A DNA stretch of 64,000 nucleotides from Bacteroidia bacterium (GTDB taxonomy: Bacteria; Bacteroidota; Bacteroidia; JAIBAJ01): positions 5,052 through 69,051 of the forward strand of contig JAIBAJ010000005.1 of the NCBI GenBank assembly GCA_019695265.1. The letters are read 5' to 3'. Made by a program: the position numbers and the translations under genes. Below are positions 1-64,000 of the stretch, piece after piece. Numbering within the stretch: the first letter of the stretch is position 1; every line of letters starts with the position of its first letter. The notes under the pieces are model-generated. The model searched no databases and was not told where the DNA came from. It saw nothing but the letters and a program-made list of their open reading frames with translations.

Positions 1-322
1 GACCAATGAAAACACAAACAAGAAGGACTTAAAAAAACAGAATGGGACATCTTCGATTAACAGCAAAAATTAATCGATAGAAAATCGCTATAGGATGCTA
101 AATTAACCTAGAGCAAAAAATGAACCATGAACTTTTGATTTTTATTACCAATCGTAACAAATAATAATAAGAGAAAATAAAAAGCTTCAACCATCCTATT
201 ACCTATTAGTAATTCAATTAATCAAGACCAATAAATCAATACAAGATGAATAAACAAGCAGTAAACAGATGATGCTATTTAGAAGCATTCTAAACAAAAT
301 ATATAAAACACAGGTTTAATCC

Positions 323-871
323 TTATAGGATGCTAATTTTCCTAATTCCTCCAATCTTACCGATAATAGCCGAACCCAAAAAGACATCTTGAGGTGAAAA
401 AATTTTATGACAAACCAAGGGGTAAAATCTAACGATATTATGAATCTCCAATTTGAAACCGGATTGAATTTTTCCGCCCACCGATTCAAGAACCAAAAAA
501 TGGCCATTTTTCAAATTTTGCAAGAGTAGGGACTTGGATGAAGGGAACTCAAGGATGAATTTTTGACCTTCTTTAAGGTCTTCCAAGTCAAGGAATGAGA
601 TTTCATCAGGACTATTGTTCGGCCCTTGCTCCTGGTAACAAAACTCATCCCATGACGGGTAACCCAAAAGCCGAGAAAGCTGATCAAGCGTGTACAGATG
701 TGGTCTGGCAGAAGGTGAACTAAAGCCAAAAAGGCGTTTAAGAGTGCTTGAACTAATATTACAATTATAATTCTCCCTTAAATCTTTTGAGAGAAAATCA
801 CAATCTTTAGGATACCGCAAAGGGTACCCAACTCGGGATTCAATAAGTTTTTTAAGTTTTTCAATAATCAT
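323..871 (-). CDS. Small conserved protein with an HTH-like motif, function unknown. It is a paralog of 14682-15263 and is read divergently from the signalling operon.
   Basis: 182-aa ORF. About 60-65% identical to the 193-aa ORF at 14682-15263, sharing RYPKDCE..SKDLRE.YNCNISSSTLKRLFGFS.PSA.PHLYTLD..S..LGY.SWD.FC. The NISSSTLKRLFG stretch resembles an AraC-type HTH recognition helix. No signal peptide. Confidence 0.55.
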   Translation of the reverse strand: MIIEKLKKLIESRVGYPLRYPKDCDFLSKDLRENYNCNISSSTLKRLFGFSSPSARPHLYTLDQLSRLLGYPSWDEFCYQEQGPNNSPDEISFLDLEDLKEGQKFILEFPSSKSLLLQNLKNGHFLVLESVGGKIQSGFKLEIHNIVRFYPLVCHKIFSPQDVFLGSAIIGKIGGIRKISIL

Positions 872-1127
872 GGCAGGAGGCGAACATATTATAAAAAAAA
901 AATTGAATGCTAACAGCTAAAAAAAGAATTTTTTGAATTTTTTGCCTGTGCCTACAAGACTGATTTTAAACTCTCTTTGCTTAAAAATAATACTCGATAA
1001 AGGTATTACTTTATTTTAAAATTCTTTTTACCGGAAGAAAAACAAAACCGAAAATTGGAAAAACCCTTTACCATTACCATGGTTTAAACAATTTCAAACT
1101 GAAAACAACATAACAACATAATTTTCA

Positions 1128-1745
1128 ATGTATTATGAACAAATGTCGAACATAGAAAATGTTGCCACTCATATCGATGAGCTGCATGCAATTTCGACGA
1201 ATGGTCCGTATTATGATATAATTTCCATATTATATTTAAACCCGAAAGAGCTTCTATTTTCATCAATTAGTTTTGTGGCAGGAGTACTTATTGCCGGCTT
1301 GCTTTTTTTTGTTTTAAACTGGATTTTACAACCCAGTTTAAAAATCCAACGACCATGTGTGGTATTAAAAGAAGGATTATTAGATAAAATAATTGTGCCA
1401 ATTGTAAACAAATCTCTATACTATTCTTTAAAAAATATTAAAATTGAGGGATATATATTATATGAAAATCAAAAATTTGATTTAAAATTAGATAACAATT
1501 TTATTAAATCTATAAAATCATTAAGTACGGATGAATATCAATATATAATAAATGTTGAAGGTATAATTGAATATAAAAACAGGAATAGTGACATATCTAC
1601 ATCACTAAAAGATTATTCATATATAATTAATTCTCCAAACTCAATTTTAAGAATAATAGTATATTGTGAGCATAGTTTAAGTGGTCTTAAACGAATTATT
1701 AAAAAGAATTATCGTAGAATTTTATATAATTATCAGGAAGTTTAA
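1128..1745 (+). CDS. Single-pass membrane protein of unknown function, first gene of the signalling operon (distant paralog of 15402-16142)
   Basis: 205-aa ORF with one hydrophobic helix (LLFSSISFVAGVLIAGLLFFVLNWIL). Its C-terminus IINSPNSILRIIVYCEHSLSGLKRIIKKNYRRILYNYQEV matches LLNSPNTILKIKVIAKHKMSGICLSIEKKYRKIIHNYYEI in the 15402-16142 ORF. Its stop is 2 nt before the kinase start codon. Very AT-rich. Confidence 0.5.
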   Translation: MYYEQMSNIENVATHIDELHAISTNGPYYDIISILYLNPKELLFSSISFVAGVLIAGLLFFVLNWILQPSLKIQRPCVVLKEGLLDKIIVPIVNKSLYYSLKNIKIEGYILYENQKFDLKLDNNFIKSIKSLSTDEYQYIINVEGIIEYKNRNSDISTSLKDYSYIINSPNSILRIIVYCEHSLSGLKRIIKKNYRRILYNYQEV

Positions 1746-1747
1746 TT

Positions 1748-3502
1748 ATGGATTTCCACAAACTATTATTTAGACAATACAAAAAGTATAATTTATCGGA
1801 AAATAACACACCTCCGGATTTTATTTCGGAGGTAAATAAAACCTATAATTCATTTGAAGAAAGAATACGGTTATTAGAAAATATTCTGGAGGTTAATCAA
1901 AAGGAGTTACTGAGAACGAACTCAGAATTAAAACGAGTACTGCTTGAACAAGAGCTCGAAATTGACAGGAACATCCATGAAATAAGAACTTCAAGGAATA
2001 ACCTGGAAGAATCAAAAACTCAATTGCTAGCTGTTTTTTCAGCCATTGATTCCGTTGTAATATCAACCAATGAAAGTGGAATTATAAAATTCGTAAGTCC
2101 TTCAATTAAAAAGCAGTTCGGACTGGAAATTCATCAAGTTGTAGGCCTAGACATTACTTCATTAGCAAGAAGAATTGGGTTAGCAATTAATCCATTTGAA
2201 ACACTAAAAAATGATCAAAGTCTCGAATTTACTTCAGAAAGTGGTGAAAAGCATTTCCAATTACGCTTAAATACCGATAATCCGGAAAGTAAAAACCTGG
2301 TTTACTCCATCATGGACATTACAAGTGACAAAAACTTACGCTTACAAGTTGAAGGGCAAAAGGAATTCTATGAAAGTATACTGGAGAATATACCGGCTGA
2401 TGTTGCACTATTTACAAAGGACCATCGGTATATTTATTTGAACTCTAAAGCCGTTAAGAATCCCGAATTAAGGCAATTAATAATTGGAAAAACGGATTTT
2501 GAATACTTTCAGGCTACAAATCGCAGCGTTGAGAAAGCCATTGAAAGAGAAGCAATTTTTCAGGAGGCCATACAAAAGAGAAGCTATGTTGAATTTGATG
2601 ACCGACTGGTAGATGCAAATGGGAAACAAAAGACACTAAAACGTCGCTTTACCCCTTTCTTAAAACCGGAATATCAGGAAGATTATGTGATGGGGTTCGG
2701 TATTGACGTTACAGAATTGTATGAGATACAAGCCCATTTGAAGGAAAATGAACAAAAAATAAAAGAACTGAACAACAGTTTGGAACAAAAGGTTATTGAA
2801 AGGACCCGGGAATTGCAGATTGCCAATAAGGAAATGGAATCCTTTTCCTATTCCGTTTCACATGACTTAAAATCACCACTTCGGGCTATTCAGGGGTATG
2901 CCAACATTTTAAATGAAGAATACAAACAATTCATTGATACAGAAGGGCACCGCTTTTTGGAAGAAGTAATAAAAAATGCGGATCGAATGACCCATTTAAT
3001 TGATTCTCTTTTGTCCTTTTCACGATTAGGTAAAAAAGAAGTACATAAGGTAATTTTCAGTTTAGACGAATTGGTAAGTTCAATGGTGGAGGAGGAAAAG
3101 CCATTTCCCAACCCAAATTCAGTTTTACAAATTGAACCCTTAGGAAATGCTTATGCAGACCCGGATTTATTGAGACAGGTATTGACAAATTTGATCAGCA
3201 ATGCATTAAAATATTCATCCAAGAAAGAAAAACCAACAGTCGAAATCAAGAGCATTGCGAATGGCGATGAACTTGAAGTTATTGTAAAAGACAATGGGGC
3301 CGGTTTCAATATGGATTATTACGATAAATTATTCGGTGTATTTCAACGCCTGCACTCCGACAAAGAGTTTCAAGGCACAGGTGTTGGACTGGCACTTACC
3401 CAAAAAATTATTACCAAACACGGAGGAAGAATCTGGGCAACATCCGAGCCCGGAAATGGCGCCGTATTTCATTTTACACTACCTCAAAAACAACAACAAT
3501 GA
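1748..3502 (+). CDS. Soluble sensor histidine kinase with coiled-coil, PAS, HisKA and HATPase_c domains
   Basis: 584 aa with no TM segment. H-box SHDLKSPLRAIQGY, N-box NLISNALKYS, G-boxes DNGAGF and GTGVGLAL. PAS-like segments in the N-terminal half. Overlaps the next gene by 4 nt (ATGA). Confidence 0.85.
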   Translation: MDFHKLLFRQYKKYNLSENNTPPDFISEVNKTYNSFEERIRLLENILEVNQKELLRTNSELKRVLLEQELEIDRNIHEIRTSRNNLEESKTQLLAVFSAIDSVVISTNESGIIKFVSPSIKKQFGLEIHQVVGLDITSLARRIGLAINPFETLKNDQSLEFTSESGEKHFQLRLNTDNPESKNLVYSIMDITSDKNLRLQVEGQKEFYESILENIPADVALFTKDHRYIYLNSKAVKNPELRQLIIGKTDFEYFQATNRSVEKAIEREAIFQEAIQKRSYVEFDDRLVDANGKQKTLKRRFTPFLKPEYQEDYVMGFGIDVTELYEIQAHLKENEQKIKELNNSLEQKVIERTRELQIANKEMESFSYSVSHDLKSPLRAIQGYANILNEEYKQFIDTEGHRFLEEVIKNADRMTHLIDSLLSFSRLGKKEVHKVIFSLDELVSSMVEEEKPFPNPNSVLQIEPLGNAYADPDLLRQVLTNLISNALKYSSKKEKPTVEIKSIANGDELEVIVKDNGAGFNMDYYDKLFGVFQRLHSDKEFQGTGVGLALTQKIITKHGGRIWATSEPGNGAVFHFTLPQKQQQ

Positions 3503-3945
3503 ATCAAATTGAAACCATAGATATTCTGCTAGTAGAAGATAATTTTAATGATGCAGAACTGGCACTAAGAGTTTTGAAAAAAAACTTTCCATCCAGAAAA
3601 TTAGTTCACCTAGAAGATGGTGAACAAGTGCTTGATTATTTTAATCTTAGACAGAATCAACCAAATACCTACCACCATTCCATACTACCGAAAGTAATTT
3701 TACTTGATTTAAAGATGCCCAAAATCGATGGACTTCAGGTTTTGGAAATCCTTAAAAAAGATAATGAATTAAAGAAAATTCCAATTGTTGTATTAACCTC
3801 ATCCAAAGAAGACCCGGACCTCAAACGCTGCTATGAACTTGGTGTTAACTCCTATATTGTTAAACCCGTTGAATTTAAAGAATTTATGCAAATTATTTCT
3901 CAAATAGGCGTGTATTGGGTAAACTATAACCAAAAGCCAAATTAA
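3499..3945 (+). CDS. Stand-alone CheY-like response regulator receiver domain
   Basis: 148 aa. ILLVEDNFNDAE ... ILLDLKMPKIDGL ... IVVLTSSKE ... YIVKP is a typical REC fold signature with no output domain. Confidence 0.85.
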   Translation: MNQIETIDILLVEDNFNDAELALRVLKKNFPSRKLVHLEDGEQVLDYFNLRQNQPNTYHHSILPKVILLDLKMPKIDGLQVLEILKKDNELKKIPIVVLTSSKEDPDLKRCYELGVNSYIVKPVEFKEFMQIISQIGVYWVNYNQKPN

Positions 3946-3950
3946 GAATT

Positions 3951-5933
3951 ATGAAGGTATTGCATATTGAAGATAACGAATCTGATTCCTTTTTCATAAA
4001 ACGTTTGCTCGCTGTACACTTTAGTGATTTGGATTACAAACTTGTTGAAGACCTGGATGAATTTAAAACAAGTCTTAATGATTTCCAACCCGATGTTGTT
4101 ATTTCCGATCATAAATTAAAGGGATTTACCTCCAAAGAAGTTTATGTTGCTTTTAAAGACAGCTGGCAAAAATGTCCATTTATACTGGTTACCAATGCTA
4201 TATCGGAGGAGTTTGCGGTAGAAACCTTGCGTAACGGAGTAGACGATTATATTCTAAAGGACCGTTTGGAACGTTTACCAAAATCCATTGAAAATCTATT
4301 AGCAAAATACCAATGGGTTGCAGAAAAAGATGAATATATCAAGCAAATTATTGAAAGTGAAATTCGGTACAAGGATTTACTTCATTCTACTTCGGAGTTA
4401 ATTCACAGTGCCGATGAAAATGGCAATATTCTATTTGTGAACGAAAGTTGGAAACGAGTATTAGGCTATACATTAAGGGAGGTGTTAGCAAAGAACATCT
4501 TTGACTTTCTTGAAAACAACTCGAAAATTTCTTGCCTTAGCAAATTTCAGCGCATCATGAAGGGGGAAAAGGTCGAAAATATGAGATTAAAGATGATTTC
4601 CAAGGATGGATCGGTGAAAATTTTGGAAGGAATGGGAGTGCCACGCTTGCTTGGAAATAACGTTATTGGATCCCATGCATTTTTTAAAGACGTCACCGAA
4701 AAAGAAAATATTCAGTCTGAACTGGAAAAAAGTGAAAAGCGCTATGCCCTGGCCATTGATGCAACTGCCGATGGAATAATTGATTTCAATATCAAGGAAA
4801 ATAGTTTTTACTTGTCGGTTCATAGTTTTGACATATTAAATCAAAACAACAGACAAATCTCACTTTCGAATTTGTCAGAAATTATTCCGCCTTCCTTTTA
4901 CCAATGGATTAAAGGTCTTTTGGAATCCGATAATAATTTACAAAAAAAATTAAGTTTCGATCAGGATATACAATTAAACATAAATTCGGACAAATGGATT
5001 AACATCAAAGCCGGATTTAACCCTTCAGACTTTCGAATAAATGGCTCTATAAGGGACATTACGGACAAAAAAATTCAGGAAATCGAAATTCAAAACCTGA
5101 ATAAAGAACTTGAACAAAAGGTTGAAATAAGAACCTTGGAATTAAAATCCGCCATTAAGTTATTAACCCATAAAAACAAGGAAATTCAGGATAGTATTGT
5201 TTATGCAAAACGAATCCACAATGCCTTATTAACCATTCCGGTAGACTTTAGTGAACTATTTCCTAATTCATTTATAATCAACCAGCCTAAAGAGCTTATT
5301 GGTGGGGATTTTGCTTGGTATCAACAATTAGATGATTGTAAATTTGTTGCTGCAGTAGATTGCACCGGACATGGTGTTCCCGGTGCCTTATTGTCGGTTG
5401 TGGCCACCATTCTTTTGGATGAAGCTGTAATTAAACAAAAAATTATCAACCCGTCCGAGATTCTGGGCTTTGTTAACAATCGACTAAACATCCTATTCAG
5501 AAACTCAGCCGAAGTTATTTCGGATGGTATGGATATTGCCCTCTGTACTATCTGTGAAAAGGAAAATCTGGTGCTATTTTCTGGTGCTCAAAGACCCATT
5601 TATCAGGAATCGAACGGGGTTATTACCAAGCGATTAGGAGATAAAATTTCGTTGGGCCAAACTGAAACACAAAAATCATTTGCAGTGCAGGAAATAAAGT
5701 ATTTGCCCGGTGATATGTTGTATTTGTTTTCAGATGGAATAACCAGTCAGTTTGGTGGTCCGGAAGGCAAAAAAATCAGGAGGCAACAGTTTATGGAAGA
5801 GCTGGAAAGTATTTCAGGCAAACCAAACAAGCAAGAATTAATAACGGATTTTTTTGAGAAATGGAAAGGCGATATGGAACAAACTGATGATGTGCTCATT
5901 CTGGGTATAAAACTTAACAAAGCGGTAATATGA
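3951..5933 (+). CDS. Response-regulator receiver, PAS and PP2C-type (SpoIIE/RsbU-like) serine phosphatase fusion
   Basis: 660 aa. N-terminal REC (MKVLHIEDNESD ... DVVISDHKL ... FILVTN). Central PAS and coiled-coil region. C-terminal PP2C signature GGDFAW..AAVDCTGHGVPGALLSVV, DGMDIAL, LFSDG and DDVLILGIK. About 65% identical to the 17045-19021 ORF. Confidence 0.85.
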   Translation: MKVLHIEDNESDSFFIKRLLAVHFSDLDYKLVEDLDEFKTSLNDFQPDVVISDHKLKGFTSKEVYVAFKDSWQKCPFILVTNAISEEFAVETLRNGVDDYILKDRLERLPKSIENLLAKYQWVAEKDEYIKQIIESEIRYKDLLHSTSELIHSADENGNILFVNESWKRVLGYTLREVLAKNIFDFLENNSKISCLSKFQRIMKGEKVENMRLKMISKDGSVKILEGMGVPRLLGNNVIGSHAFFKDVTEKENIQSELEKSEKRYALAIDATADGIIDFNIKENSFYLSVHSFDILNQNNRQISLSNLSEIIPPSFYQWIKGLLESDNNLQKKLSFDQDIQLNINSDKWINIKAGFNPSDFRINGSIRDITDKKIQEIEIQNLNKELEQKVEIRTLELKSAIKLLTHKNKEIQDSIVYAKRIHNALLTIPVDFSELFPNSFIINQPKELIGGDFAWYQQLDDCKFVAAVDCTGHGVPGALLSVVATILLDEAVIKQKIINPSEILGFVNNRLNILFRNSAEVISDGMDIALCTICEKENLVLFSGAQRPIYQESNGVITKRLGDKISLGQTETQKSFAVQEIKYLPGDMLYLFSDGITSQFGGPEGKKIRRQQFMEELESISGKPNKQELITDFFEKWKGDMEQTDDVLILGIKLNKAVI

Positions 5934-6537
5934 TAGGAGTAGTGTCTTTGTCGATGGTTAACAAGCATGAACCGTTTACATTCACCCCTATCTATCATTT
6001 GTGGAAAATACACCCCTAATCTTTGGCATTGTAATCAGTGTCGAATGAAATAGCCGTTTCAATATTACACATTTTCCTTGCCAAAATGCTATATTGTCAT
6101 GGCTGATTTTTCCAGAAATTTCCATGTAAAGTCCTTAATTATCAAGCGAAAATACATTCCCTCGCAACCCATTTTAAACCATTCGGCAGCTTACTTGGCC
6201 GAATTCATTTCCATCAACGACTATTCATTCTTCTAATCACACTAGCTATTACCACTTGGTCAGTCTGACTATTTTGGAAAAATGAATTCCTCTGCAATTT
6301 TGCAAAATTTCTCCCGACCAGCAATACCACTAATTTCGAATACCACCACTTAATAAAGCCTTTGGCAAATTCCTTTAGGTATTTGTTATTGGTTTCACCG
6401 ACCCCTAATTTTTAACTTAATCATTTCTTGAAATGGTAGCATTTGAACCAAGTTATGAAAGCACTAGAAAGCTTAGCCAGTAATTCTAACCTCACCGCAA
6501 CGACTCGATTAACAAGTTTGAATTTAAACCTATTATT

Positions 6538-6628
6538 CCAATGATATTTGAAATAGTCCAAAACCTATTTTGAAAATTATCGTAGTAAACGCCTATGCAA
6601 AAGCTGTTTAGGCCAATTATTGCCATGT
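6538..6628 (+). repeat. Repeat S copy 1 (about 90 nt, roughly 75% identical to 45718-45812, same orientation)
   Basis: CCAATGATATTTGAAATAGTCCAAAACCTATTTTGAAAATTATCGTAGTAAACGCCTATGCAAAAGCTGTTTAGGCCAATTATTGCCATG against CCAATGTTATTTGAAAAATATTCCAAGAACTAGTTTGAAAATTACAGTGGTAAATGCCGATGCAATAGCTGTTTGGCAGTTTTGGCATGCAT. Confidence 0.6.
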
Positions 6629-6750
6629 AAAATTGGACAATTAAAGATAAAACAAACATTTTCGCATCTTTACCACATGAACCTTTTAACGCTGCTATTC
6701 CAACTTGATTTATCCCAATCCATTGAGGAAAATTAGGAATACCTGGTGTT

Positions 6751-6925
6751 GCGGAGATTTCAATTGCTGCGAAAGCTATTAGAAAGCACCATGCTAATTA
6801 CCTGCACCGCCACGTATAGCTTGCACCCGGGTTAGGGATTGCAGTGGAAATCCTTTTTGTCGAGGTTACGAGCAAAAAGATTGGAACGGAAAGCCCGACC
6901 CGTTAGGGGAACCCCCAAAAAAAAC
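6751..6925 (+). repeat. Repeat R2 copy 1 (about 175 nt), near-identical inverted copy at 45950-46128
   Basis: The reverse complement of 6751-6925 matches 45950-46128 at about 95% identity (..CTTTCGCAGCAATTGAAATCTCCG at one end, GGGGTTCCCCTAACGGGTCGGGCTTTCCGTTCC at the other). The internal block TTGCACCCGGGTTAGGGATTGC resembles the R1 5' block TTGCACCCCGGGCAACGATTGAGG. Confidence 0.75.
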
Positions 6926-7170
6926 AGGATTAAACCTTATTCGGAAATAAGATAAACAGCCAAACTAGCAGATTTTGAAACTTAAACCAAGAGTATATAA
7001 ACGATATACCTCTACCCTTACTGATTAGTGGCTTTTAGGGTGCATCATGGCACCTGTTCCATTGGTTATGCTACTTGTTCACCTTTATTCCATTTCCAAT
7101 TCATAAATCCCATTCGTTACCCGTTAGAAATAACCGATTGAAACAGGGTTTAAAGTATATTCGCACGGCA

Positions 7171-8253
7171 ATGAAAAGTAAGCTGCTTATTCTGCTTTTG
7201 GGTTTGGTTTGGGCGAATATGCTCCACGGTCAAACCTATTCTAATTTGTCGCTGGCAGCAGGTGGCCATTGGGGATTTTTACTCTATCACCATAAAAATA
7301 TGCGAGGTATGGCAACTTCGCACATTAAGGCCATGGAACTGGAACTGGGCTTTCGCTGCGATGGGAAAAAAAATTGGCATCATTTGTATCGTTTTCCTCA
7401 GTATGGAGCCAGTCTAACCATTTTTAACCTGGGTAGTCCGGATTACCTGGGAACTGGTATTGCTTTGTATCCATTTATTAAATTTCCATTGGCCGGTGGC
7501 AAATTTTATCAGTTGCATTTTAGAACCGGAGCCGGTTTAGGATATGTGGAAAAAATTTTTGAAATAAACCAAAACAACAAAGCCACTGCCATAGGCTCTC
7601 ATTTAAATGCCTATATCAATTTACGCCTAAGCAGCTACATACGTCTTTACAAAAGCTTGGTTCTTGACTTCGGATTAGGCTTATCCCATTTTTCGAACGG
7701 TGGTAGCAAGAAACCTAATCGGGGGATTAATGTTCCAACGGTGAATTTAAGTTTGGTATATGAAGTAGGACATGGAAAGGAAGTAAAGAAAGATACCAGC
7801 CGGTATATTTTTCAAAAGCATAGAGTGTTTATGATACTCAGCGGTGGATTTGCCCAGCTTTCTAAACCTGGGGGAAGTACGTATGGCGCTGCCTCCCTGC
7901 AAACTTTTTATGATTTTAGACCAACCGTTAAATCCAGCTTTGGTGCAGGTTTGGATTTAATGTATTTCGAAGGCAACCGGGAAAAATTCCGCCGCGATTC
8001 GGTTCAGGTAGGCAGTCCCCTGGAGAATATTCAGGTGGGTGGAAAGGTGTTTTATCAATTTAACATGCACCGCTTGATGGTTCCGATTGAGTTTGGTTTT
8101 TATGCCTATTCTAAAAACAAATCGGTTGGTTTCATGTATCATCGAATTGGATTACGATACCAGGTTAGTAAGCACCTGCTGTTTAACCTTACACTAAAAA
8201 CCCATTTTGCAGTTGCTGAATACATTGAATGGGGATTGGGCTGGAAATTTTAA
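7171..8253 (+). CDS. Secreted outer-membrane protein, probably of the acyloxyacyl hydrolase / lipid A deacylase (PagL-like) family
   Basis: Signal peptide MKSKLLILLLGLVWANMLHGQ begins at the second in-frame ATG, so the upstream 32 codons of the ORF were trimmed. The motif GLGLSHFSNGG resembles the His/Ser catalytic motif of the PagL family. Beta-strand-rich composition. Confidence 0.45.
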   Translation: MKSKLLILLLGLVWANMLHGQTYSNLSLAAGGHWGFLLYHHKNMRGMATSHIKAMELELGFRCDGKKNWHHLYRFPQYGASLTIFNLGSPDYLGTGIALYPFIKFPLAGGKFYQLHFRTGAGLGYVEKIFEINQNNKATAIGSHLNAYINLRLSSYIRLYKSLVLDFGLGLSHFSNGGSKKPNRGINVPTVNLSLVYEVGHGKEVKKDTSRYIFQKHRVFMILSGGFAQLSKPGGSTYGAASLQTFYDFRPTVKSSFGAGLDLMYFEGNREKFRRDSVQVGSPLENIQVGGKVFYQFNMHRLMVPIEFGFYAYSKNKSVGFMYHRIGLRYQVSKHLLFNLTLKTHFAVAEYIEWGLGWKF

Positions 8254-8280
8254 AGTGTTCGACCATGCTTTTTTGTTTCT

Positions 8281-8955
8281 TTGTGCATGGTTGAAGCGGT
8301 TTTATACGATATGGATGGGCTTATTGCCGATACCGAACCATTGTGGCAAGAGTCGGAAATAAAAGTTTTTAATGCAATTGGGGTTCCCTTAACTCGCGAA
8401 CTTTGCCGCCAGGTAATGGGTCAACGCTTAGACGAAGTTGTAAAGTACTGGTATCAGCAATTTCCCTGGGATGGAAAGGACTTAAAAGCAGTGGAGAATG
8501 AGGTAATAGAGGAATTGCTTTGGTTAATTGAAACCAGGGCTGAATTATTACCCGGGGTTGCCAATTCATTGGAGTGGGTAGAAAAAATGGGATTGAAACG
8601 AGCTGTAGCTTCTTCCTCTTCCCTTCGTATTATTCAACAACTGCTTAAAAAGGTGGGAATACGTTCCAAGTTCGAAACCATTTGTTCGGCTGAATTTGAG
8701 CCTTATGGCAAACCTCACCCCGGTATTTTTTTAACTGCAGCCAAACAACTTGGGGTTTTACCTTCCAACTGTTTGGTATTGGAAGATAGTGTAAATGGCG
8801 TTATTGCAGGTAAAGCAGCCCGAATGAAGGTGTTTGCTGTTCCTGACCGTGAAATGGCAGCCGACCCCAGGTTTTGCCTTGCTGATGCTATTCTCCAAAA
8901 TTTGAATCAATTGGAAGAAACAGCTAGCCGGCTTTATGGGATTCGTCCTTCTTAG
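8281..8955 (+). CDS. hxpB: HAD-IA family sugar-phosphate phosphatase (HxpB/YniC-like)
   Basis: The DMDGLIADTEPLW motif I and a C-terminal LEDSVNGVIAGKAARMKVFAVP block match E. coli YniC/HxpB along the whole length. Confidence 0.8.
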   Translation: MCMVEAVLYDMDGLIADTEPLWQESEIKVFNAIGVPLTRELCRQVMGQRLDEVVKYWYQQFPWDGKDLKAVENEVIEELLWLIETRAELLPGVANSLEWVEKMGLKRAVASSSSLRIIQQLLKKVGIRSKFETICSAEFEPYGKPHPGIFLTAAKQLGVLPSNCLVLEDSVNGVIAGKAARMKVFAVPDREMAADPRFCLADAILQNLNQLEETASRLYGIRPS

Positions 8956-9154
8956 CTTGGTTGCCCAAACTTTTTTCAGCATTTTGTCTTTGCTTTTTCC
9001 GAACAGCATACATTACTCCTGCAATAAAAGTAAACACAAACAGGTACCAATTCCGTTCTATACCTGTTCGGGAGGATTCATAGGTTCCTAAAATCAAGCA
9101 TCCGATGGCTACTATGACCCACATGATTTCACTAATTCGCATCAATTTTAACAT
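8924..9154 (-). CDS. Small two-TM membrane protein (hypothetical)
   Basis: 76 aa with two hydrophobic helices (IMWVIVAIGCLILGTY and YLFVFTFIAGVMYAV) and a basic C-terminal tail. Overlaps the 3' end of the HAD gene convergently. Confidence 0.35.
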   Translation of the reverse strand: MLKLMRISEIMWVIVAIGCLILGTYESSRTGIERNWYLFVFTFIAGVMYAVRKKQRQNAEKSLGNQAKKDESHKAG

Positions 9155-9176
9155 GGCTTTTGGTTTTTGTTTGGAA

Positions 9177-9707
9177 TCATTCTTTTACAGCTATGGTTCC
9201 TTTGATGTTTTTTATTCGGTATTTGGTAAATTCTTGGTTAGACTCTAGTCCATCACCGTATAAAATTTCGTCCTTGGTAGTAATGGTAACAAACTCGTTG
9301 GTATAAATTCGTTTGGTTTGTTCTTCCCAAATGAGGTGTTCGGTTTTTAAGGTTTCTCCCTTGTTATTCACCACCACCACATTAATTCTGGCTTCCATTT
9401 TACCCTTTCCTTCATAGTTTACAGCATATCCGGAGGTCATTTCGGTCTCCGGTTTACCATCGGGACCTAAAAAACTAACATGGACCCCCTTGGGTAAAAC
9501 TTTCCGGGCATTAAATCCGGGGTAAGTATAAATAACAGGCGATTCCAGTTTCATCGTTACTTTTCCAGAATCGGTGTGGGTAATCGTAATATTTCGGGCT
9601 ATTTCAGATGGTTCATCGCTGCGTCGGGCAATTTTATTTACTTCATCCATACGGTTCTTGCATGCACTTAACAAGAGCAGGCAAGCAGTAAGTAAACGCC
9701 AAGGCAT
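9177..9707 (-). CDS. Lipoprotein, possibly LptC-like
   Basis: Start moved to the internal Met that gives a lipobox signal (MPWRLLTACLLLLSAC). This removes the overlap with the upstream OMP gene. About 175 aa. Lies downstream of coaX and an OMP gene on the same strand. Confidence 0.4.
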   Translation of the reverse strand: MPWRLLTACLLLLSACKNRMDEVNKIARRSDEPSEIARNITITHTDSGKVTMKLESPVIYTYPGFNARKVLPKGVHVSFLGPDGKPETEMTSGYAVNYEGKGKMEARINVVVVNNKGETLKTEHLIWEEQTKRIYTNEFVTITTKDEILYGDGLESNQEFTKYRIKNIKGTIAVKE

Positions 9708-9711
9708 TGCT

Positions 9712-11103
9712 TTAATCAAATTTACGCTTTTTGAACCAAAGGTCATTGATGGTAACATTCAAATACACCTTGGCAAAACGTTCTCTTATGCCTAATTGGT
9801 TCATGCTACCTCGTTCTGAAAGGTCCAATCCAATGTTTAGGATGGAAGGAGGAATGGTTTTAAAAGGTGGTTTTAGTCGAATACCTAAGCCTAAGGTTAC
9901 TCCATATTGTGCCACACTGATTCCATTAACCATGGTATTGTTAAAAGAATAATAAGCTCCAATACGGTAGGAAGTCGCATATAAAAGGACTTTACCTAAA
10001 TTGGGATCATTGTATTTGGAAATGTCCGGTGTATATTCAGCACCAAAAGAATACCGGGTATAATCGCGTAAGTTGCCTTGGTAACTGGATGATACTTTGG
10101 ACCAGCTTTGAGTATAATAATCAAAGGCAAATTGGTATTTTCCTTTGTTTACAAAACTAATACCGCCACCATAAGCCATCGGCAATTCGATGCTGGATTT
10201 GTTATTGCGTTCGTATAGGATGGTATCTCTTACCACTTCCAATTGGTCGGAGGTGAGTCGGTAATTGAAAAGGTAATGGGTGTGAGCATTGTTAAGTCTG
10301 GAAGCTAGTTCAAAAATTCCACCCAGTTTGATGGAGGTATTCGTTCCTACCGGAATTTCACCCAAAATCCCTCCTTTAAACTGAAATCCGGTGAAATTAT
10401 CCAGCACCTGATTGGTTATTTTAAGAAGCGACGAATCTAAATTAGGAATAAAGACCTGGTTTCGATCTAAATCACCCCAAATGTAAGAGGCACTTACTCC
10501 GATGGAAATACATTTCCAAGGTCGAACTCCAAAAGAAAGGAAAGCTGAATTTCCGCCTCCGGTTCCTTTAAATACGGTGGTGTCTTTCGAAGTGGTATCT
10601 GAAGTAACTATGTTATATCCTACCCTGCTCAAAGCCTTGTAACCAAATGCCATTCCCATCACATTGCTGGGTGTGTTATTCAATCGTTTTTTAGAGATTA
10701 GATTAAAACCTATAGCAAAATAGTCCAAATTAGCTTGAAACTGGGTATTGGATGCCGAAGGATTAGCAATATTATACCACTTAAAACTGGTACCCAAATC
10801 AATGGCAGAATGCATGTAACCGATGGAAGACAAGGCAGCCGGGTTTGCAAAATTAATGGAACGGTTAGGTTCAGCACCATCGTTGTTTTGACTGAGTGTT
10901 GTTCCACCCATACCTATGTTCCTAGCTTGTCCCGGATAATCAATTTCTCCAATTCCATACCTGGTAAGTGGAGATAAGCTTCCATTCTGGGCCATAATAT
11001 TTCCACTACTCAAAAGCATGAATACGGCCAACCACAAATAGGGTTGAACATTAAAGCTTATTGAAGTTGGATGTTTAGGCAATTCCTTGTTTATTTCCTG
11101 CAT
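9712..11103 (-). CDS. Outer-membrane beta-barrel protein (FadL/OmpP1-like?), unknown function
   Basis: 463 aa with a signal-like segment LWLAVFMLLSSGNIMAQ. Rich in G, Y, N and S with alternating hydrophobic beta-strand patterns, and ends ..FKKRKFD. Family assignment is tentative. Confidence 0.45.
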   Translation of the reverse strand: MQEINKELPKHPTSISFNVQPYLWLAVFMLLSSGNIMAQNGSLSPLTRYGIGEIDYPGQARNIGMGGTTLSQNNDGAEPNRSINFANPAALSSIGYMHSAIDLGTSFKWYNIANPSASNTQFQANLDYFAIGFNLISKKRLNNTPSNVMGMAFGYKALSRVGYNIVTSDTTSKDTTVFKGTGGGNSAFLSFGVRPWKCISIGVSASYIWGDLDRNQVFIPNLDSSLLKITNQVLDNFTGFQFKGGILGEIPVGTNTSIKLGGIFELASRLNNAHTHYLFNYRLTSDQLEVVRDTILYERNNKSSIELPMAYGGGISFVNKGKYQFAFDYYTQSWSKVSSSYQGNLRDYTRYSFGAEYTPDISKYNDPNLGKVLLYATSYRIGAYYSFNNTMVNGISVAQYGVTLGLGIRLKPPFKTIPPSILNIGLDLSERGSMNQLGIRERFAKVYLNVTINDLWFKKRKFD

Positions 11104-11821
11104 TGTAATCTAAAATGGCATTCAAGCCTTGTAGCACTAAATTGGGCGATGCAAAGATGGGAACTTTAAGTCGTTTTTCAAAAATTGTGGAGTCCCCGCC
11201 GGTCAATACTGTGTTAATTTTTCCAAACTGCTTTTCAAACAAGGAAATGGTCCCTAAAATTTCTTGTTCTATTCCTTGAACTACCCCCAAAACAATGGCT
11301 GACTCGGTGCTGTTACCATAAATGGCATTAAAATCTTTGAAGCCAAGCAAAGGAAGTTGGTCTGTATATCGGTTCAAGGCTTGAAAACGCATGGTCATTC
11401 CGGGTGAAATGTTACCTCCCAAATACCTTCCATCCCGATCAACAAAATCAAATTTGATGCATGTTCCCATATCAATTACCAAGGAATTTTGGTTTGGAAA
11501 CAAACTCCAAGCCCCAACCGTACCGGCCAACCTGTCTAAACCCAAGGTTTGGGGTGTGGAATAAGTATTCACTAAAGGGGTTTGGGTTAGGTGGGAAAAA
11601 TGTATCCAAACCGGGGCTTGTTTTACCCATTCATCCAATTCCAACCAAGGCTTTTTAACCGACGATACCAAAATAGCTTCCGACGTTTGAAACGGGGAAA
11701 GATCCAGGAGCAAATCTTCCAGGTTAGGACTCTCGGTTCGGCCTTGTCTTTTTAACTGACCATCTTCAAATACCGCCCATTTGGTAAAGGTATTGCCTCG
11801 GTCTATAATTAGATTAGCCAT
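11075..11821 (-). CDS. coaX: Type III pantothenate kinase
   Basis: MANLIIDRGNTFTKWAVFEDGQL N-terminal actin-fold motif, then ..GTVGAWSLFP and ..VIDMGTC... Start placed at the MANLIID Met rather than the ORF's first ATG. Confidence 0.85.
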   Translation of the reverse strand: MANLIIDRGNTFTKWAVFEDGQLKRQGRTESPNLEDLLLDLSPFQTSEAILVSSVKKPWLELDEWVKQAPVWIHFSHLTQTPLVNTYSTPQTLGLDRLAGTVGAWSLFPNQNSLVIDMGTCIKFDFVDRDGRYLGGNISPGMTMRFQALNRYTDQLPLLGFKDFNAIYGNSTESAIVLGVVQGIEQEILGTISLFEKQFGKINTVLTGGDSTIFEKRLKVPIFASPNLVLQGLNAILDYNAGNKQGIA

Positions 11822-11893
11822 GCTGAAAGGGAAGAATATTTCAAAAAAAATCCCCACCAAAACGGCAGGGATTTTTGAATAGTTCTTGTTGGA

Positions 11894-13213
11894 TTAGTAA
11901 CGGTAGTATTCTGGTTTGTAAGGACCTGCAACAGTTACTCCAATGTAGGAAGCTTGTTCTTCGCTCAATTCTTCCAATTGTACTCCAATTTTAGAAAGGT
12001 GCAAACGAGCTACTTTTTCATCCAAATGTTTTGGAAGGGTGTAAACTTTGTTCTCGTAGGCAGAACCGTTTGTCCACAACTCCAACTGAGCTAAAGTTTG
12101 GTTTGAAAAGGAGTTACTCATAACAAAGGAAGGGTGACCGGTAGCACAACCTAAATTTACCAAACGACCTTCAGCCAAGATGATAATATCCTTACCATCC
12201 ACGTTGTACAAGTCAACTTGAGGCTTAATGGTATCTTTAGTAGATCCATAATTGTCGTTTAACCAAGCCATATCAATTTCAATGTCGAAGTGGCCAATGT
12301 TACAAACGATGGTTTTATCCTTCATAGAACGGAAATGTTTCTCGGTAATAATGTCCTTATTTCCGGTAGCAGTAACAACGATATCCGCCTCTTTAACGGC
12401 ATCAATCATGCGTTTAACTTCGAATCCGTCCATAGCCGCTTGCAAGGCACAAATTGGGTCAATCTCGGTTACGATAACACGAGCCCCTGAACCGCGCAAT
12501 GATTCCGCTGAACCTTTTCCTACGTCACCGTATCCGGCAACAACAGCCACTTTACCGGCCATCATTACATCGGTTGCACGACGAATAGCATCTACCAAGG
12601 ATTCTTTACAACCATATTTGTTATCAAATTTAGATTTGGTAACGCTGTCGTTTACGTTGATGGCAGGAATTGGTAAAGTTCCATTTTTCATACGCTCATA
12701 CAAACGGTGAACGCCGGTAGTGGTTTCTTCGCTCAAACCTTTGATATCCTTAATCAACTCCGGATATTTGTCTAATACCATGTTGGTTAAGTCTCCACCA
12801 TCATCTAAAATCATGTTCAAACTTTTTCCGCCTTTAAAAGCAAATAAAGTTTGTTCAATGCACCAATCAAATTCTTCGGCAGTTTGACCTTTCCATGCAT
12901 AAACCGGAATTCCGGCAGCAGCTATTGCCGCAGCAGCATGATCCTGAGTTGAAAAAATGTTACATGACGACCAGGTTACATCGGCACCTAATTCTACTAA
13001 GGTTTCAATTAATACCGCAGTTTGAATAGTCATGTGTAAGCAACCTGCAATACGAGCACCGGTCAATGGTTTTTTAGGACCGTATTCTGCACGAATAGCC
13101 ATTAATCCTGGCATTTCAGCTTCGGCTAAACGGATCTCTTTACGACCCCAGGCAGCTAAGCTAATGTCTTTTACTTTGTAAGGAAGCACTTCTGTTTGTG
13201 TTAATGTTGACAT
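11894..13213 (-). CDS. ahcY: Adenosylhomocysteinase (S-adenosyl-L-homocysteine hydrolase)
   Basis: 439 aa. [28 protein letters not shown], an NAD-binding [15 protein letters not shown] motif and the conserved HFDIEID block. Confidence 0.95.
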
Positions 13214-13279
13214 AAAAAATAATTTGTTGTTGTTGTTGTTTTCTGGGCGGCAAAGATACTAATAAAATTTTGACAAAAA

Positions 13280-14059
13280 TTAAAGGATTTCTTCTCTTAA
13301 CTTTTTAAAGTAATTCGCAGCTTTCAGCATTCTTGAACCATACCACGAAAACATTTCTCCATCCACTAAAACCACCTTGGATTGCTTAAATCTCTCCTGA
13401 TATTGCCTTACATGCTTAATTCCAAACGGATAAGGTTCAGAGGATAAAAAAATAAAATCCGGCTTCAAATCATGTATCGCTTCTAAACTTAATTCCGGAT
13501 ACCGTCGCAAATGACTCAAACTATTTCTAAATCCGGCCCTTCTCATACAATCGTTGATGTAAGTTTCATTGCCCGCCCCCATCATAGGCTTGTCCCAAAT
13601 TAGATAAACCGAACTATGATTTGTAGTCCCGGGCAATTGCTCCATTGAACGTGCTATCTTGCTTACCAGTTCTCCGGCCTCCCCGGTTTTGCCGGTTAGT
13701 TGTCCAACCTGTTGTATCATTGCCAATCCCGATTCCACCGTGTTAATGTCTGTTACCCAAACCGGAAAAGATTGAGACAATTCCAGTATGTCTTCTTCCT
13801 TATTCTCTTCCTTGTTCGCTAAAATTAAATCAGGATTCAATTGTGCAATTACATCTAATTTGAGCTGTTTAGTGCCTCCAACTAATTTCTTGTTGCTTAG
13901 TAAATGCCGGGGATGAATACAAAATTTCGTGATGCCAACCAATTCCTGCTCCAACCCCAAATCAACCAATAGTTCAGTTTGAGATGGAACTAAACTAACA
14001 ATTCGTTTTGGCGGCTTGCTCAGGTTTATTGTTCGACCCAATTGGTCAGTAAACTCCAT
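13280..14059 (-). CDS. Periplasmic substrate-binding protein of the BtuF/TroA-like (cobalamin or siderophore ABC) class
   Basis: RIVSLVPSQTELLVDLGLEQELVGITKFC is characteristic of BtuF-like helical-backbone binding proteins. No ABC permease or ATPase gene is adjacent. Confidence 0.65.
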   Translation of the reverse strand: MEFTDQLGRTINLSKPPKRIVSLVPSQTELLVDLGLEQELVGITKFCIHPRHLLSNKKLVGGTKQLKLDVIAQLNPDLILANKEENKEEDILELSQSFPVWVTDINTVESGLAMIQQVGQLTGKTGEAGELVSKIARSMEQLPGTTNHSSVYLIWDKPMMGAGNETYINDCMRRAGFRNSLSHLRRYPELSLEAIHDLKPDFIFLSSEPYPFGIKHVRQYQERFKQSKVVLVDGEMFSWYGSRMLKAANYFKKLREEIL

Positions 14060-14681
14060 AAAGCAAAAATAGTCAGTTATTCCATGGAAAGTGCGGATAC
14101 AATGGCTGTTTTAACCAGACTATCAAAATTGGTTAAATAGGGTTTGCTAATACACATTCAATCGATTCATTATAAGCCATTTAAATAATTATTTGAATCA
14201 CATTGGTGCAAGATTTTGAATTAGATTTTCTAGATTTCCTTGCATCCATATTTTTTGAAGATTACTTTGGATTGTTAGTCAGAAATACAGCATCTGCTTC
14301 GTTGCCTGCGGTTCGCATTATTTAAGTATACAGCTTCACCTTGGCGCCTTGCATCTACTGCATTTCTGACTTTTTCAGCAGATCCTAAATAATTATCAAT
14401 CGGATGAGTGATTTTTATTATACCCTAAGCAAGCCCCTAGGCAGAAGCAAAGCGGTATCAATTAATTTTAACCTTAAACAAACAGCTATTCCGGTGAATT
14501 GGTAGGTTAGTTTTACTAAGTTTCTATTCCATTCTCAATCATCCTATCTAAATCTAACAACCAAGTTAATTGCCCAAGCTTCAAACTTCGTTCAGGAAAG
14601 AAATGGACAAAAGATTACCACTGAAATTTTGATAATCAAAATCTCCCCCCCCCCTCAATAAATTTTAAAGAGAAATTGCAA

Positions 14682-15263
14682 TTAAATGCCTTGAGGAACA
14701 AAATCCTCTCTAAGAATATTTATCCTCTTAATCCCTCCCACTTTACCAATAACAGTTGACCCTAGCGGAGTTCCTTCAGGACAGAAAATTTTATGACAAA
14801 CCAAAGGAAAACATTTTACAATGTTTTTAATCTCTAACGTGAATCCTGCTTTAATTTTAGCACTTATAATGGATTCCAAAACCAAAAAAGTACTATTGTT
14901 TAGGTATTCCAAAAGAAGCTTTTTCTCAGGTAAAAATTCAAGGATTAACTTTTGACCTTCCCTTAGTTCATTCAAATTGAGAAAGCAAATTTCATTCGGA
15001 TTGCAACTTCCAACCTCCTGACCTTCTTGGCAAAAGTTATCCCATGAGGTATAACCCAAAACATTAGATAGAAGATCCAAAGTATAAAGATGCGGTTTGG
15101 CTGAGGGAGTGCTAAATCCAAAAAGACGTTTAAGGGTACTGGAACTTATATTACAGTTGTATCCCTCCCTTAAATCCTTGGAAATAGTTTCGCAGTCCTT
15201 TGGATACCGTATGGTGTATCCCAATTTCAGTTCAATGTTTTTTTTAAGCCTTTTGATGTTCAT
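14682..15263 (-). CDS. Small conserved HTH-like protein (paralog of 323-871)
   Basis: 193 aa. Shares the RYPKDCE..SKDLRE.YNCNISSSTLKRLFGFS and LVLES....K..F.LEI.NIV..FPLVCHKIF blocks with the 323-871 ORF. Confidence 0.55.
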   Translation of the reverse strand: MNIKRLKKNIELKLGYTIRYPKDCETISKDLREGYNCNISSSTLKRLFGFSTPSAKPHLYTLDLLSNVLGYTSWDNFCQEGQEVGSCNPNEICFLNLNELREGQKLILEFLPEKKLLLEYLNNSTFLVLESIISAKIKAGFTLEIKNIVKCFPLVCHKIFCPEGTPLGSTVIGKVGGIKRINILREDFVPQGI

Positions 15264-15392
15264 GGTAGAAGGCGATTTTAGTATATTTTTTTGTTGTTTA
15301 TAATTTAACGACCTAAAAGAACTTTATGACCTTTTTGATTTTTTTGATAGATTGATAGAAAAAGAAAATAGAATCTCTTTGTACCAAATCCG

Positions 15393-15399
15393 GGGGGGC
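15393..15399. other. G7 homopolymer tract 3 nt upstream of the start codon at 15402
   Basis: CCGGGGGGGCAAATG. A simple-sequence tract at a translation start is a candidate slipped-strand switch. Confidence 0.3.
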
Positions 15400-15401
15400 A
15401 A

Positions 15402-16142
15402 ATGTGTAATATTTTCAACCAAAATACTCAAATTATCGACCAACTATCATTTTGCCATATTCCACTTGACAGTATTGGTCTTAAATTAAATTTTTTGCAT
15501 GGTCAAAAAGAGTTAGTGTCATTTTTACACTTAGTTCAATCCAACAAAGCTCTCTCCGAGGGTCAAAATCAACAAAAAAATATAATTAAAGAGTTTGTTA
15601 TCAATCACTTAAACTCAATTAGCGACTTTTCATTACTGGACTCCGGGCTTATTTCATCGGAGATCTTACCCTTTCTTTTAGTGGGCTCTCCTCTTTTACT
15701 TTTTCTATTATTATTATTAAAATTTAGACCAAAAATTTTAATTCAAAAACCTTACCTCGTTTTAGGAGAAAGTTCAATTGACCACCTATGCATTTCCATA
15801 GTAAACCTTTCCAAACAGCAAGATTCAATTGGCATAAAAACCGAAGCTGAAATAATCAATGATAATATTACCTATCGCCTAATCCTTGAAGAAGATGGAA
15901 TGGAGATACAATCTATGAGGAAAAGAAAAGTTGGAATTTTAAACATGATTGTCCGAAAAATTGATTTTGCACCAATTGATTTAAGGCCTAAACCCGTTTA
16001 CCTAAAAGACCTATCTCTATTACTAAATTCTCCAAATACCATTTTAAAAATCAAAGTTATAGCAAAACACAAAATGTCAGGTATATGTCTATCAATTGAA
16101 AAAAAATATAGAAAAATAATTCACAATTACTACGAAATATAA
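15402..16142 (+). CDS. Single-pass membrane protein (distant paralog of 1128-1745)
   Basis: 246 aa. TM helix ILPFLLVGSPLLLFLLLLLKF. Conserved C-terminal domain shared with the 1128-1745 ORF. Confidence 0.45.
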   Translation: MCNIFNQNTQIIDQLSFCHIPLDSIGLKLNFLHGQKELVSFLHLVQSNKALSEGQNQQKNIIKEFVINHLNSISDFSLLDSGLISSEILPFLLVGSPLLLFLLLLLKFRPKILIQKPYLVLGESSIDHLCISIVNLSKQQDSIGIKTEAEIINDNITYRLILEEDGMEIQSMRKRKVGILNMIVRKIDFAPIDLRPKPVYLKDLSLLLNSPNTILKIKVIAKHKMSGICLSIEKKYRKIIHNYYEI

Positions 16143-16465
16143 AATACAAATAATTTTAATTATAGTTTAATATTTAATATAAATCATCAAATATAAATCA
16201 ATTAACAAAACAAATTAATAAGAGAATAAATCCATATACCCAAACCTTCATAATAAGCTGTAAAAAATAAATAACCCAATGCCAAGTTAGGCAAAACCAA
16301 CTAAAAATCCTTAACTTCCTATAACCTATGCAAAAACATCATTCTACTTAAATCCCCGTGACCTTAAACCCAGAATAATTCACCAAATAACCTTATAACC
16401 TAGTAATTTCCATTAACATGCTTTTTGCTAAATAATCAGCACCGCTGTTACATAACGCTCTCCAT

Positions 16466-16990
16466 ATGGCTCAAATGATAGAATCGTTATTACACCTTTC
16501 AAAACTAGAAATAGGTAGGCTTAATATAAAATTGGTCGATTTGCATCAGTTGGCACTTCAGGTTTTAGAAGAAAACAAACCTTATCCCAATCCAAATTTG
16601 CATTGCACAATAGATAGTTTGCCACCAATTAATACAGATCCAATCTTACTGCATCATGTTCTATTTAAGCTGATAGAAAACGCAATAAAATTCTCTTCCA
16701 AAAGAGAATATCCAAAAATTAAAATTTCAAGTTTTCTTTCAAGCGCTGAAATACGAATTTCAATCAAAGACAATGGTGTTGGATTTGATATGGCTGAATA
16801 TGATAAACTCTTTGGCACTTTCAAACGACTTCAATCCGGTAACGAATATCAAGGAGATGGCTTAGGACTCGTCTATTGCAAAAATGCCATTTCCAAATTG
16901 GGAGGTCGAATATGGGCTCAATCAATACTAGAAGAAGGTTCTGAATTTTCTTTCACTTTACCATACTCCTGCATACCTTCCAGTAATTAA
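16466..16990 (+). pseudogene. 5'-truncated remnant of the PAS histidine kinase, retaining the HATPase_c domain only
   Basis: The 174-aa ORF aligns (about 45% identity) only to residues ~415-584 of the 1748-3502 kinase (MTHLIDSLLSFSRLGK.. against MAQMIESLLHLSKLEIGR..). The H-box and PAS region are absent. An in-frame stop lies 9 nt upstream, and 320 bp of very AT-rich non-coding DNA replaces the 5' part. Confidence 0.6.
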
Positions 16991-17044
16991 AAATAAATAA
17001 TTCAAACAACACTAAACCAATATAAATTTTTACGTTATCTAAAT

Positions 17045-19021
17045 ATGAGGATTTTACATATCGAAGACGATGCCAGCGACGCCCTTTTCATTCAAAGAAA
17101 ACTCGCAAGTACATATACTCATTTAGAATACCTTCGAGTACAATCATTAGAAGAACTCAAAACTTCAATCCCATCTTTTGAACCAGACGTAATACTATCC
17201 GACCATCAATTAAATGGCTTTACCTCTAAAGAAATTTTTCAAATTTTCAAAGACTCTTGGCACAATTGCCCTTTTATACTAATTACAGATACCGTTTCAG
17301 AAGACTTCGCTGCCGAAGCACTAAGAAATGGGATAGATGACTATATTGTAAAAAATCGTATTGACCGTTTACCAAAAGTTATTGATACTTTACTTCTTAA
17401 AAACCAACTCTTAAAAGAGAGAGATGAATACATCAATCAAATTATTGAAAGCGAAACCAGATACCGCGACTTATTGTATTCAACCACCGAACTAATCCAT
17501 AGCGCTGATTTACAAGGTAACCTGAATTTTGTAAACCAATCATGGAAACGCTTTCTTGGATACTCCAGTTCCGAAGTCATCAACCGAAACATCTTCGAAT
17601 TTATTGCAGATTCTTCCAAAAGATCCTGCGAAATCAAATTCCAACGATTAATGAAAGGCGAAAAAGTGGAAGATATGAAACTAGAAATGATTGCCAAAGA
17701 CGGCCAATTGAGAAAAATGGAAGGATTAGCCGTCCCTCGTTACATTGGGAATTATCTTATTGGATCTCATGCCTTTTTAAAGGATATTACCGAAAAAGAA
17801 GAAATCCAAAGCAAACTTATTGAAAGCGAAAAACGATACGCACTTGCAATTGCTGCAACTTCAGATGGTATCATTGACCTTAATATTAAAAACAAACAAT
17901 TTTACCTTTCAAACCATTGCTTTGAAATACTTGATCTAGCTCCCCAACCCATCTCAATCTCTAACCTTCATTCCATCGTACCTTCCGGGTTCTATCTCTG
18001 GGTGAAAAACCTGGTAAAAAACAATGGAAAAAAATTGAAAAATTCACTTTTCGATCAAGATATTGAAATTTTCTCCAACCCATCAAAATGGGTAAATATT
18101 AAAGCAATCTTCAACCATAAAGATTGCCGAATTAATGGCTCAATCCGGAATATTACCGAAAAAAAAATCCAAGAAATAAAAATTCAAAACTTTAATAAAA
18201 ATCTGGAAATTCGGGTAGATCTTAAAACTAAAGAGCTTAAAAAGGCTATATCTTTACTAACCAGCCGCAATAAAGAAATACAAGACAGTATTCATTACGC
18301 AAAAAGAATTCACGATGCCTTAACTTCCCATCCCAGAAACTTGGATGAAATATTTCCAAATTCCTTTATTCTTAACCTCCCCAAAGATGTAATTGGCGGC
18401 GACTTTGCTTGGTTTCAACAGGTGGGCAATACCAAGTTTATTGCAGCAGCCGATTGCACAGGCCATGGTGTTCCTGGTGCCTTGCTTTCGGTGGTTGCAA
18501 CCATTCTTCTTGATGAGGCAGTTCTTAAACAAGAAATAAACAATCCTTCCAAAATCCTTGAATTCGTAAATAAACGCCTTTTAAACCTACTTAATAACAC
18601 TGAAGATCTATTGTCGGATGGCCTTGACATCGCCCTTTGTGCAATCAATCCCAATTGCAGGAAAATCCTATTCTCAGGAGCAAATCGACCCATTTATTTC
18701 AAAACCAACAACCAAATTACAGTCCTTCATGGCGATAAAATATCGCTTGGCGAACCCGAAAAAAACCATGTATTTTCACTTCAAACTATTTCTTACATGC
18801 CTAATGACCAGCTCTTTATGCATTCAGATGGAATTACCAGTCAATTTGGAGGAAAATTCGGAAAAAAATTAAAACGACAACACTTACTGAACGAATTAGA
18901 ATTTGATATGCCGATGCCTCAGAAATACCGTTTTATTCGTGAACTATTTGATGAATGGAAAGGTGACTTGGAACAAACTGACGATGTGTTGGTAATCGGT
19001 ATCACTTTGCCTTCAACTTAG
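17045..19021 (+). CDS. REC, PAS and PP2C (SpoIIE-type) phosphatase response regulator (paralog of 3951-5933)
   Basis: 658 aa. REC N-terminus (MRILHIEDDASD ... DVILSDHQL). PP2C motifs GGDFAWFQQ..AAADCTGHGVPGALLSVV, DGLDIALC, MHSDG and DDVLVIGI. Confidence 0.85.
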   Translation: MRILHIEDDASDALFIQRKLASTYTHLEYLRVQSLEELKTSIPSFEPDVILSDHQLNGFTSKEIFQIFKDSWHNCPFILITDTVSEDFAAEALRNGIDDYIVKNRIDRLPKVIDTLLLKNQLLKERDEYINQIIESETRYRDLLYSTTELIHSADLQGNLNFVNQSWKRFLGYSSSEVINRNIFEFIADSSKRSCEIKFQRLMKGEKVEDMKLEMIAKDGQLRKMEGLAVPRYIGNYLIGSHAFLKDITEKEEIQSKLIESEKRYALAIAATSDGIIDLNIKNKQFYLSNHCFEILDLAPQPISISNLHSIVPSGFYLWVKNLVKNNGKKLKNSLFDQDIEIFSNPSKWVNIKAIFNHKDCRINGSIRNITEKKIQEIKIQNFNKNLEIRVDLKTKELKKAISLLTSRNKEIQDSIHYAKRIHDALTSHPRNLDEIFPNSFILNLPKDVIGGDFAWFQQVGNTKFIAAADCTGHGVPGALLSVVATILLDEAVLKQEINNPSKILEFVNKRLLNLLNNTEDLLSDGLDIALCAINPNCRKILFSGANRPIYFKTNNQITVLHGDKISLGEPEKNHVFSLQTISYMPNDQLFMHSDGITSQFGGKFGKKLKRQHLLNELEFDMPMPQKYRFIRELFDEWKGDLEQTDDVLVIGITLPST

Positions 19022-19027
19022 TTTTTT

Positions 19028-19170
19028 AAGTATTTGGCGGGCCCATTCGCACAACAATTTCACTTCGTCCGATAGTTCGTAAGGCTCATGGCCGGGCTAT
19101 CGCCGCTACTCCTCACCCGAAAGTATTCGGGTTGCGGGGTAGCATGCTCTATCCCTGCCCGAACGGAACC
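19028..19170 (-). repeat. Repeat R1 copy (minus orientation)
   Basis: The reverse complement reads ..CGGGCAGGGATAGAGCATGCTACC..GGCGATAGCC..GAATGGGCCCGCCAAATACTTAAAAAAC. It shares the 5' block, the GGCGATAGCC block and the 3' GGGCCCGCCAAATAC block with the other R1 copies. Begins 7 nt after the PP2C gene stop. Confidence 0.6.
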
Positions 19171-19560
19171 TCTACCTTTGGGTATATTGTTCTTGGCATT
19201 TATCTTAAAAAGGTCTGTTTCAAATCTCCTGCCAATACTTTGTTCTCAACCTCTATTTACATTAATGATGTTCGGGTATAAAGTTAGAAATGCAAAATGA
19301 TAAACTAACATGGCCAATCCCCTTTCTATATACTCCAAGTCAGGTTCAATGTAAATACCGCATTGCTAACTAACAAACCTGTTATACCAATCAATTGGGC
19401 TTAAAACGGGAATATTAAACCCTGCCAATCCCCTTGATTTCATTGGGTTTACCCAAACCGGGAACCTAATTTTAATACAATCCAAAAAAAAAATTATTCC
19501 ATCCGTTATGGAATCCGTCCAACTAGGCATCTAAATACTGAAACCAAAACCTTCTTTATC

Positions 19561-22500
19561 ATGCAACGATTTGGAAAATCCTTCTTGCCCATTGGCCTAT
19601 TCGTTTTGGCAGTGGCACTTATTCTGGCTTTAAATGCCAATTCTATCTTTAATCCAACTTCCATTCGACACCTGTTTCCGGCAGTTGAAAATGAATTGAT
19701 TCGAACCTTGAGGGAAAAACTCAATCGTTTGAATCAAACTCATCCGGAAGACCGCCTTTACCTGCAAACAGATAAAACATTTTATAGTCCGGGCGAAACC
19801 ATCTGGTTCTCCGCCTTCCTTCGAAAAGGATCCGACTTTAGTGCTTCCGATAAAAGTGAAGTGATCCACCTTGAATTTTTAAACCCTGCAGGTGCAGTAG
19901 CAAAAAAACTGGATCTTATTGCTATCAACGGCCAAAGCCGTGGCGATTTGCTTATTGAAGAAGAACTACCCGGCGGCATCTATACCCTCAAAGCTTTTTC
20001 CAATTGGATGAAAAACGACTCCTCTTTTTTCGAAAAGAAAATTACGGTTCAGGAATTGGTTCTTCCTCGACTCAAAATGAAACTAGATTTCGAACGAGAA
20101 GGATTTGCCCCCGGCGAAGAAGTAGTTGCTAAACTTATCCTTGAATCCAACGAAAATAAAGCCCTGTCTAATCACTCCTTCCGGTTTAGCGTTTCGCTCG
20201 GTGGCAAAGAATTCATGAACAACCTATCCTCTACCGGAAACAATGGGGAAATGTTCATTCGCTTTCATTTGCCCGCTAAACTAAAAACCGGAGATGGTTT
20301 GCTCCTAGTCTCCCTCGACTACGAAGGCCAATCAGAAAGCATTAGCCGAAGCATACCTATTGTCCTGAACCAAGTAAAACTGGAACTATTTCCAGAAGGT
20401 GGTGACCTTATCCAAAACCTCGAAAGCCGTGTGGCCTTCCGGGCCAGAAACCATCGAGGAAAACCCACCGATATTAAAGGTAGGGTGGTTGACCAAAACG
20501 GTAAGGAAATCACCTCTTTCACCAGTTTTGCCAAAGGTTTGGGACATTTTAACCTTATTCCTGAACCCGGTAGAACTTATTTTGCCCAAATTACCTCGCC
20601 GGCATGCGATGACCGGGTAGAATTGCCTTCCGCTTTGTCTCAAGGTTTTGTTTTAAAAACCGGGGAGGCCCAAAACCTGGATCTTCCTATCCAAATCCTA
20701 AGTACCATTCCAACCAAAGCATCCCTCGTGGCTACCGTAAGAGGAAAAATATATTGGGCAACTGAAGTAGCTCTTGCCTCCGGAAACAACCAGGTTATCA
20801 TGCCCCTTGATCAATTCCCGATGGGGGTTGCTCAAATAACCTTGTTCGATGCAAATGGAATTGAACGTTGTGAACGCCTGGCCTTTGTTAACCGCGACAA
20901 ACAGCTTCGCCTGCATATACAAACCGATAAGGAAAAATACCTCCCCCGTGAAAAAGTGAAAATGACCATCTCCACTACCGACGCTAGTGGACTACCGGTT
21001 GCCTCCCAACTGGGTATATCGGTGGTAAACGACCAATTGCTCGCTTTCGCCGACGACAAACAACAGCATTTGCTGGCATCACTCTGCCTTCAATATGATA
21101 TTAAAGAACCCATTGAAGAGCCTAATTTCTTCTTCGATACCAAAGAATCAAAAAGCCTTCGTGCCTTGGATTACCTCCTTCTAACCAGCGGTTGGAGGCG
21201 ATTCTCGTGGAAAGAAATTAGAACTGAAACAGTTCCTCAATTTGGGTTTGAAGGGGAAAAAGCAGAAATCTATGGTAAAATCTTGGATGCTTATACCGGT
21301 AAACCCATTCAGGCCGCCTTTGTAAAACTGGTAGGAACTAAAACCACTACCCGAAGCGATGAAAATGGAACCTTCCGAATCAAAAAAGCCGATATCTCCT
21401 CCTTTAACCAGCTTGAAATACGAATGACTGATTACCAGGTGCTTACTGCAAACCTTACCCATCTGAACGACCAGGGTGTTTTGTACCTGAACTCAAATCG
21501 CCCTGTTGCTTTAATTAAAATGGTTGAAGCATGTGCTAATGTACCTATGGCTTTGGTAAAGCAGGATGAAGTAGATGCAGGTTTTGCAGATTTTAACTGG
21601 GATGTGGTAGAGGAAAAGCAATTAGCCAAAGTTCCAAATAAAGAAAGACAACCCGCCAGGGCTAAACCAGCACCTAAAAGAGCACAAGCCGATTCAATAA
21701 TTTTCCGAAAAGGGGATGCTCTGGCCAAAAATAAAGCTAAAAAGGAATTTCAAAACGAGGATATGAAGGACATGGGAAAATGGTTCTTACCGCAAGAGGA
21801 GCCACCTATTCCTCAACAACCGGAATCCCACTTTGTCAGGGCCCGCCAATTCCCGGTTTCCAAACCCGAACCGCTTCAACCATCCGATGTAAGAACCGAT
21901 TTCCGTTCCACCCTTTTCTTCGATGGTATGCTTGAAACCGACCGAAGCGGCAAAAAAACAATCGAATTCTATACCTCCGATGAAATCACTTCCTTCCGGA
22001 TTACCGCCGAAGGTATCGGCGAAAACGGATTGCCCGGACGAACCGAACAAACCTTATTCACCCAGCTACCTCTCAGCATTTCAGCCAAAATCCCCACTAG
22101 CTGCATCCTGGGCGATGTGGTAGCTATCCCGGTTACCATTAAAAACAATTCCAACACCGGCTTGTCAGGCAAACTCAGCATTTCTGCACCCAAAGGCTTT
22201 AACATAAAGCATGAACCGGCCCTGACGCAAACCCTTGACGCAAACCAAGCCAAAACAATTTACCTTAACTACGAAGTAAGCGGCACCGCACAAACCGATA
22301 GCATCCGAATCTCCTTCCACTCTGCCTCCCATAGCGACCAACTTTGCCAAGCCATAAAAACCGAAGCCAAAGGTTTCCCAATGAGCTTAGCTTTCTCCGG
22401 CAAACAACTGGAAGCTGAACACGAGTTCGCCCTCTCCAACATCGTTTCGGGTAGCTTGCAAGTAAACCTCACCGCCTTCCCTTCCGTTGTTTCTGACCTG

Positions 22501-23961
22501 ATGAAAGGGGTGGAAAGCATCCTCAACGAACCTTCCGGATGCTTCGAACAAACCAGTATGAGCAGCTACCCCAATGCCATGGTGCTCGATTACCTGAAAA
22601 CCATTGATTCCCACGACGAAAAAATCCTTCAACGTGCAAACCAATTGCTCGACCAAGGCTATAAACGCCTCATCAGCTTCGAAACCAAACAAAAAGGCTA
22701 CGAATGGTTTGGCTCCTCTCCCGGCCACGAAGCCCTTACCGCTTACGGACTTATGCAATTTAACGACATGAAAAATGTGTATGCCTCGGTCGATAACAGC
22801 ATGGTTGACCGTACTGCAAATTGGCTCCTGGCTAAACGCAACGGTAAAGGTGGTTTTATGCGCAATGCCCAGGCACTCGATCAATTTGGCGCCGCAGACC
22901 AGGATATTACCGACGCCTACATCGTGTACGCCCTGTCCGAAGCAGGCTTCGCCAACCAACTAAAACTCGAATACCAAAAAAATGTAGAACATGCCATCAC
23001 CTCCAAAGACCCTTACCTCATGGGTATGATGACCATGGCTGCCGTACAATCCAACGACCGTACCAATGCCGATAAACTCGCTAAATTGCTTGTTAACTCC
23101 CAGGAAAAAGACGGTAGCTGGAATGCAAAAAAACACAGCATCACCCGTAGCGGCGGATTAGGCCTGCGCATCGAAACTACTTCCCTAGCAATCATGGCAC
23201 TTCTCGCCTACGACCAAGGCTTCAACGGCGAAATAAACAAAGCCGTGGAGTTTCTTATCAATAACCGAAATGCCTACGGTGGTTACGGAAGCAGCCAGGC
23301 AACCATACTTTCTCTAAAAGCGCTTACCCAATACGCCAAATTCAATAAAAAAGCCGGCGAAGACGGTACCATCGAACTCTTTGCCGACGGCCGCAAAATC
23401 GCCGAACAAGCCTATACCAAAAATACCAAAGATCCTATCCAATTCAAAAATCTGGAAAAGGAAATTAAACAAGGTAAAACCAAGTTTAAAATCAAGTACA
23501 AAGGTGTAAAAAATGCCTTGCCATATTCTCTCGCAATTACCTACCACTCCTCGCTTCCGGCCAGTAGCGACCAATGTGTTATCGGTATCGAAACATCCCT
23601 CGATGCCAAACAAATTTCCATGGGGCAAACCTGTCGTATGCACATCGAGTTGAGTAATCTTACCAACCAGGGTCAACCCAGTACCATGGCTATTATTGGT
23701 CTGCCAGCCGGTTTGTCGGCTCAACCCTGGCAATTAAAAGAGCTGATGGAAAAGCAAAGCTTCGACTACTATGAAATAAAAGGAAATAAGCTGTTTTTAT
23801 ACTATCGCCAAATGAAACCTAACGAGTCAAAATCCTTTAACCTAGACCTAAAAACCGAATTTCCCGGCACATTTTTGGCCCCGGCTTCCTCGGCGTATTT
23901 GTACTACACACCCGAGTTCAAATGCTGGAAAGCCCTAACTCCCATCACCATCATTCAATAG
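19561..23961 (+). CDS. Bacterial alpha-2-macroglobulin family protein (large, N-terminally anchored)
   Basis: 1466 aa. N-terminal signal or anchor (LPIGLFVLAVALILALNA). SGCFEQTSMSSYPNAMVLDYL resembles the thioester region CxEQ (E. coli YfhM has CLEQ). MG-domain-like repeats. GC is about 48%, higher than the flanks. Confidence 0.8.
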   Translation: MQRFGKSFLPIGLFVLAVALILALNANSIFNPTSIRHLFPAVENELIRTLREKLNRLNQTHPEDRLYLQTDKTFYSPGETIWFSAFLRKGSDFSASDKSEVIHLEFLNPAGAVAKKLDLIAINGQSRGDLLIEEELPGGIYTLKAFSNWMKNDSSFFEKKITVQELVLPRLKMKLDFEREGFAPGEEVVAKLILESNENKALSNHSFRFSVSLGGKEFMNNLSSTGNNGEMFIRFHLPAKLKTGDGLLLVSLDYEGQSESISRSIPIVLNQVKLELFPEGGDLIQNLESRVAFRARNHRGKPTDIKGRVVDQNGKEITSFTSFAKGLGHFNLIPEPGRTYFAQITSPACDDRVELPSALSQGFVLKTGEAQNLDLPIQILSTIPTKASLVATVRGKIYWATEVALASGNNQVIMPLDQFPMGVAQITLFDANGIERCERLAFVNRDKQLRLHIQTDKEKYLPREKVKMTISTTDASGLPVASQLGISVVNDQLLAFADDKQQHLLASLCLQYDIKEPIEEPNFFFDTKESKSLRALDYLLLTSGWRRFSWKEIRTETVPQFGFEGEKAEIYGKILDAYTGKPIQAAFVKLVGTKTTTRSDENGTFRIKKADISSFNQLEIRMTDYQVLTANLTHLNDQGVLYLNSNRPVALIKMVEACANVPMALVKQDEVDAGFADFNWDVVEEKQLAKVPNKERQPARAKPAPKRAQADSIIFRKGDALAKNKAKKEFQNEDMKDMGKWFLPQEEPPIPQQPESHFVRARQFPVSKPEPLQPSDVRTDFRSTLFFDGMLETDRSGKKTIEFYTSDEITSFRITAEGIGENGLPGRTEQTLFTQLPLSISAKIPTSCILGDVVAIPVTIKNNSNTGLSGKLSISAPKGFNIKHEPALTQTLDANQAKTIYLNYEVSGTAQTDSIRISFHSASHSDQLCQAIKTEAKGFPMSLAFSGKQLEAEHEFALSNIVSGSLQVNLTAFPSVVSDLMKGVESILNEPSGCFEQTSMSSYPNAMVLDYLKTIDSHDEKILQRANQLLDQGYKRLISFETKQKGYEWFGSSPGHEALTAYGLMQFNDMKNVYASVDNSMVDRTANWLLAKRNGKGGFMRNAQALDQFGAADQDITDAYIVYALSEAGFANQLKLEYQKNVEHAITSKDPYLMGMMTMAAVQSNDRTNADKLAKLLVNSQEKDGSWNAKKHSITRSGGLGLRIETTSLAIMALLAYDQGFNGEINKAVEFLINNRNAYGGYGSSQATILSLKALTQYAKFNKKAGEDGTIELFADGRKIAEQAYTKNTKDPIQFKNLEKEIKQGKTKFKIKYKGVKNALPYSLAITYHSSLPASSDQCVIGIETSLDAKQISMGQTCRMHIELSNLTNQGQPSTMAIIGLPAGLSAQPWQLKELMEKQSFDYYEIKGNKLFLYYRQMKPNESKSFNLDLKTEFPGTFLAPASSAYLYYTPEFKCWKALTPITIIQ

Positions 23962-23980
23962 CTGTCGTGCGGTTGGTAAA

Positions 23981-24020
23981 GGGGGCATTCGAAAGGATGT
24001 TCCCCTTTTTTGTTTTTTGA
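23981..24020 (+). terminator. Putative intrinsic terminator after the A2M gene
   Basis: GGGGGCA ttcgaaagga TGTTCCCC followed by TTTTTTGTTTTTTG. Confidence 0.5.
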
Positions 24021-24261
24021 AAACAATCGTTCATCCCCTGAAGAATCTCCTGCCCCGTTATCGCCCATAGTTTGCCGTAAAGGTGAATTGGTATTTCATT
24101 TTTTTATGGGTCGGCAAAGCTATTTGGCTCTACCGGGTTTAGCTTAATTTCTGTTTGCTTTCAAATAATCGGCATCAATTGCAGTCCCAGCCCTAGCTTC
24201 TTTTTCCCAATTCTTGCTAATTCTGTTTCCCGATTTAAAAAAAACTGGAATTTAGCCCCAA

Positions 24262-24762
24262 GTGTATGCTCGCTTTTCCATGGAAGAATTACTCCTAACC
24301 CAAACCGATAAAGAAAGCCGTTACCGGGAACTTTTACCCCAAATACAACACCTAATTGAGCCCGAAACCAACCTGGTGGCTAACCTAGCCAATGTGGCAG
24401 CAGCTCTTCACCAAGCTTTTCCTAATTGGTGGACCGGTTGGTACCTGGTTCACGATAACCAATTGGTGCTAGGACCCTTTCAAGGGCCAATTGCTTGCAC
24501 CCGAATTAATTTCGGAAAAGGTGTTTGCGGCTCTGCCTGGAAACGTGGCGAAACCATCCTGGTTCCCAATGTAGATGAATTCCCCGGCCACATTGCTTGT
24601 AGCAGCTTGAGCAAATCGGAAATAGTGGTTCCTGTTTTTAAAAACAACCGGGTGGTTGCTGTGCTGGATGTTGACAGTGCCGAACTAGCTGCCTACGACC
24701 ACATCGACGCCCTTTGGCTCGAAAAAATAGGCGAGCTAATAGCATCCAAATTTCCGGAATGA
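24262..24762 (+). CDS. msrC: Free methionine-(R)-sulfoxide reductase (GAF-domain, YebR/MsrC family)
   Basis: [37 protein letters not shown]...[21 protein letters not shown] aligns with E. coli YebR ([34 protein letters not shown]...HIACDAASNSEIVLPL) including the three Cys residues. Confidence 0.8.
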   Translation: [166 protein letters not shown]

Positions 24763-25703
24763 GAAACAGCATAAGCATTTTTCTTAGGCTAAGGTTTAAA
24801 CAAGGCCTCCGCGAATTGCAAGCCACCGGAGGCTTGGGAATAATCTTAGCTTTGGTTTTAACCCTTGGTGGATTTTATTGGTACACTCAAAAATTACAAG
24901 AGGCCTGGCATTATGCCCTACTTCCGGGCTTAATATTGCTTTCCTTGCATTTTTCTCGTTCCGACCACCGCTTTCTTCAAATCAATTTTCATCCATTCAA
25001 ATGTAAAATTTTACTTGCGGAATACCTCTTACTTTCACTACCGTTTGCCATAATTAACTTGGTTTATTACCTACCCGGGGCGTTAATTTTGCTTGTCTTA
25101 GCCGGTTTACTCCCTTTTATACCGCCACTCCCCAACCTTCGCACCCGATTTCACTTGCCCGGTATGCAATGGGTTCCAAATGCCTTTTTCGAATGGAAAT
25201 CCGGATTAAGGCAAAACCCCATTTCTTGGTTATTGGTTTTGGTCGTACCCTTTCTGATGGTGGTACATCCTGCCTTTCCTATACTTGCCTGGGTTCTGGA
25301 ACTATTAATCCTTACCTCCTTGTACAAAGAATGTGAAGATTGGCGCATGGTTCAACTGGACTATCAAAGTCCTTCCGCCTTGGTTTTTAAAAAATTCCTG
25401 CTTCATTTCTCCACTATTCTGGTTGTAAACCTTCCTTCCTTGCTTTTGTTTTCAATCCTTAACTCCGAGTATTACTGGGTTAGTTTAGTATTTACGGCCT
25501 TGTTGGCCTTTAACCTGTTTTATGGCTTGGTTTGCAAGTATGCCTTTTATCAACCCAATCGGGTGCAATCGCCTAATCAAATTTGGGTAAGCATCGGATT
25601 AATTTCCCTTTTGTTTCCACCGTTTTTGCCTTTACCTTTTATCATGTCCATTCGGTTCTACCGAAAAACCCTTTCCAACCTACAAATCTATTTCGATGCT
25701 TAG
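24759..25703 (+). CDS. Polytopic membrane protein, probable permease partner of the downstream ABC ATPase
   Basis: About 315 aa with at least 7 hydrophobic helices. Start moved to the internal Met (MRNSIS), giving an ATGA overlap with msrC. Its 3' end overlaps the ABC ATPase start. No recognisable family motif. Confidence 0.4.
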   Translation: MRNSISIFLRLRFKQGLRELQATGGLGIILALVLTLGGFYWYTQKLQEAWHYALLPGLILLSLHFSRSDHRFLQINFHPFKCKILLAEYLLLSLPFAIINLVYYLPGALILLVLAGLLPFIPPLPNLRTRFHLPGMQWVPNAFFEWKSGLRQNPISWLLVLVVPFLMVVHPAFPILAWVLELLILTSLYKECEDWRMVQLDYQSPSALVFKKFLLHFSTILVVNLPSLLLFSILNSEYYWVSLVFTALLAFNLFYGLVCKYAFYQPNRVQSPNQIWVSIGLISLLFPPFLPLPFIMSIRFYRKTLSNLQIYFDA

Positions 25704-26400
25704 TGTGCAATCTTTACAGTTTGCTTATGGCGAACATACAGTATTAAAAGGCATTAACCTGGAATTAGAAACCGGGAAAATTCATGGAATTGCCGGATTA
25801 AACGGAAGTGGAAAAACAACCCTCCTTCAGTTAATTTACGGCTTACTTACACCCGATTCGGGAGAGGTTCAATTTCAAGGCCAACCGGTATCAAAAAACA
25901 TCACCTCCTTTTTAGAAGCATCCAACTACTTCTACCACCGCCTAACCACCCGCGAAACCTTGGAATTATTTGCCATAGGAAATACAGGATTTGATGCAGC
26001 ACCATGGTTAAACCTGTTTTCTTTAACCGGCGAAGAATTTACCGAAGACCTTTCCACCGGGATGCGCAAAAAACTAGCTATTTTAGCGGTACTAGCCCAA
26101 CACAAAACCTTGCTGCTTTTAGATGAACCCTTCAATGGTTTAGATTTGGAAAGCGTTATGGTATTTAATCTGATTTTGGGCGAATTGCGCAAACAAGGAA
26201 AAACCATCCTAATTACTTCCCACATTTTAGACACCCTTATTGACAATTGCGATACCATCCATACCTGTTCAGATGGGGTTATTCTGCAATCGTATACACC
26301 GGAAGAATACGGCAAAATGAAGCAAGATTTTATAACCCAGGTTCAGGGTCAGGTAAAACACGACTTGGAAATTGTTTTTGGATCCGGAGCAGGCCGGTAG
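25696..26400 (+). CDS. ABC transporter ATP-binding protein
   Basis: Walker A GLNGSGKTTLLQ, degenerate signature LSTGMRKK, Walker B LLLLDEPFNGLD. Confidence 0.85.
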   Translation: MLSVQSLQFAYGEHTVLKGINLELETGKIHGIAGLNGSGKTTLLQLIYGLLTPDSGEVQFQGQPVSKNITSFLEASNYFYHRLTTRETLELFAIGNTGFDAAPWLNLFSLTGEEFTEDLSTGMRKKLAILAVLAQHKTLLLLDEPFNGLDLESVMVFNLILGELRKQGKTILITSHILDTLIDNCDTIHTCSDGVILQSYTPEEYGKMKQDFITQVQGQVKHDLEIVFGSGAGR

Positions 26401-26569
26401 CTATACATTATTATACAGCAAAAAAAGGAAGCCTTGCACCAATAGGATTCAAATAATTGCTTAAATAACTAATAATGGATAGATTGGGTGTATTTCGGCA
26501 GACCCTACTTAGTTGAAAAATCGCCTTGGCCTTTCGTTGCAAAGGAGACATTCGGTAAAAAAATAAAGA

Positions 26570-27223
26570 TCAAAATAGTCCGAGGTGTTTCACTTTTTCA
26601 AGAATATCCGGTGGCAACAGATGAGCTTCGGCCTGAGGATGAACCATATACCATTTATTAGAAACCACTTCCAGGCATTTAAAACGTTTGCGCATCAGGG
26701 CCCCTTTTCGAAAAATTCTGGGTGGCATTCCGAACAATTCCCCTTGGTTGACCATTTCAACGGTGCGAACAATTTTGGCATCATACCGCATCAAAACGGC
26801 ATGCAGGGTATCGTCGTTGCAACTGCTTGCGCTCGGATTCTGGAGATAAAGTTGAAAGGCTTGCAACACATCGTCGGGGAAAATTTCGGTGTTAAGGAAA
26901 GGTTTTGACACCTCGGCGAAGGCTTTTTTCCACTGTTCTCCATGAGGTAAAACCTTGTTTTTGTGTTTTTCCCAGGTAAGGAGGTGTGCAATTTCGTGCA
27001 AAAGTGTAATTAAAAATTGGTAGGAATTTAGATTGCCATTTACTGAAATTCGGTGGTAATTTGCTTTGCCAAAAGGCGAACGGTAATCGCCATATTTAGT
27101 GGTTCGCGGATTAGTAATTAGCAGACTGAAGCCATGTTTCTCTTGCAGGAGGATAATCAAGTCCAATGCGGGTTCTGGAACATGTTTTATTAATATTTTC
27201 CGACTGTTTTCTTTCCAATCCAT
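26570..27223 (-). CDS. SprT-like zinc metallopeptidase domain protein
   Basis: HEIAHLLTWEKH contains an HExxH motif in an SprT-like context, followed by a Cys/His-poor C-terminus. 217 aa. Confidence 0.6.
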   Translation of the reverse strand: MDWKENSRKILIKHVPEPALDLIILLQEKHGFSLLITNPRTTKYGDYRSPFGKANYHRISVNGNLNSYQFLITLLHEIAHLLTWEKHKNKVLPHGEQWKKAFAEVSKPFLNTEIFPDDVLQAFQLYLQNPSASSCNDDTLHAVLMRYDAKIVRTVEMVNQGELFGMPPRIFRKGALMRKRFKCLEVVSNKWYMVHPQAEAHLLPPDILEKVKHLGLF

Positions 27224-27436
27224 GGAGGTAAATCAACAAAGTTAGGTTCCACAAAATAAATGCAACAAAGTGGCGTTTACCACAGCGATGAGGACGGGCA
27301 AAATTCATAAAATTGTATTAGAAATGAAATTTTTCCATGTGAAATTTTTCCACAAACTCCGATACATTGAAAGGAAATTGTATTATTGCCGTCCTTTTTT
27401 AAATCTGCTTTAACTTTAATCTAAATTTTAAAAAAA

Positions 27437-28264
27437 ATGGCTAACGCTGCAACTCCACAAAAGAAAGGTTCATTCAGCTCAATTTTTTCAACGCTGGTTA
27501 TTCCTTTGGCTGTATTAACAGGTATTTTAATTTACATGTTTGTGATGGGAAATCCGTCCAACTTTGAGGACAATGATCCTACTAAACATCCGGTTCCAGA
27601 TGGAGTTGGTCACGTTTTGGGATTGATTTACAAAGGTGGTACCATCGTACCGATTTTGTTATCTTTGATTTTGATGAACATAACTTTTTCTATTGAGCGT
27701 TTTATTGCGATTGCTTTAGCGGGAGGTAAACAATCATCTGAAGCATTTGTACACAAAGTAAAATCTTTGTTACACGGTGGACAAATTGATCAAGCCATTG
27801 CTGCATGTGATTTGCAAAAAGGTTCTTTGGCCAATGTTATTAAATCCAGCTTGCTTCGTTACAAAGAAGTAGAGAAAGATACCACCATGGACAAAGAGCA
27901 AAAAGTAACGGCTATTAAGCAAGAGGTTGAAGAAGCAACTTCATTGGAATTGCCGGGATTAGAGAAAAACTTAAGCATCATTGCTACGATGGCATCGGTA
28001 TCAACTCTTATCGCTCTTTTGGGAACGGTATTAGGTATGATTCGTGCGTTCTCGGCTCTGGCAACTGCAGGTTCTCCTGACTCAGTAGCTCTTGCAAATG
28101 GTATCTCTGAGGCCCTTATCAATACGGCTCTTGGTATTGCCAATTCGGCTGTAGCGATTATTATGTACAACGTATTTACCAGTAAAATCGACGTTATTAC
28201 TTATACCATCGACGAGGCAGGTTTCAGCATTGTACAAACATTTGAAGCTTCGCACAACAAGTAA
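27437..28264 (+). CDS. exbB: MotA/TolQ/ExbB proton-channel protein
   Basis: 275 aa. N-terminal TM plus C-terminal helices LIALLGTVLGMIRAF and LGIANSAVAIIMYNVF, typical of ExbB. First gene of the exbB-exbD-exbD-tonB cluster. Confidence 0.9.
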   Translation: MANAATPQKKGSFSSIFSTLVIPLAVLTGILIYMFVMGNPSNFEDNDPTKHPVPDGVGHVLGLIYKGGTIVPILLSLILMNITFSIERFIAIALAGGKQSSEAFVHKVKSLLHGGQIDQAIAACDLQKGSLANVIKSSLLRYKEVEKDTTMDKEQKVTAIKQEVEEATSLELPGLEKNLSIIATMASVSTLIALLGTVLGMIRAFSALATAGSPDSVALANGISEALINTALGIANSAVAIIMYNVFTSKIDVITYTIDEAGFSIVQTFEASHNK

Positions 28265-28271
28265 TTGTTTA

Positions 28272-28304
28272 CCGGCCATCCGCAGCGGTGGCCGGCCATT
28301 TTTC
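28272..28304 (+). terminator. Possible attenuator or terminator hairpin between exbB and exbD
   Basis: CCGGCCA tccgcagcgg TGGCCGG followed by CCATTTTT. Confidence 0.35.
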
Positions 28305-28354
28305 CAATTAATTACTTATAAACCTTTGAAGAAAGGGTTTTAAACCAAGCAAAA

Positions 28355-28975
28355 ATGCCAAAAGTAAAAGTACCTCGTAAGAGCACTTCGGTGGACATGA
28401 CAGCGATGACGGACGTAGCGTTCCTGCTATTGACCTTCTTCATGTTGGCCACCAAGTTTAAGCCCGACGAGCCCATCATTGTGGATACCCCATCTTCAGT
28501 CTCCGAAATCGTACTTCCTGAACAGGATGTAATGATACTTTCGGTAGATGGAAATGGTAGGGTATTCTTTGGGATCGACGGACAATACAACCGGGAAGGA
28601 CTTATCCAAAAAATGGCAGCACAACGCGGAGTAAGTTTTACTCCGGAGGAAATTAAACAGTTTTCTCTTGTGGACCAATTTGGAGTTCCATTTAATCAGC
28701 TAAAACAATACTTGGCTTTGAATGCCGATCAACGTTCTAAATTCAATAAAACTAGTCCGGGTATCCCAATGGATTCCCTTAACAATGAATTGGGCGATTG
28801 GATTTGGCAAGCCAGGTTAACCAATAACAATATCCGTGTAGCAATTAAAGGCGATATGGACACCCAATATCCTGTTATCAAACGCATCATTGAAGTAGTG
28901 CAGGATAAGAAAGTGAACCGTTTCAACTTTATTACCAGCATGGAAGCTGATCCACGTAAAACCGGAAGCGAATAA
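28355..28975 (+). CDS. exbD: Biopolymer transport protein ExbD/TolR
   Basis: MTAMTDVAFLLLTFFMLATKF is the ExbD N-terminal TM signature. 206 aa. Confidence 0.85.
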   Translation: MPKVKVPRKSTSVDMTAMTDVAFLLLTFFMLATKFKPDEPIIVDTPSSVSEIVLPEQDVMILSVDGNGRVFFGIDGQYNREGLIQKMAAQRGVSFTPEEIKQFSLVDQFGVPFNQLKQYLALNADQRSKFNKTSPGIPMDSLNNELGDWIWQARLTNNNIRVAIKGDMDTQYPVIKRIIEVVQDKKVNRFNFITSMEADPRKTGSE

Positions 28976-29069
28976 AATTTTAGAGATTTTGTTACGTTGA
29001 TTTATGGAAATCAATTTCAACAAGCATCTCAAGTAAAAATAGTTTAATAACATTTAAAATCTAAATCCC

Positions 29070-29699
29070 ATGGCAGAAATAGACGGCGGCGGCGGTGGTC
29101 ACAAGAAAGGTGGCAAACCCCGTGGCAAGAAAATGAGCACCCGGGTGGACTTTACGCCCATGGTGGACCTTGGATTTCTTCTGATTACGTTTTTTATGCT
29201 TACCACTTCCATGAGTAAGCCTAAAACAATGGAGATTAACATGCCGGTAAAACCGGATAAACCATTGACAGAAGAAGAAACAACCAAATTTCCAAAAGAT
29301 AGGGCCTTAACCTTGATTCTTGGTCCCCAAGGAAATATTTTCTATTATTCCGGTTTACCTGATAATCTTACCTTTGAAACAACCAACTTTGGAAAAGATG
29401 GAATCCGTAAGGTTCTATTGGAAAAGAACAGAAAGATTCATGATGCTTGTACAACCTTGAGGAAAGATTTCCAGGAAGGTAAAATCAATGAAGAGGAATA
29501 CAAAAAAGGTATCAAAGAAGCAAAAGGTGATAAATCCGGTCCACTGGTTTTAATTAAACCTTCCGATAAATCGATTTACAAAAACATGATTGACATTCTC
29601 GATGAAATGCAGATCTGTGATATTGGGGTTTTTGCAGTGGTTGAGTTAAATGATATTGAAAAACAAGCTGTTGATGCAGCAGTACCAACTCAAAATTAA
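29070..29699 (+). CDS. exbD: Biopolymer transport protein ExbD/TolR (second paralog)
   Basis: FTPMVDLGFLLITFFMLTTSM, preceded by a Gly/Lys-rich N-terminus. 209 aa. Confidence 0.85.
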   Translation: MAEIDGGGGGHKKGGKPRGKKMSTRVDFTPMVDLGFLLITFFMLTTSMSKPKTMEINMPVKPDKPLTEEETTKFPKDRALTLILGPQGNIFYYSGLPDNLTFETTNFGKDGIRKVLLEKNRKIHDACTTLRKDFQEGKINEEEYKKGIKEAKGDKSGPLVLIKPSDKSIYKNMIDILDEMQICDIGVFAVVELNDIEKQAVDAAVPTQN

Positions 29700-29704
29700 G
29701 CACC

Positions 29705-30517
29705 ATGGCATCAAAAAATTCAATATTTTCCGACAACTGGGTTGATATCGTCTTTGAAGACCGCAACCAGGCTTACGGTGCTTATGAAATCCGTAAGAAA
29801 AATGGTAAAATTACAGGCCTAGCCTTACTTTTAGCCATCTTGTTCTTCACTTTTGTAGTGAGCTTGCCTGTTATTATTCGGGTTATCTCCGGCATTATTC
29901 CTGAAAAGCAGGATTTAAAAATGACCGAGGTTACTACCCTGGAAGAGCCACCACCCTTGGATAAAGAAGAACCACCACCACCACCGGCCGAACCACCACC
30001 TCCCCTTAAATCCACTGTACAATTTACCCCTCCGGTAATTGTTGAAGAAGTTCCTGAAGAAGAAACTCCTCCCACACAGGAAGAAATGAAGGAAGTGGAT
30101 GCCGGAACTACCACTCAGGAAGGTGATGAAACCGGGGTTGATTTGAGCCTCTTGGAAACAGGGAAAGGCAATGAAGTAGTAGAAGAACCGGCACCTGTAG
30201 AAACCTTTAAAATCGTTGAACAACCACCGGTATTTCCAGGCGGTGATGCAGAATTGATGAAATACATCATGAAGTCAATTAAGTATCCTCCAATCGCTAA
30301 AGAAAATGGAATTACAGGTACCGTGTACGTAGAATTTGTGGTTGACCAAAATGGTGAAGTTGTTGATGTTCGCGTAGCACGTGGTGCCCAATCCAAAGAC
30401 TTGGATACCGAAGCTGTACGTGTAATTAAATCACTTCCTAAATGGACTCCCGGTCGCCAAACCGGTAAAGCGGTTAGGGTGCAGTTTACCTTACCTATCC
30501 GTTTCGTACTTAACTAA
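29705..30517 (+). CDS. tonB: Energy transducer TonB
   Basis: N-terminal TM. Pro-rich spacer EPPPLDKEEPPPPPAEPPPP. C-terminal TonB domain PVFPGGDAELMKYI..GTVYVEFVVDQNGEVVDVRV. Confidence 0.85.
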   Translation: MASKNSIFSDNWVDIVFEDRNQAYGAYEIRKKNGKITGLALLLAILFFTFVVSLPVIIRVISGIIPEKQDLKMTEVTTLEEPPPLDKEEPPPPPAEPPPPLKSTVQFTPPVIVEEVPEEETPPTQEEMKEVDAGTTTQEGDETGVDLSLLETGKGNEVVEEPAPVETFKIVEQPPVFPGGDAELMKYIMKSIKYPPIAKENGITGTVYVEFVVDQNGEVVDVRVARGAQSKDLDTEAVRVIKSLPKWTPGRQTGKAVRVQFTLPIRFVLN

Positions 30518-30534
30518 TTCGTAACTGATATCGA

Positions 30535-30570
30535 GAAAAGCCTCCGAACTTCGGGGGCTTTTTTCTTTTA
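30535..30570 (+). terminator. Intrinsic terminator after tonB
   Basis: AGCCTCCGAA ctt CGGGGGCT followed by TTTTTCTTTT. Confidence 0.6.
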
Positions 30571-30594
30571 ATCAAACTCGTTACCTTCGCCTCT

Positions 30595-32193
30595 GTGAAT
30601 ACACGTTTGCTTCTTGGTATTGTTTTGCTCTGTTGTAGCCTTACAGCAAGTGCCCAGGAATTGTTTCTGCCACTTAATCACCAACTGTATTACCGTACCG
30701 AAGAATACCTAAACCTGATAAACGATAGTTCTAAGCAATTTTTTACTGCAATCAAACCCTATCGAATAGCAGATATGAATCGGGTAATGGATACCGATTC
30801 CATCCTGAGACGACGGTATAAACAATCCCGATTCGGTAAAACTTTTATCGGCCGTAAATTGCTTCACAAACATCTTTTGCAATTGGATTCTGCCAAGTTC
30901 AGTTTGGCGGTTTCTCCCTTGGTTAACTTGCAATATGGAAAGGATCTGGCGGTTAATCCTGCTCAAACCTATACCATCAACACTCGAGGATTGATGGTGC
31001 AAGGTACCATAGGAAAAACGGTTGCTTTCTACGCTGCTTATCTCGAAACCCAGTCTCAACTGTTCCCTTACCTGGCCGATTATGTTAAAAAATACCAGGT
31101 GGTTCCTAATTTTGGACGATACAAGCCTTTTAAAACCAATGGTTACGATTATGGTATAGCCTCCGGATATGTGAGTTGGTCTCCTATTCCCAAACTAAAT
31201 ATCCAGTTTGGAAATGACAAGAACTTCATAGGAGAAGGTTACCGCTCCTTTTTATTAAGTGACAATTCATTTAACTACCCCTTCTTAAAATTTACTGCCA
31301 ACCTTTGGAAGCTCAAATATTATGTATTAATGGCCCAATTGCAAGATGGAATTACACAAGCCGATCCTCAACAACCCTTTGCAAAAAAATTCTTAAGTGT
31401 TCATTACCTGGGTTTCAATTTGGGAAAGCGTATTCAGATAGGAATTTTTGAAGGAACCATTTGGGAAGGAAAGAGTTTAGCCAAAGTCAGTTACAACTTC
31501 GCTAATCCAATCCTGTTTTCTTCTTGGGCACAAAATGGATTGGCTGGTCGAAACAATACCAATTTAGGCTTAAATGTAAAATTAAAGGTATTTAACCGTA
31601 CCCATCTGTATGGTCAGTTTATGTTGGATGATTTAGGCGGTAGTACCCAACAAGATACGATACCAAGCTCTCCCAAATTTGCTTTTCAGGGCGGCTTAAA
31701 AATGTATGACTTCCTCTTTATTCGCAATTTCTTCTGGCAGGTAGAATTTAATCAATGTGCTCCGTATACCTATTCCTCCAATCGGGCAGGCAATGTTTGG
31801 AGCCATTACAATCAAAGTTTGACTCATCCGACAGGGGCAAATTTTAGAGAAGTGCTCAGCTTTTTATCTTATCGCTATGGCCGATTCTGGGTGGAAGCCA
31901 AAGGTTTATATTGCCAATATGGTAGAGATAGTATTGCCGGAATTAGTTTTGGACGTAGCATTTTTGATGGAGACCAGGGTGGAAAAGTTGGAAAGGCTTG
32001 GTTTCAAGGACAAAAGGCAAGTCTGGCCTATGCCGATTTCAGAATTGGATTTATTATTAATCCGGCCTATAACCTTAACATTCAAGTTGGAATTAATAAC
32101 CGCTGGGAAAGCTATGGCTCTACAAATTCCAAAATCCAGTATTTCTATGCAGGCATTCAAACCAGCTTGTATAACCTGGTACAGGATTTCTGA
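30595..32193 (+). CDS. Secreted or outer-membrane protein of unknown function (possibly a Wzi-like beta-barrel)
   Basis: 532 aa. Clear signal peptide MNTRLLLGIVLLCCSLTASAQ. Rich in G, Y, N and F with beta-strand-like periodicity. Family not recognisable by eye. Confidence 0.5.
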   Translation: MNTRLLLGIVLLCCSLTASAQELFLPLNHQLYYRTEEYLNLINDSSKQFFTAIKPYRIADMNRVMDTDSILRRRYKQSRFGKTFIGRKLLHKHLLQLDSAKFSLAVSPLVNLQYGKDLAVNPAQTYTINTRGLMVQGTIGKTVAFYAAYLETQSQLFPYLADYVKKYQVVPNFGRYKPFKTNGYDYGIASGYVSWSPIPKLNIQFGNDKNFIGEGYRSFLLSDNSFNYPFLKFTANLWKLKYYVLMAQLQDGITQADPQQPFAKKFLSVHYLGFNLGKRIQIGIFEGTIWEGKSLAKVSYNFANPILFSSWAQNGLAGRNNTNLGLNVKLKVFNRTHLYGQFMLDDLGGSTQQDTIPSSPKFAFQGGLKMYDFLFIRNFFWQVEFNQCAPYTYSSNRAGNVWSHYNQSLTHPTGANFREVLSFLSYRYGRFWVEAKGLYCQYGRDSIAGISFGRSIFDGDQGGKVGKAWFQGQKASLAYADFRIGFIINPAYNLNIQVGINNRWESYGSTNSKIQYFYAGIQTSLYNLVQDF

Positions 32194-32336
32194 TTAAAAT
32201 TATTTGTTAATTCGCTGCACTCCTTTTATAGCAAGACATTCAGCGCATATTTTTAGCAAAAATCGTATGGGTTTTAACAGCATGAAATAAAGTTTGGCAC
32301 GCGAATTGGCTAAGTCATTTCAAAACTTAGAAATCA

Positions 32337-33535
32337 TGAAACGATTTAGACTTTTAGCATTGGTTACCATCCTTACCGGAATACTTAGTTGGTGTCAGGT
32401 TGAAAAAACTCAAGCTCAATACAGCATCAATTTTCAAGTGTTTTATGACCAATTATCACCTTATGGCTATTGGATGCCTCACCCAAGTTATGGGTATGTT
32501 TGGATGCCACAGGCCGGACAAAACTTTAGACCCTATTATTCAGAAGGATATTGGATGTATACCGAAACCGGATGGTTCTGGAATTCAAATTATAACTGGG
32601 GTTGGGCAACCTTCCACTATGGTAGCTGGACCTACGACAACTATTACGGTTGGTTATGGATTCCAGGTTATGATTGGGCTCCGGCTTGGGTAGCCTGGGG
32701 AAGCTATGGTGGCAATTATGGTTGGGCACCCATGGGTCCTAATTATGGATACGCAACCAATTATTGTCCTCCGGTAAACTACTGGTGTTTTGTTCCTACA
32801 CGTTATATCGGACAAAGACATTGGCATAACCACCACCACTATGTAGGAAATGGAAACTCCATCTATATGGGCAACAATGTTACTGTTAACAATGTAACCA
32901 ACATTACCATTCTTAACAACAACTACTATAACAACAATACTAACAACACCTATTATGGTCACCGTTCAACACCGGTTGGACCTCCAAAAATGGAAGTGGA
33001 AAGAGCTAGTGGAGCTCGTATCAACACAGTTAGTGTAAGGGAAAGTACCCAACCCGGTCGTAGCAATGTTTCTCAAAACCAGGTGAGTATCTATAGACCA
33101 ACCGTTGCCAAAGCCCCAACCCAAACTCGCCCAAGCAGTGTGGTAAATTACCAAGGTAGCCGCAGTGCTACTCCGGGTAGCATAGGAGTAAGAGAAGCTA
33201 ACCAACAAAATACCCTTGCTTTACCTGCACAATCCAGAACTCAACAACCGGTTCAAGGTGCAGCTCCACAAGGAAGAATGGAAAATAACTACCAACGTCC
33301 TCAAAACACCCAAAACCTGGAAAGATCGAATGTGCAAGAAACACGTAAACCAAGCAACTCCAGAAATGCGGGTTACCAGGCTCCAAGCACTGTTCAAAGA
33401 CAACAACCAAGCCAAGCGGTAAGAACCGAACAGCCAAGGACTCAACCGGGAAGAAGCGGTGCTACCAAAATGCAAACAGCAACACCAACCGAACCAACCG
33501 GAGGTAGAACCAACAACACCAAAGTTAAAAGGTAA
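32337..33535 (+). CDS. YXWGXW-repeat secreted protein with a low-complexity Q/P/T/S-rich tail
   Basis: Signal MKRFRLLALVTILTGILSWCQ. The start was taken at MKRF, not the upstream ATG. Tandem aromatic repeats YGYWMP, YGYVWMP, YNWGWA, HYGSWT, YYGWLW, VAWGSY and NYGWAP. Followed by HNHHHY, an N-rich stretch and about 170 aa of Q/P/T/S/R low-complexity sequence. Confidence 0.6.
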
Positions 33536-33558
33536 ACCCCGGACATATATAACCGAAA

Positions 33559-33594
33559 GCGGGAACTGTGTTAAAACGCAGTTCCCGCTTTTAT
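33559..33594 (+). terminator. Intrinsic terminator after the YXWGXW gene
   Basis: GCGGGAACTG tgttaaaacg CAGTTCCCGC followed by TTTTATT. A perfect 10-bp stem. Confidence 0.7.
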
Positions 33595-33773
33595 TACCAA
33601 TGTTATTTAATACCGAATGGACATTATGTTTAGTCCAATTTTATGTATTAATTTTATTCTTAAATTTTATTGAAAAAAAATTGGACTCTACCTTAGGTCC
33701 AATAGGCATAATTTATACCGATTGCAAATCTGTAATAGTCAAAAGATACGATTGATAAAGAATAGAATGGTTG

Positions 33774-33940
33774 AGGTTGCGCCTCGGGCAACGATAGAGG
33801 CAAGTAGCCCACAGGCTCACGCGGCGCTAGCCAAGTGGGCCGAGGACTACAGCCGATAGCGTGACCCGAACGCCTGTGCAGGGTGGTTATAAATTTGCAA
33901 AATGGTAGTTAGGCGGAGGGGGCCCGCATACTAGGAATTT
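33774..33940 (+). repeat. Repeat R1 copy (plus orientation), reference copy
   Basis: GGTTGCGCCTCGGGCAACGATAGAGGCAAGTAGCCCACAGG..GGCGCTAGCC..GAGGACTACAGCCGATAGCGTGACCCGAACGCC..GGGGGCCCGCATACTAGGAATTTTAAAAAA. Lies in a convergent intergenic gap. Confidence 0.7.
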
Positions 33941-34059
33941 TAAAAAATAAACAATCCTTACCAAAGACTTAAGCGGAATAACCTAGTCAAGCTATGAACC
34001 CGGCTTTTGTTGACTTGGATAGGACTACCCGGTGGGTTAAGGAAAAAGACTCTTTCGAA

Positions 34060-36450
34060 TTAAAAACTATAAGTAATACCTAAGGTAGGAAGGATAGGCA
34101 ATTGGTTCACACGTTTGTACCGAATTCGATCGAAATAAAAGATGTTTTCCCGGTTATACAAGTTGGTGCAACCCAAGGTAATACCAAGTTGGGAGTCGTT
34201 TTTGAAGACAAAGCGACGTTTAATGTTAAAGTCTAATCGGTGGTACCAAGGAAGTCTTTTAGTATTTAATTCCCCGTAAAGTATACCCATTGAACCATTG
34301 GAGGTATTGAAATTGGTATTGATGCCGTTGCCGGAGTTCAAATTTTCAAAATAACCCTGAGTAGGAGTTGTTGGAAAACCTGAACCCAGGTTCCAGCGAA
34401 AATCGATTTCCCAGGCCAGATCTTTACCAAAGTTATAGGAAGTAACAAAGTTTACGTTGTGTCTGCGGTCGAAAAAGGGGTTGTAATCGGTACGGAATTC
34501 ATCGCTTCGTGTAACACGGCTTAGGCTATAACCTAACCAAACATACAAGCGTTTATACTCGTATTTGAATAATACGTCTAAACCATAGGCCTTACCGGTT
34601 TCAATGATAAAGTCTTTTTTCAATACATCCGGTTCGTCAGCATATACTTCGGTATCGTCAAATTGTTTGTCACGGTTTAAACTGGTAAGTTGGGTAAAGA
34701 GTTTGTAATAGCCTTCGATATTTAAGCTAACTCGTTCACCCAGATCAACTTCAAATCCGAAAATGTTGTGAATAGCTTTTTGCAGCCTTGATTTAATTTC
34801 TCTTCCTCTGTATTCGGAGGGCAAGTTATCACTACCGCTTAAGAAGCCATAAAACAAATTCACTACATCTCTATCGCTGTTGGCGCTGATTAAGTTTTGA
34901 GAATAAAAGCCGCCTGCATATTTAACCCTTAACCAATCGGTGATATTGTATTTGGCGCTAAGTCTGGGTTCCAAAGAAGCATTTCCGAGGGAGGCATAAT
35001 AATGGAAACGGAAACTTGGGTCTAAAACCAGTTTACGAATATTGATTCTGTATTTAACAAAGGCTGCAATTTCGGTGGTACTTTCCTTTTGCTGAATGAA
35101 ACGGTTTGCCGGAGTGAAATAGTTGAAATCGGTATTAAATCCTACCACTTCCAAGCCATATTTAATTTCGCTAGCCCGTTTAATTTGGGTAAAATTCAAA
35201 CCTACATTAAATCCACTTATTTGGCTGGATCGATTTTGCAGGGTGGTTTCTGTTAGGTTAATTTTGTAATTTGAATACGAAATATTTCCGCTAATCAACA
35301 CCGGTGCCGCTGCCGGAATCACTAAAAAGTCTGTTCCTGCACCATAGGAATTCCATTTAAAATTGGTTACTGCGCTGTAATTAACCTTATCGTTAAAAGA
35401 AAATCCATAGACATTGAACCTGGAACCATTGTTACTTTGGGTAGAAATTTTGGCATAGAAATCATTGAAACTATAGGGAATACCCAAACCGGTGGTGTCT
35501 TTACCTAAGTTAAAAGGTTTTGCCTTGGTATCATTAAAATTGTATTGGTACAAAAACTTAGAGGTTTGATCGAGGTAAGAGGTTTTAGCAGAAAGTAAAA
35601 AAGAGCTAAATCCGCTACCTTCTTTTTGTTTTTTAAAAGGGCCTTCAAACAATAATTTGGAGCCAAAGGTATTCACTGAAATCTTCCCACTTAGGTGTTT
35701 GCTATTACCATTCCGGGTGGTAATATCCATAATGGAAGAAATCCTACCTCCGTAATTGGCTGCAAAACCTCCCGTGTATACATCGGCATTGCGAATGATA
35801 TCCGCATCAAACACAGAAAACAAACCTATGCTGTGAAACGGGTTGTATATAATCATACCATCCAGCAGAACCTTATTCTGAACAGGTGAACCTCCCCGGA
35901 TATACAGTTGTCCGCCCTGATCACCAGTAAAGGTAACCCCCGGAAGAATTTGTAAATACTGAGCAAATTCAGGTTCTCCGCCAACAGAAGGCACTTTGGA
36001 AATTTCTTTTGGAGTGATTTTAGTAACCGAAACCTGGGTCAGAATTTTGGCATCCTGCTTTTCAGCACTTACCCTAATTTCTCCTAATTCTTTGGATTTA
36101 ACAACTAAATACAATTTGACTGTTTTCAATTCACCTGCCTTTAGTTCAATCTCCTGAACGATGTCTTCGAATCCCATCACCTTTAGCACCAAGGTGTATT
36201 TGCCAGGAGCTAACTTATTGATACTAAAGTTACCATAGTTATCGGTTACAGAATAAATAGCAGTTCCTTGAATTTGAACTGCAGCACCAATGTAAGTTTC
36301 GTTGGTGCTTTTTTCATAAACAATACCTCGGATGGTTCCGGTATTTTGAGCCCATCCAATCAAGGAAAGAACTAAGAAAGAGAGTAAAAAGGCTAGTTTG
36401 CGCAACACGTTCTTTTGCAATAAGTCGGCAAAGATAAACGGGTTTTCCAA
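34060..36450 (-). CDS. TonB-dependent outer-membrane receptor with an N-terminal carboxypeptidase-regulatory-like domain
   Basis: 796 aa. Signal peptide, a CarboxypepD_reg-like start (GTIRGIVYEKSTNETYIGAAVQIQGT), a plug region (NADVYTGGFAANYGGRISSIMDITTR) and a C-terminal barrel ending ..LGITYSF. Confidence 0.85.
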   Translation of the reverse strand: MENPFIFADLLQKNVLRKLAFLLSFLVLSLIGWAQNTGTIRGIVYEKSTNETYIGAAVQIQGTAIYSVTDNYGNFSINKLAPGKYTLVLKVMGFEDIVQEIELKAGELKTVKLYLVVKSKELGEIRVSAEKQDAKILTQVSVTKITPKEISKVPSVGGEPEFAQYLQILPGVTFTGDQGGQLYIRGGSPVQNKVLLDGMIIYNPFHSIGLFSVFDADIIRNADVYTGGFAANYGGRISSIMDITTRNGNSKHLSGKISVNTFGSKLLFEGPFKKQKEGSGFSSFLLSAKTSYLDQTSKFLYQYNFNDTKAKPFNLGKDTTGLGIPYSFNDFYAKISTQSNNGSRFNVYGFSFNDKVNYSAVTNFKWNSYGAGTDFLVIPAAAPVLISGNISYSNYKINLTETTLQNRSSQISGFNVGLNFTQIKRASEIKYGLEVVGFNTDFNYFTPANRFIQQKESTTEIAAFVKYRINIRKLVLDPSFRFHYYASLGNASLEPRLSAKYNITDWLRVKYAGGFYSQNLISANSDRDVVNLFYGFLSGSDNLPSEYRGREIKSRLQKAIHNIFGFEVDLGERVSLNIEGYYKLFTQLTSLNRDKQFDDTEVYADEPDVLKKDFIIETGKAYGLDVLFKYEYKRLYVWLGYSLSRVTRSDEFRTDYNPFFDRRHNVNFVTSYNFGKDLAWEIDFRWNLGSGFPTTPTQGYFENLNSGNGINTNFNTSNGSMGILYGELNTKRLPWYHRLDFNIKRRFVFKNDSQLGITLGCTNLYNRENIFYFDRIRYKRVNQLPILPTLGITYSF

Positions 36451-36640
36451 TCAGTCTTGTTAAAGTTTGGGCTATCCTTTCAGTTGCAAGAATTATCTCA
36501 ACAGCTTTTTCTACCTTGTTGCAGGATTCACATGGAGGATGGTGTTCCTGAAATACCGGCAAGTTTCTCTATTTCATAATTGTTCCCAAATTGAATGGTC
36601 ATGCGAACCTTCCGTTTATTTTTGTCAAAATTTGGAACAT

Positions 36641-37063
36641 ATGATTTGGTTTGACAACTATACCATTGAAATGATTAAACAATTTAAGGCGGAGGATATG
36701 AATACCCACCTGGGAATTGAGTTTACTGAATTAACTCCGGATTCAATTTCAGCCAAGATGCCGGTTGATCACCGAACTCGTCAGCCTTTTGGTATATTGC
36801 ACGGAGGGGCATCTGTTGTTTTAGCTGAAACTTTGGGAAGTACCGGAGCCGGACTGGTGGTGGATCCATTGAAATTTCGGTGTGTCGGACTTGAAATCAA
36901 TGCTAATCATATCCGATCGGTAAAGGAAGGTTTTGTACATGGTACAGCCAAACCCGTCCATCTTGGCAAATCAACTCATGTATGGGCAATAGAAATAAAA
37001 AACGAAGAAGGCAAATTGGTTTGTACCTCGCGAATAACTATGGCCATTTTACCAATTGCTTAG
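36641..37063 (+). CDS. PaaI/YdiI-family hotdog-fold thioesterase
   Basis: [15 protein letters not shown]...[28 protein letters not shown] aligns closely with E. coli YdiI (MIWKRKITLEALN...[28 protein letters not shown]). The start was trimmed from the ORF's upstream ATG. Confidence 0.8.
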   Translation: [140 protein letters not shown]

Positions 37064-38199
37064 TCTGATTCCGGTTTGGTTTTCAAATTTATTTTGGCCG
37101 AAATGGCGTGGTGGTCACTTAGTTCTTCCGGATGGGTTTCAAAAACAGTAGTTTCAAATTGAGGGTCATGTAAAATGAAATCAATCCGAAACGATGGAGC
37201 TGTGCCAACATAGGTTTGTCCTATACCTACCCCTTTTTGAATAAAAGCATCTTTTAAACCAGTCGATAGCCTGTTGTAAGTATAGGTGGTTGGGGAATCG
37301 TTAAAATCTCCGCAAACAATTACCGGATGCGGACTTTGAGCTATGTGGCTGGCAACAGTATCTGCTTCCCTTGCTCTAACCTTGGCAGCATTTCTTAATC
37401 TCCTGGCTAAATTCTTCCAGCCATTGGATTTTACATCAGATTTTCCATTGCCAACATCACTGATAAATTCGTAATCCTCTTTTTTCAATCGATTGCTTTC
37501 CAGGTGAAGGTTATAAACCCGAATGGTGTCTTCATTAATTAGTAAATCCGCAAAGCAAGCCGCATTCCCTCTCGAATCTTCAAACTCGAATCGACCTTTG
37601 TTAACAATAGGCCATCGACTGAAAACCATCATTCCATATCCGGTAAAAGGCTGTTTTAATACATACTTCTCAAAGTAGAAATGCTTGAGCCCATTTTGCT
37701 TCATAATCGAATCTAAGGTGATAAATTTGTCTTTGGGGCTATTAAAGAACTCCTGAAAACAAATGATATCAGGTTTTGCCGATTTTATCTGATCAAGTAT
37801 TTTGTTTCGCTTTTCCCAGGGGTTGCGCCAATTATACCAATCAAACAAATGCACATTATACGATAAGACATTAATTCCGGGTGCAGCCAGAATCTCCTCT
37901 TCGGTTGGCGGCAGCCTGAATTGGATTAATCGATTGAAATGAATTAAACTAATCGATAAGCAAAGAATAGGAATTAATAATGGCCAACGCAATACAATTA
38001 GCCAATAAAGCAATACCACCAACTCCAAACCTGCCAGAATCGAAAATGCGGTAGCCAAAAACCAGGCGGGCCAAAAACTTAAAGGACTGATATAGGAAGA
38101 TGCCATGGTCAACAACAATGCAGTGGAAATCAGCACACTGATAACCATCATAATTTTGTTGAATAAGGATAGCTTACGTTTCCCGGGGTTTTCTGACAT
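37060..38199 (-). CDS. Membrane-anchored endonuclease/exonuclease/phosphatase (EEP) family protein
   Basis: N-terminal TM helices followed by EEP motifs (LSYNVHL, DIICFQEF, VCGDFND, ..SDHHAISA). Confidence 0.75.
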   Translation of the reverse strand: MSENPGKRKLSLFNKIMMVISVLISTALLLTMASSYISPLSFWPAWFLATAFSILAGLELVVLLYWLIVLRWPLLIPILCLSISLIHFNRLIQFRLPPTEEEILAAPGINVLSYNVHLFDWYNWRNPWEKRNKILDQIKSAKPDIICFQEFFNSPKDKFITLDSIMKQNGLKHFYFEKYVLKQPFTGYGMMVFSRWPIVNKGRFEFEDSRGNAACFADLLINEDTIRVYNLHLESNRLKKEDYEFISDVGNGKSDVKSNGWKNLARRLRNAAKVRAREADTVASHIAQSPHPVIVCGDFNDSPTTYTYNRLSTGLKDAFIQKGVGIGQTYVGTAPSFRIDFILHDPQFETTVFETHPEELSDHHAISAKINLKTKPESD

Positions 38200-38452
38200 A
38201 CCTGCTTTCAGGCAACAAACATAGTTTATTTGTAGAAAACAACTTTTTCGAATTAAAACTTTCTGTCAACCTTGTTTCTGTTGGGAATTCTAAATTAATT
38301 CCCCTTGAATTTATTCTCCACCAACCTTAATCTAAGAGTCTTGATTTACCCAAAGTAGAAGGATTCCGTTTCCATGACTGGTATTTCCGCTTCGTTGTTA
38401 AATCATTTTTCAATCCAAGCCACGGACTTTCCTTTGCAGAAAATTTCCATAC

Positions 38453-39769
38453 ATGAAACATTGGATTTTGCTTATTTGGACGCTACTACTTACTACCTTT
38501 TCAGGAGTCGCACAAACCCGGCTCATCAGCCTGAAACAAACTTTGGACTTAGCTAAACAAAACAATCTGAACTTACAGTCGGCTCAAATTAGTGAACAAT
38601 TGGCCAAGGTAGACCAACTTCTTTCCATTTCACAAGTGATGCCTCGTCTGAGTGCGGGAGGTTCCTTCGATTACTATACCAAAATGCCTGCACAGGTTAT
38701 TCCAAATAAGCTTTTTGGAGGCGGAGAGGGTTATACGAAAGTGGCATTTGGATTGCCTTATGTAGCCTCAGGCAGTTTAGATTATTCCTGGCCATTGTTT
38801 CAAGCTGATAAATGGGCCGCTTTAAAAACAACCGCTCTAAAACGCAAACAGGCAGCTAATAATGCTGATTTGGCCTGGGAAAATGTAAAAATCAGTCTGA
38901 TTCGGCTTTGGTACCAAACCGAAATGATTCAACAACTAATGGATCTAAACCTAGAGAATCAAACTATTGCCAACGAATTGAAAAATGCTGCGGAATCCAA
39001 ATTCAAAAACGATGTAAGCAATCCTTCCGAATTTAATAGATCTTCTGTTCTGGTACTTGGCATCGAAGAAGCCTTGATAGCCAATCGCTTTGCACTGGGC
39101 AACAATTATGAAGCATTTAAATTGCTGCTTCATATTCCGGCTTCTGATTCAGTATTCCAGCAAAAGCCAGGCAAGGAGATTCAAACTTTACAAGCTACGG
39201 AAAGCCTGGGAAAAGATGCCGATCGCCCATTGCTTAAATTGAAAACCGTGGCTTACGAAGTTTCGAAAAGTCAATACCTGGAGCGACAACTTGCCAGACT
39301 GCCTAGGCTTTCAATCGGCGGTAGATATGTTTACCAGGCTCAAGATAGTAAGTTCTTTTCCAACAGCACCGTTTCTTTCGATTATAGTACCATCGGTTTG
39401 AAACTTGATTTCCCGATTTTTCAAGGTGGGGCTATACACCTGAGTGGACAAGCGGCAAAATGGCAAATACGAAGTGCAGAATTAGAAAAAGAAATAGCTT
39501 ACGACCAATTGCAAAAGGAGCATCAAGATTGGTCCAATGAACTTAAACAGGCCATTGAAAAAGAAGGTATTCTGAAAAAGAAAATGGAACTGGCGGCAGA
39601 GAACCTTCGAATTGCCCTCGTTCGATACCAAGAAGGCTTAATGGGAATTGATGAATACTTCAATATATTTTATGAAAATTCAACTGCCCGAATTAACTTT
39701 TGGCAAAACCATTACAACGGAATACTTTACTCCAATTTGTTACAACTTAATTCATTCGAAAACCAATGA
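38453..39769 (+). CDS. TolC-like outer-membrane efflux protein
   Basis: 438 aa. Signal MKHWILLIWTLLLTTFSGVAQ. Two-repeat alpha/beta architecture typical of OEP/TolC. First gene of the efflux operon, with an overlapping stop/start to the next gene. Confidence 0.75.
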   Translation: MKHWILLIWTLLLTTFSGVAQTRLISLKQTLDLAKQNNLNLQSAQISEQLAKVDQLLSISQVMPRLSAGGSFDYYTKMPAQVIPNKLFGGGEGYTKVAFGLPYVASGSLDYSWPLFQADKWAALKTTALKRKQAANNADLAWENVKISLIRLWYQTEMIQQLMDLNLENQTIANELKNAAESKFKNDVSNPSEFNRSSVLVLGIEEALIANRFALGNNYEAFKLLLHIPASDSVFQQKPGKEIQTLQATESLGKDADRPLLKLKTVAYEVSKSQYLERQLARLPRLSIGGRYVYQAQDSKFFSNSTVSFDYSTIGLKLDFPIFQGGAIHLSGQAAKWQIRSAELEKEIAYDQLQKEHQDWSNELKQAIEKEGILKKKMELAAENLRIALVRYQEGLMGIDEYFNIFYENSTARINFWQNHYNGILYSNLLQLNSFENQ

Positions 39770-40863
39770 ATACTAAATACCATCTGATTTGGTTGTCCTT
39801 TCTCGGACTTGCTGCTTGCAAAAACAAAAACCAAACCATTCGCCCTCAATTTCAACCTTTAACCGAAGCGGTGTATGCCTCCGGCGCACTGTATCCGGAA
39901 CATGAATACAAAGTGCTGGCCAATATTGACGGCTACCTCGAACAAGCCTTTGTGGTGGAAGGGGATAGCATCTCCAAAGGACAAACCTTGTTTAAATTGA
40001 GTTCCCATACCCGTGATGCGCAACAAAATGCTTCAGCCAATATTTACCGAATTACCCAAGAAAACGCCAAGGAAAACGCTCCGGTATTTATGGATTTGAA
40101 ATATAAAATTCAAACAGCTAAAACAAAACTATCCAACGATAGTGTTCAATACCTTCGCTATAAAAACCTCCTGGCCCAAAATGCCATTTCCAAAGCTGAA
40201 TTCGAACGAATAGAACTCCAATTCAAAGCCTCCTCAAACGATTTAAATTCCTTAAAAGAACAATGGGCTCGTTTGAAAAATTCTACCTTCCTTGAACTTC
40301 AACAAGCTGAAAGCAATTACAAAGTTATAAGCCTTCAACAAGGCGATGAACAAGTAAAAAGCTTTATCCATGGTTTGGTATTCGAAATCTATAAACAAGT
40401 TGGAGATGCCATTAAACCCAACGAACCTATCGCATTGGTTGGTGAAAAAGATAAGTTTATGGCCAAATTAAGTGTGGATGAAAGTGATTTCGAAAAAATT
40501 AAAATTGGTCAAACAGCTTTCATCTCCCTCGATGCCTTTCCGGGGAAGGTGTATCAAGCCAAAGTGAATAAAATCTTTCCTAAACTGAACAAAGTAGAAC
40601 AATCCTTTCGGGTGGATGTGGTATTTATTGACCCCTTGCCGGTAAAAATTTATGGGCTCAACCTGGAAGCCAACATTGTTGTTAATCAGGCTGAAAAGGT
40701 TCTAACCTTACCCAAGAAAGCCATACTTCCCGGCGATTCGGTACTGGTTCTTCAAGGCAAAGAGAAAAAAATGGTGAAAATTAAAAAAGGACTGGAAAAC
40801 ATGGAGTTTGTTCAAATACTCGAAGGCCTTAGTCCGGAAACCGATGTGGTGATTAATCAATAA
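39766..40863 (+). CDS. HlyD-family periplasmic adaptor (membrane fusion protein)
   Basis: 365 aa. Lipobox LGLAAC. Coiled-coil middle and a beta-barrel C-terminus (..KIGQTAFISLDAFPGKVYQAKV..). Confidence 0.75.
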   Translation: MNTKYHLIWLSFLGLAACKNKNQTIRPQFQPLTEAVYASGALYPEHEYKVLANIDGYLEQAFVVEGDSISKGQTLFKLSSHTRDAQQNASANIYRITQENAKENAPVFMDLKYKIQTAKTKLSNDSVQYLRYKNLLAQNAISKAEFERIELQFKASSNDLNSLKEQWARLKNSTFLELQQAESNYKVISLQQGDEQVKSFIHGLVFEIYKQVGDAIKPNEPIALVGEKDKFMAKLSVDESDFEKIKIGQTAFISLDAFPGKVYQAKVNKIFPKLNKVEQSFRVDVVFIDPLPVKIYGLNLEANIVVNQAEKVLTLPKKAILPGDSVLVLQGKEKKMVKIKKGLENMEFVQILEGLSPETDVVINQ

Positions 40864-40872
40864 CAGGAAAAT

Positions 40873-42138
40873 ATGAGCTTAGCCCTATCCTTTTCGATTG
40901 CCAAAACCCACCTGCTTGCCCGTAAAAAGCAAAGCATTGTGGCTATGCTGGGTGTAACCTTTGGGATTTCTATGTTCCTGGTAATGATTAGCTTCATGAC
41001 CGGAGTAAACCACTTTTTAAACGATTTAGCCTTGGACGGCTCTCCGCATATTCGACTTTACAACCCTGTAAAAACCGATAGGGTGGCAATTTTGGAAGAG
41101 CTTCAGAGAAAACAAGGTAAAACCAATGAATTGGTAGTGGTTCATCATCAACGACCCAAGAACGAATTACCTAAAATCTATAAGGGTATTCAAATTGCCA
41201 AAATCATTGAAAAAATGCCCAATGTGTATGGCGTTTCTCCACAGGTAACAACCCAGGTTTTCTATAACAACGGTCCTATTCAGATATCCGGAATGATCTG
41301 TGGTACCGATATCCTTAAAGAAAACAAACTCTATAACCTAACCAATAAAATGGAAACCGGATCCATCGAAGGACTACTCTTCAATCCGGAAGGAATCATT
41401 TTAGGAACCGGACTGGCAAAAAAAGTAAATGCAAAAATTGGTGACCGCATTAGCATCACCACTCCTTTCGGAAACACCTTGCTCCTAAAGGTTGTTGGAA
41501 CATTTAGTTTTGGAATTGCCACGGTTGACGATACCCGAAGTTATGCTTCCCTCGCTACTGTGCAAAAAATCCTGCAACGCGATCCGGGTTATGTGACCGA
41601 TATTCACTTAAAAATGAAAGATTATACCCAAGCCAAACCTTTTGCCAAACAACTCGAAAATATGTTTGGGTACAAAGCAGAAGATTGGGAAACAGCCAAC
41701 GCTGCTTTCTTTGCCGGTGATAAGATTCGAAATGTTATGACCGCTGTAGTTTCTATTACCCTCCTGGTAGTTGCCGGTTTCGGTATCTACAACATCATGA
41801 ATATGCATATCATCAATAAAATGAAAGATATTGCCATTTTAAAAGCTACCGGTTTCGAAGGACGCGACATAGTTACCATATTTTTACTCCAATCGATCAT
41901 CATCGGTGTGTTGGGTGGAATTCTTGGTATTAGTATCGGCTACTTCTTTTGCTACCTCATCTCCATTACTCCTTTCCCGGAAGGCAGTATTCTGAAAATT
42001 GAAACCTTCCCGGTTAATTTCGACCCCATGTTTTATGCAGCAGGCGTATTTTTTGGATTCCTTACAACCCTCTTTGCCGGTTACTTCCCTTCCATCAAGG
42101 CAAGCAAAATCGATCCGGTTGAAATCTTAAGAGGTTAA
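40873..42138 (+). CDS. ABC transporter permease, FtsX/MacB family
   Basis: 421 aa. N-terminal TM, a large periplasmic domain, and a C-terminal FtsX 3-TM bundle (..AILKATGFEGRDIVTIFLLQSIIIGVLGGILG..). Confidence 0.85.
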   Translation: MSLALSFSIAKTHLLARKKQSIVAMLGVTFGISMFLVMISFMTGVNHFLNDLALDGSPHIRLYNPVKTDRVAILEELQRKQGKTNELVVVHHQRPKNELPKIYKGIQIAKIIEKMPNVYGVSPQVTTQVFYNNGPIQISGMICGTDILKENKLYNLTNKMETGSIEGLLFNPEGIILGTGLAKKVNAKIGDRISITTPFGNTLLLKVVGTFSFGIATVDDTRSYASLATVQKILQRDPGYVTDIHLKMKDYTQAKPFAKQLENMFGYKAEDWETANAAFFAGDKIRNVMTAVVSITLLVVAGFGIYNIMNMHIINKMKDIAILKATGFEGRDIVTIFLLQSIIIGVLGGILGISIGYFFCYLISITPFPEGSILKIETFPVNFDPMFYAAGVFFGFLTTLFAGYFPSIKASKIDPVEILRG

Positions 42139-42148
42139 CCTATTTACC

Positions 42149-42820
42149 ATGGTACTTCAAGCTAACTCTATCATCAAATACTTCCATGAACCGGAAGACT
42201 TCCAGGTACTAAAAGGTATTTCGTTCGGTATCGAAAAAGGAACCTTTACCTCCATAGTCGGTAAATCAGGATGCGGTAAGTCAACGCTACTCTATATCCT
42301 GTCTACCATGGACACCGATTACCAAGGACAATTAGAAATTAATGGAAAAGTAGTTACCGGACTTAGTCAAAACGAACTTTCCCGATTTCGAAACCAACAC
42401 CTGGGATTCGTTTTCCAATTTCATTACCTGTTACCCGAATTCTCCGCACTTAAAAATGTCATGATTCCTGCCCTAAAACTCGGAAAGTTTAGCACGGAAG
42501 AAATTGAATCACAAGCCATCGAAAAACTGCGAATGGTGGGCATGGACGAATTTGCATTGAAACAATCCAGTAAACTCTCCGGCGGACAACAACAACGGGT
42601 AGCCATTGCCAGGGCTCTTATCAATAACCCAACCATTATCATGGCTGATGAACCAACCGGAAATCTGGATAAAAAAAATTCAACCAAGGTTTTTGATATC
42701 TTTATGGAATTGACCCAAAATAACAATCAAACCATCATTGCCGTTACCCACGACAATGAGTTTGCTGAAAAAGGCCACCGCATTATCGAAATGAGTGATG
42801 GTTTGATTATTCGCCAATGA
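42149..42820 (+). CDS. ABC transporter ATP-binding protein (MacB/LolD-type)
   Basis: Walker [13 protein letters not shown]-loop, signature [15 protein letters not shown], Walker [13 protein letters not shown]. Confidence 0.9.
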
Positions 42821-43860
42821 AATTAGACCGTAAATATTACCCCTACATCGGAATTTTCTTGCTCTGCCTGATGGTAACTTTAATTCGGATTGCAATTTTT
42901 TTGCATTACCCTATTTTTAGTCGCTTCCCGGCTTATATCATGTTGATTGGCTTGCCCATACAATTTGTAGTTATGTCTGTGATTTGGAATGTGGTTCAAT
43001 GGATCAACAAACAGCTATCTCGAATATTACCTTTCGAGAATCGCCCAGTGATGAGAGTTTTAACTCAAGTGGTTGTATCTACCACCTTGTTTATGCCTAT
43101 TTTCATTGTTAGCGCACAACTAACCAAACCCTATGCTCCGGTAGAAATTACCCCTCCATTGTATATTCTGGGTCTGACCCTCGTTTTCATGATGCTGCTT
43201 CTGATGAATTTCGCTTTTTATGCTTTCGAATTCTTTACCCATTGGCAAGCGGCTACTGAAGAAAAAACCCGACTGAAATTACAAGCACATGCCCTCGCAG
43301 TGGAAAAATCCGAAATGCAATTTCACCACCTGCAAAATCAAGTAAATCCACATTTTCTTTTCAATGCATTGGCTTCGCTCGATAGCCTAATTCATAATAA
43401 CCCCCAATTAGCTACCCAATTCCTGGGACATCTTTCCAAGGTGTATCGCTATGTTCTGCAAAATAGCTCCAATAACCAGGTAAGCCTTCAGACCGAATTG
43501 GAATTCGTTGAACATTATGTTTCCTTACTCCATATTCGGTATGGCTTAGCCCTGCAAATTCAATTTGATATTCCTCCTTCTTGCCTCGATAAACTCATCG
43601 CTCCGGTTACCTTGCAAATGCTAATAGATAATGCTATTAAGCATAACGAAATCCACAAAGAGTATCCGTTACGTATTGAAATTCAAGCTAACGAATCCTA
43701 TTTATCGGTTCGTAACAATAAACAGAAGAGACAAGGTTTGACCGATAGCAATGGAGTAGGTCTTAACCAATTGCGAGAATTGTATTCCTATCTGGTGCCG
43801 GATGCCACCATTCAAATTGATGAAAGTAATCAGAATTTCGAAGTAAAAATTCCGTTTTGA
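42817..43860 (+). CDS. LytS/YehU-family sensor histidine kinase (membrane), with no cognate LytTR regulator nearby
   Basis: 347 aa. N-terminal multi-TM region. His_kinase motif NPHFLFNALASLDSLIH. HATPase motifs LIDNAIKHN and ..SNGVGLNQL. Overlaps the ABC ATPase stop by 4 nt (ATGA). Confidence 0.8.
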   Translation: MKLDRKYYPYIGIFLLCLMVTLIRIAIFLHYPIFSRFPAYIMLIGLPIQFVVMSVIWNVVQWINKQLSRILPFENRPVMRVLTQVVVSTTLFMPIFIVSAQLTKPYAPVEITPPLYILGLTLVFMMLLLMNFAFYAFEFFTHWQAATEEKTRLKLQAHALAVEKSEMQFHHLQNQVNPHFLFNALASLDSLIHNNPQLATQFLGHLSKVYRYVLQNSSNNQVSLQTELEFVEHYVSLLHIRYGLALQIQFDIPPSCLDKLIAPVTLQMLIDNAIKHNEIHKEYPLRIEIQANESYLSVRNNKQKRQGLTDSNGVGLNQLRELYSYLVPDATIQIDESNQNFEVKIPF

Positions 43861-43940
43861 TTTGCGCGCCTGACAACAAGTTCACAAATTCACTGGAAGT
43901 ATTTCCAATCAATTCGCATTTCAATTGATTGTTTTTGGTT

Positions 43941-44855
43941 TTAGTTTTTCCACTTCAGGGTTGTAATCGCTTCGTTTACAGTTAATTGTACAGGCAAACC
44001 CAGTGCTAATGGCAAATTCCGGAATATATGTCCGGCCTCCAAACCAAATGCCACCGGATAACCATACTCGCCCACAGCTTCCCGAACAATCTCTTCAACC
44101 GTTCGCCCAAATGGCTCTGCATTGTCCTTCATCTCACTCATCCCTCCAACTACCAGTCCTGCCAACCCTTTCAATTTCCCTGCCCGTTTCAGTTGCCAAA
44201 GCATACGATCAATATGATACAGGTACTCATCCAGATCTTCCAGGAATAGAATTTTTCCATCCAGGTCCAATTCTGAATCGGATCCCGAAATGGAATAAAG
44301 TATTGACAAATTCCCGCCAACCAATACCCCTTCTGAACTTCCAAACCGGTTGTTGGAATGGGGTTTAGCTATCATCGCTTCCAATCCTTTACCTTCCCAA
44401 AAATCTTTTAATCGTTGTAATGCCTCTACATCTACCGAATTGGGCTGAAAATTCAGCGACATTGGCGAATGTAAACTAGGTAATCCAACTTGTTGATGAA
44501 CATGGGCATGTAATACAGTAATATCGCTAAAGCCACATAACCATTTGGGATTGTTTTTAAATCCATCCCAACTCAATCCATCTACTATTCGCACAGTGCC
44601 GTATCCACCTTTTGCAAACAACACCGCTTTTATTTCCGGGTCATCCAGGAAAGCCTGTAAATCATGGGTTCGTTGGGTGTCATTGCCTCCAAACTGACGG
44701 TCTTTTTCAAAAATATACTTGCCCAATACTACCTCAAAACCCCATTCTTCCAAGGTATTCAAGCAGGGTTGAATGGCTTCCTTAGTAACAAATCGAGCAG
44801 TGCAACAAATGCCAATTTTATCCCCTTTTTTTAGGGAAGGTATCAAATGGTACAT
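43941..44855 (-). CDS. LD-carboxypeptidase (peptidase S66, LdcA/MccF family)
   Basis: 304 aa. LKKGDKIGICCTARFV N-terminus, then the conserved ..GFSDITVLH.. and ..LEAGHIFRNLPL.. S66 blocks. Confidence 0.8.
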   Translation of the reverse strand: MYHLIPSLKKGDKIGICCTARFVTKEAIQPCLNTLEEWGFEVVLGKYIFEKDRQFGGNDTQRTHDLQAFLDDPEIKAVLFAKGGYGTVRIVDGLSWDGFKNNPKWLCGFSDITVLHAHVHQQVGLPSLHSPMSLNFQPNSVDVEALQRLKDFWEGKGLEAMIAKPHSNNRFGSSEGVLVGGNLSILYSISGSDSELDLDGKILFLEDLDEYLYHIDRMLWQLKRAGKLKGLAGLVVGGMSEMKDNAEPFGRTVEEIVREAVGEYGYPVAFGLEAGHIFRNLPLALGLPVQLTVNEAITTLKWKN

Positions 44856-44860
44856 GGTAG

Positions 44861-45622
44861 TCAGGGCTGTTTAAAATACGGATCATTGGTTAAAAGCTCT
44901 TGTTCTAGTTGAGCATAAACCCTTTGTTTCAAAATCGGTACATCAGCTTCGGTTAAACCTAGCACCGAAATAGGTTCCAAAAATTTAACATGAATAGTAC
45001 CCGGACCTTGAATAAGCAAGGTGGGGTGTGGCATCAGGGTGCGAACATTAAATAGTACCACCGGCAACAAAGGAACCTGCATTTCTATTGCAATCCTAAA
45101 AGCCCCTTCTTTAAAAGGTCCCAGGGGATTAGGTCCGGTATTTCGGGTTCCTTCGGGCATAATTAATATGGAAAACCCTTGTTGAAGTTCTCGCTTTACC
45201 TGTTCCACGCTTTTTTTACGACTTTCTGCATCGTTTCTATCCACATTGACACAGCCTACCTTAAACAAAAAACCCATCACCGGTATATTACTTAACTCCT
45301 TCTTAGCCATCGCTTTAAACGGTATTGGTATGCCGGATGCCATCGCAAAAATATCCAAGGACGAGGAATGATTTCCTACCACTATATAATCTTTGCGTTG
45401 TTTAAAATACTCCAATCCTTCCACTTTCAGTTTCATCCCCATCAAAAAAATCCAGGCATTGCTCCAAGCCTGGTACCATGGAAAAAGCTTAAAAAAACTA
45501 CGTTTCCCATAAATCCAATATGCCACCAATGCCAGCGGGTAGGAGGTAGCTACAAAGGCAATAAATATGAAAAGACCCCAAAAGGTATACAGGAAACGAA
45601 GAAAATTCTTTACTGGTTGCAT
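44861..45622 (-). CDS. 1-acyl-sn-glycerol-3-phosphate acyltransferase (PlsC-like)
   Basis: N-terminal TM. HX4D motif VVGNHSSSLD. FKEGAFRIAIEMQVPLLPV matches acyltransferase block III/IV. Confidence 0.8.
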   Translation of the reverse strand: MQPVKNFLRFLYTFWGLFIFIAFVATSYPLALVAYWIYGKRSFFKLFPWYQAWSNAWIFLMGMKLKVEGLEYFKQRKDYIVVGNHSSSLDIFAMASGIPIPFKAMAKKELSNIPVMGFLFKVGCVNVDRNDAESRKKSVEQVKRELQQGFSILIMPEGTRNTGPNPLGPFKEGAFRIAIEMQVPLLPVVLFNVRTLMPHPTLLIQGPGTIHVKFLEPISVLGLTEADVPILKQRVYAQLEQELLTNDPYFKQP

Positions 45623-45717
45623 AACTATTATCTAGCAATAATACATAAATTCAGTCATACCATACAGCCTTGCTTCAGGAGTAAGAATAAGTAATTTGCT
45701 TTTTATACTCCTGTTTA

Positions 45718-45812
45718 CCAATGTTATTTGAAAAATATTCCAAGAACTAGTTTGAAAATTACAGTGGTAAATGCCGATGCAATAGCTGTTTGGCAGTTTT
45801 GGCATGCATCAT
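45718..45812 (+). repeat. Repeat S copy 2
   Basis: See 6538-6628. Same orientation, about 75% identity. Confidence 0.6.
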
Positions 45813-45949
45813 TGGCCTATTGCAGATTGGCAATCGGTATTAAATCCAAATTCAGCACAATCAGGTGGGTAATTAAGCCTTAAGTCTATTTTTTTCAAAA
45901 CCCACCGGATCCGATGTTTACATTCAAATTATGGCAGGTTCAAGTTGGT

Positions 45950-46128
45950 GCTTTTTTGGGGGGTTCCCCTAACGGGTCGGGCTTTCCGTTCCAATCTTTT
46001 TGCTCGTGCCTCGACAAAAAGGATTTCCACTGCAATCCCTAACCCGGGTGCAAGCTATACGTGGTGGTGCAGGTAATTAGCATGGTGCTTTCTAATAGCT
46101 TTCGCAGCAATTGAAATCTCCGATTGGC
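45950..46128 (-). repeat. Repeat R2 copy 2 (inverted relative to 6751-6925)
   Basis: Near-identical reverse complement of 6751-6925. Confidence 0.75.
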
Positions 46129-46242
46129 ATTAAAAAACGCCTTTCTCCATTGCCACCGCTGCAAACAAGGCCAAGTGGAAGTAAACCTCCCCCAAAAAAC
46201 CACGTTCATTCACCATCCCAAGCCCATTTCATAGTTACACCG

Positions 46243-46410
46243 GTTGGGTTTGCACCCCGGGCAACGATTGAGGCAAGTAGCCCACAGGACACCTACGGCG
46301 ATAGCCTAGGGGGACGAGGACTACAGCCGAAAGCGTGACCCGAACGCCATTTGCCTGTACATTGGTTGTGCAGGTAGTTGGTAGGCGTGAAGGGGGCCCG
46401 CCAACATACA
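46243..46410 (+). repeat. Repeat R1 copy (plus orientation)
   Basis: GGTTGGGTTTGCACCCCGGGCAACGATTGAGGCAAGTAGCCCACAGG..GGCGATAGCC..GAGGACTACAGCCGAAAGCGTGACCCGAACGCC..GGGGGCCCGCCAACATAC. Confidence 0.7.
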
Positions 46411-46451
46411 ATTAAAGAAAAATAAAGTGAGCGAATTTGTGTTGTTTCAGA

Positions 46452-49400
46452 CTAAAAATCCATACTAAGAGAAAGGTAAAATATGGGTTTTAGAATAATG
46501 CCATCCACTGCACCCCAGGCATAATCGGCTCGAATAAAGTAGCCTAAAATTTTAGTTCGTGCACCGAAACCAAAGCCATAAACCAAGGGGTCGGTCGTGT
46601 TTTTTAACTTAATGGTGAGTGATCCGTCCTGAATAATTTTGGTATTAAAGGTATTTCGATCAGAGTAGGGGGTTAATCCGTTCCAAGCCGTTCCAACATC
46701 GCCAAACCCAATCAATTGAAAATTGTTGATGAAGTCGGATTTGATAGGCCTATTAACCAAATAACGGAAAATTGGCCAGCGAATTTCGGAATTGATAACT
46801 GCAAAATTGGTTCCATTTCGAATATTTTGGTAGAAACCTCTCATATTGGTAGCAATGGCCTGGTATTGGTAATTTTCGGTTTGGGACACCGGAATAGAAT
46901 TGTCATACTTGGTACCTAACCAATTGTCTACTCCGCCCAGGTAATACAGCAGTTTTTCATTTCCCAGGCTTGAACTTCCGGCTACCCGGTTAGCCCAAAT
47001 CAAATCTCGGTGAATGCGGGTATAGTGTCTGAAATCGGCACCAACCACAGCGAAATAATTGGTATTGTTGAGGTGGTGATAGAACTCCCCAAAAATTTTG
47101 TAACGTGCCCCTTGGTAAAGGTTTAGGCCTCTTGAAATGGTATTATCGAAAATATATTCCAGTTTTACACCACCCAAATAGCTATTGTCGTTCGGTTTGC
47201 GCAAATTGGCTTCATCTACACTCAGGTAGGCAACCCTGTCGTGGCGACCCAGAATGGTGGCTTTAACTGCCGAATTCTCAGTAAATGGGTAACGCAAGAT
47301 ATAGCTTAGGGTGTGAGACTGAACCTTGTTAGGGTAATTGGCTGCGGGGTTTGAAAAGGCCTGGCGATGGAAAAACACCTGTTTATCGAGGCGTTTTTTG
47401 AGATTTTGCCAACTTAGAAAAAATTCATTGGAATTTAGATTGGCGGCCAGTCTAAAACCACCAACAATTTTATAGTCTTCGAACAGGTCGCTTGCACCTA
47501 ACTTAAACAATCCGTTGATTCCCGGATTAAAATAAACGGCGCCTCCACCGGTGTAACGCTGATAGGAGCTGGAGGTAAAAGAATTGTCTAATTGGGTTAC
47601 CACATAGTCGGTTGAGAACCGGATTTCATAGGGGCGTTGTTTAGCTAATTTAAAGGTGATGGTATCTTCTGCAAGTCCGGAGGCTCCGTGTTTTTGTTTA
47701 TCTTTTTCTTTGCGTTTAGACAACCTGTCTCCGCTGCCTGCCGGGTTATTGGTTTGGTTAACGGCATTGATGGAGTCGCGGATTAGTTCCACACCGGCCT
47801 TTTTCTTTGGGGCATAGGTTTCATTGGTAAAAACGTAATTGTCTATATCAATTTCATCGGGATTGGACTTAGTTTTGGGTGGTTCAATTTTGGGTTTTTC
47901 AACCGGGGTGGGTTTGGCTTGAACCTTTTCTTTTTTCTTGGTTTCCCGTTTAGAATCTTTTTCTTGCTTGGATCGAAAGAAGTTGGAACTTAGTTTTACT
48001 TCTTCTTTTTTATCGCTCGAAATGGGTTTGGTAAACAATTTATAGCGACCGTTTTCAAAGTATACTTCACCCAACACATTGGCTTTGGGGGCAGCATCCA
48101 TTTGCAAGAGGTTGCGTTGGTAATTGGTGATAGGGTAGGAGGTGGTGAACCAACGGTAATGGGTTATGGTATCTATAAAGGCAATGGTGCTGTCGATTCG
48201 GGCTAAATAGCGGTTTTGAATTCCGTTGGCATCGCTGATGTAGGCAAAGTGGGAGGTGTCGTAAGCAATAGGCATTATTTCATCGGCGAATTTGGTTGAA
48301 GAAACCCGCTTTAAAACCTGGCTTTTGGTTTTGTAGTCATAAATGAATAAATCGAGGTTGGCATCGCGGTGAACAATAGACGAATCTTTTGGTTTTATAG
48401 TATCATTCACCCGGTTGGAGCTAAATACTACTTCACGACTTTTATTGATAAACCTTGGATACAAATCATCCCAGGAATCTTTGGTAACCTGGAGATAGGT
48501 ATTGGAAATAATGTCGTAGATGAATATGTCACTTTGGCCAAATTGAACAGCCGAAAAGGCAAACTTTTTACCATCGTCCGAATAGGAGTAATCCAGTATT
48601 TTATCGAAGTTATGCAAGGGGCGAGTATCAATTTCTCGGGTATCAACATTGTACATCGAAAGCAGAATTTTACCTTTTTTCTCCGTAATCCAGCTTAGTA
48701 GTTGTCCACTTGGATGCCAGGCTAAAAGTGGATAGCTGTAATCGGTTTTTTGTACACTTCGGTATTCTTGTTTCAGTAACTTTTTCTGGCGTTTTTTAGA
48801 ATCCAGATTCTTTATGAAAATCCGGTACAAACCCATGTCATTCACTACATACGCCGCTTTTTGTCCATCCGGACTCAATTTCAAATTCTGATAAACCCTA
48901 CCTTTCCTGAAGCGTTTCAAAACCAGGTTGCCCTGAGGAGTTTCCAATTTTTTTAATGGCTCGATGTATTGTTTTTTGTAATACTCTTGCCATTGTTCTA
49001 CCAGGGTTTTCAATTGAACGCCCAAAACGAAGTTAAATCCATTTTCCACATTCCGGCTCACTCTGGTCATGTAAAGGATATCGGAAATAACCGATTTTCC
49101 GTAACTATCGGCAATAAAGCTCCACAAGGAATGCCCGGCATAGGTGGCCTGATCCCCGCTTAAACGATTCAGTTTGTTAAACTTTCCGGAAACGATTCCG
49201 TCTTTGACCTGGTTTTCTATATCGGCATTCCAGTCTTTTGAAATATACGATATCAACCCATTCATATACCACTCGGGAAGGTTTAAAAAGGCTGAGTTTC
49301 GGATAACATCTTTAATACTGCCACCATACATCATTTGTCCAATCATTACCTGAGCAATTCCGGCCCTGATTTGTTCTTCCAAATGCCGGTGGTCCCCATC

Positions 49401-49799
49401 GAAATACAGAACCATTTTACCGTCTACCAGGTGGGTGAGGCCGCCGGTATTATAGGTAACATCGGTATTTAGACCCAAATTGCTTTGCCTCAGGTCGGAG
49501 AGTTTGTTGTAAACAATAAATTGCAAGCGTTCGTCAATGGTATAATCAAAGCGTTTTTGAATTTCCACCATTGATTTTTCGGCGGTTTTGGCCGTATAAA
49601 TGGCCAATTCTTTACCACCCAAATAGAAGTAAATATCGTAATGTTCGTACCGGTAAAATTGCCAGAGAAATTCATTAAACTGGAGGCGGTTCTTACCAAA
49701 AGTCATTTGCGACCCGTTGTAAAACTGGGCATTGGCCTGCAGGCTGAGCAAACCTAATAAACTAGCATAAAAAAATCGACCAAGCAGTTTCACACGCAA
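46452..49799 (-). CDS. Large secreted protein with a TolB-like beta-propeller region and a C-terminal beta-barrel (hypothetical)
   Basis: 1115 aa. Signal MRVKLLGRFFYASLLGLLSLQANAQ. The middle region has PD40/WD40-like repeats (..YSDDGKKFAFSAVQFGQSDIFIYD..). The C-terminal ~330 aa have alternating hydrophobic beta-strands and end ..YLSLSMDF (terminal Phe). Confidence 0.5.
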   Translation of the reverse strand: MRVKLLGRFFYASLLGLLSLQANAQFYNGSQMTFGKNRLQFNEFLWQFYRYEHYDIYFYLGGKELAIYTAKTAEKSMVEIQKRFDYTIDERLQFIVYNKLSDLRQSNLGLNTDVTYNTGGLTHLVDGKMVLYFDGDHRHLEEQIRAGIAQVMIGQMMYGGSIKDVIRNSAFLNLPEWYMNGLISYISKDWNADIENQVKDGIVSGKFNKLNRLSGDQATYAGHSLWSFIADSYGKSVISDILYMTRVSRNVENGFNFVLGVQLKTLVEQWQEYYKKQYIEPLKKLETPQGNLVLKRFRKGRVYQNLKLSPDGQKAAYVVNDMGLYRIFIKNLDSKKRQKKLLKQEYRSVQKTDYSYPLLAWHPSGQLLSWITEKKGKILLSMYNVDTREIDTRPLHNFDKILDYSYSDDGKKFAFSAVQFGQSDIFIYDIISNTYLQVTKDSWDDLYPRFINKSREVVFSSNRVNDTIKPKDSSIVHRDANLDLFIYDYKTKSQVLKRVSSTKFADEIMPIAYDTSHFAYISDANGIQNRYLARIDSTIAFIDTITHYRWFTTSYPITNYQRNLLQMDAAPKANVLGEVYFENGRYKLFTKPISSDKKEEVKLSSNFFRSKQEKDSKRETKKKEKVQAKPTPVEKPKIEPPKTKSNPDEIDIDNYVFTNETYAPKKKAGVELIRDSINAVNQTNNPAGSGDRLSKRKEKDKQKHGASGLAEDTITFKLAKQRPYEIRFSTDYVVTQLDNSFTSSSYQRYTGGGAVYFNPGINGLFKLGASDLFEDYKIVGGFRLAANLNSNEFFLSWQNLKKRLDKQVFFHRQAFSNPAANYPNKVQSHTLSYILRYPFTENSAVKATILGRHDRVAYLSVDEANLRKPNDNSYLGGVKLEYIFDNTISRGLNLYQGARYKIFGEFYHHLNNTNYFAVVGADFRHYTRIHRDLIWANRVAGSSSLGNEKLLYYLGGVDNWLGTKYDNSIPVSQTENYQYQAIATNMRGFYQNIRNGTNFAVINSEIRWPIFRYLVNRPIKSDFINNFQLIGFGDVGTAWNGLTPYSDRNTFNTKIIQDGSLTIKLKNTTDPLVYGFGFGARTKILGYFIRADYAWGAVDGIILKPIFYLSLSMDF

Positions 49800-49896
49800 G
49801 ATAAAAGGAGGCTAAGGTAATAAATTTTGGAATTGCCTTTCCTGCTGTTGGTTTGAACAATCAAGGTTTTGCTCGTTTTCAGATTTCTTAACAGGT

Positions 49897-50070
49897 TTTT
49901 TGGTTTGTTGCTTTGGCGGGCTGCCTTTTGCCCAAAAAAAATCGCTGAACCCCAAAGCTTTCCACCAGGGCAAAAGTCACCGGGCTTTCGGCTGTAGTCC
50001 TCGCCCCCCAAGGCTAGCGCCGTTGGGGTTCTGTGGGCTACTTGCCTCTATCCCTGCCCGATGGTGCAAA
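49897..50070 (-). repeat. Repeat R1 copy (minus orientation), forming an inverted pair with 46243-46410 around the 1115-aa gene
   Basis: Reverse complement: GGGTTTGCACCATCGGGCAGGGATAGAGGCAAGTAGCCCACAG..GGCGCTAGCC..GAGGACTACAGCCGAAAGCC..GGCAAAAGGCAGCCCGCCAAAGC. Confidence 0.7.
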
Positions 50071-50108
50071 CCCATACTGCCGTCTTTCAAACCAATTGTT
50101 GCCGCTTA

Positions 50109-51878
50109 TCACTCCAATAATTCCCAACTTTCAAGCTCGTTCTTGATATGCTTTAATACCATATCGCTCACTGTATTACCAAGTACTCCAAATCCCAGGT
50201 TAATAGCTACTTTTACAAACAATCCCGGATCAAAAGCCGCGTAAGTTGCCGTTTTCAGTCGCTTTTTAATTTGTGGTTTTATCCGGTAAATATCCTTGCA
50301 AAAGTCAATTTTCTTCCATTCCGGTTGTTTTACCTCCATTTTATTTTGTTCTTCTGCCCTGCTGTATTTGGTATCAGGAATTATTGGAACATACCACTTT
50401 CCTTCATTAAACACTTTATAGCGTTCAACCGCTTCCTTTTTTCCGCTATATCCCGATAAAACTAGTTGATAATAATCATTCTCAAACAGATTCGGATTCG
50501 TATGATACTCATCTTTCCATTCTACCACAAAGTACTTTTGCAAAAAGCGCTGGCAATTTCTTCTTCCCAAAAAGAAATCATGCTGCCTGAAATCTCTGCT
50601 CAGTAAACCGCCAAAACCACCCAAACTTCCACAGGCAATGGCTTTGTTACCAACGATTGTTTGGGCATTCTTATCTTTTCGGGTTGGAGAAATCAGGTAA
50701 AGTGGTCGATTGTTCTGACTTTCTCTATAAAATTCATTTCCCTTGGTGGAGGAATAAAGCAGTTGCTCTTGCATAGCATTAACCAAAGCCGGAATTATTC
50801 CCATTAAACCGGGGTCAAAATTGGGCTTGCTCTCATTTTCTTCTTCTGTTGGAAAAGGATCTACCATGAGTATGGCCGCATTCCGAAGTGGTTCAGACAG
50901 GTAATCCTCCGATTTGTTTCCCAAACGGCGTTTATTAAGCAAGCGGATAGCCATTTTATAGGGTTCGTTATTTATAGCTCCACCATCTACCATCAAGGCA
51001 TTGTGAGTTTGATCCTTCCCTACTTCCAGGGGAATTGAAGGGTCGAGATTGATCCATGGATTGTCCTTGATATACTGCACTTTGCGCTTGACCTCCCGGT
51101 AGCTCAAACCCACAGGAAAAGCACCGGTTGCCATAGCACATTGCCGTAAAGTGTTTAAATCCTGCGGATCAGGTGCCCCAAAATCAATCGGTATTCTACC
51201 ATCGTTGGCATAGCTATTCTTACCTATTACAAAATTACCATAATCAGCATGCTTAACCACTTTATACACCCCTGACATTTGGGTAGAACTAGTTGAAGTA
51301 GGATTAAACTTCTCCACAAACTTAAATCCCTGAATATTGGTTAAGGTTAACAACAATTCCAAATCTTTTGGAACAAAACCGGCCGGTGTATGATTGCTTG
51401 CCGAATTTGGGATATGCTTATTGGCAATATTCTCAATAAAACTGGAATTAAACAATGACTTCAACTTGCTGTAATATGGAATTTTCTCATATCGCTGTAA
51501 GTCTTTTAATGACAATAACTGATCCAACATCACCGGAGAACCAACCGATTCAGTAAGGTTTACCCAACAGTCGTACAAAATATTGGAAGAGTTCTCTTCT
51601 AGTTTTAATTCTCTTTCTACCGGTTTTGTTTCCTGATATAATGCCTTTGCTATCATTACCGCCGTCATTCCGCCGGCAGAAGCGCCTGTTATTACCGGGA
51701 TTTCTACTTCATGTGAAGGCATATCAGCTTGTTTGCCCTTCACTTCTTCCCAGCGTTGCAGCGTTTCTAATAAATAGTCAATTACTCCTGCGGTATAAGC
51801 TCCGGCACTGATGGCACCGGCCATGGTTAATCCAATCTGGAATTTTTTCCCAGGCTGTTGAGGGTTTGTTTCGGACAT
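50109..51878 (-). CDS. Cytoplasmic patatin-like phospholipase with an ~250-aa C-terminal extension
   Basis: 589 aa with no signal peptide. Gly-rich oxyanion region GLTMAGAISAGAYTAGV. GxSxG in ITGASAGGMTAV. Catalytic Asp motif MVDGGAINNEP. Confidence 0.8.
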   Translation of the reverse strand: MSETNPQQPGKKFQIGLTMAGAISAGAYTAGVIDYLLETLQRWEEVKGKQADMPSHEVEIPVITGASAGGMTAVMIAKALYQETKPVERELKLEENSSNILYDCWVNLTESVGSPVMLDQLLSLKDLQRYEKIPYYSKLKSLFNSSFIENIANKHIPNSASNHTPAGFVPKDLELLLTLTNIQGFKFVEKFNPTSTSSTQMSGVYKVVKHADYGNFVIGKNSYANDGRIPIDFGAPDPQDLNTLRQCAMATGAFPVGLSYREVKRKVQYIKDNPWINLDPSIPLEVGKDQTHNALMVDGGAINNEPYKMAIRLLNKRRLGNKSEDYLSEPLRNAAILMVDPFPTEEENESKPNFDPGLMGIIPALVNAMQEQLLYSSTKGNEFYRESQNNRPLYLISPTRKDKNAQTIVGNKAIACGSLGGFGGLLSRDFRQHDFFLGRRNCQRFLQKYFVVEWKDEYHTNPNLFENDYYQLVLSGYSGKKEAVERYKVFNEGKWYVPIIPDTKYSRAEEQNKMEVKQPEWKKIDFCKDIYRIKPQIKKRLKTATYAAFDPGLFVKVAINLGFGVLGNTVSDMVLKHIKNELESWELLE

Positions 51879-52115
51879 AGCTAATGGTTATTAATAGGGT
51901 TTAATAGAAAGAAAGCAGAGTTTTGTCTGCAAATCGGGCATTAAGTTAGCCATTTCGTTACATTTTACAAGTACTTTTTTTTGCTTCCTTTTATACAGAT
52001 TTAGTATCGGTATTTATCTCATGGTATTTGATTATTTCCAAATTAAGCTATTGGAGGCTTTTTAATCCGAACTACTTGATTTAGTTGGGTTTACCCCTCC
52101 CGAATAAATTTCGGG

Positions 52116-52164
52116 AAAGAAGTTGTTATCAATTTGGACAAACAAATTGATAACAACTTCTTTA
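52116..52164. promoter_or_regulatory. Perfect 20-bp inverted repeat (candidate operator) in the patatin gene's upstream region
   Basis: AAAGAAGTTGTTATCAATTT ggacaaac AAATTGATAACAACTTCTTT, about 240 nt upstream of the patatin start. Preceded by a small hairpin CCCGAAtaaaTTCGGG. Confidence 0.5.
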
Positions 52165-52221
52165 CTCGTTTATGCATTTCTAATGCGTAATCCGGAATAA
52201 AATGGTTTTATTTTGGTTAAT

Positions 52222-52264
52222 TCCCAAAAAAAAACCCGGTGAAGGACTTCACCGGGTTTTTTTG
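52222..52264 (-). terminator. Bidirectional intrinsic terminator after the M43 protease gene
   Basis: AAAAAAAA CCCGGTGAAG gac TTCACCGGG TTTTTTTG, a perfect 10-bp stem flanked by A and T runs. Confidence 0.8.
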
Positions 52265-52280
52265 ATAAGGAAATGCAAGA

Positions 52281-54209
52281 TTATTCTACGATCAATTTTT
52301 TGATAGTTTTGGTTTCACCATGATTTACTTCAACAAAGTAAATTCCTTTGGCTTGACCTTGCAAATCCAGGTTGAAATTGTTTTCCCCTTTAGTTGAGTT
52401 AAAACGGCCGGTATAGATGGTTTTTCCGGTAATATCGTTTACCCGGATATTCACATCGTTTTCGTTATCGCTTAGAATAGTTACAATAAAGTTACCATTG
52501 TTAGGGTTAGGATATAAACTTACTTCGTCCATAGCAACCACATCCATGGATTCTTCATCAGCATTTTCGATGGTACGGAAAGAAGAACTGCTCACATTAA
52601 CACGCAAACGGTAGCATGAATTGGCGTTGTAGGCGCTGCTGTAGCCATACACTTGAACATAATAAGTTCCGGTGCTGGTGGTATTTCGAATAATGGTTTC
52701 AGCAGTGGTGCTGGTGTTTTGAGAAACGCCTAATTGTGTTCCACTGTTGTTGAATAGTTTCAAATCGTAATCGGCAGGAAGTTGGTCTAACACCACTTTG
52801 ATGTTTTTGGCAGCGGTGGTGGTGGTGAATTTAAACCAGTCTTTATCTGTACTGGTACCAATTTTAGCAAAAATATCGGTATTGGTTGAAATGGTTTTTC
52901 CGGCAGTTCTGGTTTCGTTGGCTTCGTAATTATCGGTGCAGGTTGTAGTTGTACTTGCTGTGGTGAAGCCGGTTGCAGCGCTATAGGAGCCTGATTGGCT
53001 GGAGCAAACTGCTTGCACTTGGAATTGGTAAGATGTTGCAGCGCTTAATCCGGAAAGGGCGTAAGTTGTAGCGGTGGTTGAAACGGTAGTCCAGGTAGTT
53101 GCTGCAGTAGTTTTGTATTGTACATTATAACTAACTGCACCTGAAACTCCGGTCCAGGAAAGGCTGGCTGAAGTGGTTGTTAGGCTACCAGCGGCTAGGG
53201 AAGAAGGAGTTCCGCAACCGGTAGTTGTTGGAGCGGAGCAGCCGTTTGAGCTAACCAAACCAATACGAGCACCACCGGTAGCAAACAAAGCTGCCATGCG
53301 GGTTGATTGCCCGGAGGTAAACATATTCATGCAAGCATCATCGGTATAATCCATGTAGTTCATAAACATATCGCCATTTGCTCCATTGCTGCAGGTAACA
53401 TGCGGGAAAGTTGGGCAACCGTAATTGGAAGTTTGCTGAGTTGGAGTATCGCTCACCTGGTCGTTACCGCAATTGGCATCACCCCAAATGTGACGAAGGT
53501 TTAACCAGTGACCAACTTCGTGAGTAGCTGTACGGCCATAATTATAGGGTGTTGCGCTACCCGGTGTAGTTAAACTACCAACGGAAGAATACAGCAATAC
53601 TACCCCGTCGGTAGCTGCTGCACCGCCCGGAAATTGAGCATAACCTAACAAACCACCACCCAGGTTACAAACCCAGATATTAAAGTATTTGGTAGCATCC
53701 CAGGCATTGTCACCTCCTTGAGCTGTATATTTTACAGCATCATTGCTGGAGAAGGAAGTAACGGTAGTGGATTTACGAACGATACCGGTTGTTGCATTGC
53801 CACTTGGGTCGCGCTGAGCCATGCAAAACTGTATATTGGTGTTTACAGCCAAACTTTGAAAAGCGCTTGGAGTGCTTCCTGCATCGGAATTTAAACGAGC
53901 ATAGTCTTTGTTTAATTGATCTAACTGAGCCAAAATTAAGGCGTCGGAAATGTTTTGAGCAGAGGTATTATATACCACGTGAAAAACTACCGGAATGGTA
54001 ACAATGGCTTTAGCGGTTCCTTGGTTAGAGGCAATAAACTGATTGGTAAAATGTTCAATTTCCTGCATTTTTTCTGACAATGCCGGATCGTTTTGCATTT
54101 GGTACTCCAAATATTCCATGGTACCACAATTACGGACTTGTTGAGCCCATACTGCCGTAGTGCTAAGCACACTTAAAATAGAGGCTACGAGTAATTTTTT
54201 TACTTTCAT
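52281..54209 (-). CDS. Secreted zinc metalloprotease (M43 pappalysin/ulilysin-like) with an FN3-like domain and a type IX secretion C-terminal sorting domain
   Basis: Signal MKVKKLLVASILSVLSTTAVWAQ. Zinc motif HEVGHWLNLRH (HExxHxxxxxH). Thr/Ser-rich FN3-like segment. C-terminal ~80 aa typical T9SS CTD (..KGIYFVEVNHGETKTIKKLIVE). Confidence 0.75.
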   Translation of the reverse strand: MKVKKLLVASILSVLSTTAVWAQQVRNCGTMEYLEYQMQNDPALSEKMQEIEHFTNQFIASNQGTAKAIVTIPVVFHVVYNTSAQNISDALILAQLDQLNKDYARLNSDAGSTPSAFQSLAVNTNIQFCMAQRDPSGNATTGIVRKSTTVTSFSSNDAVKYTAQGGDNAWDATKYFNIWVCNLGGGLLGYAQFPGGAAATDGVVLLYSSVGSLTTPGSATPYNYGRTATHEVGHWLNLRHIWGDANCGNDQVSDTPTQQTSNYGCPTFPHVTCSNGANGDMFMNYMDYTDDACMNMFTSGQSTRMAALFATGGARIGLVSSNGCSAPTTTGCGTPSSLAAGSLTTTSASLSWTGVSGAVSYNVQYKTTAATTWTTVSTTATTYALSGLSAATSYQFQVQAVCSSQSGSYSAATGFTTASTTTTCTDNYEANETRTAGKTISTNTDIFAKIGTSTDKDWFKFTTTTAAKNIKVVLDQLPADYDLKLFNNSGTQLGVSQNTSTTAETIIRNTTSTGTYYVQVYGYSSAYNANSCYRLRVNVSSSSFRTIENADEESMDVVAMDEVSLYPNPNNGNFIVTILSDNENDVNIRVNDITGKTIYTGRFNSTKGENNFNLDLQGQAKGIYFVEVNHGETKTIKKLIVE

Positions 54210-54569
54210 TGAATCGGGGATTTAATTAAATTTTTGTCTTTAAAAACCATACTGAATAATACTATCATTCAAGTATTAGCTAATCAAATATAAGTACATT
54301 CCATTAGTCTAGCAAGCAAAGTTAAAAAACTTGTTAAAATGGCATTTAAACTATTGTTTAGCAATTGTTTATAAATTTAATTCAGAAGAGATTTCTGTTT
54401 ACACAAAATCACGGAATTAAGAGTTTGGAACTTCCTGTCAGGCGGTAAATAGGGAAAAGATATGGGCGTTTTGTTCGAACTGAGTTTGACAATAAATCGG
54501 GAAAAACCTTTTAGAAAATTTATTAAACAATGGGAGAGAACAAGAAGAAATAAAACTTGTATGAGCGGG

Positions 54570-54760
54570 ATGGTTGTAAAGAGTGCGAAAGTTGGGGCTA
54601 AGGTCGGGCAACGATTGGAGCAAGTAGCTCTGCTGAAGCCGCAGCGGTAGCGGAGGTGGAGGCAGACTACTGCGGAAAGCGTGACCTTTTTGCCCCTGAC
54701 AATTCCCAATGGAATTTGGTTGCCGGTAATGGGGGCAAAAAGGGGCCCGCCAAATACTAA
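54570..54760 (+). repeat. Repeat R1 copy (plus orientation)
   Basis: ..GTCGGGCAACGATTGGAGCAAGTAGC..GCGGTAGCGG..GACTACTGCGGAAAGCGTGACC..GGGGGCAAAAAGGGGCCCGCCAAATACTAAAAAT. Confidence 0.65.
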
Positions 54761-54853
54761 AAATGATTAGAAAAAGGCTAAAAACAAAACAAGTCGGGGC
54801 AAGTCTCCGTTGAATTATACTTTTATTATTCAGATAATTAGCACTTTTGCAGC

Positions 54854-56719
54854 ATGCGGTTTGACCCTAACCCAAATTCCAATTCAAGCCTTTCGGTAGA
54901 AAAGCGAATGAGCATTGATTTGGAATTGTATCTGGAAAAGGCGAAAAGGGCAGAGCTGGATAGGCATTACTATTTAGCCGGAGAGTTTTATATGCAGGCC
55001 GGTTACATTCGAAAAGAGTTGGGATATGCGAATTTGGCCATTCTGGATTTTGAACAAGCCTCCTTAAATTATAAAAAGGAGGAAGATTGGAGAAACTATT
55101 TGAAAGCCAATGATGAGCAAATTTTCCTTTATAAAGAACAGGAGTTAACAGACAGTGCCATCCGGACTCAAATTGCCAGTTTGAGTGTGGTGAAAAGACT
55201 GAAGGATCTGGAACAAGAGTTTAAAATTCAATTTGAAATTGGTCAGAATTTTCAGGTTTTGATGGATTTTGAATCGGCCTTAAAGCAGTATCAAACCAGT
55301 TTAACCCTGGCCGAACAACTACACGACAAAAGTAAGATCAACTTATCGGTATTTAATCTGGGTAATATCTATAATTGGCTTAATAAATATGAGCTTGCCG
55401 AAGAATTACTGTTAAAAGGGATAAATACCTTAGATTTGGGTGATGACCTAAAAACCAAGCTATATTTTTATGGAAGTTATGGCATTTTACTTTCTAAGTT
55501 AAGAAAACTGGAAGATGCCGAATACTGGTTTTTAAAGGTGTTGAAGGAGGTGGAAGGGAAGGAGGATTTTGATAATCTGAAATTCAATATTCTAAAAAGC
55601 AAGGGAATATTGTATTTCAATTGGAAAAGGTATGAAGATGCAATTTCTGCTTTGAAGGAAGCTGAGGAATTTGGCAAGAACATTCGAGCCTATAGTATTC
55701 ACTCGTTGGTATATGAGTTTTTGTCCAAATCTTATGAGGAATTAGGTGATTATAAAAGCAGTGTTATCTACTTTAAGAAGCATTTTGAACTTCATCAGCG
55801 CACTACCCAACAAAGCATCAATGTGAGGGAAAAAAACATTATGCTTCGGTATGAAATGGAAGATGCCAAAAAGGATACTGAGTTGTTTAGGTTAAAGAAC
55901 ATTGACTTAGCTCTGGCATACAAGGAAATTGAAACCCAAAAAGAAGAGATTGAGCAAAAAAATAAGAACATCACGGAAAGTATTGAATATGCCCGAAACA
56001 TACAAGAAGGGATTTTGCCTGATTTAAGACAATTTCAGATATTTAAGGAAAGCTTTGTGTTATATCGCCCCAAAGACATTATTGGAGGTGATTTTTACTG
56101 GCTTGCCAACAAAGGTTCATTGTCTATTTTAGCCGTTGCCGATTGCACCGGTCATGGTGTTCCCGGAGCCTTGATGTCTATGATTGGTCATAACTTGCTC
56201 AATCAGGCAGTGAATGAAAAGGAACTTGTTGATCCGGGTGAGATATTGTATTTTCTCCACGAAGGCATACATCGGATTTTTAATCAAAACCGCGCTAACC
56301 GGAGAACGTATGACGGCATGGATATTTCCTTGATTACGATAGACCGAGCAACCAAAAACCTTTTTTATGCAGGCGCTATGCGTCCTATGTATTATGTTCG
56401 GCAGGGAGAGTTGAACAGGCTTGATCCAAATAAAAACCCAATTGGTGGAATAGAAGGTGAAGAAGCCGTTTTCTCTACCCAGGTTTTAGCGTATTTGGCT
56501 GATGATACTTTTTACCTGTTTTCGGACGGATATGCAGACCAGTTTGGAGGGCCCAATGGAAGGAAATTTATGATGAAACGGTTTAAAGAAACCTTGTTGG
56601 AAGTGGCTCAATATCCCTTAACCAGGCAAATGGAATTGTTGGAGCATGAGTTAAACGATTGGAAGGGATTTTTGGAACAGGTGGACGATATACTAATAAT
56701 CGGAATCAAAATAGACTAA
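54854..56719 (+). CDS. TPR-repeat and PP2C (SpoIIE-type) serine phosphatase
   Basis: 621 aa. N-terminal TPR-like repeats, a coiled-coil linker, and PP2C motifs GGDFYWL..AVADCTGHGVPGALMSMIG, DGMDISLI, LFSDGYADQFGG and DDILIIGIK. Confidence 0.85.
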   Translation: MRFDPNPNSNSSLSVEKRMSIDLELYLEKAKRAELDRHYYLAGEFYMQAGYIRKELGYANLAILDFEQASLNYKKEEDWRNYLKANDEQIFLYKEQELTDSAIRTQIASLSVVKRLKDLEQEFKIQFEIGQNFQVLMDFESALKQYQTSLTLAEQLHDKSKINLSVFNLGNIYNWLNKYELAEELLLKGINTLDLGDDLKTKLYFYGSYGILLSKLRKLEDAEYWFLKVLKEVEGKEDFDNLKFNILKSKGILYFNWKRYEDAISALKEAEEFGKNIRAYSIHSLVYEFLSKSYEELGDYKSSVIYFKKHFELHQRTTQQSINVREKNIMLRYEMEDAKKDTELFRLKNIDLALAYKEIETQKEEIEQKNKNITESIEYARNIQEGILPDLRQFQIFKESFVLYRPKDIIGGDFYWLANKGSLSILAVADCTGHGVPGALMSMIGHNLLNQAVNEKELVDPGEILYFLHEGIHRIFNQNRANRRTYDGMDISLITIDRATKNLFYAGAMRPMYYVRQGELNRLDPNKNPIGGIEGEEAVFSTQVLAYLADDTFYLFSDGYADQFGGPNGRKFMMKRFKETLLEVAQYPLTRQMELLEHELNDWKGFLEQVDDILIIGIKID

Positions 56720-56826
56720 TACGAATTGGTAATCGCAAGTATACTATTTGGATTCCGATTATAAAATCCTGGCCTAAATAGAGTTTCGGGGAAAAATAGG
56801 CCGGGGGCAAACAGCCTTGGATATTC

Positions 56827-57780
56827 TTAATAGGAGAGCACCACACTATTGGAGTTTCCATTTACGTCCCAAGCAACTTTGTAGCCATAGGCACAAGTGT
56901 AGGGAGTTGGATTTCCGGATTGGTCAACACCTAAGGTTAGAGTAAATTCACCTTGAGGCAAATTGTGCACCAATTCTCCGGCATTAAATCTCCAAAGTCC
57001 GCAGTAAGTATTGGAAACAATAGGAGTGTTGTAATAAGTGGTAAAATTGTCGCCGTAGCGGTTAATGCCCCAATTGTCAACATTGGTAAAGCCATTCATG
57101 GCAGTATCACCCGAGGCAGTAAAATTGATTTTAGAACTGCTGGGCACATAAGACCATTCGGTGATTCTAGCGCTGTTCCAGGTAGCCGAAAGGTTATTAT
57201 CGAAGGTAACGGCCATGTTAAACATACGTTCTTGGTATTTTAGGTTGGAAATACCCAAAATAAAGCCGTACCAATTGTTTCCATTAATATTTTTAAGGGT
57301 TTTTTCTCCGTTAAAAGTGATGGATTTATTGTCGAACAGGCGGGTGATTTTGTAATTGATGAAAGTTTCTTTTAAAACGGCACCTGCTTGGCTCCAGTTT
57401 GTTCCATTTATCAATTCTACTTTGATTTGTCCGGAACGAGTGCTTGAAGGGCTAAAGCAAGGGGTTACTCCATCGAAATTAAAGTACAGAATTTTTTGAG
57501 CAATTTGGGAAGAGTCGATTGTACAACCGCAAAGTGGAGAAGAAAGGATGTTTTCAGCACCATCGGTTTTCCCGAAGGAAGGGATATCGCCCAGGGCATT
57601 GTTGATATCGTTATCGGTTTGGTCTAAACCTCCCTTCATGTTGTTAGCATCGGTGTTGTGCTGGCTAACATTGGAATTTAGGGTTGCGTTTTCATTTTTT
57701 TGAAGCAACTTTTTGCAGGAAGTGCTGAAGCCGAGCAAAACGGAACAAGCAGCGATAGTGAGGTGAAGTGGAAGTTTCAT
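56827..57780 (-). CDS. Lipoprotein of unknown function
   Basis: Lipobox MKLPLHLTIAACSVLLGFSTSC. 317 aa, N- and T-rich. No recognisable motif. Confidence 0.55.
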   Translation of the reverse strand: MKLPLHLTIAACSVLLGFSTSCKKLLQKNENATLNSNVSQHNTDANNMKGGLDQTDNDINNALGDIPSFGKTDGAENILSSPLCGCTIDSSQIAQKILYFNFDGVTPCFSPSSTRSGQIKVELINGTNWSQAGAVLKETFINYKITRLFDNKSITFNGEKTLKNINGNNWYGFILGISNLKYQERMFNMAVTFDNNLSATWNSARITEWSYVPSSSKINFTASGDTAMNGFTNVDNWGINRYGDNFTTYYNTPIVSNTYCGLWRFNAGELVHNLPQGEFTLTLGVDQSGNPTPYTCAYGYKVAWDVNGNSNSVVLSY

Positions 57781-57833
57781 TTTTTGAAAATTATGGTTAG
57801 AGAACTTCTAATGAAATCGTAGGGTAAAGATAA

Positions 57834-59189
57834 TTATTGTGTTACAGGGGCAGATACCAGCATTAAGGGATTTTTTTCGCCGTGTTTTGGATCGGAAATT
57901 TTATCAGGATGAAGCACATGGTATTCGAATTCGGCTCTAAAATGACGAATGGCACTACCAACAGGCCATGCTGCAGCATCACCAAGTGGACAAATGGTAT
58001 TGCCTTCAATTTTTTTAGCAACGTCAACCAATAGATCAATATCCGACATTTTGCCGTGGCCGTGTTCAATGCGGTGAAGTACTTTTTCCATCCATCCGGT
58101 ACCTTCGCGGCAAGGACTGCATTGTCCGCAACTTTCGTGGTGGTAGAAACGGGTGAAGTTCCAAAGGTTTCGAACTATGCAGGCCGTTTCGTCATAAACG
58201 ATAAACCCACCTGAACCCAGCATGGTACCTGTAGCGAAACCGCCATCGGAAAGACTTTCATAAGACATCAATCGAGGTTCTCCTTTGGCAGTTGTGGTAA
58301 TCAGATGAGCAGGCAAAATTGGAACGGATGATCCACCGGCTACCACAGCTTTTAATTGGCGGCCTTTCCAAATACCTCCACAGTACTCGTCGGAGTATAA
58401 AAACTCTTCTACCGGCAGTCCAAGCTCAATTTCATAAACACCGGGTTTATTGATATGTCCTGAAGCCGAAATTAGTTTTGTTCCGGTGCTGCGTCCGATA
58501 CCGATTTTAGCGTATTCGTCCCCTCCCATATTAACGATATGAGGAACCGCCGAAATGGTTTCAACATTATTTACAACGGTTGGACAGCCGTACAATCCTG
58601 CAATAGCAGGGAAAGGTGGCTTTAACCTTGGGTTACCGCGTTTGCCTTCCAAGGATTCAATTAGGGCAGTTTCTTCCCCACAAATGTAGGCCCCTCCACC
58701 GGGTTGCACATACAGGTCAAGGTCAAATCCGGTGCCGAGAATATTTTTACCTAAAAATCCTGCAGCATAAGCTTCTGCAATTGCTTTTTCTAGAATTTTT
58801 GCTACAAAAATCAGTTCACCCCGGATGTAAATATAGGCAGTGTTAGCTCCAAGAGCAAACGAGGAAACAATCATACCTTCTACCAATCCATGCGGATTTT
58901 TCTGCATGTACCAGCGGTCTTTGAATGTACCAGGTTCACTTTCGTCGGCATTGCAAACCAGGTAACGGGGGTTTCCAGATTTCTTATCAATAAAACTCCA
59001 TTTCATACCGGTGGGGAAACCTGCTCCTCCCCGGCCTCTTAATCCGGATTTTTTTACCTCTTCCACTACATCGTCAGGATTCATGCGCAAAGCTTTTTCC
59101 AAACTGGAATAGCCGCCATGTTGACGAAATACTTCGATGGTTTCAATACCTGGAACCTCAATATGTTGGGTAAGAATTTTTCTTGCCAT
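57834..59189 (-). CDS. nuoF: NADH-quinone oxidoreductase subunit F (51-kDa FMN/NADH-binding subunit) homolog
   Basis: GLRGRGGAGFPTGMKWSF FMN site, NADH-binding Gly-rich segment, 4Fe-4S motif ESCGQCSPCREG. Confidence 0.9.
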   Translation of the reverse strand: MARKILTQHIEVPGIETIEVFRQHGGYSSLEKALRMNPDDVVEEVKKSGLRGRGGAGFPTGMKWSFIDKKSGNPRYLVCNADESEPGTFKDRWYMQKNPHGLVEGMIVSSFALGANTAYIYIRGELIFVAKILEKAIAEAYAAGFLGKNILGTGFDLDLYVQPGGGAYICGEETALIESLEGKRGNPRLKPPFPAIAGLYGCPTVVNNVETISAVPHIVNMGGDEYAKIGIGRSTGTKLISASGHINKPGVYEIELGLPVEEFLYSDEYCGGIWKGRQLKAVVAGGSSVPILPAHLITTTAKGEPRLMSYESLSDGGFATGTMLGSGGFIVYDETACIVRNLWNFTRFYHHESCGQCSPCREGTGWMEKVLHRIEHGHGKMSDIDLLVDVAKKIEGNTICPLGDAAAWPVGSAIRHFRAEFEYHVLHPDKISDPKHGEKNPLMLVSAPVTQ

Positions 59190-59226
59190 AGCAATTAAAT
59201 TACCTTCGTTCTAAATTCGGGATGGG

Positions 59227-59754
59227 TTAAACAATGTTACGAACCGGTGGTGGATTTTTACGGAATTCTTCCAATAATCCATCTACCTTTTCGGTAGTTA
59301 ATTCTTCAAAATAGTGGTCACCACATTGGAACATAGGACCGGTACCACAAGCGGCCATGCATTCAACCGTTTTAAGGGTAAACATGCCATCGGAAGTTGT
59401 TTCGCCTTCCTTAATGCCTAGTTTGTTTTCAAGGTGCTTAACAATATCTTCGGCACCTCGTAACCAGCAAGGTCCGGTTCGGCAAACTTCAATAAGGCAT
59501 TTACCAACCGGCTTCAGGTTATACATGGTATAAAAGGATGCTACCTCGTATACTTCAATAGGTTGAATATTCAGAATAGATGCCACATAGTCCATGGTTT
59601 GAGGACTAAGCCAACCTCCAAACTCAGCCTGAGCCAAGTGTAAAATTGGAAGTAGGGCCGATTTTTGGCGTCCTTCAGGATAACGGGCAATAATTCGTTT
59701 ACAGATTTCCAGACTCTCTGGCGAAAACTGGATTGGATTTGTTTCGGTCGACAT
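59227..59754 (-). CDS. nuoE: NADH-quinone oxidoreductase subunit E (24-kDa 2Fe-2S subunit) homolog
   Basis: Thioredoxin-like 2Fe-2S Cys motifs CLIEVCRTGPC and CMAACGTGPM. Confidence 0.9.
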   Translation of the reverse strand: MSTETNPIQFSPESLEICKRIIARYPEGRQKSALLPILHLAQAEFGGWLSPQTMDYVASILNIQPIEVYEVASFYTMYNLKPVGKCLIEVCRTGPCWLRGAEDIVKHLENKLGIKEGETTSDGMFTLKTVECMAACGTGPMFQCGDHYFEELTTEKVDGLLEEFRKNPPPVRNIV

Positions 59755-60208
59755 GCAGATTAACGCTTTCGAAAAAAGTGTGCGAAGGTACGAAAGAAAG
59801 GCAGATAGAACTAATTAAACGCAAATTTATCAAGAGGGTAACTTGGAAGTCAGTAAAAGAAGTCGAACTTGTTTGTTTTCTGTTAATTTGATTTGAGTTA
59901 ATTTATTGAAAATCAATAATTTGTACTTTAGGTTATAGCAATTGTATTTGGAATACAAACCGGAAATCCTTACCTAAAATTCCTTACCGGATTCCCCGAT
60001 TTGTTTTGTAACTATTAGTTTAAACGGGTTGATTTCCAGTGAAATACCTGAAGTACTATGGTTTTACTTCGTGTTTTATTCTGTTGGGTCTTTTGATGGG
60101 TGCATACAGATTTGAAAATATTTGGAAAAACCAATGGACTATTTCTTGCCGACCTATGGTAATTTCTTTCCCTGAAATACTACCTTTGCGCCCCTAAAAT
60201 TTAAACAA

Positions 60209-61306
60209 ATGGCCTTGCAATGTGGAATTGTTGGTTTGCCCAATGTTGGAAAATCAACCTTATTTAATTGTTTATCAAATGCAAAAGCCCAAGCGGCCAA
60301 TTTCCCTTTTTGCACCATTGAACCCAATGTCGGTGTTATTACAGTTCCCGATGATCGTTTAAACAAATTGTCGGAACTGGTTAAGCCGGAACGCATTGTG
60401 CCAACCACCATTGAAATTGTTGATATTGCAGGTTTGGTAAAAGGGGCGTCCAAAGGGGAAGGCCTAGGTAATAAATTTTTGGCCAATATCCGCGAAACCG
60501 ATGCCATTATTCATGTGTTGCGTTGTTTTGAAGATGGAAATATTGTCCATGTGGATGGATCAGTGAATCCCCTGCGCGACAAAGAAACCATCGACTTTGA
60601 ATTACAAATGAAGGATTTGGAAAGTGTGGAAGCGAAACTAGCCAAGGTTACTCGTGCAGCCAATACAGGTGACAAAGAGGCTAAAAAGGCTTTTGAGGTT
60701 CTTACTATTTATAAGAATCATCTTGAAAAGGGTTTAAACGCCCGTTCAGCTCCGGTGGAAGAGGAGGATAAGCGACATGTAGCAGATATTTTCCTCTTAA
60801 CTTCCAAGCCGGTTTTATATGTGTGTAATGTGGATGAAGGCAGTGTGATTAGCGGAAATAAATTTTCAGAATTGGTGAAGGATGCTGTAAAAGATGAAAA
60901 GGCAGAGGTTTTGTTGATTTCGGCCGCTATTGAAGCAGATATTGCTCAATTGGATAGCCTGGAAGATCGCATGAGTTTTCTAGCTGATTTAGGATTAAAT
61001 GAACCTGGCGTGAATAAACTTATTCAGGCTGCTTACCGCTTGTTAAGCCTGCAAACGTATTTTACTGCCGGGGTAAAAGAAGTAAGAGCCTGGACCATTC
61101 ATCACGGAGATACGGCTCCACAAGCTGCGGGAGTAATTCACAGCGATTTTGAAAAAGGATTTATCAGAGCGGAAGTAATTAAATATGCCGACTTTTTGAA
61201 ATATGGTTCTGAAGTTGCCTGCAAAGAGGCCGGTAAAATGTCGGTAGAAGGAAAAGAATACATCGTGAATGACGGAGACATTATGCATTTCCGATTCAAT
61301 GTTTAA
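60209..61306 (+). CDS. ychF: Ribosome-binding ATPase YchF (Obg-like ATPase)
   Basis: MALQCGIVGLPNVGKSTLFN, NxxD (FLANIRETDAIIHVL) and a C-terminal TGS domain. 365 aa. Confidence 0.95.
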   Translation: MALQCGIVGLPNVGKSTLFNCLSNAKAQAANFPFCTIEPNVGVITVPDDRLNKLSELVKPERIVPTTIEIVDIAGLVKGASKGEGLGNKFLANIRETDAIIHVLRCFEDGNIVHVDGSVNPLRDKETIDFELQMKDLESVEAKLAKVTRAANTGDKEAKKAFEVLTIYKNHLEKGLNARSAPVEEEDKRHVADIFLLTSKPVLYVCNVDEGSVISGNKFSELVKDAVKDEKAEVLLISAAIEADIAQLDSLEDRMSFLADLGLNEPGVNKLIQAAYRLLSLQTYFTAGVKEVRAWTIHHGDTAPQAAGVIHSDFEKGFIRAEVIKYADFLKYGSEVACKEAGKMSVEGKEYIVNDGDIMHFRFNV

Positions 61307-61421
61307 CACTGGCTTTTAAATTGAAAATTTGAATAAACGGAATTATCAAGTTGTTGAATGGAAAGACTTTATCGAATCTTCAAACCCTAAACATAAAAAA
61401 ATTAAAGTCTAAACCCTATAT

Positions 61422-62180
61422 TTGTCCCATTCAATCATGATTTATTCTCAACTGGTTCAACGGAAAAAGGAAGGAAAGAAATCCTTTGCTTTACTTATTG
61501 ACCCGGACAAACCCAAGAAGGACGAGCTTTTACAGTTGATTAAACTGGCCAATGAAGAAGGTGTAGATTATTTTTTTGTTGGTGGAAGTTTGTTGACCAA
61601 TGGAAGCCTGGAAGATTGTATTGTTACAATTAAGGCCAATAGTACTATTCCGGTGGTGTTGTTTCCCGGTAATGGTTTAATGGTTAATAAAAATGCAGAT
61701 GCGATTCTGTTGTTATCGGTGATTTCCGGACGTAATCCTGAAATGCTGATTGGTAAACATGTGGAAGCTGCGCCATCCTTGCGCAGAAGTAAATTAGAAA
61801 TTATTCCAACCGGATATATGCTGATAGAAAGCGGAAAGCCAACTTCTGCTTCTTATATGAGCAATACCACTCCTATCCCTGCCGATAAAGCAGACATTGC
61901 GGCTTGCACAGCCATGGCAGGTGAAATGTTGGGTCTGAAATGTATCTTTATGGACGGAGGAAGTGGGGCTCACCAGTCCGTTACTCCGGAAATGATTCAG
62001 TTGGTTTCATCCAATATCGATGTTCCATTAATTGTTGGTGGGGGAATAAAAAACGCCGATATGGCCCAGGAAAAACTCCGGTCAGGCGCCGATTTAATCG
62101 TGGTTGGAAATGCCGTGGAGAAGGATGCCGGACTAATTTCAACTATATCAAAAACCGTAAAATCTTATTCTAAGTCTTAG
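61422..62180 (+). CDS. PcrB-family glycerol-1-phosphate prenyltransferase (GGGP/heptaprenylglyceryl phosphate synthase-like)
   Basis: 252 aa TIM-barrel. ..YFFVGGSLLTNG.., ..DAILLLSVISGRNPEMLIGKHVEAA.. and ..FMDGGSGA.. resemble PcrB/GGGPS blocks. Confidence 0.7.
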   Translation: MSHSIMIYSQLVQRKKEGKKSFALLIDPDKPKKDELLQLIKLANEEGVDYFFVGGSLLTNGSLEDCIVTIKANSTIPVVLFPGNGLMVNKNADAILLLSVISGRNPEMLIGKHVEAAPSLRRSKLEIIPTGYMLIESGKPTSASYMSNTTPIPADKADIAACTAMAGEMLGLKCIFMDGGSGAHQSVTPEMIQLVSSNIDVPLIVGGGIKNADMAQEKLRSGADLIVVGNAVEKDAGLISTISKTVKSYSKS

Positions 62181-62809
62181 TGAAAATTATCATTATTTCA
62201 CCACCCAGTCGAATCAAAGGGGAACCGGAAGTTGTAACTGAAATGTTTAAGCAGGGTTTGATGTACTTTCATTTGAAAAAACCCGGCTTTTCAGAAGATG
62301 TAATGATTGATTATTTGTTACGAATTCCTGAAGAGTTTCATCCCCGAATTTTTATTCATAACAACTATAGCTTAGTTACAAAATTTAACCTGGCCGGAAT
62401 TCATCTTAATAAAAAAAGCAGAAAACCGGGGTGGTATCAACAGTTGCGTTTGGCCTACCTTAGGTATAAACGTAAGGATATTAAAGTTACTGCTTCTTAT
62501 AGTAAACTGGCTAATTTATACTTTGATCCTCCTATTTATGAATATGCATTTTTAAGTCCCATATTTGAAAGCCTTAGTGAAGGTAAGTATCACCCGGCAT
62601 TTAAAGAACGAGGATTGATGGAGGCCTTGCAAAAATCAAAAAATCCTATCATTGCTTATGGTGGAGTTGAAATGGATAAAATTGAAAAGGTAATTGATTT
62701 GGGATTTCAAGGAATGGCCTTGTTGGGCGTAGTTTGGAATGATAGTCATCCGTTAGCCGCTTTTCAGGAAATCCAAATCAAGGTAAAAGCTTATTCAGGC
62801 AATAGCTAA
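62180..62809 (+). CDS. Thiamine-phosphate synthase (ThiE/TenI)-like protein
   Basis: 209 aa. GTG start overlapping the previous stop. IISPPSRIKGE..FHLKKP..NLAGIHL.. resembles ThiE-fold proteins. Assignment is tentative. Confidence 0.5.
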   Translation: MKIIIISPPSRIKGEPEVVTEMFKQGLMYFHLKKPGFSEDVMIDYLLRIPEEFHPRIFIHNNYSLVTKFNLAGIHLNKKSRKPGWYQQLRLAYLRYKRKDIKVTASYSKLANLYFDPPIYEYAFLSPIFESLSEGKYHPAFKERGLMEALQKSKNPIIAYGGVEMDKIEKVIDLGFQGMALLGVVWNDSHPLAAFQEIQIKVKAYSGNS

Positions 62810-62813
62810 TCCC

Positions 62814-63401
62814 ATGCAGCCTGATTACCTCGAAATAGCATTATCGCCCAATTCCATTCAATTTTATGCCATTATTACCGGTGTAATTACCGTCTTTTTA
62901 ACCGCTCGACGAAATATATGGTGCTGGCCGGTTGGGATTGTAAGCACCATTTTAGCTGCCTATGTTTACTTGTTTCAGCAATTGCCTTATGAGGCCTTAC
63001 TGCAAGTGTTTTATTTGATTATGGCAATTTATGGTTGGATTAACTGGTATAAATCAAGCGAAAGTAAGGGTTTAGTTGTTGAATATACCAGCATAAAACA
63101 GCATATTTGGCTTTGCACCACTGCCGCAGTGGTAGGTTTGGGATTAGGGTATTTTTCATTCCTTCATTACCATTCCTATTTAAGCTTTCTGGATGCTTTG
63201 CTTACAACCTTTAGTTTGGCCGCCAATTGGTTAGCCGCTAAGCGTAAAATCGAAAATTGGTGGTACTGGATAGTGATCGATTCCATTTCTGTTGGTTTAT
63301 ACCATTATAAAGGAATGGATATGTTTGCTCTTTTGTTCATATTTTATACCTTGTTGGCCATTAGAGGATTAGGGGAATGGAAAGAAGGTTTTCAAGAATA
63401 A
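62814..63401 (+). CDS. pnuC: Nicotinamide riboside transporter PnuC
   Basis: 195 aa, multi-TM. ..WCWPVGIVSTILAAYVYLFQ.. and ..IMAIYGWINW.. are PnuC signatures. Confidence 0.8.
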   Translation: MQPDYLEIALSPNSIQFYAIITGVITVFLTARRNIWCWPVGIVSTILAAYVYLFQQLPYEALLQVFYLIMAIYGWINWYKSSESKGLVVEYTSIKQHIWLCTTAAVVGLGLGYFSFLHYHSYLSFLDALLTTFSLAANWLAAKRKIENWWYWIVIDSISVGLYHYKGMDMFALLFIFYTLLAIRGLGEWKEGFQE

Positions 63402-63874
63402 AACGCATAGCCATTACAGGTCCGGAATGCAGTGGAAAAACCACCTTAGCCAGGCATTTGAAAAAAGTTTGGAATGCAGCATTAGCTGAAGAGTTTGCAC
63501 GGGAATACTTAGAAAAAATCGATTCTTACAGGTTCGAAGATTTGGATGCTATCCTAGAAGGTCAGCTGGAGAATGAACGAAAAGCAGAGGCAGAAGGCAA
63601 AAGCATTGTAGTTTGCGATACCGATGTACTGGTGATTAAAATTTGGAGTGAAGTAAAATTCGGTAAGGTGTCGCCCTTGGTCCAAACCTATTATGAACAA
63701 ACTCATTACGACCTAACCATTTTATGCAAGCCAATTTACCAATGGGAATTCGATCCATTGCGTGAAGCCCCCGATGAAAATGATCGACTGAGGTTATACC
63801 AACTGTATTATCAGGCATTACAGCAAGAAGGTCGCTTGTTTCTTTGCCTTGAACCGGAGTTAGACCAGCCCTAA
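63377..63874 (+). CDS. P-loop kinase, NadR C-terminal (ribosylnicotinamide kinase)-like
   Basis: Walker A IAITGPECSGKTTLARHL. Overlaps the pnuC 3' end. The pnuC-plus-kinase pairing is the classic NR salvage arrangement. Confidence 0.6.
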   Translation: MERRFSRIKRIAITGPECSGKTTLARHLKKVWNAALAEEFAREYLEKIDSYRFEDLDAILEGQLENERKAEAEGKSIVVCDTDVLVIKIWSEVKFGKVSPLVQTYYEQTHYDLTILCKPIYQWEFDPLREAPDENDRLRLYQLYYQALQQEGRLFLCLEPELDQP

Positions 63875-63974
63875 ATTAGGCATTCATACCTGGTTAAACC
63901 CAAACGCTGTATTAGATATCGTAATGAAGCATTCAAATGCAAGTTGGATTAAACAGAATGTATCCGCTCTTTTT

Positions 63975-64000
63975 TTTTAAATTCCTATTATGCGGGCCCC
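63975..64000 (-). repeat. Partial R1 copy truncated by the window end
   Basis: The window ends ..AAATTCCTATTATGCGGGCCCC, which is the reverse complement of the R1 3' end GGGGCCCGCATA(C/A)TAGGAATTT seen at 33921-33945. Confidence 0.6.

Follow-up and report, generated by a model that had tools for sequence, protein, structure and literature searches.

A PF06580 histidine kinase without an adjacent response regulator in a MacAB-TolC-type efflux operon of a Bacteroidia bacterium

What does a histidine kinase do at the end of an efflux operon when no response regulator gene follows it? Two-component control of efflux pumps is a known theme and, because orphan kinases are common, orphan status alone is ordinary. 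The kinase considered here is encoded in a 64-kb stretch of DNA from a Bacteroidia bacterium (the window, meaning the whole stretch that was analysed), where its gene overlaps the ATPase gene of a pump. The original prediction for this locus was that the kinase may monitor transporter activity, by analogy with Bce-type systems, and that its regulator is encoded elsewhere. The two parts of that proposal concern different steps, the input to the kinase and its output, and they fare differently when the locus is compared with its relatives.

The operon and its pump

Five tightly packed open reading frames run along the plus strand from 38453 to 43860 with junctions of -4, +9, +10 and -4 nt, as had been claimed in the original prediction of five consecutive genes with overlapping junctions or junctions of less than 15 nt. 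The first gene (38453..39769) encodes an outer-membrane channel of the TolC/OEP family (438 aa; Pfam OEP, E 1.3e-29) that falls in the TolC subfamily of NCBIfam with a score below the cut-off of that model. The second (39766..40863) encodes a periplasmic adaptor, or membrane fusion protein, of 365 aa with the Pfam domains HlyD_D23 and HlyD_3, which scores 112.3 bits against the NCBIfam model RND_mfp (cut-off 94.9). The third (40873..42138) encodes a MacB/LolC-type permease of 421 aa that is made up of one periplasmic core domain (Pfam MacB_PCD) and one FtsX transmembrane domain; LolC/E is its top NCBIfam match, under the cut-off. The fourth (42149..42820) encodes the ABC ATPase subunit as a separate polypeptide of 223 aa (Pfam ABC_tran, E 2.3e-33), for which the NCBIfam matches are LolD- and MacB-like and also under their cut-offs. 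Among the pump parts only the adaptor subfamily passes its NCBIfam cut-off, and all equivalog matches fall below theirs.

Permease, ATPase, adaptor and channel all score above the Pfam gathering scores, and by domain content this is a tripartite ABC exporter of the MacAB-TolC type whose ATPase is a polypeptide of its own. A LolCDE identity for the permease and ATPase was considered and rejected because the adaptor and the TolC-like channel share the operon. The predicted pump has in common with MacAB-TolC of Escherichia coli a permease with MacB_PCD and FtsX domains, a MacA-like adaptor and a TolC-like channel. The ATPase is separate here (as in LolCDE) whereas it is fused in E. coli MacB, and the present system further differs in having the channel gene inside the operon and a dedicated two-component sensor that is co-transcribed.

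That sensor is the product of the fifth gene (42817..43860, plus strand), a histidine kinase of 347 aa that matches Pfam PF06580 with 83 bits against a gathering score of 25.2. Inspection of the sequence shows ATGA at 42817-42820, in which the kinase ATG (42817) overlaps the TGA of the ATPase gene (42818-42820). Both the family of this terminal kinase and its overlap with the ATPase stop had been predicted correctly, and the kinase peptide quoted at that time, NPHFLFNALASLDSLIH, is found in the translation. The choice of start codon is supported since homologue alignments begin at residue 1. The kinase gene is followed by a gap of 80 nt that holds a 9-bp A/T-rich hairpin (CAATCAATT / AATTGATTG) and then TTTTTGGTTTT (43906..43942, plus strand), which may mark the end of the operon. 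The hairpin is present in the minimum free energy fold with an unremarkable folding energy (z -1.1), and it was not flagged by a terminator scan. Scans for sigma-70 promoters and for terminators found no more sites than would be expected from shuffled sequence, and the promoter model is ill-suited to Bacteroidota.

An intact kinase and a regulator lost from the locus

The phospho-acceptor domain of the kinase (PF06580) spans residues 168-243 and contains H179 in the motif NPHFLFN, which is invariant in alignment A1. The catalytic domain has an N-box, LQMLIDNAIKHN (residues 266-277), and a G2 motif, GVGL (313-316), both of which are conserved. A canonical G1 box (DxGxG) is absent across the whole kinase subfamily and NNKQ stands at the G1 position. 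None of the family-invariant residues has been lost from the window kinase, H179, the N-box, NNKQ and G2 included, and kinase activity is assumed. The Pfam HATPase_c model PF02518 gave no match, HATPase_c_5 reached 14.3 bits against a cut-off of 22, and NCBIfam returned no match for the kinase.

In an AlphaFold (AF2) model of the kinase with a mean pLDDT of 75.6, loops of 4-6 residues connect four transmembrane helices, the last of which runs on as a signalling helix that leads to the DHp hairpin and then to an alpha/beta catalytic domain (224-346). As modelled, the kinase has neither a periplasmic domain nor a known sensor domain, and the 5TM LytS-type sensor domain (5TMR_LYT) gave no Pfam match even at E<=10. 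The label of LytS-family kinase that was given in the original prediction thus holds for the PF06580 core but not for the sensor, the 5TM domain being absent both in Pfam and in the four-helix model. The top Foldseek match for the model is the kinase domain of GanS (6swk, E 6.5e-9), and among solved structures the sequence matched GanS alone (E 1.5e-14). GanS, a YesM-like PF06580 kinase (PDB 6swj/6swk), shares the DHp/catalytic core only; it serves sugar sensing in a Gram-positive bacterium, and its sensor is of another kind.

Selection on the kinase was estimated from pairs of relatives. Synonymous sites are saturated between the window and relative L004 (kinase dN 0.22), and dN/dS was taken instead from the pairs window/L089 and L004/L090. 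It is 0.088 for the window and L089 (16 synonymous and 6 non-synonymous differences) and 0.064 for L004 and L090, values comparable to the 0.013-0.043 of the pump genes. The kinase is under strong purifying selection by this measure and is not decaying, because dN/dS is 0.06-0.09 and the phospho-acceptor histidine, N-box and G2 motif are intact. The DHp positions that are strongly conserved in regulator-linked kinases are 80-88% kept in the clade to which the window belongs, compared with a mean of 95%. A comparison of the regulator-docking DHp surface found few substitutions fixed in the clade (E220N, I231V and M263P), and a conserved HKENE loop of the DHp domain is changed to NSSNN in the window specifically. 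The lower DHp retention and the altered loop could reflect relaxed or changed contacts with a partner.

No response regulator follows the kinase and the next gene is convergent, as originally described. This gene (43941-44855, minus strand, 80 nt from the kinase stop) encodes an LD-carboxypeptidase. A LytTR gene just past 44855 would have contradicted the orphan state of the kinase; the region instead carries an open reading frame of 253 aa on the minus strand (44861-45622), and this candidate for a hidden LytTR regulator was ruled out, being an acyltransferase by Pfam. Searches of the whole 64-kb window by tblastn with two operon-type REC-LytTR queries found no LytTR regulator, the sole matches being the REC domains of two REC-PAS-PP2C proteins. 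None was found in the sequenced flanks of L004 either, and no LytTR remnant was seen in the 80-nt gap between the kinase and the convergent gene.

The same arrangement is found in other samples. An identical kinase is present on contigs of less than 2 kb from three of them, and two of these contigs include the same convergent downstream gene. A kinase variant at 98% identity has a 3' flank that is near-identical to that of the window. Relatives at 71-73% identity (P0002 and P0003) are represented by three contigs with the same five-gene operon ending in the kinase, and one contig of this type (18.8 kb) has the same divergent Exo_endo_phos gene upstream and a different convergent gene downstream. 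The kinase-terminal arrangement is not an assembly artefact, because the same junction recurs in independent samples and assemblies.

Beyond this clade the next-closest kinases are 40-48% identical and come from sources named Chitinophagaceae, Flavitalea, Flavisolibacter, Flavipsychrobacter and Agriterribacter; scans of genome and metagenome contigs gave nearest kinase matches of 43-46% identity, the closest among the genomes being 43-45% identical. About 40 related loci have the same order of genes (OEP, adaptor, MacB, ATPase, kinase) and thus bear out the predicted linkage of kinase and efflux pump. An overlap of stop and start codons is seen at 22 of the 42 scored ATPase-kinase junctions, the others having a gap of no more than 77 nt. 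These loci also contain a sixth gene that encodes a REC-LytTR regulator, so that the kinase is adjoined there, as it is not in the window, by the partner expected of a LytS/LytTR two-component system. The regulator has 253 aa with REC and LytTR domains, its gene usually overlaps the kinase stop by 4 nt, and its nearest NCBIfam model is BtsR, far under the cut-off. The literature searched contained no description of the module. Lineage-specific loss from an ancestral six-gene operon had been overlooked in the earlier reading of the locus.

A census of kinase loci (80 from genomes and 74 from metagenomes) indicates which state came first. A regulator adjoins the MacB-linked kinase in 13-14 genome loci and 23 metagenome loci, as well as in L006 and L007/L008, and no MacB-linked kinase in the census has room downstream and lacks a regulator. 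Across all kinase homologues surveyed the regulator is adjacent in 137 and absent in 6, three of which are arrays of tandem kinases or have a regulator at a distance of 1.2 kb. The regulator-less state is confined to the window clade (the window, L001/L002, L004/L005 and L090). This clade retains upstream synteny, including the divergent Exo_endo_phos gene, while the downstream genes vary, and the break in synteny falls exactly at the 3' end of the kinase gene. The presence of the regulator is judged to be ancestral because it adjoins 137 kinases and is missing from 6, and because every MacB-linked kinase with room downstream has one. By this comparison the six-gene operon is the ancestral form, and the orphan state is a derived, lineage-specific loss of the regulator from the locus.

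A retained putative operator and a probable promoter

The region upstream of the operon contains a tandem direct repeat, TTCCGTTTC-N12-TTCCGCTTC (38364..38393, plus strand), with a period of 21 (DR1 38364-38372, DR2 38385-38393). The repeat was found by eye and then by a pattern search, in which the window gave this one match where chance would give 0.01. It lies 60 nt from the ATG of the first gene, a position shared by 10 relatives. The same repeat with the same period is found 59-61 nt 5' of the OEP start in L004, L007-L010, L016-L018 and L059, with small variations in L006, L019, L020, L022 and L025, and 5' of the operon in most other relatives scanned. The consensus of the predicted operator is TTCCGYYTC-N12-TTCCGYYTC.

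Almost all LytTR regulators are reported to bind sites composed of repeats of 9-11 nt that are 11-13 nt apart (PMC4847170). The 9+12+9 arrangement fits this geometry and its position is conserved, marking the repeat as a putative operator for a LytTR response regulator; we infer binding because the geometry matches and the repeat co-occurs with the regulator subfamily. It is also found 5' of kinase-regulator pairs that have no MacB pump (L023, L024 and L029) and 5' of OEP-MFP-ABC-ABC operons that adjoin such pairs (L021, L023 and L025). Since the repeat occurs at MacB-less pairs and at other efflux operons beside such pairs, it travels with the regulator subfamily and not with one type of pump. 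Intergenic conservation between the window and L004, both of which are without the regulator gene, falls mainly in the repeat and promoter blocks, in the leader, and at the divergent gene's own promoter. The operator is conserved between the two despite the saturation of synonymous sites, and it has for that reason been kept where no regulator gene is adjacent.

A probable promoter of the Bacteroidota type follows the repeat (38406..38436, plus strand). It consists of a weak -33-like element, TTTT (38406-38409), a 19-nt spacer and a -7-like box, TTCCTTTG (38429-38436), and it predicts a transcription start near 38441 and a leader of about 12 nt. Promoter alignment A2, which comprises 14 loci, has as its conserved blocks the two repeats with nnTG after each of them, a -33 TTTG about 12 nt 3' of the second repeat, then after another 20 nt a TnnnTTTG box, and an A-rich leader of about 12 nt. 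The consensus for Bacteroidota promoters is TTTG/TANNTTTG (PMC6847099). The -7-like box of the window is without the near-invariant A at -11 and otherwise fits this consensus. A suboptimal -7 box beside an operator would fit a promoter that is inducible and dependent on an activator.

Output, input and the place of the module

The reading favoured here, and one that is probably but by no means certainly correct, is that the circuit is intact and that the kinase works with a LytTR regulator encoded elsewhere, which would act at the retained operator. It is preferred because the kinase is under purifying selection and a LytTR-type operator has been retained upstream, and these two observations lend indirect support to the original suggestion of a regulator at another site. 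The ancestral module would have been six genes under one promoter with the LytTR-type tandem repeat just 5' of the -33 element; Chitinophagaceae-like Bacteroidota carry the full set widely. The kinase, with its nearly loop-less sensor, would detect its signal inside the membrane because it has no periplasmic domain; this signal might be a membrane-active substrate of the pump or a perturbation, or else the pump's own working state. The kinase would then phosphorylate the LytTR regulator, a dimer of which would bind both repeats and activate the weak promoter, giving more pump and more sensor in a positive autoregulatory loop. In the lineage of the window the operon lost the regulator gene from its 3' end, where a rearrangement broke the locus, and the regulator would now be either the orthologue, moved to another site, or a close paralogue that recognises the same DNA.

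Other explanations of the missing regulator deal less well with the conservation of the kinase. That the kinase signals to no regulator is improbable, though it has some points in its favour: it might be kept as an accessory or regulatory subunit of the pump while a paralogous two-component system serves the operator (regulon merging). The adjacent regulator is gone and none was found in the window or in the sequenced flanks of L004, and divergence is somewhat raised at conserved DHp positions, the HKENE to NSSNN change of the window among them. Merging of regulons would agree with the presence of paralogous kinase-regulator pairs in related genomes and with the finding that some other pairs in Bacteroidota follow the same operator type. 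However, H179, the N-box and G2 are invariant in the clade and a structural subunit would not need them, and the low dN/dS applies to the whole protein, catalytic domain included. It is very improbable that the kinase is a decaying remnant left after loss of the regulator or that the missing regulator is an artefact of assembly. The absence of the regulator gene is the one observation in favour of either, whereas the reading frame is intact in the window, L001-L003, L089, L004, L005 and L090, from independent samples, and dN/dS is far below 1. An artefact is further opposed by the same kinase-terminal junction in independent assemblies and by the 80-nt gap with no trace of LytTR.

The Bce-like part of the original prediction is about the input step, and it can be true together with a regulator encoded elsewhere, which is a matter of output. 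It holds that the kinase forms a complex with the MacB-type permease/ATPase and reads transport activity (flux sensing) without sensing a compound itself, and it can be put forward only tentatively. In its favour are the four-helix sensor, which has such short loops in the model and neither a periplasmic nor a known sensor domain, and the tight joining of the ATPase and kinase genes across the junctions scored. Additionally, the kinase stayed with the pump after the rearrangement while the regulator was lost, which is the reverse of the usual strong adjacency of kinase and regulator, and BceB and MacB belong to one transporter superfamily (PMC11009047). Against it, more distant kinases, which are at most about 43% identical and are preceded by the same operator, adjoin OEP-MFP-ABC-ABC operons that have no MacB-type permease, and many other kinases of the family have no identified adjacent transporter, 51 of the 80 genome loci being without an ABC gene immediately upstream. 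The similarity of the kinase model to BceS in 8g3a is also weak in Foldseek (TM 0.28) and no better than that to generic kinases.

Bce modules (BceAB-BceRS) sense and detoxify antimicrobial peptides, and the likeness to them is one of logic: they too link the genes of an ABC transporter from the MacB/FtsX superfamily with those of a two-component system, their kinase is likewise without a sensor domain outside the cytoplasm, and their regulator raises expression of the transporter genes, as the regulator would here. Bce modules have been described for Firmicutes only and do without an adaptor and an outer-membrane channel; the permease BceB crosses the membrane with ten helices and has a large extracellular domain that separates TM7 from TM8, the kinase BceS has two helices and comes from a different family, and the regulator BceR is of the OmpR type (PMC11009047). 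In contrast, the system of the window is a tripartite pump with a MacB/LolC-type permease of 421 aa (one MacB_PCD and one FtsX domain) and a PF06580 kinase with four helices, all encoded in one operon, and the regulator of its relatives is of the LytTR type. It is not a Bce module by membership, since it differs in the architecture of the permease, in the families of kinase and regulator, and in phylum. With LytS/LytR, BtsS/BtsR and YpdA/YpdB it shares the PF06580 phospho-acceptor domain (NPHFLFN), a REC-LytTR partner in relatives and, with LytS/LytTR-type systems, an operator of two direct repeats with a 12-nt spacer. Unlike LytS, BtsS and YpdA, the kinase lacks both a 5TM LytS-type domain and a GAF domain, is a much shorter protein of 347 aa whose four-helix sensor is distinct, and has NNKQ in place of the G1 box, and the target is an efflux pump and not lrgAB or carboxylate transporters.

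What the locus reveals is a well-defined module of channel, adaptor, MacB-type permease, ATPase, four-helix PF06580 kinase and LytTR regulator that is conserved in about 40 related loci. The predicted operator stands at a constant distance from a Bacteroidota-type promoter, so that its regulon can be tested directly. In the window lineage the regulator is gone from the operon and the kinase is still coupled to the pump, providing a natural handle on the question of Bce-like sensing. The six-gene module might even be a Bacteroidota counterpart of Bce modules assembled from unrelated signalling parts, in which the PF06580 kinase physically reads the MacB-type pump, although this is speculative and on present evidence unlikely. 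If it is true, the pump-kinase pair, and not the kinase-regulator pair, would be the unit under selection, and if sensing does depend on the transporter, the logic of Bce systems would extend from Firmicutes to the Gram-negative Bacteroidota by way of different protein families.

The predicted ATP-binding region of the kinase

The kinase of the efflux operon (42817-43860, 347 aa) belongs to a Bacteroidota subfamily of 340-aa PF06580 kinases in which, throughout the family alignment, the motif NNKQ (residues 300-303 of the window protein) is invariant. It stands at the position of the G1 box, DxGxG, that is usual in histidine kinases. A significant HATPase_c Pfam match was found in no member of this subfamily.

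The divergent promoter and other genes of the window

Within 38200-38232, read on the minus strand, a -7 box of the Bacteroidota type with a perfect match, TATGTTTG, lies ahead of the Exo_endo_phos gene (37060-38199, minus strand), which is divergent from the efflux operon. At the equivalent place before the divergent gene of L004, a related locus that also lacks the regulator gene, the sequence is TAAGTTTG. Together these boxes support use of the TANNTTTG promoter type in the window organism.

Two paralogous response regulators of REC-PAS-SpoIIE (PP2C phosphatase) architecture (3951-5933 and 17045-19021), a TPR-SpoIIE protein (54854-56719) and a PAS-HisKA-HATPase kinase (1748-3502), all on the plus strand, suggest a signaling network of the partner-switching type that is unrelated to the efflux operon. 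The plus strand also encodes a bacterial alpha-2-macroglobulin of 1466 aa (19561-23961) with MG2, A2M, TED and receptor-binding domains. The ORF-poor stretch at 45640-46450 contains a minus-strand match to the Flavo-1 sRNA (RF01705; 45971-46060; 61.4 bits versus a gathering score of 42), and its remaining ~700 nt gave no ORF of at least 100 aa, no Rfam match and no tRNA match. The 1115-aa ORF at 46452-49799 (minus strand) matched no Pfam family at E<=0.001.

Paralogous regulators and other pump types

In two relatives the six-gene operon, the version that includes a regulator gene, is followed at a distance of 1-3 kb by a second PF06580 kinase that has a LytTR regulator of its own (second kinase and regulator: L013, 12122-15741; L019, 10450-14125). 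At about 950 aa, this second kinase is far larger. Paralogous LytTR regulators such as these are candidates for cross-regulation.

The putative operator repeat TTCCGYYTC-N12-TTCCGYYTC occurs in Mucilaginibacter and another Bacteroidota genome upstream of both a kinase-regulator pair and the adjoining efflux operon (L021, 9671-9700; L023, 7837-7866 and 9875-9904; L025, 1860-1889). In these loci the adjoining operon is of the OEP-MFP-ABC-ABC type and has no MacB-type permease. The repeat shared by pair and operon argues that this regulator subfamily controls more than one type of pump.
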